The notes: generated by a model from the sequence alone, not told the origin. A stretch of 64,000 nt of DNA from Marsupella aquatica (GCA_973895155.1 OZ316898.1:1056751-1120750), one strand, 5' to 3'. Positions 1-64,000 are shown, counted from the stretch's first letter. Numbers and translations: made by a program.

Positions 1-417
1 ACATAGTGCGAGGGTTGAGGTTATTCTAAAGAGTTCGCTATTGTAGGCTGAAATAGAGGTAAAGTCCTGGACTCGTAGGTTTAGCCAGTCTTGCTTGGCT
101 TTAGGCAGTTCGACCAGTTTTTGGTGGTCGAATCAGGTTTGGAGCGCTGTCCAAAGTTCACGGGGGGTTGAGAGGTGCATGTATTGTCTTTGTAGGAATC
201 TATGGATATGGCGTCTAAAGAATACGAGAGCCTTAGATTTGTTGGCTTTAGTTAACGGGTCTGGTTGGGGTTCGCCAGCTAGTATAGGTTGAGCCATCCC
301 TATAGCTGGGAGTAAGGTTAGCGAGGTTAGGTTTTCTTTTAGGTTCATGGACCATTCTAGGTAGTTGCCGCCATCTATTTCTAGGGCGGGGAAGGTGAGT
401 TTCTCAAGGTTGGCCAT
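1..417 (-). pseudogene. gag: copia gag N-terminus with premature stop
   Basis: ATG at 417. An in-frame TGA at 135-133 sits where Bianca gag has R (RFDHQK), consistent with CGA>TGA. The frame stays open and gag-like to position 1. Confidence 0.88.
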
Positions 418-1722
418 CTCTAAGGTCCTGGTGTGTAGCGGTGGTGTGGGTGTTGATATAATATATATGTAGTCAAAAGACAATGCACATTTTCCGCATG
501 CAATGGTGGAGAAAGGGTTGAGGAGAGCAATCTAAGTCGTGGGCGAGTAAAGCAAGAATGATTGGGTTTTTGCGGAATTTAGGTTTTGCACTTAGTAAGT
601 TGGTTTTCTTTGTAAATGTATAACTGCATTCTCTTCTTTGTATTTTAGGATTCCTTTGTATTTTGGCGCAGTTATCCAGTTGTGCACTTAGGGTTGCAGT
701 TATGTGTTTTAGTGCTCTTCTTCCTTTGTTATTTCGAGTTCCATTGGAAATGAGTTGCGCTTAGGGATGGATTGGCGGTTAGGTAATTCATCTCGTGGGG
801 CTATGGTGCCCCTCTCGATCTGGTTTGCCTTCACGATTTACTTCAATGTCTTGGCTATGGCCGATTGCTTGGTTCTTCTCGCCCTTCCTCAATTTTCCCT
901 CTCGGCCTCCTTCGATGGCGTTCTTGGGCACTTGTTTCTTCCTTCTTTGGTCCAAGCTAATCAGTGCGCGAGCTATTGTTCAACATCGGGCATTCATCGC
1001 CCCTATCCGCTTTGATTTTCTAAGAAGGTCTTATGGTCGATTTTGTGTCTCAACTTTTGTTTCTTCGTTTGCCTTCGCTGCTGTTCTTCTTGAATCCAGG
1101 CTGTTTTATCTCGGGATCATGAAATTGCAATCCTTCGATCAGAAAGGGGGCATTTTCTGCTTCAACATCGGGCCCCCTCGCTCCCTATCTCCTTCGATTT
1201 CATTATCCTTTCGAAAGAGTCTTCGCCTCCTTGTTTTGCTGTTGTGTTCTCAAAAGCAACAATTGCAGGCATAGGGGCAGAGCGGTGTGCCACCAGCTTT
1301 CTGCTTATTCCATTTCAATTCATCCTCCCCATAAACTGTCAATTCGTCCGCAGTCTTCTTCCGACATTTGATCAAACCAGGCTCTACTTCTGACGATGAA
1401 TTTCCGATGGCCTCTCGCTGCTAGCGGCCTACTGTCGAGTGCCCTTTTCAATTTTCCTTTCCATCAATCCTTATCGATGTGTTTCTTCGATCCTTATGAA
1501 CTTTTCAGTTTCTGCTTGACTCTCTGGTTTTCTTCTCGATTCTCTATTCGGAATTCTCTTCAAGTCCTTATGAATTCTGTGTTTTTCTGCCCTCGACTCT
1601 CTGATCTTGGATCCAATGTCTTTGTGCTCCTTAGATTTTAAAGTCGTCCTCTCGATCCCCCATAAAAAAATTTCAATCTTCCCTGGTCTTCTCCTTTCTA
1701 TCTCGCTCCGCTGGCTGAGTCC

Positions 1723-1736
1723 TCGTGCTGATAACG
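1723..1736 (-). promoter_or_regulatory. primer-binding site complementary to the 5' half/anticodon arm of tRNA-Ile
   Basis: Plus strand TCGTGCTGATAACG directly abuts the LTR end. It matches the plant tRNA-Ile(AAU) anticodon arm as recalled (TCGTGCTAATAACG) except for G at the wobble position. Confidence 0.8.
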
Positions 1737-1850
1737 TGTGAGAGTATGAATGGAATGAATCATGTATAGTCTGTGGTGGTTGGTACATATAGTGGTGTCG
1801 GTCTGGTGACTGGTTGATCCGGTCGTCCGGTCACCAGGTAGAGTCTAACA
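1737..1850 (-). repeat. 5' LTR (~114 bp)
   Basis: Minus strand TGTTAGACTC...ACTCTCACA with imperfect terminal inverted repeats, a TATA-like CTATATGTAC, and an adjacent PBS. The partner LTR is outside the window, so the outer boundary is unconfirmed. Confidence 0.7.
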
Positions 1851-3049
1851 TTAATCCGTTAGTTGGATTTTCCCTGGTTTTCAGATGCTCAGATCTTGGT
1901 TATTGGCTGGATCCCTTCCTGTTCTCCGGGCTGAGTTGGCCCTCATCTTTGCTTTAGCTGCTTAGCTGGTTTCTCTGGGTGTGTTGCTCAGGTTACTTCC
2001 CTGTCTAGTTTTACTTCTGCTTCCTTTCCCTCTTGACCGAATGTGTTTGGTCTTGGTGTGGATTCTGGCCTTTGTTCCTCTTTGTGGTTCCGGGCTGTGA
2101 CTCCCGGTTTTATTGGGTTTTACTTTTCATATAAATAAAGTGCTCCTTTCAAGAAAAGAAAAGAAAAAGATTAGGATATGTTGACCTCCAACATCCCAGA
2201 AGCAGTGCACACGCTTGCATATGGCTGCCTTTTTTGGTTTCTACTAGTCGCCCAATCTGGGACTCTAGCACCATTGCTGTTTCAGAATAATCATAGCCAC
2301 AAAACATGGTGCCGGAGATCATTGAACATTGCTCATAGATTCCTAAACTACCCCTTTTTTAACTTTCTTGAGGGAGGCAAACTTATGAATACCTCCTTAC
2401 ATGGAACCTCCATTTGCAATTATTGAATACCCATGACCTTTCGGAGTTCGGACCCTCCTGATGATAAGGGTACCCGTTAGATTTGCAGTAAAGAGTCTCT
2501 AAAATTATTCAATGGATATATACCGTTGGATCTTTCTGAAGATACGGATGACTGTTCGATTTCGCAAAACATTCTCACGGAAAGCTGCTTTCTGACCCGT
2601 CTCTCCAGAAAAACCTATTATTATTCCAGCGAATAAAAACAGAGAAAGCTGACTGTAACGAATTTTTGGAGCCGGCAAATGGAAAGCTGACAGTTACAGC
2701 TTTTCAGACGCGGCAAATCACAGCTACAGTATCCAACAACCACAGTAATATTATACCATAACATTGTTTGGCCATAGTGGAAAAGAGGAAAGCCAGGGGA
2801 AACATAAACAAATTTAAAAACCTTCTCCCTCCCCTACCATAGCCGGACCATGCGTCGACCTTGCGGGATCACCATGGTGGCGGTACGTCACCATGGCTGC
2901 GGTAGCCATTGCACTCACCTGTGCCCTATCAGACCCTACAACATCAATTTTAACAAAAATACCCAAAAAACAACAATAATGACACCAAACCAAATCACCT
3001 AATCAAAATGACAACATTCACTTCCAAAGACACGATTTGACTGCACACA

Positions 3050-4080
3050 TGACACTGTTAGAAAGACAACAGAGACTTCGTCAACAAGCAGTCTCTACAA
3101 TGACAACCCAGTTGCAATCACAATTAATTTCCCCAACTATAACACAACTGCAGTGACAGCCCAGCAACAAGAGTACAGCTAAGAGACCTGTGCATACATA
3201 CATTTGGTTCAAAAATTCTCCTTGCCTCCATGACACTTTGAGCATGCCTCAATTACTACCTTCCATCAAATGACACATAAGATGCCGCAACTTTCTTGCT
3301 TTCACAACACCTACTGTAGTTGCTTACTTGATAGTTTTTATACAATGCATTGGTCTTCAGGATTTATGATCCATGCCCTAGTTTTTCACAATTGACTTTT
3401 CTATTGTACCAACGGATTACATCAATGACCATATCATCAAATTTGGTTTGGGGTGCCCAAATGAACGTAGTGCAACTAGAGGCAATTAGATTTATTGGAG
3501 GATCAAATGTAGCCAATGTAGATTAATCTTTTTCATGGACTTCATGACAAGGGTCAGGGCTTGCGAATGGTTCTACTGCACATTCCATCAGGGATTTAGG
3601 TGGAGTTTCTCTACTTTCCCACATAAGGTGATAAAAGAGTAACCTCCAGTTCTTCTGTGTCAAGTCTTTTGTGTGCAAAGGGCTAACTGGTGAATGTTAC
3701 TTTTGGATGGGATTTGTGCCAAAGCTGGTTACTTATGAAGTTTAACCTCCTAACCTCACTTGCCACAATTGAAGATGGCCATGATTGGCTACACTTGCTG
3801 AGATGTCAAACAAACTTTATATTTATATGGATTGTGCATTGTAGTCAGGATTAAAAAATGTGTTGACATATACCATCATTGTGTGAATGATCAGTTCTAT
3901 GCATGATACGTAGCATACAATGGCAGGACCCAATCATGGGTATGAACAAAAATATTTGAAAGGACCCACGTCCAGAATCAACTGGGGACTCCCCTCCATC
4001 CATACTTACGTGGTTCAACGGTAGCATGATGAGAGAAAAATTATAACTTGGCTCCATAAAGTTGCTCCAAGTTTAAGGAA
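3050..4080 (+). pseudogene. highly decayed PIF/Harbinger (DDE_Tnp_4-like) transposase
   Basis: Motif remnants in the expected order across frameshifts and stops: TLSM..TTFHQ (~3235), WFGVPK (~3445), SSMHD (~3895), GDSPPSILTWF (~3985), E.NYNL (~4035). Confidence 0.45.
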
Positions 4081-4414
4081 CCTTCCCCCACTGGTATTAA
4101 AAACTTTTTGGCCTATAGTATCTAGATAAATCAGCAAAACAGTTTTCTTTGGAATAACTAAAAGGGTGAGAATCCCTACGAGAAAGCAAACTATCTATTA
4201 TTTTAGTGTTTGTGACCCAAAAAGATTATGATATTGACACCAATCATTACATTGTAGAGGTGAGATGATTTTTTTATGAACCATCTTGAAGCAAGCAAGA
4301 ATGAATTAGTTTTTGGTGACTTGGTACCTGTGCCCTCGCCTCACCGCTCATGACCTTAGAAAGTGCCTGCCCTACTGTTATCCCACAGGCACTTTCCTAC
4401 CAGACAACTATTTA

Positions 4415-4750
4415 GGGCCATTTTGCATGTGCAAGGTCCTTTGCACATCGGCCCCGAAATGAACCTGTGGCATGAGTTCAAGGAGCAAGAGTGCGGCAGT
4501 CAGTGTCTTTTGTTGAGATGCAAGGGCAAGGGCTGGAAATTTTCAGGCTCTTGAGGTCCTGAACCTTGAAATCTTAATGAAACAAAGCCGCAGACTTAAC
4601 ACATGTTGGATACTGACTTCGTGACTAAGTGGGCAAGTCACACGTAACCCGTTCTTGATTGTATTAGGATTCTGTCATGCACTTTCTTCTGTCATTTGTG
4701 CGTTGCTAAGGGTCATTTTTTTCATGACTTTTGCACATGCAAGGCAGCCC
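4415..4750. mobile_element. Tourist-like MITE (PIF/Harbinger)
   Basis: Left end GGGCCATTTTGCATGTGCAAGGTC vs reverse complement of right end GGGCTGCCTTGCATGTGCAAAAGTC; TTA on both sides (4412-4414, 4751-4753). Confidence 0.75.
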
Positions 4751-7700
4751 TTAGCTTCTCAAGGATCCTAAATCCATCTCAAATAGTGGTGGGCCTTCCA
4801 TATTTATCTCATGGTGACTATAGTTAGCCACAAGGAAGGCACTCAAAACCATACACATAGGAAACCAAAATGTGAGGAGTAGTTATGTAAGGGGGCAGGA
4901 GGAGGCGGGGCTGGGGAATTGGGGTCATCTCACTCTCCCTTGAGGACTTCTCGATCTTGAGGTTCTCTATTAGGCAAGTGACATATGGGGACAAATGGGG
5001 GGATAGACTATAGAGATTAGAGAACCTCTTACCTCAGTAAATAAAGCTTTAAAAATAAAACTGAACCTACAGCCACTAGTTTACATTCCGTTCTTGGATA
5101 CAGCTGTAAAGGTATGGTGGACATTAATTAAGGTACAATAACTGTCAACTACTGCAACTTTACAATAAATAGATTGGCCGTGATTCACAGATTGAAATCC
5201 GAAGTGCGAAATTGCGAATCCACTAAGCAGACGAGAGAGTCACGAGACAAATCAATCGACATTATTTCCATTCTGTCGGCAGGATTTGAGGGAAACAGTG
5301 GCTATTGTGGAATAGCCCAGGTGCGCCGTTGTATTATGACCATCTAGTGAATCCTCTTTATTTCTGGAAAAGTTGTGATGAGTTCTCGGTAAGCTAACCA
5401 ATCACTCAGTTGTGCGCAGTTTCAGCAGCTGGAATCTTACTGATTTGCGGAATCTGCACCAAGCACTGTACGCAAAGGAGTAAACCATTCCGATCTTCAA
5501 ATCGCAATTGGAGCAAAGTAAATTTGAGCATAGGAAACCGTCGCAAGAGGACTATCGTAATAGCTACAAGATGGCTGAACTTGACGATTTCCCAGGAAAT
5601 TCCTCTACTTAGTTCAATATTTGAATCCAAGTTTCTAAGCTGTATATATAAGATTTCATCGTAAGCCTAGGAGACCAAGGGAATCAACGATGTCAAGCTG
5701 GCTGTGCAACTTTTTCGAAAATGCCATAACTCGTTCATTCTCGTCTTGTCAAGATGAGTCTCTCACTTGTGCACATCTGCATCTGCTGGGCATTTCTGCC
5801 TCGAAAAAATCAATTGAATTTCATTCAAAAAGCCAGCATACTACATGGCAAGGGGATGGCAAGGGGATTGGCACTCAGGTGGAACAGAGGTTGTGGTGCC
5901 CAAAAATAGGAGTGGCCGGTACCAGGAGAGGGCCAGTAGCAGGAGAGAAGCAAGGACCTAAGAACGAGGAAGCCAAGCCAGGGATTTAACTACTGCGGCG
6001 GGAATGACACACAGACCGGCCAGCGAGCAAGAACCTGCAGCAGGGTTCCCCATAAGTGGATCCCTTGACAAAAGATGTCTATCAGTCAGCTTGGCATTTT
6101 GAAGTGTGTTGCTAAAATAGGTTCTCAGGGTGAGTTATTGTTCAAGAAACTGTACAATGTATATATATAGTACGGTAAGACAGCACTTTGCAGACCGGGG
6201 AGGCTCGATTGTTATCCACTGCCACTTCAGCCAGCATTTCACAAAAAAGTTGTTAAATCTCACTGACCGTTTCATTTGGGGTGTCTGCAAATGACTGCTG
6301 GACTCTTTGGTTTGCTCAACGGTGAGTCAGTAGTACACAATATCAAATTAGTCACTATGACGTAATTGTTCATTTAAAGGTGATCATGGCTGTCTGAGCG
6401 CATTGCAAGCAGGCAACCACTGAAGCAAGAGGTAAGCTCTGACCAGTGTTTACAACTAATCTACTTAATGTTGAATAGGTAGGTATAGGTACTTAATTTT
6501 GTCATTGTATCGGTCAATGGATCGAGGAGGACACCGATACAATGTCTTAGTCCGCTATTTTTCTTCAGGAGAATGACTCTCAGACAACATGATCCAACCT
6601 TTGACCGTAGCACTCAACTAAGTCGGTTCAAATGTCTTTTGCGGCCATATGTTTCCGATCACATTTCAAGTTCTGACTTCTCAGCGGTGGAGCAAAAGTG
6701 CGTAAAATCAATTCAATCAGGACGATAGGAAGACGACATCTAAAAGTTGGGAGGCATCCGAAAGGGTACGTTGTTCCAGTAGCATTAAGCTTGCTGACAG
6801 TGAGGTCCTTCAATTTGCTTCCTTCCTTGCGAGTGAAACCTCATGTCACTTTGAAAACCTCCCTGCATTCGTATTACTACTACTGTAGTCTTCTACTTTG
6901 TTCCGTGGAGTTATGGTTGACATATGTTCTTCACAGTGGTCACATGATCAGAACTGAGAACTTAGATTCTTTTCAGATCAACTGTCTCAATGCATTAGGG
7001 TAAATAATCAACTTCGCATTTGATTGTCCTATAGTCGTACATCTTGTGATTAAATCAGCTGGGTCGGCCGACATATTGTCTTCCAGACTAAAGTAGGTTG
7101 CTTGACAATTTGAACTTAAGACGGATCAGTCGGTTTTTGAAGTAGAGTCATCCCTGAATCCAGACTATCCTTTAATTGGGATTCCCCAGTCCTCCCACCC
7201 TGACCCTGCTGGTAATCACACATCAAAATGTGGCTCTATTCATTGATTGAAAGAAAAAAAACTAAGGTTATCACGGTATGCAGGGGTGTCGTACATAGTA
7301 TATGCCATCCTCCCACCGGGTACGGTTTGTTCGAGCTCGAAGAAAGGTTCTCATCCACTTTCGGCCTATCGAGCCATTACTTCTTTCAAGCCATTTGAAT
7401 GACGGCACAAAAGGTTCTCATCCACTTTGGCCCATTGAGGCACAAAAAGGCCCATCCACAAAAGTCTTTTGAGCAGTTTGAATGACTGCATAATACAGTG
7501 GCTGCTCGAGGTCCCGAACATTGACCTTCATCACTCTACACGACATTGTCATTCAAAATTTCTAAATTGCCACCAACATTGTCAGCAAAGTGTTGGTCCA
7601 AACGACACTTGGATGGATCGTTTACTGACTTGTCAGCAAATGTTTGCTCACGAAAACGCTGGATGGAGTGCTTGTACTGGTTTGCAGAAAAGTACGTCGT

Positions 7701-8951
7701 GTCCAACTTAAAAATGAAAAATAGACTCCGATAAGTGTGCCCACTTTTCCCAATTTCCCTGAACTATTTTCGTGCGCTATGTCGGTCACGTGCTGTGACT
7801 TGTGGAGTCCTTTTGATCGAGCATTTGGCACGAGCCATGCTCACCTACTGTACTTACCATGTAAGTTAGTAAGTAGGCCTAACCCTTGCCACCTTTGTCT
7901 ACAGTTTGGCAGCATTTTTTGATATTTTATTCCTTAGTGGAATCTATGTTTCGAGCCAAAAGGTTGCCCCAAAACAATTTAGAAGTCTTACATCTCCTGT
8001 CCTGTCCTAAACCTTTTACCCTGCGCATAATCAACATATCAAAATGTGGTAACATAATTCATTAATTTAAAGAAAATAATGAGGTTTATTATTGATATCA
8101 TGGTACTGTATGGTACACCCTATATGTTTTTGATACGTTTATGCCATCTTTTGATGTGCAATTACCCGGACCCACCTTTTATAGTGGACAAAATACTTTC
8201 TTTTTCTTGGGAGGCGAGTGTTGAAGGGTAACCGAGCACCCAACTGCCCAAGGGTGCACACCTCACAGAATCATTTATTACTTTGTCAAGAATGAGAGGC
8301 TCGTCGCCTCGTCATCCCTTCACCTAGATCAAACCAACAGACGAATCAGAAGGCAGCACGAGTAAACCAACTCATTTTCCGACCACAATTGTGATAAATA
8401 AGAAAGATACTTTACTTTATGTTATTGACCTGTCCTTGTGATACATATATTGTACATGTTTTTGCAATGTGTTCTCTACTTTCCATGCAAAAAATGTTGT
8501 CCCAAAGGGTGCAAACTCCACTACAATCCACTCTGCCTACAAGCAACCTCCGGTCAATGAGGAGGTCTATACAGGCTATTGTGGATAAGTGCAGCACCTA
8601 TAAGTGCATTCCGTGTGTAACTGCAGGTCTGTTGTGCAGTCCCGTATTATTACATTTTCTTTGTATATGAACCATACAATGCACAGTCTGTGGGTACAGG
8701 CCAGCGTCACTAAACCGCAATTATATAAGCGCATTTCAGTCTATATGAGTGCATTAATCAATTACTTGCTACACATATCCTAGAATTTTATATCTCCTCT
8801 AATTAAGAGTGTACATGCATTAATGAATTACTGCTACTGGCACTAAGGTCCAGGGTTTTAGGGCAGGTATTGTACTTTCTGAGGAGACATGCAGGACCAT
8901 GCAGCATTTCAATAAGTGCAAGTTTGTCAATTTTGCACTCATCACATACTA

Positions 8952-8995
8952 CAAACCAACTGGTGCAAACCAACTGGTGCAAACCAACTGGTGCA
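8952..8995. repeat. 14-bp tandem repeat (CAAACCAACTGGTG)x3
   Basis: Directly visible perfect copies. Confidence 0.9.
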
Positions 8996-10410
8996 GATCG
9001 TCATGTATAAACGCAAGATTTCCAAACTTAAGTTGCACTGATCACATACTGCAAACCCTGATTAAGTGTTTCCCTTTGTTTGACTGCCTCCCACTAGTGT
9101 GCACTTAGAGAGAGTAGACTGTATAACACCAAAATGTGGCACACACACCCACCAAAAGAAGGAAAACTAAAATATTATAGAGAGACCCAATCTCAACCCA
9201 AAGAAAAGACACAATGAACTACCACCCTGCACTAGAAACCTATGCACATAAGCTCATTTTGCACCTACTGTCTTCTGCTAAACACAGCCCCATGGCATTG
9301 TGTTACCAATGGAAATTTTGGGTCCTGTGACACAAAACATATTGTCTCCAATATTGATGTCGTGTTTGAGTTTGATGTTGTGTTTGAGTTTGATCCAAAA
9401 CTATTTTACATGCATTGAGCAGAAACAGTAAACAATTCATGAATCATATGACAATGCCAATATTTGAACACAACACCTACCATGCAAGTACAAAACATGA
9501 ATACAACGCCACAGAACACTATTTGAATAAAGCACCACATGGCACACTATTTAAATACACGCCATGGCGTTGTGTTAGGGGGGGGGGAGGGGGACAGTAG
9601 TGCTTTGCTTTGCCAAAGCTATGTTTGCATGGAGACCAAAACTATATAGGGTGTTTGGTTTTTTTCTATGAATTTATGCTTAAGTAATTTTTGTAGGACA
9701 AGAAACTTACTTGGAAATACCTCAAATGTTTGCCCAAATTCTCACATAAGTTTTTGCAACCGGAATGGGCTAATTTAAACATTGAAAGTTGCTTGATTGC
9801 ACATATATAATCAAGATCAAAATTTACTTTGAGGGCCTGCTATCTAGAGTGAAGCCTCTAATTGGACTGCACTTCTTGACATAACTAAAGATGAAGGCAC
9901 CGGCAAAAAATAAGGAGGGAGTCATTGGAAACATTCAAGTGTGAAGGTTGACCCTAGGGAGTCTATTTTGTCCTCACCTCTCTTTATATTCAAAGAATGG
10001 GCAGTCAGCCTGGTACATTGAAGTTTCACAATCCAGTGACTAAAATAGCTGTAAGCTAAGATACAAAAGGTTTTGATTTACTTTTTCCAGATTATATTGC
10101 CACTCCCAATTGTGAAATTACGGACCTTTTTCCACACCAGTGAGAATATGGCTTTGAAAGAAAGACAATCTTCTTATTCATAAGCAAGATACAAATTTCC
10201 CCCTCCTTCGTCTTCCCTTAACCCCTGGAAATGTCCTGCAAATACAAACGGCATTAATAGTATCACAATTCCCTCCAAAACCTAAAAATGTCACATGTAT
10301 ACCAAATATTTGTTCTAGAGGTATCTTGCAAGACTTTGTCATTTAGTGAGAGCTAATCATAAGCTGTGGCATAGTACTAGTATCACCATTCCTTTGTAAA
10401 CCCCAAAAAT

Positions 10411-10769
10411 CCGGTTTGAATCGACCTTGCCTGTCAAATTGGGCGCTGGAGGCCGTCAAACTGTAATTCCGTCATCCCAGTCTCCCGGAGTCGAGTTTGG
10501 GTCCGGGTGGCAGGGTCGGGCCGGATTCAGGCCGGGTGTTCAAAGGGTTGGGGCAGGGTTGGGGGGGGGGGGGTTTGGGGGAGTCCAGGGGAGTCCGGGC
10601 GGGGTCTGGGGGAGTTCGGGCCGGGTTCGGGTGGGCTGGGCCGGGCTGGGTCAAGCCGTAGTCCGGGGGAATCAGACAAAATATGCATCAAATTGCACAT
10701 TTTTTGGCCGTCATTTGACGGTTTTATGTGCTCGGCAAGCCGTCAACTTGCCCATCAGGTTAAACGGGG
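10411..10769. mobile_element. GC-rich, G-tract-rich insertion in an AT-rich local tandem duplication
   Basis: Flanked by CCCAAAAAT (10402-10410) and CCTAAAAAT (10770-10778), a candidate 9-bp TSD. The interrupted sequence matches an uninterrupted copy at ~10250-10375. Terminal inverted repeats are weak. Confidence 0.5.
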
Positions 10770-12781
10770 CCTAAAAATGTCACATCAACACCAACAACAA
10801 TACTGGTATTGGTTCTAGAGGTATCTCTTAAGACTTTGTCATTTAGTGGTACCCAATCATAAGCTGTTGCATATATTTTTGGCGGGTGCATGTCGTATTT
10901 CAAGTTTATTTTATTCGAGCCACATGGGTCCCATCCAATTCAACAGGAGTCATTATGTAAAGTTTTATCCGCTCCCCAGTCACTCTCTATAGGTTACTTC
11001 CATCAGGTTAGGAGATAAACGTGCAATGCCACAAAGTTTTTATTTATCATGTTCTCTAAGTGATTCACAACAAAGTTCAGTGGATCGGAGTCATCTTTTC
11101 AATGTTACTGGCAGAATTACTGACCATATACCTCACACTTCCACCCCTCCCCCCAAAAAAACAAAAAAAACTCATCCGCTCTCCACATTTCTCTAAATAT
11201 GCAGACCATAGATGGTAATTAAAATTGTCATTCTTTACACACACATGTACCAATGAACTGTGACATGTGTCTCCCCTATCTACCCTCTTTGCCTAAATTA
11301 ATTTTGGTATCATAAACAATATCACCAATTGACGTGATCTTGAAACTTTTCTTTCTCACACTCCTAGTCAAAGATAAACTCACGTGTCTCTCATGTATGA
11401 AATATCTAATTGAATATTATTGAAGTATAAGAATAAAAGAGGGTGGCTTAGAAATTTAAGAACATTAAGATCCACAACATAAAAGATGCCCCTTGTCAAA
11501 TGTGAAATTGAACAGGTAAATTGTTCAAGGGAAAATACACAACAAAAATCTTAATATCACAAAGTAACCTGAGTAGTCTTCCTAAGAAGGTTATTGACAC
11601 CAGAATTGGGGAATTAACCTCCAGGGCTTTCCTGAAAACAATAAAAGTAGAAAAGCTACTAAGACATTCTGGAAATAATGACTCCTCAAAACTAGAGCAC
11701 CATGCTACACATTGCCATACTATATATAGTGAAGGAGCTTCACTATAGACACTCTTTTGGGTCGGACACCTTGCCCTTGTTCTGGCTATTTTTACACAAG
11801 CCCTTGGAAAACAGTATTCTACCGTAGTTGTGCAACTTGCTCCAAAGCGGGTTTCCCTTGCAAAGAAATAAACAAAAACAGGTTTCCCATATTTAAAGCA
11901 AATGACCAAAGCAGGTTTCCCTTGCAAAGAAATAAACAAAAAAAACCAGCTTTACCATGTTCAAGGCAAATAAAAATACAGCAAGAATTCTCACCTTCAT
12001 GGCTTCATGTCACAAAGCAGGAATATTATTTCCCACGATGGCTTCTTCTCGATAATCGGGATGGGAATATATTGACGGTGATGCTGGCGTCATCCATGAC
12101 TCTCTGTCCCATGGCATGATGTCAGGAAGGGCAGACTGTGCCTGACTTGGGCGGTCTAGATCGCCAGCACTTTTTCCCACGGTCGGGATCAGCTTCAGGG
12201 TGCCTCCGAGCTAGAGGGTCTACTCAACAGAGTGACCGGATTCCATGGCGGACGTGTGAAAAGAGAATGGGTTCCATGCACCCTTGTCGCATGCTGTTCC
12301 GCCCCCAATCAGCGGCTTCCAGAGGACTACAGTACTGGACTTTGAAGACTGTACAAAGGATTTGTTCGAACATCATCCTGTCGTTCCCCCTCTTTCTGTT
12401 CGATTTTTGCTCTGTGTCGTAACATTGAAAATTTCCAATTCTAGTCTGGCTGATCTGTATATTGGGTGTGATTGCGGAGAGCTGGTGGGGTTTTCAGCTC
12501 GTTGTGGTTTGGTTGGAAAGTAATGTTGCTGTCGTTTGACCTGGGCAGATAGGCAGCTGACATCACGGTTTCCATATCTCAAAAGGACATTTTACTTTGA
12601 TCAGCTGTGCTGGCAGATTGAAATCCTGTCCAGTCAGCTTCTTATTGGGAGCAACATTGATTTTCAAGGTTTGCTCAAAGGGTTACAGCCTCTGATTAGG
12701 AGCTGCACTCTGAAGGTTGGGTCAAGGTGTTTAATACTTTAAGTGGGACACAGTTGCGCTTTGTTGTAGCGAGAGGTCATC

Positions 12782-12950
12782 ATGGCGGTGTGTTCAGATT
12801 GGGACGACATGGATGGAGTTGCAGGTAGCCCGGTGCCGAAAGTGGGAGTGGCAGTGCTGATTTGCAGAGACGAGAGGGTGTTAGTTTGCTTCCGTAAGTC
12901 CAAGACTTGCTACAACCATCTTGCTCTTCCCGGCGGATTTCTGGAATTCG
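12782..12950 (+). CDS. NUDX1: Nudix hydrolase (NUDX1/NUDT1-like), exon 1
   Basis: PVPKVGVAVLICRDERVLV...LALPGGFLEFG, ending at donor G|GTGAG (12951); phase 1 matches exon 2. Confidence 0.9.
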
Positions 12951-14008
12951 GTGAGATTACAACTCTTTGTTTGAATTTCTGGAATCCGTCCTTAGTTGGC
13001 TACCTGAGAATCCGCTTCCTGTTCTACATCTCTTTTTTCCTTGTAAGGATCTCCTTCCTCGGTGATCTTAGATATTCGCTGCTTTTCCGAATCCGTGACA
13101 ATGGACCTTGGAAAACTGTAGTTCATCGCTGCGTTAATGGTCTGTGGTGTATCTTTGAGTCGTTCATTTATGCATTCTGTATGTCCACTGCTTCATGCCC
13201 TCTGTCTCTTATACCTTCAGTGGGTGCCTGCCCTTATGTAGTCTCTGTTTTGTGCACCATTCGGTTATCGTAAACTTTGGAAAATTGCGGGATTTTAAAC
13301 ATTTTTTCTATTTGTTGAGTCTCACTCACACTCGGACAAATGAGTTAGTTTCACCTTGTCATCTCGTCAGCTAGGGTTCTTCGTTGAATATTTGGCCGAA
13401 CTCGAAGCCTAACATGTCATGCCACTCTTCGTGGTGGGGAGGCATGGATAGCTCAGGAGGAATGGTCTCGTTGTCTGAGCAGCTCAGGCTATGTCCCGGA
13501 TGGTCTCTCTAGTGAGTCTCGCTTGGTCTTTCAAGTGAAGGTGACCTTCTCAGTTCGTTGAGCCAAAAGCCCAAGTACTTCGTACTCAAGATTCGCAAGT
13601 TCCTGTTGGGTACCCGTGAACAACAAATTCAGTCTCTTCTCTGTCTGCTTATAAACAATTTTGTACGTAGAGATTTAGTAGATTCATTGCGTACCCTTAT
13701 CAGGATCTCTGGGGAAAATTAGAATTGGCTTCAGCGCAGTATTAGTATATTAAAATGCTCACTTGTTCGTTGATTTTGAGGGCTGTCAAGAATTTCTATC
13801 CTAAATCTCGATCAGGGCTGCTGTGATTCAATTGTTCTAAGATTTCTGACAGCTTTGAGTTATTGTTCTTGTACGGGAATTGTAGTCTCTGTCTCACGTG
13901 GACTATTTTCCCCCTATTTGGAAATTGTAAGCTGCTTTCTAGAAATAGTTACTGACGACCATGTATCTGGACTACCATGGCTCAACCTAGTTATCCCTGC
14001 CTGCGCAG

Positions 14009-14301
14009 GAGAGACGTTGGAGGAGTGTGCCTCCCGGGAGGTGCAAGAAGAGACTGGGATGGAAATAATGAATATAAAATTCGGTGCTGTGACGAACACA
14101 GTTCTGCTGGATGATCTTCAACCTGTGCATTATGTGACTCTATATTTGAAGGCAGTCCCTGCGGATCCAGAGCAGGAACCTGAGACATTGGAACCTGGAA
14201 AATGTGATGGATTTACCTGGGTAAAATGGCCTAATGTCGCAGGGCCCGTTTTCAAGCCTCTACAGGATCTTATTGACATGAACTATGATCCGTTTTTATA
14301 G
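14009..14301 (+). CDS. NUDX1: Nudix hydrolase (NUDX1/NUDT1-like), exon 2
   Basis: Acceptor CGCAG|GA. Splicing rebuilds the Nudix box GGFLEFGETLEECASREVQEETGM. The C-terminal HYVT...EPGKCDGFTWVKW..VFKPL is typical of the NUDX1/NUDT15 clade. About 153 aa in total. Confidence 0.9.
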
Positions 14302-17300
14302 ACCTGGATGAAATAGGCAGATTGTTTCTCTTTGGTGATACGTGTTCCTCACTGTGAGGTATGGAGCACTCACCTGTATGTTCGGGTCAACTGAAAGCAA
14401 GTGCGGGAGATTGTTATGTACACCTCTCGCTGATGGTGGCTACAGTACGTAAGGTTTCAAACGCACGAGTTCGTGTTTTGGACGAGAGTAAGTGTCTGGA
14501 GGTGGCAGTGTTTAGCGTTCATTGTTGCCTCAATTGGTGGTCCATCTTGAATATTTGGAGGATTTGAACTACACCTGCATGTAGGACGATAGACATCTAA
14601 GCCTTCTTCTAGTAGATGACACGAGCAGCAAAGACAAAATGTTTGCGACAACGAGGTACAAGACATGAGTTGCGGTTTGTGCATTGAATGTGAACTAATT
14701 ATACTTGAATGATTCATGCTAAGTAACCTATGCCTCCTTTTCCACCAATCCAAGTTAAACACAACGAAATGCACAAAAGTAAGGAGGGTTAATATCTATG
14801 ATATGTTTTAATGAATACGGAGCAGGATAGTTAAGTATCTTTCGTTTTTGGATCGAGTGCTGTAGTAGCTTGAGCATGGAACAAGTTCACTTCACAATTG
14901 TATCACCTGGGTCAAAAAAGCAAGCTCGAAAGAGCCTCACTTCACAATTGTATCACCCCGGTTAAACAGCAGTATCAGGACTAAAGAAACTGAGAGCCCG
15001 AAGAGTTTTACCTGGATTTGCTGTCAATATGGCAAGAACTGTGAATGTGAGACGACTCTTAACTCAATCTCCCGGGGACCATTAAGTTCCTAGAGGATAC
15101 TGTGAGTAAGCGAAACAGGGATAGAACGAAGGTATGCACTGTGAGCCAGAGTGAGACTATGATTGAGTATCCTCTATTCAGAGTAGGGGACATCTTTAAC
15201 ACAATAGTACAAGAGAGTGAAATGAGTCGCGGAGAACGAACAGTCAAGGGAGCGGCCCAACAGACATAAGTGGTGCGTGACTCGTACTGACATAGACGTT
15301 CTCTCCTACGACTAAATTCGAAACTCAAAATGAACGTGATTTGAGCTGGGTTTAAATTCTGCGCAAGTATTTCAATCTAATCAGGACACGTTTGAAGTAG
15401 TAACTGAAAACCTCCAAGTTCAGGAAGAACAGAAAGACACAACACATTTGAACTACTAGCTGAAAACCTCCAAGCTCAGGAAGAACATAAAGACATAACG
15501 GAAAGGAGCCCGTTTAAAAATACAGATCCGTTAGTCCGAAAGTTCACAAATACACATCCGTTAGTCCGAAAGTTAACCGACTGGAAAGGTATTCCAAGCA
15601 TTTTATTGCACCAAGCACTATAACCACTAGGATAATGGCAACCGCCGGCGTCAAGCGCCGTTCAAATGATACGGTTTGCTGCGTGGATGCTCAGTCGGTA
15701 ATGCCCACTTACAGAAATGTAAAGTCGAGGGCTTCGATTCCTCTCCTCCGTTGAAGTGAGAATCGATTCGGCTACACGCCCAGCTTCCTTTGCGGATTTG
15801 TAACTTTTGCACTTTGTCAAGGTTTCGGGCAAACCGTCGTTCCAAATGCGAGCTCTCCAGTTCTTTCCGCCGTATCTATTTCATTAGATGAATCGATCAA
15901 TTTCACTGAAGTCAAACAGTCTGGAAGGTGAGTCGTAATTGCGTACTCTGGTATCGTATAAAGCGTAGCGTGAATTATACAATTGAACAAGAGTGGTACT
16001 CGAGTCCGTTTCATCATTGACGCTTAATTTGGGTTTGCAGGTTGTATAGACTGCGGTTAGAGCCTTCCGGGGGGGGGGGGGGGGGGGGCGGGGGGGTGTG
16101 TTGGGTCTTCATGTGCATTAATGCGAGGTGCACCATGGAAGACTAGCACATTGCCCTGCTAGGAGAACTCGTCCAAGATCAACAGTTCGGACTGTTCCAA
16201 AAAAGCTTCGACATATTTGATCCGGGTGTTTTGGTGAGTTTCTCAGCGCGTTTCTTTTGGAAAATGTCCGTGAGTTTTCACTCAGTTGAAACTAGGTTTA
16301 TGGGTAGACTCTAATAGTACTCGTTTTTAAGTTCGGAGAGTTCAATGATACCGGATTTCGGGTTCCGAGAGTTCTTAAATTGTTGTGAGGAACGGATTCT
16401 CTTATCATTCTAGCTAGTATCCAAAGGAATACATACTTTGAGGGGGCCTTGATTTTGAAGCTTGAAGGAGTATTCTGACTGAATGAAAACTGCACTTGCA
16501 AGACTAGCACGATTGGCTATTTACATGGCCATAAGATCTTCGTTTTTGCACTGATTTGAGGAATCCAATCGCTCCACGAGATTCATAAAATCCGTCGTTG
16601 ATCAGCACTTGCTACAAATGTCATACATTCAACTTGTTCAAGCTCTCTTAGTTTCGAGGCAGTGAATGATAATACTTTTGCCATATAAAGCGTTCGTTTT
16701 TGTTTTTGAAATATCATAAAAGTTCAAAGGACGTTGCCAGAGCACTGTCATAAGATGTTAGATACTTACACGGTGGGATCTGATCTCTCAGGCTTCTGCA
16801 TCTCTTCAATCATGAAGATAGTCGGGGAAACTGTTGAGCCGGCATTACCTATGGAGACTGGCACTCCATCCAGTAGTCCAAGTAAGAACAAAGCTCGAAA
16901 GCGGCGCACGAAGAAGAACCAAAAAATTATCCGGAAATGCACCTGGATAAGCTGGAAATGGATGTATATAATAACAATTGTAATGACGCATCTTTTGATT
17001 TTGGTCGTGCAATGTAAGCTTTTGAAGGCTTATAAACTTTGCTCTTAAGGGCAGCATTTCTGTTATATCTGTTCCTTCATGGAGCATTCCGGGTTGATGG
17101 GTTGTGTACATCATGGAGAGCAGCTCCTGTTTCTGCTTTGTGTTTCTCTACGAAAGTCCATAATGGATTATAAGTGGTCGAATTCATTATCAGGCTTTGT
17201 AGCAATTCAACACAAGTGCCTACGCTGTTGAAGCTTCCATGTAAGCTGGTCAGCCAGATTCTCAGCGAATGCCACATTGCATCCCATGTAACTAGATGTC

Positions 17301-18985
17301 ATCACTATATTCATGACAATCCTAAGGCAGCGTGCAGATCTAATTGCTGTTCTAGCGTAGATCTAGTATTAAATATCAACCTTGTCTATTGTGAGAATCA
17401 TAGTGACGAAAATATCACTTCAGTCAGCAAATACATTTGTCTGACTTACTTAGCAACTATATGGTTGTCTCTTGTAACATCGAGTCATCGTGGGACTAGA
17501 GAAATCCCACAGCTTGGGTTATCATGGGATCTAGAAAGTCTGCCGTCGTTTTGTAAGGTCAGCTCAAACTTTTCGTTCAGATTTTACGAGTGAACGTGTC
17601 GTTTTGCACAGCCAAGCATACGGAGAAGCATATTGTCCACGTGTAAGGCAAGCCTATTAATGAAAGACACTTGACCCCTTACACTGAGCTCAGCAGATAG
17701 TGGACTCTGGTCGAGAATGTGAAAGAGACTCAGACCACTCCTTCCCATTCCGTTCAGTTGCTGGAGCACCTATATAATGAGGGAAGAGCAGATCTAAATA
17801 TATGGAGTCTTGCACATCTTTCACAATCTTGTGAGTCACATTAGCGGATCCCAAATCGCGACCAAGTTCGATATTTTTTCACTTCATCGCTCGGCTTCTC
17901 GTTAGCCTCCTTCGACATCAGAGCAAACAAGAAAGTTCTTGTGTCCAAACTTATTGGGGCCCCACAGAAAACGATGGACAAGACGATGGACACTCGATAT
18001 GAAGCTAGTGACTCCCATGTGTTCTGAGATGTGCCGATCACGATCAAGAGCGAATTCAACCTTGGACACTCGATCTGAAGCTAGTGACTCCCATGTGTTC
18101 TAAGCGAGGTTCTGAGAGGTTCGGATGATCACGACCAAGAGCGTACGTCGATCGTGTCCACCAGAACTTTCTTTGGGAAAACAAACGCTAGTAGCTTTAG
18201 TTTCTGATAGAGCTTTCTGAATGAGCTTCTGAATGAGCTTCGTGAATGAGTTTGGACATCATTTGCAGAGCGGAATTCATGTATCTAGACCTAGTATCAG
18301 TCATGGGCGAGTTCAGTCTTTGTCAGTTGTGTATCAGGATTTTCATTTGTATAATTGAACGCATCCATTACAACCTTGAGTCCTTGACCGCTTCATTAAT
18401 TTGACCACAAAATTTTACATGGCGTTCAATTATCCACAATTCTAACCACAACCATTGCAGCTAAGTCAGATCACTCCGGTCATCCATTTTCCCCGCACTA
18501 TGTCTGGCTTACAGTTCGAAGCACTCAAATGCTCATCCATCTAGGTCAACAGGATTAACGAAAATCCAAGGAACACTTGCAGTTTCAAAAAAATAATCAA
18601 TTAGAGCCGTTTCCATTCCGGTTGCCCCAACGAAGGTGCCGCTACCTCGTTTTCAGGTTGCTCTGTCGCCCTTCAATTCGGAAGGGTCGCTCGATCTAAT
18701 TGTCCTCAGCCGAGGTTCTCTTACAGTGACTTGCCGGCTATTCACAAATGTTGCTCAGGTGCTGATGGACGGGAAGATCGGTTCTAATCTCCGGCTCCAC
18801 TTGCGTCTCCATCTGCGTTTCTGTCTCAGTCGACACAGATTTGATGGGTTGCCTCCAGTCTCGGCACTGAAACGATTCCAGTCGAGTCAATTAACAACGG
18901 GGTCAACAAACGGGGTCTCTTCCCGCTGGGATTCACGATTCAGGCACTCAATCCGTTCACTGTAACAGTCACCGAACTATCTCGA

Positions 18986-19330
18986 TCAAGATCTCCTCAA
19001 TCTCTTGTTTAAGCCTTTGTCTGAAAGCCCCACATCAGTCTCTCCGGTCGTCAATCTTTCAGTAGATGGCTGTTCTCTCTTGGCTGGTGCTCTCGGCTTT
19101 TGTTCAGCACTTTCGAAGTCCTCTGATGGCCCCGCATATGCATCATGTGGGACGATTTTGGTTTGTGCCATTTCCGCATCGAGAACAGTAATTTCTTGAT
19201 AGGGGCCCACACTTTCGGCCACATACGCAATTCCATCGCCTAAGTTGAACATAGCTTCGGCCAATGAATCAATTCTATCCCACAATCTGGATACAAGAGC
19301 GACCAGTTCGTCCATTTCTTCCTTCGACAT
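18986..19330 (-). CDS. orphan ORF P1 (114 aa), paralogous in its 5' region to P2; possibly a truncated pseudogene
   Basis: Upstream DNA 19400-20420 aligns patchily with 26140-27190 (e.g. TTCTCGCAGGTCAACC vs TTCTCGCAGGTGAACC; shared GTGATTGG = CCAAT on minus). N-terminus KEEMDELVALV resembles IDEIDELFAII. Protein-like sequence with stops continues to ~18600. Confidence 0.45.
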   Translation of the reverse strand: MSKEEMDELVALVSRLWDRIDSLAEAMFNLGDGIAYVAESVGPYQEITVLDAEMAQTKIVPHDAYAGPSEDFESAEQKPRAPAKREQPSTERLTTGETDVGLSDKGLNKRLRRS

Positions 19331-20739
19331 TGATTTGACGGACTAGAAATTTGTTTCGTGGCAAAAGTTGGTCAGGATCCCAAGTGAGACGACTCAGTCG
19401 ATCGACAGGATTACGCTGATGACTTCAAACTTGCATCTGATACTGCTAGACCGTGGTAGCATCGATATATGCAGTCGACCAAAACTTTCTTCCAGCAAGT
19501 GCTCAACCGAGTGAAGAATTATCGACACTGATTAACTAATTAAGACCAGACCTCTAATTCTGGCTGTCTGAAGTACGTGTCATAGTAGTTCATCTAGACG
19601 ATTCGGAGTTGGATTGTGAGATTTAAAATTTTTCCTTTGTTGGAATTGAATCGCTCAAAATTCCGGGGAGGCAAAGGGTAGCTGAATTTCACTTTCCGAC
19701 CATTACCAGTCGCGCACGTTTGAATACTGTCTTTGGTCACCACTAACACTTCAACTGCCAAAGTTGGATGGTCTACTGCCTCATTGATTATAGACAAATT
19801 CTCGCAGGTCAACCGGCCGGATCACCAGAGAATTCGAATGGTAAATGACTTTGAGGACCTGAATTCCAGGAGCCGTCAGAGTGTAGGCAATGAGTGGAAA
19901 TCAACTCGCTGTGCAATGAAAAGCGGTAGTATACAGCAGATACTACCGTACTTGACTACTTGTAGTCAGAGAATTTGGGCGATTCAATCACCCTGGAGAT
20001 AAAGCTGTCGATAACAGATCGCTCACTTCATTAGTCGATGCGAAGCATTGTTAAAAGCACTTCACTTGCACTTGCTCGTGCAACAGTTCAATGACACGTA
20101 CTGCACCAGGTACCGCAATTGATGTCCTCATATGATCAACAAGTTCAAAATTCCAAACTAATAACTTGAGAGTTTCCAACAAAACTTTGGATTTTAATGT
20201 CGATCACATAAAATACGGAAAATAATTTCCGAGTGTCCCATCGTCGATATATTCCTTGGATCGACAGAAAGTGTCCATGGTCCAAACTTGATCTACTTTG
20301 AATATCTACTATGATCTACCTCGATAGAAACGGTCGTACTATCTGTTTATTAATATTGAAGGTGAAATTTCTCAGGATAACGGCCTCGACCGAAGGGCAG
20401 CGGTGATTGGTTAGACAAAAGACGTCAACAAATCCAGGCTCAAGTAGATGACTTGAATTGCAATGCATTGCATCAACCTTTTTTTTAATCCCGAAAAGCA
20501 GCTTTATTGAATGAATTACGTAAGTGAAGTTAATTGTGGTGAGATCTCAAACTTGTATCCCGGAAGGGTAATCATATGCCATCAGATTTGTGAGTTTAGG
20601 AAATGTGGGGGATGTATTCGATCAAGTGGAGTAGATTATATCAGCTCTTTTCAGCTGAGAGCAAGTTTGACAAAAAGAGTGGAGGGAAGGGACTTTCCAT
20701 TTTCCCTTATTTTCTCCAGACTATGGAAATAGATTCGTA

Positions 20740-21278
20740 ACCTCATCCCATAAATTCATGACTTTCAAAAGCTGGTCAACTAAATGATTATTTTATTATT
20801 AGGAGCTTCAAAAAGTCATGGCTTACCAGACTTTGGGCTTTTCTCAGGCCACATGTCCAATGAACCATCCAGCGAGAACCTGCAATCCCAGTTCGGAGAG
20901 GGAACAACTGGGCAACACTTCACTGACGGCCTTAATGAAAAGGGTTGCGGCACTGGTTCGCTTTCCATACAATTAATTATTAATTAAAAAATCGGACCTT
21001 CAAACTTGGCTTACCCGACTTGAGCTTCTTCAGGCCACATGTCCAGTCAATGTTCCAGCGAGAACTGGCAATCCGAGAAGTCCAAGCAGTGTAAATAGTA
21101 ACGGGTTGTTGACGCCATCATTATTTTGTAACTCCTATCATTCCTCTATCATTCCACATATGTAATAAACTTCCAGTCACAATTAGCGACCTGAGAAGTC
21201 CACGGACCAGACACTACGGCAAGTCAATTGGCGTCAACATCCTATTCTACGTTTGGATAAAATAGCCGACCACTTTGC
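20740..21278 (+). repeat. diverged copy of 59595-60070 (sequence downstream of the syntaxin gene)
   Basis: Shared blocks GGTCAACTAAAT, GAGCTTCAAAAAGTCAT, CTTCACTGACGGCC, TCCAGCGAGAACTGGCAATCCGAGAAGTCCAAG, AGCGACCTGAGAAGTCCACGGACCAGA. Confidence 0.9.
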
Positions 21279-21284
21279 TCTCCT

Positions 21285-22420
21285 GGGTTCCACTGCCAAA
21301 TAGGTCGGATGTAAGGAAGCGAGGAGAAACGGTTGTGACAATGATGCCTTGTGGATTACTTTTGCAGGGTAGCAAACACCCCCGTGAGCCGCGGTTACCG
21401 GACCCAACAATTATCTGACGTAACAACCTCATGCCCGCCTCATCCCTTCACCAAAATTGTTTCCATGATCTTTCCACCGATACTCTCACGGCACTCCACT
21501 CGGAGAGAACATTTGTAATTCGTTTTAGCGAGCCGTGTTGACCTCTGCCCACCAATACTCTCGCGGCTTTAGATTCGGGGAGGGCCTGCGTTTTTAAGCG
21601 GAAGATACTATTACTCTTACTGGTCTTGCCTTCGAGATAAGAGCAGCTCGAAGTGGATGCTGGCGGCCCTTACTTTTCCTGCCCTCAAGTTCACCGAGGA
21701 CGATAGTGTATTGGCTAAGAATTTTGTGCAGTAACCTCCTCGCTAGGCAGGGCTTACGGCGTGCATAGTGGAGAACAAGGGCAAGAGTAGGAAACTTCAT
21801 GCCCTTGAGGTCCCAAATTTTGAAATCACAATAAACCAGGGACACGAAATGACAACAAACCACAAAAAGCAGCGAGGGACACGAACAGTGTGTGTGCCAG
21901 TAGCACAGTTTGACGCAATTCGGAGAATGGCTTCGGACGTTATATGGTTAGATCCATTTTGAAGAGCTTTTGGAGTGAATGTGCCGATTCCGACAATGGG
22001 GACAGAGTCCAGAAGCCAATTTAAAACAGTGAACACTTTGAGTGGAGCTATTAAATCTTATAAACTCCGAGACTAGCTGGTGGAGAATGTTGTTGCAAGA
22101 CAAGGTTATATATATAGTCTCCGTATCTTTGAGTCTAATAATGTTCAAGCAGGGCAGAGCAGACTCCTATTCAGTACATCTTACTTTCAGTGAAATTTCT
22201 CAGGCTTACGAGTATCCCAGCTGGTCCACAATCTTACTCAACAAGCAATCCAGAAATCCATGATACGTAACCAATACCAGAGTTGTAATAAAGCGCTACC
22301 CAGGAAAAGGGGCACTTCCCAGGAGACAACCAGTACGTACCCGGCCATGCCAAAGCAAGATTGCTACAAGGGTCCAGTGAAAATTGAGATCTCCAGAGTC
22401 AATGGGACACACTTTTTATT
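21285..22420 (+). pseudogene. decayed member Q1 of the orphan Q family
   Basis: 21285-21650 aligns with 24545-24890 and 35715-35940 (ATAGGTCGG, GGATTACT.TTGCA, CTGA.GT.ACAAC..CATGCCC, AAGCGGAAG). Only weak downstream similarity (LDPF, ELL) to the 37046 ORF. Confidence 0.5.
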
Positions 22421-22424
22421 GAAT

Positions 22425-23000
22425 GTAAAAGAAATCGCAAATAAAATCTGAACTTGTACACCACGTAAATTGGCCACCTCGCTACTTACAGAGATGCTAG
22501 TCTCGCTATTTACACCTCGCTAGTTGACTCGTGGCAAGGGACTGAGAGCAATCTGATCGAGGCGATGTCACAACAGGTCACCTGGCTGGATCTGGCCTCT
22601 CTCAAATGGACAAGCGTGGCCAATATAGGTTCCACGGATTTAGAAATGGAGTAAAGCCACAAGAATCCCTCCTTTCTCTTCCTAAGGCTTCAAACCTCGA
22701 AATACACTGGACAGCCGGGGCAGTTGACTGTGTTGCAACGAAGTGTAATCAAATCCGGCATCCTCCAAGGTGAGGACGCCCAACCCAGAATTCTCCTTAA
22801 AGGAAAATAAATGCTACCGTTTCTATCGCCCTTTCAAGACAATTGCTAAAGACTTTAATACAGGAGTGTCAAGCCCAGGATCAAAGCTACTGTCAAAATT
22901 CTGGCACGCACTTGCGTATCCTCATGTGTCTTCCAAAAAATTCTTCTTCCTTTTGGATCAGTGTTTCGCTCTAGGTCCCTGCTCGTTCCTCTCACCATCC
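22425..23000 (-). pseudogene. P3: syntaxin-derived TM anchor plus 3' UTR remnant (paralog of the 3' half of P2)
   Basis: Encodes DGERNEQG...RARILTVALILGLTLL with frameshifts. DNA aligns with 25140-25680 and with the syntaxin 3' end 61045-61585. Confidence 0.8.
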
Positions 23001-23002
23001 GC

Positions 23003-24177
23003 TCAAATACAAAGAATACCCAAGATGGAAGGGACAAAAAAACGACTCGTTGGGACATCTTCGACTAGTGCTATCATCCCCCAGAAAATTGTGCTGCTCT
23101 CACTTCGGAATCCAGAACTCAAAAGAAGCCCTCGGACTGTACGAGGGGCTTCGCCAAGAGTAAATCTCGTGCAGCGAAATAATGCTACTAGCTCATAATT
23201 CAGTGCTACGACGGCGTCTATTTCCATGGACTCGAGAGCAAATTCTGGTCCAATCTGAAACATGCATGAAGACGAACCTTGGAAATCCGCTCCGTATCAA
23301 AGACAAAAAGATCAGACTGATTCACCGAATGCAGTTTGCCGTCTGCCGTGAACAATGTTTCAGCAAATTCGTCAGCAAGATTCCATACAAACTGGGCAGG
23401 CACTTGTGTCCATTTGTTGTGTATAGCACTGTAAACCTCCAACCAAATCGCAGGGTGCGTATAATCCCATTCTGCACCGTTTTCTGAATCATTATTCAGA
23501 CCTTCTTGCAGCTTCCAAAGCAATTTCTCCCTCCTCGTCAGAAAATCAAAATCATAAAAGCTTCCTCGGTAGACCAGAAGCTCGGCTCCTATTTTCTGTA
23601 TTTTATGACCCAGACGCAAGGATGGCATAGGAGGAAGAGGAGACCAAACATTTAGGATGGGATCATACACCTCTGTTCCATATACAGGTCCGCAAAGAGA
23701 AGTTCCGCCACAGACAAAAATTTTCCCATCGACAACACTGCACCCGAAGTGTTGCCTTGCTTCCCTCATACTTGTGCACAACTCCCAGCACTCCTGTGCT
23801 CCAGCGTCTCGCGCTCCGGCTACGTCCAGCACATACACTTCATCACTACTAAGTTTTAGATCAGGAGTAGACGTCTGCTCAGACTTCAATCCTCCCAGGA
23901 CATACACCTTCCCGAACAAAGTTACGCATTCGCAATTCCACGGGATTCCGCTCTCAACATGTGGGATCGGAGGGAGTTGGTGAAAAGTATTTTCTTTGAA
24001 AGAATAGGCACAGATCGCTTGCGTATCTTCTGGACAAGCACAATTCATGACAACAAGTATGTCCGGGTCCTGGACATGTCTTAGTTCAAGCAGATCGGCA
24101 TCCCTTCCTGCGTCTTCCTCGGGAATGTCATCATGAACATTACGCCATATGCTTGGCAGAAAGTTCCTGTCGCCCAT
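23003..24177 (-). pseudogene. Kelch-repeat protein (F-box/Kelch family type, no F-box evident) with a 1-nt frameshift near 23260
   Basis: Kelch motifs CVTLFGKVYVLGG, WELCTSMREARQHFGCSVVDGKIFVCGG, EVYDPILNVWSPLPPMPSLR. Adding one T to the TTT run (plus AAA 23258-23260) joins ORF 23218-24177 to 23003-23263, giving ~391 aa. As assembled it is a 319-aa truncated ORF. Confidence 0.8.
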
Positions 24178-24544
24178 GGTTGTCGAATGGATATGTGGGA
24201 GCTCAGGAGCTTCTACACGGACACACTCAATCAGTCTGCGCGCTCGCGCACTGCCGCTATTGAAACGAATGACCTACTGATGGCAAATCGACAATGGCCT
24301 ACTCGATCTCTAGAGAAATGATGAATGGATGATGACGAACAATGGTTCTGGCACTAAATAGAGTCAACCAGAATTGTCCCACAGATTTTGGTAAACTCTA
24401 TTCGGAGAAGACCCTCCTCATTCTCCCAGAGATTCTGGCGAACAATGGTGTCTGGTGTATTCTTGTCTCAAATATGGCGCTCCCTTGCCTTGTCAGAATA
24501 CTGAGTTATGGGGCGTGCCACATTTTCTCGAAGGCCTAAAAGCA

Positions 24545-25166
24545 CTCCCACTGGCGATCGTATAGGTCGGGGGGTAAGGAAGCGAGTGGGAATACTTTGT
24601 GACACTGGTGCCTTGAGGATTACTCTTGCAACGTCGCAAACACTCCAATAATGGACCCAACAAGGATGGACCAATTACCTGACGTCACAACAACATGCCC
24701 TCCTCATCCCTTGTGCACTCTGGTTCTCGCCCATATTGTTTCCATGAATAGTGCTCTCACTGCGTTAAATTTGGAGACTATATATGGTTATTGTTTGTCA
24801 AGACTTGTCGACCGCTCTCCACCAATACTACCACGGCCTTACATTCGACGAGTGCCTGCGTGTTGAAGCGGAAGATAATAGTATTCTTTAGCAACTCACG
24901 GCTCCACTTGATTCGTTGTAGTCCGAACTCATCGCAGACGTGCCTCTAGGACACCGTCAATGATCGACAGTCAAGGGAGAACGCTCAACAACGGGTACGT
25001 GATGGATACGGATCCGAATTCCGATTGGAGAGAGGCAGTGCGCCTGCGATGGCCAGAAATGCAGCTTGTCAAACAACGACAGAATGGCGAAGAACGCGTG
25101 ATAAGATCCAATCCGAATCCAGATTTGAGGAGACTTGTTGTAAACGAAACTGCAAATAAAATTTGA
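24545..25166 (+). pseudogene. truncated Q-family member Q2
   Basis: MDTDPNSDWREAVRLRWPEMQLVKQRQNGEERVIRSNPNPDL matches MDSDSHFGRKEALRRRFREMQLVEPSQTDDQEMVDPNPNPDL of Q3. It then runs into the antisense strand of the syntaxin-derived 3' UTR and stops. Confidence 0.75.
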
Positions 25167-25495
25167 ACTTGTAGAACACGTAAATTGGCCACTTCGCTAC
25201 GTACAGAGATGCTAGTTGACCCGTGGCAAAGGACTACAGCAATCTAATCGCGGCGATGTCACAACAGCTCACCTGGCCGGATCGTCTCTCAACTGGCTGA
25301 GCGTGGCCACTATAGCTTCCACGGATATGGAAATGGAGTAGCCACAATCCCTCCTTTCTCTTCCTAAGCCTCGAATTATACTAGCTGTACAGCCGAGGAA
25401 TTGCTTACGCAGTGTAATCAATTTCGGCAACTCCAATGTGAAAAACGCCAGCCCAGAATTTCCCATACAGAAAAATAAATGCCACACTTTCTATT

Positions 25496-25954
25496 TTAGA
25501 CATTTGCTACAGACTTTACAATCAGGAGAATCAAGCCCAGGATCAAAGCCAGTGTCAAAATTCTGGCAATCCACTTCCGTATCTTTCTGTGTCTTCGGGC
25601 AATTTCTTCTTCCTCTGGATCAGTGGTAGGTGCAGTGTTCTCGCTGGGTCGACGTCCCTGCTCATTTCTCTCACCATCGCCTTGATTGGCAGGCAGGTCC
25701 AGTATCTTCGTGGCTTGATGATGCAGTGTCCTCACCCGTTCAGACGTGGAGGGCACAGGGTCGCACTGCTCGCGCTGATTTTCATTGTTTGTACTTGAAC
25801 TACCGGATGGATTCTGCACGGTTTTTCTGTCATGTGTGTCGACCGCAGCAGCCATCAATTCCTGAATTTCATTGGGAGGAACATCTCGACTCTCCACAGC
25901 GGCTATTATTGCGAAGAGTTCGTCAATCTCATCTATGTATGTCCGATCAGCCAT
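25496..25954 (-). CDS. P2: 152-aa tail-anchored orphan with a syntaxin-derived C-terminal anchor
   Basis: Intact ORF with AAGATGG start context. C-terminus IARRHRKIRKWIARILTLALILGLILLIVKSVANV* aligns with syntaxin IAKKHQRNSRKWTCIAIILILILILIVLLPILHSLKVF*. Its 3' flank is homologous to the syntaxin 3' UTR. Confidence 0.65.
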   Translation of the reverse strand: MADRTYIDEIDELFAIIAAVESRDVPPNEIQELMAAAVDTHDRKTVQNPSGSSSTNNENQREQCDPVPSTSERVRTLHHQATKILDLPANQGDGERNEQGRRPSENTAPTTDPEEEEIARRHRKIRKWIARILTLALILGLILLIVKSVANV

Positions 25955-27299
25955 CTTCGGTACAAGTTGAACGAAAGGGGCATCAATTCAGGAATTTCAT
26001 CGGGAGTAACATCTCGACTCTCAACGGTGGCCATAACTGCGAAGAGTTGGTCAATCTCATTTTTTGTATGTCCGATCAGCCATCTTCGATATTGGAACGA
26101 AAGGAAAATGGCTCGGTGGGCAAACTCGTTGACGGAGACTGGCTGACGACTTCAACCTCCGCTTTAGATGTCTAGCTCTAGTTACGAGAAGAATTAAATT
26201 AAGGGTCGATATAAGTATATATGCTGTCCAACAGAAGTCTTGCAGGTTGGCAAGGATTGCAAACATCGACCCTGCGCCAAGGCCAGTCTGTTTCTAATTT
26301 TCTCGGCTGTCCTAAGTGTAAAAAACATTCATCCAGCTGGCTGGCGATCGAAAGTTTGATTAAGGTGAACATTAACACTTCCAGTCTCCTCCACTCGAAG
26401 TGACTCACTCACAATTCAGCTACACAAATGGCAGTTGAATTTAGGTTTCCTACCAGGATAAGTTCATTTGAGCAGCTCGTTCACTGCAACGTCAAATATT
26501 AACGAAGGAAGGAAGACGAGTGAAGGAAGAGTGGGAAGGTCTACAGTCTCGATGATTACCGAAGTTTTCTCGCAGGTGAACCAGACGACCGGAGAACGAC
26601 ACATGTCTTGCGGAAAACAAAAGGCCGGGCGACGGGTGAGAACAGTAAGTGGAATCGAACTCGCTTTGGAATTACGAGAACAAGATCTGGAAGTTCAGAA
26701 GCCTGAAGATCCAGAAGCCTAAGATCCGCTGCCTAGCTGACTACTGTACTCAGAAAGGGTAGTCGTTGGAACTAACTGTATATACTAATAACTGGTATCA
26801 ATCCAAGACATTAGAGTAATTCACAAGAATAGCAAGGATTTAACTTCCACTTCCTGCTGCAATTGATCAAAGACGCTGCACAAGGTACACTGATCACTGG
26901 GCGGTTCTCAATTAGAATTGAGATAGAAGTTCCATTTTGAAAGTAAAACAGAATATGCACTTTCGATTTTAATGTCAATCGATGTGAATCGACAGATGCA
27001 GTTCATTGTGCAGACATGAGTACTCAGCGAGAGAATGAATATTGAATGCTCTGCTGAACTCTTTACTGATCGAGAGAGTATATTGAACATTCTGTGCCCT
27101 ACTTAAGAAGAGAGCAAAAGGGGCGCAGACCGAGATTCAAAACCGGCCACCTCAGTTTGATTTCCAACGGCCAAATGGCGCTAGTGATTGGACACAAGTA
27201 GAACTGGTAGGGTAAACCTAGGCTGATAAACAGTCAGAAAGAGAAAATCTACTGTAGAGATTAGCAACTCGTACTGCCAGATTGCCAGTGTTCTGGATC

Positions 27300-27900
27300 T
27301 ATCAGAACTGGAGCAAAAAGACAAGAAGTCTGGCGGCCATAGATTCTGTCAAGCAAGAGAAAGTCTTGAAACTGCAGGATCTTCCTCTCACAATAGATTA
27401 CAGGCAGGCTTATCTGAAAGATATTAGCATCATATTGACGTCATAATGACCATTCCAGATAAGATCTGGGCCCTTGCCCGGGACATAAAGGAATTAGACC
27501 TCTTTCACAGGAATTGTTTGGGATCATAATGTCTGCGTACTTGTCCTTGCACGTCCAGAGATGTTGCAGTTGAGGCAACAGCTCCTTCAAAGTCCCATCC
27601 GTTTCAGCATTCTAGCTTGTCAAAGAGTTTGGAGCTGACAAGTGATGCACCGAGATGATGCACTTGCCTAATAGATGCCGGAAGTGCTCCAACATTTCTG
27701 TTCAGGTTCAGATTTAATCTCTAGTGTCACTCAAAATCCATGGCCCTAGAGCATCACACGCAGGCGGTTAAATGATATGCTCCTTGGCTCTTCTTCTCAC
27801 GTGCTTCTCTATCGCTTCTAAGCATCGCCTTCTTTTTCACCGCCAAAAGTTGACATTCGCCTTGACTCCTACCATATCAATTTGGTTTCGATTGTTCTGC
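27300..27900 (-). pseudogene. decayed coding remnant, family not recognised
   Basis: One frame reads CLEAIEKHVRRRAKEHII*...TEMLEHFRHLLGKC...ETDGTLKELLPQLQHLWTCKDKYADIMIP...IFQISLPVIYCERKILQFQDFLLLDRIYGRQ with scattered stops. Confidence 0.3.
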
Positions 27901-30394
27901 TGTGTGGGCTTCGTTTGCTCGAAAAGAAAAGTCTACTGATTAATTAAGAATGGTACAGATTTGTTGCTGACGACAGAAAGAAAATGAAGCCAGTGACCTG
28001 TATGTCTAGCAACGAACTTTCCACAAAGTTCTTACCGCCCACGTATGTACAGCTACAGAGCTTCAGTTGATGCTCAAGCTTCACACAATGGCTAGTCCTT
28101 GTCTGCCATGAATGGTAGATGATGTCTGGAGGTTTCATAGAATTGATATATCTGGCGAACAGTCGACCCCAGAGAACCCACGTAACGATCGTCAAAGTAC
28201 TAACTTCGAGTCTAGCTAGTATATGACAAACGAAATGCTAAGTTGTAGCTAGTCGATGAAAGCCACGGTTCCCCAACCGCAGAGTTGATACTAAAGAGGC
28301 CGATGAACGGATGAGTCGGAGACCTACCGCGTACAGATTCACTGATCGAGTCCTAAACTTTATACTGGCAATACCTGAAATGATGATCGATGCTGGTATA
28401 TATGTGATATGTTTATCGCTCGGTAGCTTGTACATACGTAGGCGGTAAACATGGATGAATTGGGATATTTCAAACCTGGACAAACATCACAAAGTAAAAA
28501 TGTGCTCAAACAGTGAATTTGTTAAGGGACACCTTGGGTAGTAGGATTGTTTTATTGAACTTTTCGAGAACCTACAGATGAAATGGCTTTGAATCGAATG
28601 GCCTAAGTACTGACTAATTATACCGCGAGTTGACTCGTACTTGTTGGACTTTGGAAAACCCAACGGGTTACAATGTATAGCCCGAGTCAGTCAGGTTACC
28701 ACGTACGCATCCAGGGAACTGGCCGGTCCCAGCAAATTAAAGCTTCTTCAGTTGCATGCTTCAGTGAGCATAGTTCTGTAGACAATGTCCACTGAATGCT
28801 AAATTGAAGTGGAGCCATCCTCCACATACCCGAGTATATACATCGCGAGTAGTTGTCACATCAAGCACCATCGGGCATCGCCCCAGTCCATGATCGACTA
28901 AGCGAGTAGGGTCTACAGGAGTACTTCAAGACCAGGATTCAAATCATTTGGACTTAATTATGACAAGTACAGAGTCGATCTGACCTAGCTTTCAAATGGT
29001 AAGGTAACTTGATACCTCATCGGTATTTCCCGTATGCATGAGACGTGGCCCCCACTATGTCGCCGTCCTCCAACACAGAAGAATCCCGGTCGCCGAGTTG
29101 AAATTCTCATTGGGGAGTTAAAGATAGATATTGAGTCTAGGAGACAAACAGTTTGACGAAACTGCATAATTGGAGTCTTGGCATGATTAGATTTTGCGAG
29201 GTTTAAACGGAGAATTCTATTTGCGTACATGTAACAATTAAAAACTAGACAGCCTTGGGTGTGAATCCAGATTATGTAACATAGCGGATCATCCAAATTA
29301 AGTTGATTGTTTCCGACCAGAAATTTGGAGCTCAATAAGTTCCTTCGTGAAAGCAAGTAAAACAGTCGCAACCACGAAGGAATGGTCCTAATGCCATGAC
29401 CGACCAAACAGGGATCAGAACTCACATAGATGCTCGCGGCTCAAAAAGTTTTCACCAAGCTCTAAGTTCGCACCTCAACATACAGTTTCGTCATGAAAGC
29501 AAGTGGACGAGAAAAAGCAGTAGCAAAACACTTACACCACGGAAATGGTACGTCATAACGCCATAACGGACCAAACAGGAATGTTCAAAACTCACAAAGA
29601 TGCTCGATCGGCAGTTTGCAGTGCGCGCCGCACCGTGAAGGAACGAACATCAGAAAACACCACTGGGACACCGCATAGGTTATATGCAAGGAGATGGAGC
29701 GGGAACCAGCCCGAGACAACGATAATTAAGAGACAGAGCAGGAGAAGAGCTCATCACAGTAAGTACCGTACGTAGCTGCTCGCTCTCTGCTCCGCTCTTG
29801 CCTCGCCCGTCGAAGTGCACGAACACACTTGAACAGGAATTTAGGTTCGCTGAATGGACCGAAGGCATGGAGAATCTTTGGCGGTATGTTAATCGAGCTT
29901 CCGAGTGGCCGGGTCCACTGAGAGAAAACAAGGGACGTAAGGAGTATGAGGACAATGTTCGGCCACGAGTATGCCTGATATGTTCCTTTTGAATTGCAAC
30001 TTAGTGGCTTCTCTGAACGGACCTTCTTGACTGGCTGAGGAGGCCGGTCGGAAGTTTAAACATACTCTAATCCAAACTTCCGACTTCAGAGATAATCCTG
30101 ACTTCTCGAGGTAGAGCAGTATTTGATTAGTTCTGAGTTGTGGCCGAAGCTTTTGAATCTGGATGCCGGGATTGTGAAAGGATGACCTTTCTTGACTAAC
30201 CCTATCGTCTATCTGCTACTCAATGTGTGCTGTAGTTCCTAAAAATGTCAAAAGCATGATTCGTCCATTTTCCAGGCTTAACATCAACCTTCCGATCGAT
30301 CCCTCTCTCCACGAATTGCTTGTAAGCTTCAGACCGCTTTCGGAAGTAAATGTATAGCAACAGTCTTGAAGCCCATTCAACTAATGGCCGCGGC

Positions 30395-31295
30395 CGACAT
30401 TGGTGCACTCGGTAGCGGAAGACACTGTACGTAGCTAGTCCTCTTTCTGCTGCTTCACTTTTGCATCAGGGAGAAGAGGTACCAAATACTCCCCTTGCGC
30501 GCTTCACTATTGTCGAAAACTAGTCGAATTAAATCCAAGTCAACGGCAAGCCATGGATGCTACATATGTGGAGTAACTACTAAAGGAGATCACGACTGGC
30601 ATACCTATCCGCGCTTGAGATTTTCTCCTTCTCCGACTTCACTTTTGCATCGATCATCGATCTAGATGCCGAGCTGGATGTTCAGCTGCTACACCGCGGT
30701 CCGATCCAAACGAGTCACGTATGAGTCTCGATACAGCTCACGTATGGCGAATCACAAATATTTGGACCTGGACGGGAAGAAAAACGGATGATGGTGAATT
30801 GTATGAAGGCAAAGCAGAATATGGGTATACCGATTCCCGAGGGCGACATCGGTGCACTCGGTAGCGGAAGATACTGTACGTAGCTAGTTCTCTTTCTGCT
30901 GCTTCACTTTTGCATCAGGGAGAAGAGGTACCAAATACTCCCCTTGCGCGCTTCATTGTTGTCGAAAACTCGTTGAATTACATCCAGGCAAGGCAAAGAC
31001 GTCAACGGCAAGCCATGGATGCTACTTATGTGGAGTAACTACTGAAGGAGATCACGACTGGCATACCTATCCGCGCTTGAGATTTTCTCCTTCTCCGACT
31101 TTACCTTTGCATCGATCATCGAGATGCCGAGCTGGATGTTTCAGCTGCTACACCGCGGTCCAAACGAGTCACGTATGAGTCTCGATACAGCTCACGTCTG
31201 GCGAATCGCAGATATTTGGACCTGGACAGGAAGAAAAACGGTAGATGGTGAATTTTATGACGGCAAAGCAGACTATGCGTGTACTGATTCCCGAG
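30395..31295. repeat. tandem duplication, ~450-bp unit x2
   Basis: CGACAT.GGTGCACTCGGTAGCGGAAGA.ACTGTACGTAGCTAGT starts at ~30395 and ~30844; the copies are colinear with small indels. Confidence 0.92.
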
Positions 31296-31334
31296 CGTAG
31301 CGAAAACTAGCTTACCGACGAACCCGCTCAAGAC

Positions 31335-31845
31335 AAACATGCGATGATGAACCTAGACCAAGTATCAACAACGCAGAAATAGATTTCGATGCAATGGAGG
31401 TGGATGAACACACCTGAGCACGTAGCAACAACGCAGAAATAGATTTCGATACAATTGAGGTGGATGAACAAGACCTGAGCAAGTAGCAACAACGACAACG
31501 CAGAAATATGTTTCGATGCAATGGAGGTGGATGAACACGACCTGAGCAAATAGCAACAACTCAGAAATATGTTTCGATGCAATGGAGGTAGATGAACACA
31601 TGCAAAACTAGATTTTGATGCAATGGAGGTGGATTATCACGACCTGAGCAAGTAGCAACAGCACAGAAATATGCTTCGATGCAATGGAGGTGGATGAACG
31701 TAACACATGCGATGATGAACCTAGATCAAGTATTAACAACGCAGAAATAGATTGCGATGCAATGAAGGTGGATGAACAGGACCTGAGCAAGTAGCATGCA
31801 ACAACGCAGAAACATATTTCGATGCAGTGGAGGTCGATGAACACT
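31335..31845. repeat. ~60-bp minisatellite, ~8 units (CAACAACGCAGAAATAGATTTCGATGCAATGGAGGTGGATGAACA.GACCTGAGCAAGTAG)
   Basis: Directly visible. Individual units read NNAEIDFDAMEVDE on +, but the frame is broken by stops and shifts. Confidence 0.92.
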
Positions 31846-34800
31846 ACCGAATTGTGCCGGATCAAGCAGGACAATCGAGGCAAGGAGGATTAGACCTAGA
31901 TTTTTCCGGATCAAGCAGGCCATTCGAGGCAAGAAGGATTAGACCAAGATTTTTCATACCAAGTCAGATGGAGAGTGCAGTCGCAAAACTAGGGCCCGAT
32001 TGATAATAGACAACTGTATAATTATACGTCCGCGTACCTACCTTATACCACTAATTGGACCCGGAAGCAAGGCCAAAACACATAAATGTAAAAAAAAAAG
32101 CCAATAACGGGGGGCTATATCACAGTGCCAACTAATAAAAATGTCCACCTTGGGCTTCGAAGGGAGAAAGTAAAATGGAATGACCTCAAAGGGGACGAAG
32201 AGGCCGCCCCTCCAGCCAAGAGGGGTGGGTGTCCATCCAAGGGACTCCTAAGGGGTATTCCTAGCTGCCAAAATCTTAAAGTAGTAGGCAGGCAAGACTA
32301 TTAGGTTTAGGGTCATCCTATTGTGGTTGAGTCCTCCTTTAGGGCAGGGTTCATGGGCCAGGGGCAGGTGGGAGCACTCCCCTTACACCCCCAGGCCCAA
32401 ATATGCCTTTTGCCAAGGTGTATAGATTATTTTCAATGTATGGGTTTTGACTTTAGAGCCAGTTGAGAATACCCTATTCCTACATGGGGGCAGGGGGTAC
32501 CCTGGAGTTGAAAAGGGAGTGTGACTGAGTGAGGGAAATCACTGCAATGTCTGTACATCCCCTTAGCCCCTGGAAAACCTGTAATCTTTTTGGCTTCAAC
32601 ATTCTGACACACATCTGGACTCCTCACTCCCAGCTGAATGGAACCTTGCCCTTAATGTTATCCTTTAATGTTATCACACTAACTACCTCAATACATCAAT
32701 GTGCGTTTGTATATATAGAACATGTTGCCAAAAGATGTCTATATGCAAAATATGTTCATGCATTTTTTAATGATGCAGTGGACCAAAACAAGATGTTGCA
32801 TGAAAGACTGAGGTAGTTGTCAGTGCTTGTAAGAATGTAGTTGCGTAAAAGAGGTCATTCTACAGAAAACATTGTTGCATTAAATAAGGGTTTCAATGCG
32901 TGAAAGATGTTCTTAGGCAAAAGTTGTTATAGAGTAAATAATAAATTTATGCTGGAGAGAGTACAGTGTACGCAATGGAAAAATCCCTAGTCAACATTGA
33001 GAAGCAAAAAGAATACACACAATATTCACCGCACCCCCGCTCTCTAGAGTTATTGTAAGTTGCAAAAATGGTATTGTTGCAACAGAAATCCTTGCAGTCA
33101 AGCATTCAATGCAAAGTCAACAAATAAGTAGAGATAAATGGGTCTGCTAAGGCAAGACTTAAAAATATTCTTGGAAGAAGATTAGGGTCTTTTAAGCCAG
33201 TTTTGAGTCTTGTAAGAACATTAGTATCCTTTCAACAATATTCCAATAACATTACAACAATGCAGGGGTAAAAATAAAATAAAAAATTCTCTTACATTTT
33301 GGGGGAGCCAAGGCTTCAAATGTCACAACCTGTGATGGTAATACCTTAAACAGTTTTACATAATGATATATACCCTTGAGGTTCATTGTGTTCCTACAAG
33401 AGTAATTGAAGTCCTAGTACCAGTTCCACCAATAAAGCTTTGTAGAGAACAACAAGGCATCAGCAGCAAGAGAATTTTTACGGAAATTTTTCAATCTTAC
33501 GCAGAAAAAGTGGAACACCAACTTTTTTCAAATTTTGTTCTTTAACATACTTAGCCAACCTTCTAGGTTTAATTACTATTTGAAGACATGTACCCAGGCG
33601 GCCTAATATACAAGAGTTGAATACCAGGGCTTTGGAGAGGTCAAGATGGTGCCTTTGCTGCCAGGAGTATCCTCCTCCTGCAAACACTGCTGTGAAAGAC
33701 AAAGTAACTTTACTTAGAGTTTCATCAGGGTCCATCCAGAAATCATTCAATTTCAATATGGCCTAACATGTTAAGAACCGTTCAGAAATAGAAAAATTGA
33801 AGAATATTTCTGGTGAGATGGCTTCCAGCCACCCCTAACAATACCCATTTTGGTGGTTGAAAACAAGTATTTTGAACAAGCTACTGAGTGAGATCCAGCC
33901 ACCCCTACCAATACCCGTTTTGGTGGTTGAAAACAAGTATCTTGAACAAGCTACTGAGTGAGGGACTGATGTTTTTATTAAGAAGGTCCTTGCACGCAGG
34001 GTGAAGTAACTTCTGCTTCATTAAAAAGAATTTAAACTTCTGCTTTCAAAGTTTTTTTCCACAGTGGAATTTCATGAGCAGGACCCTTTTATTGAAGTTG
34101 AAAGTAACTCCACTTCTTTTTGCCACTTAGAAGGTTTGTTCAAAATTCTGGTTTCCATTAATCACATGCATGCCAAAACAATTAAGATGAGCTTTTCTCA
34201 CTGGAGTAAACACTATCCCACTTTTTGGCCTGTACCCAACAGAAATGTGTCAATTTCCCTCATTTCTTGTTGTTTTAGGTCTTCATAACTTTCCTTTTCC
34301 TTAGCCAAATTCTCTCAATCAGATGTTGTCAGGTTGAGCAATTAGGGAAGCTTTGCATTCCACCCTTGCAAGCTTTTTCCCATCAAGCAATGAAAAGTTT
34401 GAATTGAGAAAATTTGCATAGTCAGTTTGCTGGTAACAAAGGACAACTCCTCAATAGTTTGACTCTAAGATGAACCTTGTTTGGTGGATTCACCTTATAA
34501 TTTGTTTTCTATTACCCAATCATGCTACCACCCCTCCTAAACCAACTTATTTCAAATGACAGAACTGGAAGTTGAAAAGGACAAATATGTATTGATACTT
34601 GGTGGATGATGAATCATGTGATGATCGATGTGGCACATTTGAATGGTTATTTTGCTACTTTCAAGTACTTCCTAAAATGAACAAAACCCCAAGTTACATG
34701 AGCAATCCATGGATACTGTTCAATGACATTCAATGAGATGATTTTAATCCTCCACATATGATCAAACTACCTACTGATAGTTTAAATGCCACCTCAGGAG

Positions 34801-35979
34801 AGAACATCCTCAAGTTGGCGATTTGTTTCCCGGTTTGTTTGTGCCTACCTGCCTAAGATCTTTTCTGTAATGCCCACCCATTAGATTTGTGCCTAACTTG
34901 TCCAAAACGTTGCCCTGAAGGTCCAACCACAATCCAAACTAGACAAATTAACTTCTAAACCAAAAACAATTCCAAGTAGCAAAACTCTGAGTCAAAAATA
35001 GATAAAGTATCATTCATAAGTTACTAAAAAGTAAAGTGCTTGTGAAAGTTTCCATTCGATCACCACTAATCTTTTTTCCAGTCAGTGCGAGTCCAGAACT
35101 TTGATTGGCTCAGCCTTGAACAAAAGTATTGCATGCAGTAATCATATACTCTCAAAACATTAATTTCAATTATTTATATTGAAATATGTGATCATTCTTT
35201 ACTAAGTGACAACCCAAGAAAAAAAAACACCAAGAGGAGAGAGTATTCCAAAGGCAAAAGACCCATTAAGAGGGAAAAGGCAAAATACCCATTAAGGGGG
35301 CCTGGAGGAAGGCGGAGAGACCCCAATAAGACCCATCAAGAGGCCTCACCTTTCTTCTTTTAATAGTGAACGGAATACTTTAATTATAAGTCAAGTAAAA
35401 CCTAAGTAAAACCCAATAAAACAAGGAAAGAACAGGCCAGACCCCAAACCAGGTCACAGACCTCAAGCCTCCTCAAGGACCAAACACATCCACTTTTAAT
35501 GGTGAAAGGAATACTTTAATTATAAGTCAGTAAAACCCAATAAAACAGGGAATAAACAAGCCAGACCCCAAACCTGGTCACAGACCAAAAGCCTCGCAAG
35601 GACCAAACACATTCAGTCAAGTAGGCCCCACCTTTCCAAGAGTAGTAGAGTAGCCCTAAACTCCCAAATGGATAAACCCTGAAGTGGCAATAGGCTCCAC
35701 AACGAAGAAACCCTGAACTGGCAATAGGTCGGAACTCGGAAGTACAGGAGCGAGGCCGAATGTTTGGACAGCGGTGCCTTTTCTGGATTTACTCTTGCAA
35801 CGTGGCAACCACCCTTGTGAGCCGCCAATTCCGGTCCGGACATACAACAATTCGCGATTAGCTGATGTCACAACCTCATGCCCAGCCTCAGCGCCCAGCT
35901 TCTCCACCAACACTCTCACAGCTTTGGATTCGGGGAGGGGTTTTGTTCGTTCTATTATTTAAGGCCTTAGTTTTGACCT

Positions 35980-36900
35980 CTCTCTCCATCACTTCGCTCG
36001 CTGCATTGGTTTCAGGATTGTGCCTGTGAGTTGAAGCGGATGATCGTAGTCCTTGATTCGGAGAGTGTTTGTAATTGTATCTCAAACCCTTCTCTGGCTG
36101 TGTGACACTTCTCTGGCTGCATTGGGTTCCGAGTGTGACACTTCTCTGGCTGCATTGGGTTCCGAGTGTGCCTGTAAGTAGACGATGGAAGTGCTCGATT
36201 CGGAGTTGTTTTATAATTCTATCAAAAGCCTTCGTGCTGTCCTCTTTCCAGCACTTCGCTCGCTGCATTGTGTTCGAATTGTGCCTGTGAGTTGAAGCGG
36301 ATGATCGTAGTTCACGACCGAAGTGCTCGATTCGGAGTTGTTTTATAATTCTATCTAAAGCCTTTGTGTTGTCCTCTTTCCAGCACTTCGCTCGCTGCAT
36401 TGTCTTCGAATTGTGCCTGTGAGTTGAAGCGGATGATCGTAGTCCTCGATTCGGAGTGTGTTTGTAATTCTATCTCAAACACTTCTCTGGCTGCATTGGG
36501 TTCCGAGTGTGCTTGTAAGTTGACAATGGAAGTACGTGCTCCATTCGGAGATGTTTTGTATTCTATCTAAAGCCTTCTTGTTGACCTCTTTCCAGCACTT
36601 CGCTCGCTGCATTGTGTTCGAATTGTGCCTGTGAGTTGAAGCGGATGATCGTAGTCCTCGATTCGGATATTATTTTCTGTAATTCTATCTAGGGCCTTAG
36701 TGTTGACCTCTCTCAAGCACTGCTCTCGATGCATTGGGTTCCTAGTGTGCCTGTGATCGAGTCGACGATAAAACTTCTAGATTCGGAGACTGTTTTTGTA
36801 AATCTATGTAAGGCCTTGGTATTGACTTGTCTCCAGCACTTCTCTAGCAGCATTGGGTTCGGAGTATGTCTGTGAGTAGAAGCGGAAGCTCGTAGTCTCT
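35980..36900. repeat. higher-order minisatellite (~90-130-bp A/B monomers, ~8 units) upstream of Q3
   Basis: Recurring GCACTTCGCTCGCTGCATTGTGTTCGAATTGTGCCTGTGAGTTGAAGCGGATGATCGTAGTCCTCGATTCGGA (A) and CACTTCTCTGGCTGCATTGGGTTCCGAGTGTGCCTGTAAGT (B). Confidence 0.93.
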
Positions 36901-37045
36901 TTCTCGTGTTGCATCTGAGAGAAGAGCAGCTCAAAGCTCTACTTGATTCGTTGTATCCGAACTTATCGCAGACTTGTATCTAGAACACCGCCGTGTAGTG
37001 TGTGCGAACTATCGACCGGCAAGGCGGTACGGTCAACAACGGGTG

Positions 37046-37843
37046 ATGGATTCGGATTCACATTTCGGTAGGAAGGAGGCATTGCGCCGGCGATTCCGAG
37101 AAATGCAGCTTGTTGAACCAAGCCAGACCGATGACCAAGAGATGGTCGATCCCAATCCCAATCCAGATTTAGGGGACGCAGTGACACCAGAAGTGCAAGA
37201 AACGCAGCTTCGCGAGCTATTGTTCGGAAGTCTCGCGAGTCGTCTTCATGGGCCTTCACTTTCAAGTCAGGCGGACTTGAATGTTCCAATTGAATCATTG
37301 TTCCCGCGATTGTCCGAACTGGAAGGGATGGATCCGTTCGGAGAGGCACTGCTAGAGGCGTTACGTCCTGCACCGGTCCTCGACTTTGAAAATCTTCCTT
37401 GTGAGGCTACAATGGAAGGAGAAGCGGAGCTATTGTCCTCACTCCCCCCCTTACCCAGCATAGAGGCATCCACCATAGATGAGTATTTGGAGGAACTTGT
37501 TGTGAAGAGGGAAACTACAGACCCGGTGTTGAATAAGATGTACATGCTACTGAAGGGCCTTACTTCAGCCGGTTTGCCAACTGCTTCGTTGTCACGAGAC
37601 TTCAAACGCGTCCAAGAAATGGTTACAGCCAACATGCTTAGGCAGAGTTGCAGATCTTTGGTTGAAAAGGAGCCGGAAAGTGAACGAAGGGTGGTGGATG
37701 CGAATTACATGGATGCAGTTAGTAAGAACATCAAGAAGTTTGTACGTGAAAATTCTACAGCAGGCAGGGACGGGGAGGTTCATCATAATGCAACGTCGAT
37801 TTCGCCTTCGTGTACGAATCAACCTGTCACATTTCGATTGTAG
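37046..37843 (+). CDS. orphan protein Q3 (265 aa from ATG), unknown function
   Basis: Long open frame conserved without frameshift in the paralog 51624-52637, while flanking DNA has many indels. No recognisable domain. Confidence 0.65.
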   Translation: MDSDSHFGRKEALRRRFREMQLVEPSQTDDQEMVDPNPNPDLGDAVTPEVQETQLRELLFGSLASRLHGPSLSSQADLNVPIESLFPRLSELEGMDPFGEALLEALRPAPVLDFENLPCEATMEGEAELLSSLPPLPSIEASTIDEYLEELVVKRETTDPVLNKMYMLLKGLTSAGLPTASLSRDFKRVQEMVTANMLRQSCRSLVEKEPESERRVVDANYMDAVSKNIKKFVRENSTAGRDGEVHHNATSISPSCTNQPVTFRL

Positions 37844-38013
37844 CTGCACTGCTTTTCAAAAATTGGCTCGGCCGTCAATCGTTGACAGTATAGCAGCAAT
37901 CGGCAATACCACATAATTGTCGCCAATTCGGTAGAATAGTTTTCTTGCCTCCGCCTTCCGTGAAGGTATGAAATTATGAGGTATATATTTCTATATTAGT
38001 ATTTCTATGTTAG

Positions 38014-39177
38014 GGTGAACAGCGAGCTAAGGTACTACTCTTTTATTGGCAAAGCCTCTGCAGTCCCTTTCGGAGAACGCACTTTGCGTGTGGAGAATTT
38101 GGAGCTATCCTTGGGTTTCTACTGCGGTGTCTTCGGTAAGTTACAGAATGTTTGATATACGAATTCCTAGCTAGCTCGCTGGTAATGAATTCCTAATGAG
38201 GTTACAATCGCGTAAAATATAGCGAACCGGATCGACCTATTTAAAGAAGCTCAACCCGTCTTTCATTGGTTATCTGAGTGGACTTGTAATTGATTTGTGC
38301 TGACCACGGGTTTTGGGATCGCGCATACAGGAATGAGACAGAGCCTGAATCCATCCGACCTTCCCTACCATGGGGCTTGGTTGTTTTTCGGAAGTGAGGG
38401 GATTTTTCTCCTGGAGGTTTCAAACCCTGATATAGTGACAGGTCTCACTGTGGATGGAAACTTTACTAGTCACGCTCGCATCAACTGCGGGAACGTTGAG
38501 TGTGTTAGAGTGGAACTCCAAAATGCAGGTTTGGTTAACTATCGAAGAAATAATTGCTCGCCGCCGCCGGAAAGTAGTGAAAATAAAAGAGTCGAGTCGG
38601 ATCGATAATATTGAAATCAGATAAGTTAGTGTTTCCACTGAAAAGAAGAAATTGCTCGCCGGCGGAAAAGAATGAAAATTATGAAGTCGAGAAGTCCGAT
38701 CGCTAGTATCGAACTGAGAGAAGTTTGAAATTCATGTTTGAACCGAATGTGTATTCATCGTCATATCAATGCATGAACAGACTATTTAACTCGGAATGTT
38801 AGCTCGGGCAGTACTGAGTCGTTAAAACACTACAGTACGGTACTGCTGATTGCCCAAATGTTTATTGTCTGTGTACAGGAATTCCATACCAGCAGAGCAT
38901 GCCCGAGACCAGCGCACGGCCATCGCTCACCACCCACGATCCCGACGGCAATTCCTTGGAATTCATCGAGATGGAAGCGTTGCCGTCGACCGAAGACTCT
39001 TCGAATGAAGACGAAGACGAACTCCAGTCCATGTTGGAGAGGGCATCCGCAGAACTCGACCGCCAACTGGACCTCCTCGCAATAGACTCGCTCCAAGAGC
39101 AAATTCGCGAGCTCCAACGAGATCTAGAGGGAGCTAGGAGCAACAGAAAGGAAAAAATGAAGGTTGACAGAAATTAG
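38014..39177 (+). CDS. three phase-compatible exons (38014-38135, 38331-38528, 38879-39177) ending in an acidic/coiled-coil segment; possibly the 3' part of Q3
   Basis: AG|G...TTCG|GTAAGT, ACAG|GA...GCAG|GT and ACAG|GA joins give one open frame VNSELRYYSF...YCGVFG MRQSLNP...ELQNAG IPYQQSMPETS...VDRN*. Splice sites and exon lengths are identical in the second copy. The link to the upstream ORF was not resolved. Confidence 0.6.
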
Positions 39178-39989
39178 CACTGTTCAGTGCTCAGTAGTCA
39201 AGGAACGACTCGTGTTGCAAAGATATTCGAGTATTATCAGTCTTCCTCAGTCTGCTAGCTAAGCCCACTTGTTCGGGCATTGCTTCCTGTTCCATCCGGA
39301 ACACGGATGAATTAGACTTGAGCAATCGGTCTAAGCTCGAGCGATAGAATTTCATAGGTCCAATCATGTTGTGAGATAGTTTGGTGGTCTACCTTCGACA
39401 ACATTGGTTTTCCTTTTGTAGAGAGGTTTTGCAGGCCTGATCGAGGCTTCTGAGTTTTTCATTCGGCGTAGGACACAATTTTGGCTTTTCGGGCCTGAAA
39501 TTTTCCCCCTTTCAGGTAGCTCGGTTTTTCCCTTAGCGGATTCGGAATAAAGTTATGGGGCTCGGTTATGTCATTGCTCAAGCGGCCTCATGAATCCAGA
39601 TCCATATGTATCTCAGTCTGATATTATGTCCAGATGTATCTCTAATGTTACGTGGAAGATCAAGCAGGGCGGTAGTGCAAGGATGTATTGCTCGAGTGAT
39701 CAGTAAGTGAGTGAATATTAACATCGAATGCTTGTGGTGTCAATGGAGGAATATATACTGACAGAAACACTTTTCTCATTTGCACCAATGAACACTGAGA
39801 AAAGCACCGAAATATCGTTTTCGACGCCAAAAGAAATGATACACTTAACTAAGGCCTGAATTTAGTCGAAGTTAGATATTACACTTGTAATGAGACCCTT
39901 GAACGGTTCTCAAGACAGTCCTCCCTGCCCACCCCCCTATATTAGAGACTATAATCAGCCCCATGGCCAACCATCCCCATAGTTGAGTC

Positions 39990-40560
39990 CTTACTTAGAT
40001 AATTTGGATTCCTTGACTTGGCACAAACAACCAAATGTCTCACAAACCCTTCAACTTGCCAGGAATAGATTTCCAAGTCATTTAAAGCTTTTTTAGCTAG
40101 GTAGCCCTTCCAATTTGGCGTGAACAACCAAACAGTTTCATGATATATAACACTAACTTCCAACTAGCCAGGAGTAACCAAATGCTCTAAAGCTCTTCCA
40201 AGTTGGCATGAACAAATTAGAAATACTCTCAAAACCTTCCAAGCTGACATTAATTAAGAGCCAAATGCTTCTGGGACTTTTGCAAGTTGGTATTAACAAT
40301 AAGCCAAGTGCTTAATTCTAAGCCCTAACAACGCACAGGGCCTCCAAGTTGGCATGAATTAAAATTCTTAATAAACCTTTTATAATTATATTTTAACCCT
40401 TTTAACCTCGCACCAACAACCAGATGCCTCCCAAACCCTTCCAACTTGAATAACCAAATGCTTTTGTAACCCTAGCTTCAAAAAAAACTTGGCATAAACA
40501 ACCAGTGAGATACTTTCATATATTAATATTACCCTTCCAACTTGGTATCAATAGCCAGAT
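39990..40560. repeat. degenerate ~40-45-bp tandem repeat (CTTCCAA.TTGGCATGAACAACCAAATGCT); longer copy at 54750-55570
   Basis: Repeated CCAA(G/C)TTGG...AACCAAATGC cores. Confidence 0.7.
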
Positions 40561-41634
40561 GATTGGTTAAATTAGAGCTATTAATTCTTATTTCTCTACA
40601 AACACAAAATGAATTTTGTTATAAATTCTTTACGCTTGAGTTACCAGGGGTAACTCCCTATCCCTACAATTCACTGGCGCTGGGACTCCAGGGCATTGGC
40701 CCCATATACTGTATATATCAAGGGAACTTACTATACTTGGTTTTACTCCAACAACCCAATACTCCAATTCTTCCACTCTTAATTTAGCTTTCCTGTTGGC
40801 CTGGCTGCCACCAAAATTTTCAAGCATGAAACCCAACTTCATTCAAGCATTAAGCATGACATCCAGATATTTTATTTCCAGCATATCAGTTTAACTCAAA
40901 AACCATGGGCATGCGCATTGGAAAACTGGAAGATCCAATGAAATTTTTTCTGACTTGCATTTAAAACAGTTGGGTGGTTTCACTTCTACTTACTACACAT
41001 ATGATTTCTGTTCCCTTAATATTGTTTCAAACCATGAGCCTTTGAAACCAACATGCATGCACTTTATTTGGGTATGTCCAAAAATCATATCCAAAATACT
41101 AATTAGTAAGGTAAGAATGTGGGGATTGATGTGATGCACCCAGCCCTCTAATAGGATCACTTTAGCCGATCTTTGTTCATAACATTGGGGATTACATGAT
41201 TATATAAACAAGGCTTTTCCCAAATCTATGGGCTTTTTCAAAGTTTTGGGCTAAGTAATTCAAGCATCTCAATTCATGGTTTCAGGTAAGTCTTTGAAGT
41301 ATTAGTACTACATTCCTAAAAGTTTTGGGGATGACTAAAGTATAAGTAACTCAGATTTGGGGACCAGTCACATTGATGCAAGATAGTGGGTAAATGATTA
41401 TCCAGGCAATTAAAGACAGACTAGAGCCTCCTGTATCAAACTAGGCCCAAATTAACCAATTTGACCAAGTTGATGTTTTGGAGAGTCTATCTGATACAAG
41501 ATGCTCTATGCAAGGCATGGGCATCCTATGCATACCTAGCTTGTAACTTATCAAGACTAAGCAGGATACTATAAGAGGTAGATTATGAACACGGGGTGAA
41601 CACTAAATAGAATATAGATTCTTCTTGGCGGGCC

Positions 41635-41929
41635 CTCGGGGGTCTCACTATATGGAGACCTCCCCAACACCTGCGACGTTTTTAGGCCTTGGACCCCCTA
41701 AAATGTAAGAAAAAAATTATTTTTTATCCCCTATAAAGTTAGAGTATTCTTCGAATATTCCAAAATTTTGATTAAAAAGACCCTAATGTTCTTCTAAATC
41801 TCAAAATTGGATTTAAATGATCATATTATTCTTCTACAAAAACTCTTAAGTCTTCCCTCAAAACCAATAAAACAACCTTATACTTTGTTGCACGTGATAT
41901 GCTTTTTTTGTGAAAGTGAAACCCCTGCG
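41635..41929. mobile_element. non-autonomous DNA transposon with 8-bp TSD (hAT-like MITE family A)
   Basis: Ends CTCGGGGGTCTCAC / GTGAAACCCCTGCG; TSD GGCGGGCC / AGCAGGCC; empty site AGCGGGCT at ~56917. Related copies at 48212-48479 (inverted), with partial ones at ~33170-33350, ~46630-46800 and ~56640-56682. Confidence 0.75.
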
Positions 41930-42757
41930 AGCAGGCCGGGGGTATCACTGCTAGGGAGACAACTTTTGAACTTAGAGTTCAACTGAGACATTGAATCTTT
42001 TGGGCATTCTTAATTTAATTTGCACCCCTTCTAGGCAAAGACTCAAGCCTTGTGCATCAAACTAAGCACAAATTAAACCATGTTGATGCTTTGGAGACAC
42101 CTGGTACTGGTTTGTAAAAGAGACTCGTACATGTATGCTAGTACAAAGTGTATGAGGGAAACGTCTTAACAATGCCTGGAGGAGGCTGGATAGGTAGGAT
42201 AGCATTTGGTAGTAATCCAGGTGATTGACATCACAACCCAACACCCATCAATTGGCCTGCGCTGGCCATAGGGCCCCTCAGGTGTGGGAAGGAATTCAAC
42301 ATAATAAGTTTCCCATGCCCTGAGGTTGTTTCATGAAGCACCAATACAGGCTTTGAATCTTGGAGGGACAGTGCATGGGTGAGAGTGCAAGATTTGAGCA
42401 GTACTTTTGATGGTCAAACTGGTTTGAAACTGTTGGTGCACAATGTTTGAATGGGGGAACTCAAGAGGTTAGAAGCTAATCTTCTGTACGTGAGCATCGA
42501 TGGCCCGAGCACGGTGTTTGAATGGGTCGGGGAGCTTACGCTTGAAGCTTAATATCTTGTGTGCTTGAGCTTTGGCCTGAAACTCTTGCGCCTGACTTAG
42601 CTAGGGTTATGTGGCTTTGAATTGGGGTGGTGGCATTATTTCTTCATAGTGTTTGTCATCTTCTCCTTCCACACAATTCAAAGTAAGTTGGTTCAAGTGT
42701 GACTGGGTGTGTGAGTATACACATTATTCCTCTCTTGATCTTAAATAGGCTAGGTTA

Positions 42758-42760
<3 letters not shown>

Positions 42761-42803
<43 letters not shown>
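42761..42803. repeat. (CT)n microsatellite
   Basis: Directly visible. Confidence 0.95.
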
Positions 42804-42807
<4 letters not shown>

Positions 42808-45800
42808 GACAAAAGAAAATTGAATTACCCATTTTAAATCAGTATTATAGAAATACCTCAAAAACCAATATACGGACATGTTTATACATATAAAATATAA
42901 GTATTTTTTGACTTACACTTACATTTATGCACATAAATAAATATACTAATTTTCTGACACATGCACCACCATTCGATCTTAACGCTAAGAGATGTTGAGT
43001 ACATCTACCACTCAAATAAAATACCCTAGATCTGACAGTCACCATAGGGTTTCGGACCCCACAAAGAAAACCTAAAATGTCTCAGGACCTACGCAACCTT
43101 CTTTAAAAGTGCACTGTTCACTCTCTACAATTATTCTCTTGGCACAACACTCTGGTATCTTGCACTGACGCACTTTCTGACTGCACATCATTTTCAATGT
43201 TCTGTTCACACACTGCACTACGTGGGCCAGGACATTCTCCTGCCATGTACTCTGTGCCCTATGCTCTGCCCCAATAGATGCTTATGATATAGTTTTTCTA
43301 AGTACATCGTACTCAAGGTAACCAAGTCAATCAACGAGACCTCTTACACAACTCCAGTACACGAAAAATGGCCCGGGTGCAACAGGTATGACCTTGTTCT
43401 TTTCTATGTTGTATGATTTCTTTTATATTTCTTGTGCTAGCCTTGAACTGATTACGCGTCTCCCCGTTACCGCCTGGGCTTTGGTAGCAGAAACGTGTAG
43501 CTTGAATCTGTCCTAAGTTTGACTGGATTCTCCCCATGGATGGGGGCTAAAAGACGACCATGGGGCCTGCAATGTAGCCCGTGTCACCTACATTTTCAGT
43601 TCAGGATGATGGTCTACATCAATCTGTATGACAGACAGATATGATGAACCGCTACCTTCTGGCTTGATCTGATCAAGACAAGTCTTTATTGTAAAGAAAA
43701 TATATATTTTTTCTTCAATATTTGTCTCAATACTAACCTATGCTAATCTCTCTCTGGTGCTGTCATCCACAATGCAGAGTTACCTCTATGCTAATACTTG
43801 TGATGTACCTTTTTCTCCTGATTTTTTTAACTTTGATTAAATATTTCTCAATGACGCATGAATACACACATCTCATAATGCTCTGTTCTGTTACAACACA
43901 TATCATGATGTCACTACTTTATCTTTTCATATTACTTACTTGGAATATAACTCCTTTTCGTATGACCCATTGTTTACCGCATATCAAACTTCTACTTGTC
44001 CTCCCATGACATACCATCTGCATTCGGTAACTTGTGAATTTCTGACATGAATGATTTGGTGGATATCATATCCAATAAAGATACTCCCTCTACCAATCTG
44101 TGTGACTAAACCATATGCTCTGTGTGGATATGGTCTCGTCTTGACGGTGGCCTTGACTGGGTGTGTATAAGCTACTCTTTATGATCTCTCTCTCTCTCTG
44201 TATCATAAGAGGAACATGGTTGATATAGGGGAATAAAGCCAGCATAATGGATAACCCGATATTGGGCATCCTCAGTCCTAGGAGGGACTAACCCCCAGAC
44301 CAATATAACACATGAAACTTTACCTTCGTCAACATTTCAGAGGTATCAGGGACCACCAAATAAGTGGCCGCCCCCAAAAACGGGATTTGGGAGTATTACC
44401 CTAGTAAAAAAAAATTTATAAAAAAAAAAATGCCGCCAAAGCAACGGCGCCACTTATCCTGCCCTGATTACTTAGGCAAAGCACCCCGGGGGTATTCTAT
44501 GCTACGAAACAGTCTTCAGTCACTAAACAGTGCTAACACTGTACAAAAATCCTGAATGCTCTGGCTGCTTTACGGACTATGCTCTGGCAGAGCTACGCAC
44601 AGCACTCTGCAACCTGAAGGGAATTGTGGCTCCATAGTGAGCACTACTCGTGGGAGGGGACGACAGCATCTGACCAGTATACCATGGGCGACAAAAACAA
44701 AAAGGTGATATGACTTGAGACATAAGATGGTCACTTTTCGTTCGTCTTACAGCTTGATTTCTTATGGTAATCGTTTAGAATATGGCCAATGCCTAAAATG
44801 GTGATGTGACTCTTTTTTTCCTAGACCATGTCTCCCCGTAGCCGTCTGGACAATGCTACAGAAACATGGAACATGAAATCACGACATTTACGTCTAATTT
44901 CTGCCCGGTGATGGGGGCTGAATGAAGGCACCGGGTATGTGGATCATCTCGGTCACATGATCCCTAGGGAAAAAGTATGGCCTATGCTCTGTGTCCATGA
45001 CCTGACATTTGAGTAAGCTGTCCGTCGCACTGCAATCTCAATACATTTGATTGCAATAGGATATCGTCTTATAGTTAGGAGCAGTTCAAACTAACCTCTG
45101 TCGCTGAAGACATCGACACTATTTTTCCTTAATGATGCTATGCAAAATCTATTGTCTTATGCACATAAAGTTATATGCGCTAACAAGAAACTTACGGAGC
45201 AACCGTCTCGATAGGTGTATGGGTTGTATTTATGGATCTATGATATAGATATATTTATTTATAAGGATATGTACATTGGTAACAATCGGACTTGATATTT
45301 ATCGGGGTGTGATGGTATGTGTATACATATGTTTTTAGATCTCTCTCTCTCTCCCGACTCTCTGTGGATTGGTACTATCTTCAGACTCTTTCCAGACTCT
45401 GTCCAGATCGGTGGACTCTCTCCAGACTCTCTCCAGATCGGGATATATGCTCTCCAAACTTTTTCAGTATGTAAGTCAATGAATCTGATTTATTGAATAC
45501 TAACAACTTGTATTACGTGACCCTCTACATTTTATATCAGTGCACAGGTTCATACTAAGAATTTGTGTTAATTAAACTGCAATACATTGATCAAGATATA
45601 TTGGTGCCCATCTATAAACCTCTCATGCCAAACTTTTTTGCAGGTGCCAGGGAGGCGTGCCCGCAAGAAAGTATGGAAATGTGTTTTTTCAGAGGTATCA
45701 AAAACCTTCATTTGATCCTTTGCCCCGTCCTTTGCAACTCAGCAATTTTTTGTCCGGGATAATAGCTTTGCTGATGAAGGCCAGGCAACTCAGTTTGTTT

Positions 45801-47255
45801 AACAAGATATAGATGGGGAAGTTCTCTTAGGGATCTGCCAACGAGCCTATCTCAGTCTTGGGTTATACGTTTGATATAAAGCTACGGACCCATCTTGTGA
45901 ATTTAGAGTTTTGACTTTAGAGCCAGTTGAGAAATTATGCCCTGTTCCTACATGGGGGCAAGGGGTACCCTGGAGTTTAAAAGGGAGTGTGACTGAATGA
46001 GGGGAAATCACTGCAATTTTTGTACACCCCCTTAGGCCCTGGAAAACCTGTATCTTATTGGCTTCAACATTCTGACACACATCTGGATTCCTCACTCCCA
46101 ACGGAATGGAACATTGCCCTTCATGTAAGTTATTCTTTAATGTTATCATACTAACTACCTCAATACATCAATGTGGGTTTGCATATATAGAACATGTTGC
46201 TAAAAGATGTCAATGTGCAAAATATGTTCATGGATTTTTAATGATACAGTGGACCAATTCAAGATGTTGCATGAAGGACTGAGGTAGTTGCGTAAAAGAG
46301 GTCATTGACACACAAAAACTTGTTGCATTAAATATTAAGGGTTTCATTGCGTTAAAAAAGATGTTTTCAGGTAAAAGCTGTTATTTAGTAAATAATAAAT
46401 GCATGCTGGAGAGGGTACAGTGTACACAATGAAAAAAATGCCTAGTCAATGAAGCAAAAAGAATACACACAATATTCACCGTGCACCCCGCTCTCTAGAG
46501 TTATTGTAAGTTGCAAAAAATAATGGTATTGTTGCAGTAGAAATCCTTGCAGTCAAGCATTCAATGCAAAAGTCAATAAATGAGTAGACATAAATGGGGG
46601 TGCTAAGGCAAGACTTAAAAACATTCAATCTTGGAAGAACTAGATTAGGGTGTTTTAATTAAGCCAGTCTTGAGTCTTGTAACAACATTAATATATTACT
46701 TTTAATCAAATCCTTAGAATATTCCAATAATATTCCTATATTGCAGGGGTAAAAATTACATTTTGGGGGAGCCCTCACTGCGTGTGATGGGGATGCCTTA
46801 GACAGTCTACATATAGTGATATATACCCCCCACCATATACCCTCAAGGACCATTGTGTTGAATTCCTACAAGAGTAATTGAAGTCCTAGTACCAGTTCCA
46901 CTAATAAGCTTTGTAGAGAACAACGATGCAGCAGCAGCAAAGGAAGTTTTACGTTATTTTTTCAATCTTATGCAGAAAAAGTGGAAACACCAACTTTTTT
47001 CAAATTTTGTTCTTTAATTAACATGGCCAACCTTCTAGGTTTAAGGCGGCCTATTATACAAGAGTTGAACACCAGGGCTTTGGAGAGGTCAGGATGGTGC
47101 CCTCGTTGCCAGGAGTATCAATCATTCAATTTGAATATGGCCTAACATGTTAAGAACCGTATAGGAATAGAAAAATTGAAGTATATGTCTGGTGAGATTT
47201 CTTCCGCCACCCCTACCAATACCCTTTTCAGTGGTTGAAGTAAAGTATCTTGAAC

Positions 47256-47727
47256 CCAGGGTATGCAACTCCCCTTTTTATAAGGCAAGTTTTTAATTTC
47301 TTATAATGGCCTTATATCCAATTGACCATCTTAGATTTCATTTTAGTCTACTAAAGTCTTGTACCTCTGAACTCAAGGAATCCAAAAATGTAACTTAAAA
47401 AAAAACCAAACATGTTTTGATGTACAAAAAGTTGATCAAAACCAAATTATATGGTTTTTCTTAATACAGGGGTCTACAGCCAAACTAGCCAGCCTTTTAG
47501 GATTTTTATTAGAATTTTAAAAATCTTTTAATAAAAATTACAATATGTATAGGAATATTTTTATTTTCATATGGACAAAGAAGAAAACCAAACCTTTTAT
47601 ATGACTTGAAAATTTTGAAAATTGGAAAACCCAGGTTTTTCAAATTTTAATTATTTTGTATAGCCAACTTTTTAGTCCATATAAAAATGTAGACCCCTAT
47701 CTATTATATAAGAGTTGCATACCCGGG
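47256..47727. mobile_element. hAT-like MITE family B (472 bp)
   Basis: TIR CCAGGGTATGCAACTC / GAGTTGCATACCCGGG (15/16); perfect 8-bp TSD TCTTGAAC (47248-47255, 47728-47735); empty site in unit 1 at 33940-33947. Confidence 0.92.
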
Positions 47728-48211
47728 TCTTGAACAAGCTACTGAGGGAGGGAGTGATGTTTCTATTAAGAAGGTCCTTGCATGCAAGGGTAACTTTTAC
47801 CTTATTAAAAATATTAAACTTCGGTCAAAGTTTTTTTCTACTGTGGAATTTTGTAACAGGACCCTTTTATTGAAGATGCAAAGTAACTCCACTTCTTTTT
47901 GGCACTGAGATAGTTTGTTCAAAATTCTGGTTTCCATTAATCCCATGCATGCCAAAACAATTAAGATCATGATCTTTTCTCACTAGAGTGAATACTACCC
48001 CACTTTTTGGCCTGTACCCAACAGAAATGTGTCAATTTCCCTCATTTCTTGTCTTTTTTAAGTCTTCGTAACTTTCTTTTTCCTTACCCAAATTCTCTCA
48101 ATCAGATGTTGTCAGGTTGAGCATTTAGAGAAGCTTTGCACTCCACCCTTGCAAGTTTTTTCCTATCAAGCAATGAAAAGTTTGAATTGAGAAAATTTGT
48201 ATGATCAATCA

Positions 48212-48479
48212 CTCAAGGGTTTCATTTCCACAAAAATGACATATCATGTGCGAAGTACAGGGTCATTTTATTGGTTCAAAGGAAAGACTTAAGAATTTTC
48301 TGAGAAGAACAATAGGGTCTTTTGAATCCAATTTGAGACTTATAAGAACATTAGGGTCCTTGTAACCAAAATTTTGGAATATTCCAAGAAAAAATAATTT
48401 GTTTTCCTACATTTTAGAGGTCCAAGGCCTAAAAAAGTTGCAGGTGATGGGGAGGCATCCATATAGTGAGACCCCCGAG
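48212..48479. mobile_element. MITE family A, inverted copy
   Basis: Reverse complement of 41635-41929; flanks ATCAATCA / GTCAGTCG (8 bp, differing only by transitions); absent from unit 1 near 34420. Confidence 0.72.
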
Positions 48480-50389
48480 GTCAGTCGTAATTAAATTGTA
48501 CCATTTGGACCCCTCAAAGATTCAGCCCATGAAGATATTTACCCAGGTTACTAGTGCTATGATTCTCAATGGGGTCTGGGATTATGCTGAAAAATCCCCT
48601 TCACCACAAATTTGCTACCCCATCAAGCAAAGCAAGTACTTACCTAAACCAATGCATTTTGACTTAGACACTGGAAATCTAACCATTTAATCTGAGTGGG
48701 TTGCTTGGACTATTTGAACAGCTCTCTTGTTGGGTACTAAGATTTCATTCAAAGGATCTGCTGGTAACAAAGGTTAACTCCTCAATAGTTTGATTCTAAG
48801 ATGAACCTTGTTTGGTGGATTCACCTTATGAATTTTTTTTCTATTACCCAATCATCCTACCAGCCCTAGTAAACCACCTTATTTCAAATGAACTGGAAGT
48901 TCAAAAGGACAAATTACATGTATTGATACTTGGTGGATCATTTTCCACTTTTGAATGGTTATTTTGCTACTTTTGAGTACTTCATCAAATGAACAAAACC
49001 CCCAAACATGAGCAATGGACACCGTTCAATGACATTTCAATGGGATGATTTTAATCCTCTAGGTACGCTTTAAAAGTCTGAATAGATGCTCTGTGCACAA
49101 CCACACACTACCAAGAAAAACTAAGAGACTTTGAACCAGATCAAACTACCTACTGATAGTTTAAATGCCACCTCAGGAGAGAACATTCTCAAGTTGGCAA
49201 TTTGTTTGTGCCTACGTACCTGGCTGCAAACTTTTCTGTAATGTCCACCCGTTAGATTTGTGCCTAAGTATTGTAACTTGTCCAAAACGTTGCCTTGAAG
49301 GCAATCTAATCCAAACTAGACAAATTAACTTCTAAACCCAAAACAATTTCACGTAGCAGAACTCACAGTCAATAATAGATAATGTGTCATAAGTTCCTAA
49401 AAAGTAAAGTACTTGTGAAAGTTTCCATTCCATCACCACTAATTAATTAACACAACTTAAAAGAGAGCAAAACAATATATTTCCAGTCAAATAATGTGAG
49501 TCTAGATATTTGGTTGGCTCAGCCTTGAACAAACGTATTGCATGTAGTAATCACAAACTCTCAAAACATTAATTGCAATTATTTATATTGAAATATGTGA
49601 TCATTCTTTACTAAGTCACAACCGGGGAAAAAAACCATCAAGAAGAGATAGGATTCCAAAGGCAAAAGACCCAATAAGGGGGAAAAGGCAAAATACCCAT
49701 TAAGGGGGCCTGGAGGAAAGCGGAGAGACCCCAATAAGACCCATCAAGAGGCCTCACCTTTCTTCTTTTAATCGTGAACGGAATACTTTAATTATAAGTC
49801 AAGTAAAACCCAAATAAAACCCAATAAAACAGGGAATGAACAAGCCACACCCCAAACCAGGTCACAGACCTCAAGCCTCGGAAAGACCACACATCCACTT
49901 TTAATCGTGAAAGGAATACTTTAATTATAAGTAAGTAAAACCCAGTAATACAGGGAATAAACAGGCCAGACCCCAAACCTGGTCACAGACCAAAAGCCTC
50001 GCAAGGACCAAACACATTCAGTCAAGTAGGCCCCACCTTTCCAAGAGTAGTAGAGTAGCCCTAAACTCCCAAATGGATAAACCCTGAAGTGGCAATAGGC
50101 TCCACAACAAAGAAACCCTGAACTGGCAATAGGTCGGAACTCGGAAGTACAGGAGCGAGGCCGAATGTTTGGACAGCGGTGCCTTTTCTGGATTTACTCT
50201 TGCAACGTGGCAACCACCCTTGTGAGCCGCCAATTCCGGTCCGGACATACAACAATTCGCGATTAGCTGATGTCACAACCTCATGCCCAGCCTCAGCGCC
50301 CAGCTTCTTCACCAACACTCTCACAGCTTTGGATTCGGGGAGGGGTTTTGTTCCTTCTATTATTTAAGGCCTTCGTGTTGACCTCTCTC

Positions 50390-51480
50390 TCCACCACTTC
50401 GCTCGCTGCATTGGGTTCGGGATTGTGCCTGTGAGTTGAAGCGGATGATCGTAGTCCTCGATTCGGAGAGTGTTTTTGTAATTCTATCTCAAGCACTTCT
50501 CTGGTTGCATTGGGTTCCGAGTGTGCCTGTAAGTTGACGATGGAAGTGCTCGATTCGGAGATTGTTTTGTAATTCTGTCTAAAGCCTTCGTGTTGACCTC
50601 TTTTCAGCACTTCGCTCGCTGCATTGTGTTCGAATTGTGCCTGTGAGTTAAAGCGGATGATCGTAGTCCTCGATTCGGAGAGTGTTTGTAATTACACTTC
50701 TCTGGCTGCATTGGGTTCCGAGTGTGCCTGTAAGTTCACGATGGAAGTGCTCGATTCGGAGTTTTTTTGTAATTCTATCTAAAGCCTTCGAGTTGTCCTC
50801 TTTCCAGCACTTCGCTCGCTGCATTGTGTTCGAATTGCGCCTGTGAGTTGAAGCGGATGATCGTAGTCCTCGATTCGGAGTGTGTTTGTAATTCTATGTA
50901 AGGCCCTTCGTGTCGACCTCTCTCAAGCCCTTCTCTCACTGCATTGGGTTCCGAGTGTGCCTGTGAGTTGAAGCAGACGACAGTAGTCCTCGATTCGGAT
51001 ATTGTTTTTGTAATTCTATCTAGGGCCTTCGTGTTGACCTCTTTCCAGCACTTCGCTCGCTGCATTGTGTTCGAATTGCGCCTGTGAGTTGAAGCGGATG
51101 ATCGTAGTCCTCGATTCGGAGAGTGTTTGTGTAGTTTTATGTAAGCGGGTATGTAACGCCTTCGTGATGACCTCTCTCAAGCACTTCTCTCGCCGCATTG
51201 GGTTCCGAGTGTGCCCGTGAGTTGAACCGGACGATAGTAATCCTCGATTCGGCGATTTTTTTTGTAATTCTATCTAGGGCCTTCGTGGTGACCTCTCTCA
51301 AGCACTGCTCTCGATGCATTGGGTTCCGAGTGTGCCTGTAAGTTGACTATAAAAGTGCTCGATTCGGACAGTGTTTTTGTAAATCTATGTACGGCCTTCG
51401 TGTTGACTTGTTTCCAGCACTTCTCTAGCAGGATTGGGTTCGGAGTGTGTCTGTGAGTTGAAGCGGAAGCTCGTAGTCTC
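50390..51480. repeat. higher-order minisatellite upstream of Q4 (~10 units)
   Basis: Same A/B monomers as 35980-36900, with different number and order. Confidence 0.93.
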
Positions 51481-51623
51481 TTTCTCGTGTTGCATTTGAG
51501 AGAAGAGCAGCTCAAAGCTCTACTTGATTCGTTGTTGTCCGAACTCATCGTAGACTTGTATCTAGAACACCGCCGTGTCAGTAGTGTGTCCGGCAAGTTA
51601 GACGGAACGGTCAACAACGGGTG

Positions 51624-52637
51624 ATGGATTCGGATTCGCATTTCGGTAGGAGGGAGGCATTGGGCCGGCGATTGCGAGAAATGCGGCTTGTTCAACCAAG
51701 CCAGACCGATGAACAAGAGATGGTCGATCCCAATCCCAATCCAGATTTAGGGGACGCAGTGACACCAAAAGTGCAAGAAACGCAACTTCGCGAGCTATTC
51801 TTCCGAACTCTCGCGAGTCGTCCTCATGAGCCTTCACTTTCACGTCGGGCGGACGTGAAGTTTCCCATTGAACCATTTTCCAGCCGATTGTCCGAACTGC
51901 AACGGATTCCCAATCCAGATTTAGGGGACGCAGTGACACCAAAAGTGCAAGAAACGCAGCTTCGCGAGCTATTCTTCGGAAGTCTCGCGAGTCGTCTTCA
52001 TGGGCCTTCACTTTCACGTCAGGCGGACTTGAATTTTCCAATTGAATCAGTGTTCACGCGATTGTCCGAACTGGAAGGGATGGATCCGTTCGGAAAGGCA
52101 CTGCTAGAGGCGTTACGTCCTGCGCTGGCTATCGACTTTGAAAGTCTTCCTTGTGAGGCTACAATTGAAGGAGAAGCGGGGCTATTGTCCTCACTCCGCC
52201 CCTTACCCTGCATAGAGGCATCCACCATAGATGAGTATTTGGAGGAACTTGTTGTGAAGCAGGAAACTACAGACCCGGTGTTGAATAAGATGTACATGCT
52301 ACTGAAGGGCCTTACTTCAGCCGGTTTGCCAACTGCTTCGTTGGCACGAGACTTCAAACGCGTCCAAGAAATGGTTACAGCCTACATCCTTAGGCAGAGT
52401 TGCAGATCTTTGGTTGAAAAGGAGCCGGAAAGTGAACGAAGGGTGGTGGATGCGAATTACATGGATGCAGTTAGTAAGAACATCATGAAGTTTGTACGTG
52501 ACAATTGTACAGCAGACAGGGCCGGGGAGGTTCATCATAGTGCAACGTCGATTTCGCCTTCCTGTACGTATCAACCTGTCACATTTCGATTGTCGCTGCA
52601 CTGCTTTTCAAAAATTGGCTCGGCCGTCAATCGTTGA
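51624..52637 (+). CDS. orphan protein Q4 (337 aa from ATG) with an in-frame 174-bp internal repeat
   Basis: Paralog of Q3. 58-codon repeats start at 51735 and 51909. The Q3 stop TAG is TCG here. Confidence 0.65.
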   Translation: MDSDSHFGRREALGRRLREMRLVQPSQTDEQEMVDPNPNPDLGDAVTPKVQETQLRELFFRTLASRPHEPSLSRRADVKFPIEPFSSRLSELQRIPNPDLGDAVTPKVQETQLRELFFGSLASRLHGPSLSRQADLNFPIESVFTRLSELEGMDPFGKALLEALRPALAIDFESLPCEATIEGEAGLLSSLRPLPCIEASTIDEYLEELVVKQETTDPVLNKMYMLLKGLTSAGLPTASLARDFKRVQEMVTAYILRQSCRSLVEKEPESERRVVDANYMDAVSKNIMKFVRDNCTADRAGEVHHSATSISPSCTYQPVTFRLSLHCFSKIGSAVNR

Positions 52638-52765
52638 CAGTATAGCAGCAATCGGCAATATCTCATAATTGTCGCCAATTCGGTAGAATAGTTTTCTTGC
52701 CTCCGCCTTCCGTGAAGTTATGAAATTATGACGTAAATATTTTTATATTAGTATTTCCATGTTAG

Positions 52766-53936
52766 GGTGAACAGCGAGCTAAGCTACTATTCTTTTATTG
52801 GCAAAGCCTCTGCAGCCCCTTTCGGAGAACGCACTTTGCGTGTGGACAATTTGGAGCGATCCTTGGGTTTCTACTGCGGTGTCTTCGGTAAGTTACAGAC
52901 AATGTTTGATATACCAATTCCTAGCTAGCTCGCTGGTAATGAATTCCTAATGATGTTACAATCGCGTAAAATATAGCGAACCGGATCGACCTAATTAAAG
53001 AAGCTCGACCCGTCTTTCATTGGTTATCTGAGTGGACTTGTAATTGATTTGCTGACCGGTACCACGGGTTTTGGGATCGCGCATACAGGAATGAGACGGA
53101 GCCTGAATCCATCCGACCTTCCCTACCGTGGGGCTTGGTTGTTTTTCGGAAGTGAGGGAATTCTTCTTCTGGAGGTTTCAAACCCTGATATAGTGACTGG
53201 TCTCACTGTGGTTGGAAACTTTGCTCGTCACGCTCGCATCAACTGCGGGAACGTTGAGTGTGTTAGAGTGGGACTCCAAAATGCAGGTATGGTTAACCAT
53301 CGAAGAAGAAACTGCTCGCCGCCGCCTGAAAGTATTGACAATAAAAGAGACCAGTCGGGATCGATAATATTGAAATCAGATAAGTTAGAGTTTCCACTGA
53401 AAAGAAGAAATTGCTCGCCTGCGGACAAGAATGAAAATAATGAAGTCGAGAAGTCCGATCGATAGTATCGAACTGAGAGAAGTTTGAAATTCATGTTTGA
53501 ACCGAATGTGTATTCATCGTCATATCAATGCATGAACAGACTATTTAACTCGGAATGTTAGCTCGGGCAGTACTGAGTCGTTAAAACACTACAGTACGGT
53601 ACTGCTGATTGCCCAAATGTTTATTGTCTGTGTACAGGAATTCCATACCAGCAGAGCATGCCCGAGACCAGCGCACGGCAATCGCTCACCACTCACGATC
53701 CCGACGGCAATTCCTTGGAATTCATCGAGATGGAGGCGTTGCCGTCGACCGAAGACTCTTCGGATGAAGACGAAGACGAACTCCAGTCCATGTTGGAGAG
53801 GGCATCCGCAGAACTCGACCGCCAACTGGATCTCCTCGCAATAGAGTCGCTTCAAGAGCGAATTCGCCAGCTCCAACGAGATCTAGAGAGAGCTAGGAGC
53901 AACAGAAAGCGAAAAATGAATGTTGACAGAAATTAG
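52766..53936 (+). CDS. three phase-compatible exons (52766-52887, 53089-53286, 53638-53936), paralog of 38014-39177
   Basis: Same exon lengths (122, 198, 299 nt), GT/AG sites retained, frame open. Confidence 0.6.
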
Positions 53937-56900
53937 CACTGTTCAGTGCTCAGTAGTCAAGGAACGACTCGTGTTGCAAAGATATTCGAGTATTATCAGT
54001 CTTCCTCAGTCTGCTAGCTAAGCCCACTTGTTCGGGCATTGCTTCCTGTTCCATCCGGAACACGGCTGAATTAGACTCGAGCAATAGAATTTTCATAGGT
54101 CCAATCATGTTGTGAGATAGTTCGGTGGTCTACCTTCGACAACATGGGTTTTCCTTTTGTAGAGAGGTTTTGCAGGCCTTATCGAGGCTTCGGAGTTTTT
54201 ATGAGTAGGACACAATTTTGGCTTTTTGGGCCTGAAATTTTCCCCCTTTCAGGTAGCTCGGTTTTTTCCTTTGCGGATTCGGAATAAGTTATGGGGCTCG
54301 GTCTCCAATTTTGTAAAACTGAGAAAATGTCATTGCTCAAGCGGCCTCATGAATCCAGATCCAGATATATGTATCTCAGTCTGATGTTACGTCCAGATGT
54401 ATTTCTAATGTTACGTGGAAAGTCAAGCAGGGAGGCAGTGCAAGGATGTATTGCTCGAGTGATCAGTAAGTGAGTGAATATTAACATCGAATGCTTGTGG
54501 TGTCAACGGAGTATATACAGGAACACTTTTCTCATTTGCACCAATGAACTCTAAGAAAAGCACCGAAATATCGTTTCAGAAACGAAAAGAAATTATACAC
54601 CTAACTAAGGCCTGAAATTAGTCGAAGTTAGATAGTACACTTGTAAGAGACCCTTGAACGGTTCTCAAGACAGTCCTCCCTGCCCACCCCCCTATATTAG
54701 AGACTATAATCAGCCCCATGGCCAACCATCCCCATAGTTGAGTCCTTACTTAGATAATTTGGATTCCTTGACTTGGCACAGACAACCAAATGTCTCACAA
54801 ACCCTTCACCTTGCCAGGAAGAGATTTCCAAACCATCAAAGCTTCTTTAGCTAGGTAGCCCTTCCAATTTGGCGTGAACAACCAAACAGTTTCATGATAT
54901 ATAACACTAACTTCCAACTAGCCAGGAGTAACCAAATGCTCTACAGCTCTTCCAAGTTGGCATGAACAAATTAGAAATACTCTCAAAACCTTCAAAGCTG
55001 ACATTAATTAAGAGCCAAATGCTTCTGGGACTTTTGCAAGTTGGTATTAGCAATAAGCCAAGTGCTTCTAAGCCCTAACAACGCACAGGGCCTCCAAGTA
55101 CGTTGGCATGAATTAAAATTCTTAATAACCCTTTTATAATTATATTTTAACCCTTTTAACCTCGCACCAACAACCAGATGCCTCCCAAACCCTTGAGTTC
55201 CAACTTGAATAACCAAATGCTTCTGTAACCCAAGGTTCCACCTTGAATGAACAACCAAATACTTTGATATATAAGCTTCCAATTAGCTGTCATGAACAAA
55301 CAGATGCTTTCAAAGTCTTCCAAGTTGACATGAACAACCGAAGGATTCTGCAAGTAATCCTAACCTTGCAAGTTGCTAAGAATAATCAAATGTTTCCCAA
55401 ACCCCAAACTTCTTGGCATGAACAGCCAAGTACTTTCAAACCTAGCCCTTCCAACTTGCCAAGAACAACTAAATGCTTCAATATATAACCCTAGCTTCAG
55501 AAAACACTTGGCATGAACAACCAGATACTTTCATATGTATTACCCTTCCAACTTGGTATCAATAGCCAGATGATTGGTTAAATTAGAGCTATTCCTACTT
55601 CTCTACAAATACAAAATGCATTTTGTTATAGATTCTTTAAGCTTGAGTTTCCAGGGGTAACTCCCTATCCCTACAATTCACTGGGGCTGGGACTCCAGGG
55701 CATTGGCCCCATATACTATATGTATCAAGGGAAATTACTATCCTTGGTTTTACTCCAACAACCCATTACTCCAATTCTTCCACTCTTAATTCAGCTTTCC
55801 TGTTAGCCTGGCTGCCACAAAAACTTTCAAGCATGAAACCCAACGTCATTCAAGCATTAAGCATGACATCCAGATATTTTATTTCCAGCATATCAGTTTA
55901 GCTCAAAAACGACCATGGGCATGCGCATTGGAAAACTGGAAGATCCAATGAAATTTTTTCTGACTTGTATTTAAAACAGTTGGGTGGTTTCACTTCTACT
56001 ACACATATGATTTTTGTTCCGGACCCTTAATATTGTTTCAAACTATGAGCCTTTGAAACCAACATACATGCACTTTATTTGGATATGTCCAGAAATCATA
56101 TCCAAAATACTAATTAGTAAGGTAAGATCGAATGCGGGGATTGATGTGATGCACCCAGCCCTCTGATAGGATCACTTTAGCCAATCTTTGTTCATAACAT
56201 TGGGGAACACATGATTATATATAAACAAGGCCTTTCCCAAATCTATGGGCTTTTTCAAAGTTTTGGGCTTAAGTAATTCAAGCATCAGTCTCAATTCATG
56301 GTTTCAGGTAAGTCTTATTCCTAAGAGTTTTGGGGATGACTAAAGTATAAGTAACTCAGATTTTGGGACCAGTCACATTTATGCAAGATAGTGGGTAAAT
56401 GACTATCCAGGCAATTAAAGACAGTCTAGAGCCTTCTGTATCAAACTAAGCACAAATTAAACCAATTCGACCAAGTTGATGCTTTGGAGAGTCTACCTGG
56501 TACAAGATGCTCTATGCAAGGCATGGGCATCCTACACATACCTAACTTGTAACTTATCAAGACTAAGCAGGAGACTATAAGATGTAGCTTGTGAACATGG
56601 GGTGAACACTAAATAGAATATACATTCTTTTTGGCGGGCCCTTGGGGGTCTCACTATATGGAGACCTCCCCATCACCTGCAACTATCCAGGCAATTAAAG
56701 AAAGACTATAGCCTTTTGTATCAAACTAAGCACAAATTAAACCAATTCGACCAAGATAGTTGATGCTTTGGAGAGTCTAACTGGTACAAGATGCTCTATG
56801 CAAGGCATGGGCACCGTACACATACCAAACTTGTAACTTATCAAGACTAAGCAGGATACTATAAGAAGTAGCTTGTGAACACGGGGTGAACAATAAATAG

Positions 56901-57228
56901 AATACAGATTCTTCTTAGCGGGCTTGGGGTATCACTGCTAGGGAGACAACTCTTGAACTTAGAGTTCAACTGAGACATTGAATCTTTTGGGCATTCTTAA
57001 TTTAATTTGCACACCTTCTAGGCAACGACTCGAGCCTTGTGTATCAAACTAAGCACAAATTAAACCACGCTGATGCTTTGGAGACACCTGGTACTGGTTT
57101 GTAGAAGGGACTGTCTCGTGTGTGCTAATACAGACTATATGAGGAATCCATCAAGATGCAACACTCAGCAGGCACTCAGGGTGAACTAAAACTTATGTCA
57201 GTTGTGTTCTGTAGTCAACCTAAACCCT

Positions 57229-57231
<3 letters not shown>

Positions 57232-57276
<45 letters not shown>
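57232..57276. repeat. (CT)n microsatellite at the unit 2/unit 3 junction
   Basis: Directly visible. Confidence 0.95.
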
Positions 57277-57278
<2 letters not shown>

Positions 57279-57944
57279 GACTCTCTTTGGATTGGTACTA
57301 TCTTTGGACTCTTTCCAGACTCTCTCCAGATTGGTAACATCTCCGGACTCTCTCCAGGTTGGGATATATGCTTTCCAACTTTCTCCAAATTGGGATTCTC
57401 TCCACATTCTACCTCTTCAGACGTACATAGTTACTCATCTGATTTATTGAATACTAACAACTTGTATTACGTAACCCTCTACATTTCATATCAGCGCACA
57501 GGTTCATACTAAGAATTTATGTTGAAATGCAATACATTGATCGAGTAATATTGGTGCCCATATATAAACCTCTCATGCCAGACTTTTTATGCAGGCGCTA
57601 GGGAGGCCTGCAAGAAAGTATGGAAAATAATGCATTTTTTCAGAGGAAAATAATGCTTACCCGTCCTTTGCAACTCAACAAATTTGTGTCCAGTACAATA
57701 GCTTTGCTGATGAAGGCCAGGCAACTCAGTTTGTTTTACAAGATATAGATGGAGAAGGTCTCTTAGGGATGTTTGCCAACGCGCTAACTTTGGGGCTAAC
57801 TTCTCTTTGTCTTGGGTTATACATTTGACAAAGCTACCCATCTTGTGAATTGGTTGAAAACCATTGCACCTCCCAAGCTTTGCTGATGAAGGCCAGGCAG
57901 CTCAGTTTGTATTATAGGATATAGATGGGGAAGTTCTCTTAGGG

Positions 57945-58715
57945 ATGTCTGCCAACGCGCTAACTTATCTTGGGCTTGGGTTTCATACATTTGATATAGC
58001 CACCCGTCTTGTGAATTGGTTGAAAACCATTGCACCTCCCCATCTGAGTGATGTTCATGAGACTGGTAGTGCTCCCCTTACTCAAAGTGGAAGAGCAACA
58101 ATGATCTCTGAGAAGGTTCTTCCAAAAAAATCCATTGTTGTTGCTATGCCGAGTGCTATGCAAAATTCCTCTGTGCAAAATCCCTGTTTGGGTAACTTGA
58201 GTCAAAAACTGTGGATGGATAAATATTTATTCAAGATGCCACCTGATCACGTGACCGTTGTGAGTGACCTTTATGCTAGAATATTTGCCAAAAAACCAGA
58301 CCTTGAACACTCAAACATGTGGGGCAAAGACTACCTTGAGAATCATCACATTACTAGATTGCATGTTGCACACAATAGGAATGTAAGGAGGATGAGATGA
58401 GTCTTCTATATCCTTACAATACTATTGTGGTTAAGGCATGGACATCCAACTTCAACAGGGTTAAGCAATCATACCTTCAAGGATACTTTGGACTTTATAC
58501 AAGGAAGTGTACCTCATCTGGAAGAGTTGGTCTTGATTGTTGAGGGAGTAAGTGTACATCTAACCTGGGTTGCAGAGTATATAATGAGAGGGTGGTTCTT
58601 GGATCATAAGAAGCATCGTTCCAGCAAACGGCTGCAACAGATTGCTAATCCTCTATTGTTGCCCATAGTGGAAAATGTTACTAGGCAGTCACAGACACAC
58701 ACCGGTGGACTATGA
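57945..58715 (+). pseudogene. single reading frame broken by one TGA (58398-58400); probably a TE accessory ORF
   Basis: ORFs 57945-58400 and 58425-58715 are in the same frame, in CpG-poor repeat DNA. LIVEGVSVHLTWVAEYI loosely recalls plant transposon accessory proteins. Confidence 0.35.
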
Positions 58716-59594
58716 TGCGGTGCAGGGTGGAGTGCGGTGGAAAATGTACGGTTGACCCTGCAGCTAGGCACCACATAAGAACCATTTCTACAGAACTTAC
58801 ATAGGGGGCCTAGTTTGTAAACAACATATTTGTGGGGGGGGCCTACTCTGTAACAAAAATTTCTTAACAGGGGCCTATCAAGTAAATTTGTTTTGGAAAG
58901 GGTCCCATCAAGCATATAGTGCATGCATCATTCAACAATCAGTACACTTGGGCTAATTGCATAGCTCTCCATATTCCTGCAGAGAGGAATGCATATTAAA
59001 TACTACCCTTGTTCATCAAAGTTCAGTTGAAGTAATGGGGCCCCAAAATGTATTGTGGCCGAAACCTATTGTGTACCACCGTTGTTCACTCAGCCTATTA
59101 TGCCTGCTAGGTTTGGTCAAGGGTCATTCCTAGTTAGAGCAAGGTTCCATGCACAAGGGGCAGGGGGTAGTTATGAGCACTCCCCCCCACCCACCCCTTG
59201 TGTGTTGTATTCAATGGGGCATCTCAAACATTAGCAGACGTGGGCTTTTACTGGGGCTGAGAGTTTTCCGTGCCGGATGCAGACTTAAACTGCGCAGTAC
59301 ACCAAGTTGGTGACCGCACTTTTTTGCCTGGGCATTTTGCTAACAGCGGGCCAACTGGCTACAAGCCCTCTCTAACTTCACCACCAACCATGTCCATGTA
59401 CACTACCATGATTGCAATTGTGGAGGGGGGGTAGAGCCTAGGGTGTGCATGAGAATTTCATACTCCCTGTACACCACATTTATAGGCCCCTTACCCCTGT
59501 AATTCTACAATCACCCATTGGCTCCAAGACGTGCGTCATTTTGGTACTCCCCACACATCTAACTTTGCTCTAAAAGCTTGTCGTGGGAAGATGA

Positions 59595-60070
59595 CTTCTC
59601 CATCAGTTTCAAAGATGGTCAACTAAATTGTTATTCTATTCGTAGAGCTTCAAAAAGTCATTGCTTGACAGACTTTGGGCTTTCCTTACGCCCTATGTCC
59701 AATACTGGGCAACCCTTCACTGACGGCCCTAATGAAAGGAATTCGGCACTGATTCGCTTTCCATACAAGCATTGAAAATTCGGATCAGAAAACTTGGCTT
59801 TCCCGACTTGAGCTTGCTCAGGCCCCACGTCCAGTCAATCTTCCAGCGAGAACTGGCAATCCGAGAAGTCCAAGAACTGGAAACAGTAACGGGTTGTTTA
59901 GCACCATCATTTGTAACCCTTCTCACTCCTGTGTCGTGAAAGAATTTCTGCCATCTACCTCATGAAACTTCCCAGTCACAAGTAGCGACCTGAGAAGTCC
60001 ACGGACCAGATACTACAAGTTAATTGGCGTTAAAAAGCAATCCTACTTTTGGGGAGTAGTCGACCACTTT
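59595..60070 (+). repeat. syntaxin-downstream block, paralogous to 20740-21278
   Basis: Same shared blocks as listed for 20740-21278. Confidence 0.9.
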
Positions 60071-61467
60071 CAAGCGCGTCTGTACCACTTCATCCTAAGC
60101 AACTTTCAGAACAATTTAATGCTCGCCAGTGATGCTGGACACTGTGGAAAGTTTGTGTGTCAGGGAGAGTAATTCAACCGAAGAAAGCAAAAAGCCTCCA
60201 CTCAATACCTGAGATTTGACTTCTATAGATACTCATCATCTAGTTCCTGGAAAGCTGCTTACTACCTGACATTTTACTCGTTTCCTCCGCACGTGCAAAT
60301 GCTCGGACCAAAAAGGAACATTAGAAAAACTACATGGCCCTCGACGAAGTTGATCTACAATGGACCCAATTCATAATTAGATAACAGACCCCTACTTGTA
60401 CCCTTGAATTACCAGCGGTTTGAAGCGGTTATTCCATGCCATGCCAAAACTTACAATTCTTTCTGCACTGCACATCCCGTAAAGAGAGGAGTTGCATACT
60501 TAAGTAGAAAACCGAAAGGATCTTCGGAATCGTCGAGAGTCAAAAGGAAGAGCGTTCAAAAAGAGACGAAAAGAAGAGCGTTCGAAAAAGAATGTCCAAC
60601 ATGGAAAGGGCATTGAATACTGAATGGAGTGCAAAAAATATCGCTGCAAGTCCCAAATAGTAACTCTTGAAGCTGTGACAGAACCCAAAAGCAAATTTTC
60701 GTGACCGTTGTAACAAACAAATATTTGCAATTACCGGACACCGTCCGTCATGAAGGATTCCATTCGATAAACCTTACTTGAAGCGGTACTTGTCATGCTG
60801 AACACTAAGCTACTTTAGTCCCAATCTATGCCCGAGGAAAAATCAAAGTACCTTGCTCGAGACCAGAGATCGAACAATGAGCGACTCGTGAAAATGGCAA
60901 TACTCAGTTATTCAGCTGCTTGTATCTCATTGAACCAGAAATTGAAACCAGTTCTCGGGGAGAAACTAAATTTTATAGTTCACGAATAACAATGAGAGAC
61001 TCGTCAAATTGTTAGTAATTTACTGCATAAGTTTGAATATAATTACAAAGAGAGAAAAGAAACTGCAAAAAAAATAGTTCCCCGTGTAATTTAGCCAGCC
61101 ACACAGCTGGCTCGTGGCAATGCCGTGACCCGAGTATGATCGAGACGATCTCACAACTGGTCACCAGAGATCAACCTGTCAAATGGGCACTTCTCGGTCC
61201 AAAGATCTGGAAAAGGAATGGTTATACTCCCCCTGCTCTGTCGGTTCTTCGACGTATTCTTGGACGACTGTCCGCTTCACTTTCAGACCTTGAGGCACAC
61301 TCACAACTGCGGCAGTTGCGCTGCTACAAAGTCAAATCAAGTCCACCACCTCCAATGGAACTCCACAGAAAAACACTAGCAACTCGCGAAGCAGCAGTAG
61401 GAACTCTCCAGACGACCACCGCCAACCCAGAATTCTACATAGAAATTTAGGGAAACAGCTATCCCTT

Positions 61468-62409
61468 CTAGAACACTTTCAAAGAGTGCAAAATAGGAAG
61501 GAGGACGATCAAGATCAAAATCAGTATCAATATAATTGCTATACAAGTCCATTTCCGGCTATTTCTTTGGTGCTTCTTCGCTATGTGAAGCTGTGTCGTG
61601 GCCCGCTCAACATACGAATGAGCCCTATTCACTTGTGACTCAATGTCATTCAGCTGTTCGCCCTGTGCCTCGACAAGGACAGCCATGTCCATAAAAATTT
61701 GGTGCAACTCAAGCAAATTCTTCTCAATCTCCTTCACTCCATCATGTCTCTCCTGGATTTCCCTGATGGTCTCGAGTACTTGACCCCTACCTTGTTCCTG
61801 AATGGCCTTCTGGAGAAAATTCTCACTCTCACCTGTCTCAATAATGTGCTCCAGAGTATCCTCATCTGGTCTCTGCCCTGTCACGGTGTAATATCTCCTC
61901 TCTATCGTTTCCCTGTATTCGCCCATGATCCTCGACCGAAGGGATCCAAAATCCTCCATATAGTCCTTCAGCTTCTTCCTCAAACTATTGGTAATGGACG
62001 TTCTCGTTCGGTCAGTAGGTGAGCCCTCCTCACATCCTCTCGTTCTGCGGCTGGTGGCATTCGCTCTGTCGAGCTGTTCCAGCTTCTGCTTAATCGATCT
62101 GGCCGTCTTACTCACTTCTGAAACGTCTTTATCCATACGGTCTCTCAAGGCTTTCATGGCCTGGGCTTTGTGAATGGTCTTGCTCTCTTCGTTGGCGTCC
62201 TGTAATTTGGCAAGGAGCTGTTTGATTCTGTCCATCTCATTCTTGATGATGTCCACCTCCTCGAAGAAGACCTTAAGGTTCTTCTCCGGATCCAGGCCCT
62301 GCATCTCCACCTCGCCCCCGTATTCTACGTCATGGAGGTTGTCTTTCTTCAAATCGACATAGTTCCGCGCCCGCCCCGCGGAATAGGTTTTCGTCAGTAG
62401 GTCGTTCAT
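61468..62409 (-). CDS. SYP12: SYP1-group Qa-SNARE syntaxin, SYP11/SYP12 (KNOLLE/SYP12A-like), 313 aa, intronless CDS
   Basis: MNDLLTK...YVDLKK N-terminus, Habc region, DRTRTS, ERRYYTVTG, SNARE motif EIQERHDGVKEIEKNLLELHQIFMDMAVLVEAQGEQLNDIESQV, and RKW plus TM anchor. The YVDLKK motif and lack of CDS introns favour SYP11/12 over the intron-rich SYP13. Confidence 0.93.
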   Translation of the reverse strand: MNDLLTKTYSAGRARNYVDLKKDNLHDVEYGGEVEMQGLDPEKNLKVFFEEVDIIKNEMDRIKQLLAKLQDANEESKTIHKAQAMKALRDRMDKDVSEVSKTARSIKQKLEQLDRANATSRRTRGCEEGSPTDRTRTSITNSLRKKLKDYMEDFGSLRSRIMGEYRETIERRYYTVTGQRPDEDTLEHIIETGESENFLQKAIQEQGRGQVLETIREIQERHDGVKEIEKNLLELHQIFMDMAVLVEAQGEQLNDIESQVNRAHSYVERATTQLHIAKKHQRNSRKWTCIAIILILILILIVLLPILHSLKVF

Positions 62410-62463
62410 CTTGCCCGGCAGCTACTGTCCTCTCCAACGTTGCCCTCCCAGCGCTCTCTCTCT

Positions 62464-62987
62464 CTGACAGAGATGACAACACCAAACTACCTCTGCTCCG
62501 TTGGCCGACGACACTCCAGTACAACACCAACACTTTCCCTTTCAAGGCCCAGCAGGATACAGTTTACGTTTCTCCCCTCGTGGTCTCGTCCACGGTGCCG
62601 AGACAGAGCTTTCCAAAAACGTGCACACAACCAAACCACACTTTCTGGAAACGACTGAGTGGAGATCTTCACCTAAGAGCGAGGTCTGATGAAGCGAGTC
62701 CAGCAGGTACTCAACGGCTAATCCGGGGGTGGTGTCTCGGCCCCTCTCCCTACACGAGGAATCGAGACGAGACTGACTGCAATAACTCACGACTAGTAGG
62801 TTCTGTTGAGTCCGTTTAGACCCCTTTTTTCAACCAGACAGCCACAACAACAACACTCCAGTTGTTTCCGGTGCAACCTCCTCCAGCACCACCATCCCAC
62901 GACGGATCAACCTCCGTCGACGAGAGATCGTTCAATCACGACGAAGAGAAAACACGTTTCTGCCAGTAAAGCAACAATAAACCCCAC
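62464..62987 (-). other. candidate 5' UTR intron of the syntaxin gene
   Basis: Minus strand CAG|GTGGGG donor and GTTGTCATCTCTGTCAG| acceptor about 55 nt upstream of the ATG. Confidence 0.35.
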
Positions 62988-64000
62988 CTGACTAACTTTC
63001 AAATCACCACTGATCTCCTTCGATGGGAAACCTCTCCACCCTCCGTTCTTCGTCTTCCTCAGTAGTGAATCCCGCTCACACAGATCGCCTCAAAATGCCT
63101 CCCAAAGAGCCCCCAACAGAAATCACAACGAGCAGCAGAATCAACAAATTACAGATCGCCCACAACTCGAACGAGGCAGTAGTAGGCCGAGATTTGTTCC
63201 TCACTTTGTTTGCTCGTCACTCAACGCCTCTCACCGTTCTTCACATCCCCGCTTCTTCCTCTGTAAGCCCCTCCCTCGCAATCAAACACCTTCTTCAAAC
63301 AGCGTGGGTGCCTGGGTGGGCTTGGACGAAGCAGGCAGAATAATTAATAATGGATGTCGAGGACGACTCGGGAACGGCTCGCCCACACTCCCTCGGAGTT
63401 CCGCCCAGCTGAGTAAAACTACTCCTCCGACTGTACAGGACTCCTGTTGCCCTCGCTCTTCCTTTCCCTCCTCCGTCAACGACTTTTCCTTCGGTCGGTC
63501 GTTTTCACCGTTTTCACGACGAAAAGCGTAGCCGGAAACCGCGTTGACAACTCGGAGTTGGCGCGCCGGAGACAAAAAGCGGGATCTATCCTCAGGTTTA
63601 AGAGACGGCAATTCGGCAAACCACCGTGATCAATTGGCTCCACCACGGTTAAACGTTTTCAAAAGCGACCCAGTTCTGTACTGCGCTCTGCTCCGGACGG
63701 CGACCAGCATCCGCTCGTTTTCTGAGATTCGTGCATCTCGTCCGTGCAATAGGGGCAACGGCTCTTACAGCAGGAGTCCGTTTTGAACAGGCAGGGGAGA
63801 CACATCGGAATCCTCGCTTGGATGAACACAATGATAACCTTTCGCAAATCTCTGATTTTCTTCCCGTGTGAGAACTTTGAGACTGGTGTGCTATGTACAG
63901 TACGTTCTCGATAGCCTGCGTATACACTCGTGTCATCCGGGCTAGCACAATATTTAAATAGTTGTTAAATTTTCGGGCTAGACTAACATATTATTTACAA

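Follow-up and report, generated by a model that had tools for sequence, protein, structure and literature searches.

The locus described here raises the question whether a short open reading frame in a liverwort genome, whose tail resembles that of a syntaxin encoded about 36 kb away on the same (minus) strand, is a gene of its own and from which sequences it was assembled. The window analysed in this study is a stretch of 64,000 nucleotides from Marsupella aquatica (GCA_973895155.1 OZ316898.1:1056751-1120750). According to the original prediction the open reading frame, termed P25 in the following, is an orphan gene that was built on the membrane anchor and the 3' untranslated region of a SYP12 syntaxin and that inherited the targeting signal and the 3' regulation of its parent. 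Our analysis suggests, with a probability that we put at roughly 0.65, that P25 belongs to a young family of tail-anchored proteins which is lineage-restricted and fast-evolving and was born chimeric by partial duplication of the syntaxin gene.

The features of the locus are compiled in Table 1. Exact look-ups of the P25 reading frame, of the syntaxin and of a Kelch protein encoded in the window returned no database record. An antisense reading frame of 181 codons overlapping P25 (25630-26175, plus strand) was dismissed as a real gene since the antisense frames of the P25 homologs are not open. The AF2 model of P25, which was built with a five-sequence alignment and whose confidence is low (mean pLDDT 56), predicts two N-terminal helices (residues 2-21 and 26-46, pLDDT ~65-72), a disordered linker rich in Ser, Glu and Pro (residues 46-111, pLDDT below 50) and a long C-terminal helix (residues 112-150, pLDDT 70-87) that contains the polybasic collar and the membrane segment.

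Table 1. Coordinates of P25, its parent gene and related features in the window.
Feature	Coordinates	Strand	Support or remark
P25, intact single-exon open reading frame, 152 codons	25496..25954	-	ORF reading; full-length homologs P0121, P0122, P0125, P0126
Syntaxin-derived coding part of P25 (end of linker, polybasic collar, membrane segment, stop)	25496..25655	-	nhmmer; P-family CDS profile
Syntaxin-derived 3' flank of P25	25139..25495	-	nhmmer 25375-25142, E 1.5e-13; shuffle z 13
Unrelated repeat cutting the P25 3' flank	24890-25134		Copies at 36925-37177 and 51506-51755
Decayed tandem duplicate of the first ~40 P25 codons	25981..26104	-	84% identity
Conserved non-coding block, 455-920 nt upstream of the P25 ATG	26409..26872	-	Common to L003 and both C. 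fissa loci
P22, decayed paralog	22165..23062	-	nhmmer; coding remnant 22851-23062
Third, partial copy (syntaxin tail and first ~170 nt of 3' flank)	16909..17228	+	nhmmer, E 2.8e-15
Parent gene, intronless Qa-SNARE syntaxin of SYP11/12 type, 313 aa, single ORF	61468..62409	-	Pfam
3' flank of the syntaxin	60562..61467	-	77% to C. fissa over 765 columns, JC 0.28

The assumption that P25 is an orphan turned out to be incorrect. A word search with the single P25 sequence gave no match. An exhaustive HMMER search among 1.84 billion representatives recovered two true full-length relatives, namely P0121 on the Logan contig L003 (158 aa, 60% identity, E 3.4e-39) and P0122 of Calypogeia fissa (166 aa, 43% identity, E 4.3e-12), and the blank word search is therefore attributed to a limit of sensitivity and not to the absence of homologs. 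A cluster look-up added P0125 from a Logan sample (180 aa) and P0126 from C. fissa (167 aa), and a profile search detected the shorter P0127 of C. fissa (146 aa), which has linker motifs and anchor in common with the others and is devoid of the N-terminal helices. The tail of P0125 (~35 residues) is longer and follows an apparent frameshift. All gene calls of the family consist of a single exon, and P0122 and P0126 are annotated in C. fissa as “unnamed protein product”.

In C. fissa, P0127 follows the syntaxin at a distance of 6.8 kb downstream and has the same orientation, and P0122 is found about 42 kb from the syntaxin on the same chromosome; P0126 lies on another scaffold than P0122, with which it has a downstream Exostosin neighbour in common. 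The 2.7-kb contig L003 is collinear with the window from position 26851 down through the reading frame and then continues like P22. The distribution of the P family so far comprises the window genome, C. fissa and two Logan samples. Since full-length homologs are found in C. fissa and in the Logan samples, the gene is older than the species represented by the window. For the N-terminal ~100 codons of P25 no other relative was detected among the 1.84 billion representatives by HMMER or by a profile word search. A Pfam search with P25 and five homologs revealed nothing above threshold, and no score in the ESM atlas exceeded 0.77.

Upstream of the P25 ATG, the tandem duplicate reads through eight codons into a stop and constitutes a short decoy start; L003 contains only one copy of the segment that is duplicated in the window. 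The non-coding block located farther upstream shares 83% identity with L003 and 70% with both C. fissa loci, whereas the identity of the P25 coding sequence to C. fissa is 58%. RNAalifold gave a weak energy and a positive covariation term for this block, with no RNA-structure signal, and hence it was not taken as a structured RNA. No match was obtained in an Rfam search of the window between 15 and 64 kb.

The parent gene carries the Pfam domains Syntaxin (E 3.6e-54) and SNARE (E 4e-18). Its closest database match is P0001 of C. fissa (97% identity), followed by the best matches in Marchantia and Riccia (75-77%, the best Marchantia match having 77% identity), and the best named matches, which are from angiosperms, are of the syntaxin-121, syntaxin-124 and KNOLLE types. 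Based on these matches the parent was placed in the SYP11/12 group, and the label SYP12 used in the original prediction seems plausible. On the same grounds the window was assigned to a leafy liverwort near Calypogeia. Between the window and C. fissa the syntaxin shows a dN/dS of 0.03 at a dS of 0.48, and the JC distance of its 3' flank (0.28) is below this dS. Judging from the alignments described below, the first ~740 nt of this flank are the source of the 3' flanks of the P family.

The DNA of P25 is homologous to the 3' end of the syntaxin over the last ~45-53 codons, the stop codon and ~350 bp or more downstream. The similar sequence strings quoted in the original prediction were found at about 25146/61059, 25249/61140 and 25447/61421. 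Alignment of the 3' flanks alone to the syntaxin flank, with all coding sequence excluded, gave local-alignment z values of 13 for P25 and 19 for P22 relative to dinucleotide-preserving shuffles, of which 0/300 reached the observed score. An independent nhmmer query consisting of the C. fissa syntaxin 3' end (locus L001) matched the P25 region (25653-25074, E 2.5e-14), the P22 region (22768-22164, E 7.6e-19) and the third copy (16908-17249, plus strand, E 1.6e-9); in the reversed-window control with the same profiles the best E value was 42. These results bear out the proposed descent of the P25 tail from the syntaxin, the continuation of the non-coding homology for ~350 bp past the stop and the relationship of the region 22425-22945 to the syntaxin. 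The stop codons occupy homologous positions, as had been claimed, the last seven codons and the stop aligning one to one, and the membrane segment of P25 shows two net in-frame codon losses relative to the syntaxin.

The extent of the homology was delimited with profiles. In a two-species whole-gene syntaxin profile including the flanks, positions 25655-25440 of P25 correspond to columns 1427-1629 (E 2e-7), and a profile of the P-family coding sequences in turn matched nucleotides 802-929 of the syntaxin coding sequence (E 4e-9). The P25 match starts at column 1427, which corresponds to a point close to residue 266 of 313 and ~145 nt short of the syntaxin stop. Across five copies representing three taxa, the 5' limit of homology falls within columns 1427-1464, and upstream of it no match to the syntaxin was detected in any copy or species by nhmmer with the full-gene profiles. 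Since detection of the 3' flank, which evolves freely, still poses no difficulty, this limit is regarded as a true breakpoint and not as the result of erosion.

In the 3' direction the homology of P25 reaches ~430 nt past the stop in the syntaxin profile, where it is ended at 25139-25142 by the unrelated repeat, while the homology of P22 and L003 extends farther, to ~736 nt past the stop. Further matches of the syntaxin profile are located in L003 (3' flank, E 4e-38), at P0122 (flank, C. fissa locus L002, E 1.7e-6) and at P0127 (tail and flank, E 1.4e-22), and the C. fissa P genes still contain ~58 nt of syntaxin flank which were lost in the lineage of the window. A tree computed from the tail and flank that the copies have in common with the syntaxin places all P copies apart from both syntaxin orthologs with 99% support, which indicates that the duplication is older than the split from C. 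fissa.

The possibility that the duplication extended as far as ~1.9 kb beyond the stop (20757-21295 matching 59601-60090) was also considered and rejected. This block shows a similarity of 72.5%, compared with ~60% for the adjoining homology between the P copy and the syntaxin, and neither L003 nor the syntaxin locus of C. fissa contains it; on both grounds it is probably a separate repeat.

At the protein level the similarity between the tails of P25 and the syntaxin is not significant (BLASTP E 17), and the hhalign comparison of the P family with a SYP1 alignment is marginal, covering 25 columns of collar and anchor (E 7e-4, probability 26%). As the similar tail is too short to stand alone at this level, the link to the syntaxin rests on the DNA, in line with the argument of the original prediction.

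Regarding its class, P25 was rejected as a syntaxin, since both characteristic features are missing. In agreement with the claim that the Habc domain is gone, no match to PF00804 (Habc/Syntaxin) was found in P25 or any of its homologs, and DNA homology is lacking upstream of column 1427; there was likewise no match to PF05739, the SNARE motif of ~53 residues forming a heptad coiled coil with a zero-layer Gln. Homology reaching into the SNARE motif was unsupported in four tests (nhmmer, DNA register, hhalign and the P-family CDS profile), and a weak, out-of-register nhmmer match (3.6 bits) was judged to be noise. What P25 does have in common with Qa-SNAREs is a polybasic juxtamembrane region and, behind it, a membrane helix at the C-terminal end, both homologous to the syntaxin at the DNA level.

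Even here the proteins differ. The hydrophobic stretch, counted by eye from the conserved Trp to the next basic residue, comprises 18 residues in the full-length P subfamily versus 20 in the syntaxin, and its mean Kyte-Doolittle value is 2.4-2.7 versus 3.7. Because the anchor is shorter and less hydrophobic, identical targeting cannot be assumed, and an inherited targeting signal is conjectural. The most hydrophobic window of 19 residues in P25 is the C-terminal one, and the remainder of the protein is acidic or polar by eye, with no other long hydrophobic run. Based on sequence and model, P25 thus fits the topological class of tail-anchored proteins, with one predicted C-terminal helix and neither a signal peptide nor another membrane segment apparent from hydropathy. 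As in clients of the GET and EMC pathways (for the plant GET pathway see PMC7817167), its single hydrophobic helix ends at most 13 residues from the C-terminus; the tail-anchored class, in which at most ~30 luminal residues follow the helix, is defined by topology and not by descent. At the same time P25 has the make-up of a chimeric gene, as only one sharply delimited part is homologous to the parent and the rest of the reading frame is unrelated to it.

Compared with SYP1 Qa-SNAREs such as the Marchantia SYP12 paralogs MpSYP12A and MpSYP12B (PMC7708844), the collar, the membrane helix, the position of the stop and the 3' flank of P25 are homologous by descent, and the same topology is predicted, with a cytosolic N-terminus and a C-terminal anchor. 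In contrast to these proteins P25 lacks the Habc domain and detectable SNARE heptads, comprises 152 aa compared with the 313 aa of the parent and possesses the shorter and less hydrophobic anchor.

The two further copies in the window are less well preserved than P25. In the coding remnant of P22 every frame is interrupted by stops, and five indels within 210 nt break the frame. P22 is situated ~160 bp downstream of the Kelch reading frame (23218-24177). The third copy sits inside and after a reading frame of 104 codons (16734-17048), its hydrophobic segment is weakened, and in the tree it resembles the C. fissa paralog P0127. The parent, the intact daughter, the decayed daughter and the partial daughter are all located within 45 kb. 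The window as a whole is rich in repeats and segmental duplications.

Whether P25 is maintained as a gene has to be judged from two kinds of evidence, the substitutions and the state of the reading frame. The NG86 dN/dS of P25 is 1.04 relative to L003 and 0.83 relative to C. fissa, and values of 0.8-1.0 were obtained in all three regions of P25, none of which stands out. Homologs with open frames exist for the dN/dS comparison that the original prediction had proposed; the maximum likelihood omega of the P family is 0.94, with omega = 1 not rejected (2dlnL 0.15) and an omega of 0.5 or less rejected (13.9). The substitutions in P25 look neutral and show no substitution-level constraint, non-synonymous evolution being ~30 times faster than in the parent syntaxin (omega 0.9 vs 0.03). 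The coding sequence is also no better conserved than its own flanks, the identity to L003 being 77.5% for the coding sequence, 78% for the 3' flank and 82% for the 5' flank. The 3' flank, which was supposed to retain the regulation of the syntaxin, thus shows no indication of retained constraint in the P genes; it is moreover cut at 25139 by the repeat and, past ~200 nt, for the most part resists alignment with C. fissa.

The reading frame gives a different picture. The sense frame is the sole frame that is open in all P members, and it has been kept open over a synonymous distance of ~0.5-0.7 between the window and C. fissa while residues changed at a near-neutral rate. In a neutral, substitution-only simulation on the maximum likelihood tree the probability that all four DNA-backed members remain open was 1.5e-5, a value that is optimistic because the homologs were drawn from ORF-based protein sets, in which only open frames are listed and broken copies elsewhere are invisible. 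The members effectively represent only three independent lineages. For the distance between the window and C. fissa alone, the neutral probability of an open frame is 0.006. Between the coding sequences of the window and L003 four indel events were counted compared with 11 expected from the flanks (P = 0.014), with the net frame kept, whereas among the indels of the flanks only 3/44 have a length divisible by three. L003 and C. fissa start at the ancestral ATG, which was lost in the lineage of the window, where a new ATG is present three codons downstream. In all DNA-backed members the hydrophobic 19-mer ends 0-13 residues from the C-terminus and has a mean Kyte-Doolittle value of 2.1-3.8; a basic collar precedes the anchor in every P member, and a few short linker motifs are invariant. 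P22, which decayed at a divergence similar to that of P25, provides with its stops and frame-breaking indels a picture of unconstrained decay at this locus.

The neutral substitution pattern could alternatively mean that P25 is a non-functional relic, i.e. an incomplete copy of the syntaxin 3' end that has an open frame by chance or ascertainment and is heading towards the state of P22. An omega indistinguishable from 1, a coding sequence no more similar to L003 than its flanks and the missing Pfam, PDB-type or atlas relative would be in accordance with this explanation, as would the fact that two of the three copies in the window are decayed or partial. The exclusive origin of the homologs from ORF-based protein sets points in the same direction, and the decoy start upstream and the repeat-cut 3' flank in the window genome were counted against a gene as well. 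A relic would hardly be expected, however, to have open frames in the window, in L003 and at two C. fissa loci, or to combine a deficit of indels and a replaced start codon with conserved hydropathy, a basic collar, invariant linker motifs and a conserved upstream block. We therefore consider a relic rather unlikely.

It also has to be asked whether the linker of P25 might be a degenerate Qa-SNARE motif that still enters or blocks the SNARE complexes of the parent, so that P25 would act as a decoy or inhibitory SNARE. In a tblastn search without composition correction, residues 61-149 aligned with the SNARE region and anchor of the syntaxin over 92 residues (28% identity, E 0.013) in a near-gapless manner, with three gap positions, all beside the anchor. 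This alignment matches a Gln-Gly pair of P25 with the syntaxin's zero-layer Gln-Gly, and the spacing from Gln-Gly to Trp is similar (37-39 residues in P25 and P0122 vs 38 in the syntaxin). The in-register DNA identity upstream of the tail, however, is 31% compared with 26 +/- 3.5% in other registers, a value equalled by 4% of random placements, and nhmmer detected nothing upstream of column 1427 even though the neutral 3' flank is still recognised. Taking furthermore into account that hhalign is restricted to the 25 columns of collar and anchor, that no Pfam SNARE match exists and that the segment is Pro-rich and disordered in the AF2 model, a decoy SNARE appears highly improbable.

A further alternative concerns the mechanism of birth only. 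Every copy keeps the 3' end and loses the 5' end of the syntaxin, as truncated retrocopies do, and the homology ends within the species-conserved syntaxin 3' region, which possibly corresponds to the 3' untranslated region. Together with the abundance of repeats and segmental duplications in the window, this would be compatible with retroposition of a 5'-truncated syntaxin mRNA or with capture by a transposon of the Pack-MULE or Helitron type. Intron loss is not usable as a test for a retrocopy, since the parent is intronless. Both routes nevertheless seem quite improbable: in two species the copies lie in cis, on the chromosome of the parent and 7-45 kb from it, P0127 has kept the orientation of the parent 6.8 kb downstream of it, and the locus is syntenic and low-copy instead of dispersed. 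As there is moreover no poly(A) tract where the homology fades, a local partial duplication of DNA is the simplest reading.

The birth of P25 by partial duplication would thus have proceeded as follows. The last ~45-50 codons of the syntaxin, which begin at the extreme end of the SNARE region and continue through the polybasic collar and the membrane helix to the stop, were presumably duplicated in cis together with at least ~740 bp of the 3' flank. The duplicate would then have been joined to an unrelated sequence of ~100 codons that provided the start codon, the predicted two-helix N-terminal module and the linker rich in Ser, Glu and Pro, with the conserved non-coding block farther upstream. 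The protein, if made, would presumably be inserted post-translationally via its C-terminal helix by a GET/EMC-type route, with the N-terminal helices and the acidic linker oriented towards the cytosol and the basic collar resting against anionic lipid. Having neither Habc domain nor SNARE heptads, P25 is predicted to be unable to drive fusion. A role as membrane-tethered adaptor or regulator seems more likely, in which the exact sequence would be weakly constrained or under diversifying pressure.

A more specific and very unlikely scenario would regard the P proteins as an invention of the Calypogeia lineage that acts on the pathway of the parent. By means of the inherited collar and helix they would be sorted, together with the SYP12-type syntaxin, to the plasma membrane, the cell plate or the oil-body membrane, where the fast-evolving cytosolic part might modulate a process or be targeted itself, for instance in secretion-based defence; an omega near 1 would then reflect constraint mixed with diversifying selection and not neutrality.

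As a gene that presumably arose by partial duplication, P25 resembles the chimeric genes known from other organisms, such as EXOV in Arabidopsis thaliana (PMC8824575), genes in Drosophila (PMC1463047, PMC5460883) and the fusion genes of Oryza (PMC9199173). All of these contain a partial copy of the parent, and the remaining frame and the promoter appear to have been recruited from unrelated sequence; fast evolution, restriction to a lineage and the location of copies near the parent are further features in common. Unlike these chimeras, P25 inherits the 3' end of its parent, namely anchor, stop and downstream DNA. Its inheritance, as known from sequence alone, is a module for topology and membrane attachment instead of a catalytic or binding domain. 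In the literature we found no paper on a syntaxin-derived, anchor-only protein. Since partial-duplication chimeras are already known, what is new here is the nature of the inherited part.

P25 appears to represent a clean and datable gene birth in a bryophyte, in which a membrane-attachment module was joined, along with its stop and downstream DNA, to a sequence without detectable relatives. The analysis also corrects the record in so far as the gene is not specific to the genome of the window and its relatives in C. fissa have been listed only as unnamed products. With the parent and its intact, decayed and partial daughters in close proximity, the locus may be useful for studying how new membrane proteins begin, and the non-coding block near P25, which is better conserved than the protein, adds to its use for the study of new genes. 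If the protein co-localises with SYP12-type syntaxins, it would constitute a lineage-specific addition to the secretory and oil-body system of liverworts.

Upstream of P25, the 152-codon ORF whose C-terminal tail and 3' flank derive from the syntaxin, lies a non-coding block that is conserved with 83% identity in the Logan contig carrying the P25 relative P0121 (L003) and with 70% identity at both Calypogeia fissa loci of the full-length relatives P0122 and P0126. The coding sequence is less conserved (58%). The lengths of the indels in the block are not multiples of three, and neither a match in Rfam nor a covariation signal was detected for it. The block is probably promoter or leader DNA.

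Coordinates of the features discussed (window positions unless the C. fissa syntaxin locus L001 is named)
Feature	Position	Strand	Remarks
Third syntaxin-tail copy, inside a 104-codon ORF	16734-17249	+	strand opposite to other copies
Common block, ~490 bp	20757-21295; 59601-60090		72.5% identity
Kelch-repeat ORF, intact, 319 aa	23218-24177	-	within 22165-24177
Tandem 125-bp duplication, P25 ORF start	25853-25978; 25981-26104		copies 84% identical
Conserved non-coding block	26409-26872	-	upstream of P25 ORF; identity to L003 and both C. fissa loci
Large segmental duplication, ~10 kb	32444-42157; 45908-57144		80-93% identity
Syntaxin 3' flank	60562-61467	-	C. fissa equivalent: L001 10943-11869
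P0127, 146-aa paralog (C. fissa)	L001 17725-18165		same orientation as C. fissa syntaxin

The segment that is tandemly doubled at the start of P25 is present as a single copy in L003. Since the upstream copy in the window encounters a stop after eight codons, it could, if transcribed, serve as a short upstream ORF.

The 3' flank of the syntaxin gene is conserved over approximately 900 nt between the window and C. fissa. Its JC distance of 0.28 is lower than the synonymous distance of the gene itself (0.48), which suggests either an extended 3' UTR under constraint or an element located downstream.

The block of approximately 490 bp is located downstream of both the syntaxin and the decayed P25 paralog near 22 kb. 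Neither L003 nor the syntaxin locus of C. fissa contains it, which disfavours its assignment to the original duplication; it is therefore probably an independent repeat. The large segmental duplication contains arrays of ~120-bp tandem repeats at 35.9-36.9 kb and 50.4-51.5 kb.

The decayed paralog with its syntaxin-derived flank lies about 160 bp downstream of the Kelch-repeat ORF. Judged from this arrangement, the 3' region of the Kelch gene may now be built from that segment.

P0125, a P25 relative from Logan run SRR18067441, does not differ from P0121 through the end of the membrane segment, after which the frame shifts and about 35 residues are read from sequence that forms the 3' flank elsewhere in the family. 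The shift is due either to a genuine allele or to an artefact of assembly.

The C. fissa paralog P0127, which is encoded 6.8 kb downstream of that species' syntaxin, lacks the N-terminal helices and possesses a very hydrophobic anchor of 25 residues. The third syntaxin-tail copy in the window contains Thr, His and Gln within its hydrophobic segment, and its basic stretch is similar to that of P0127; it is possibly a decaying counterpart of this paralog. The copy that stands nearest the original duplicate may be P0127 itself.
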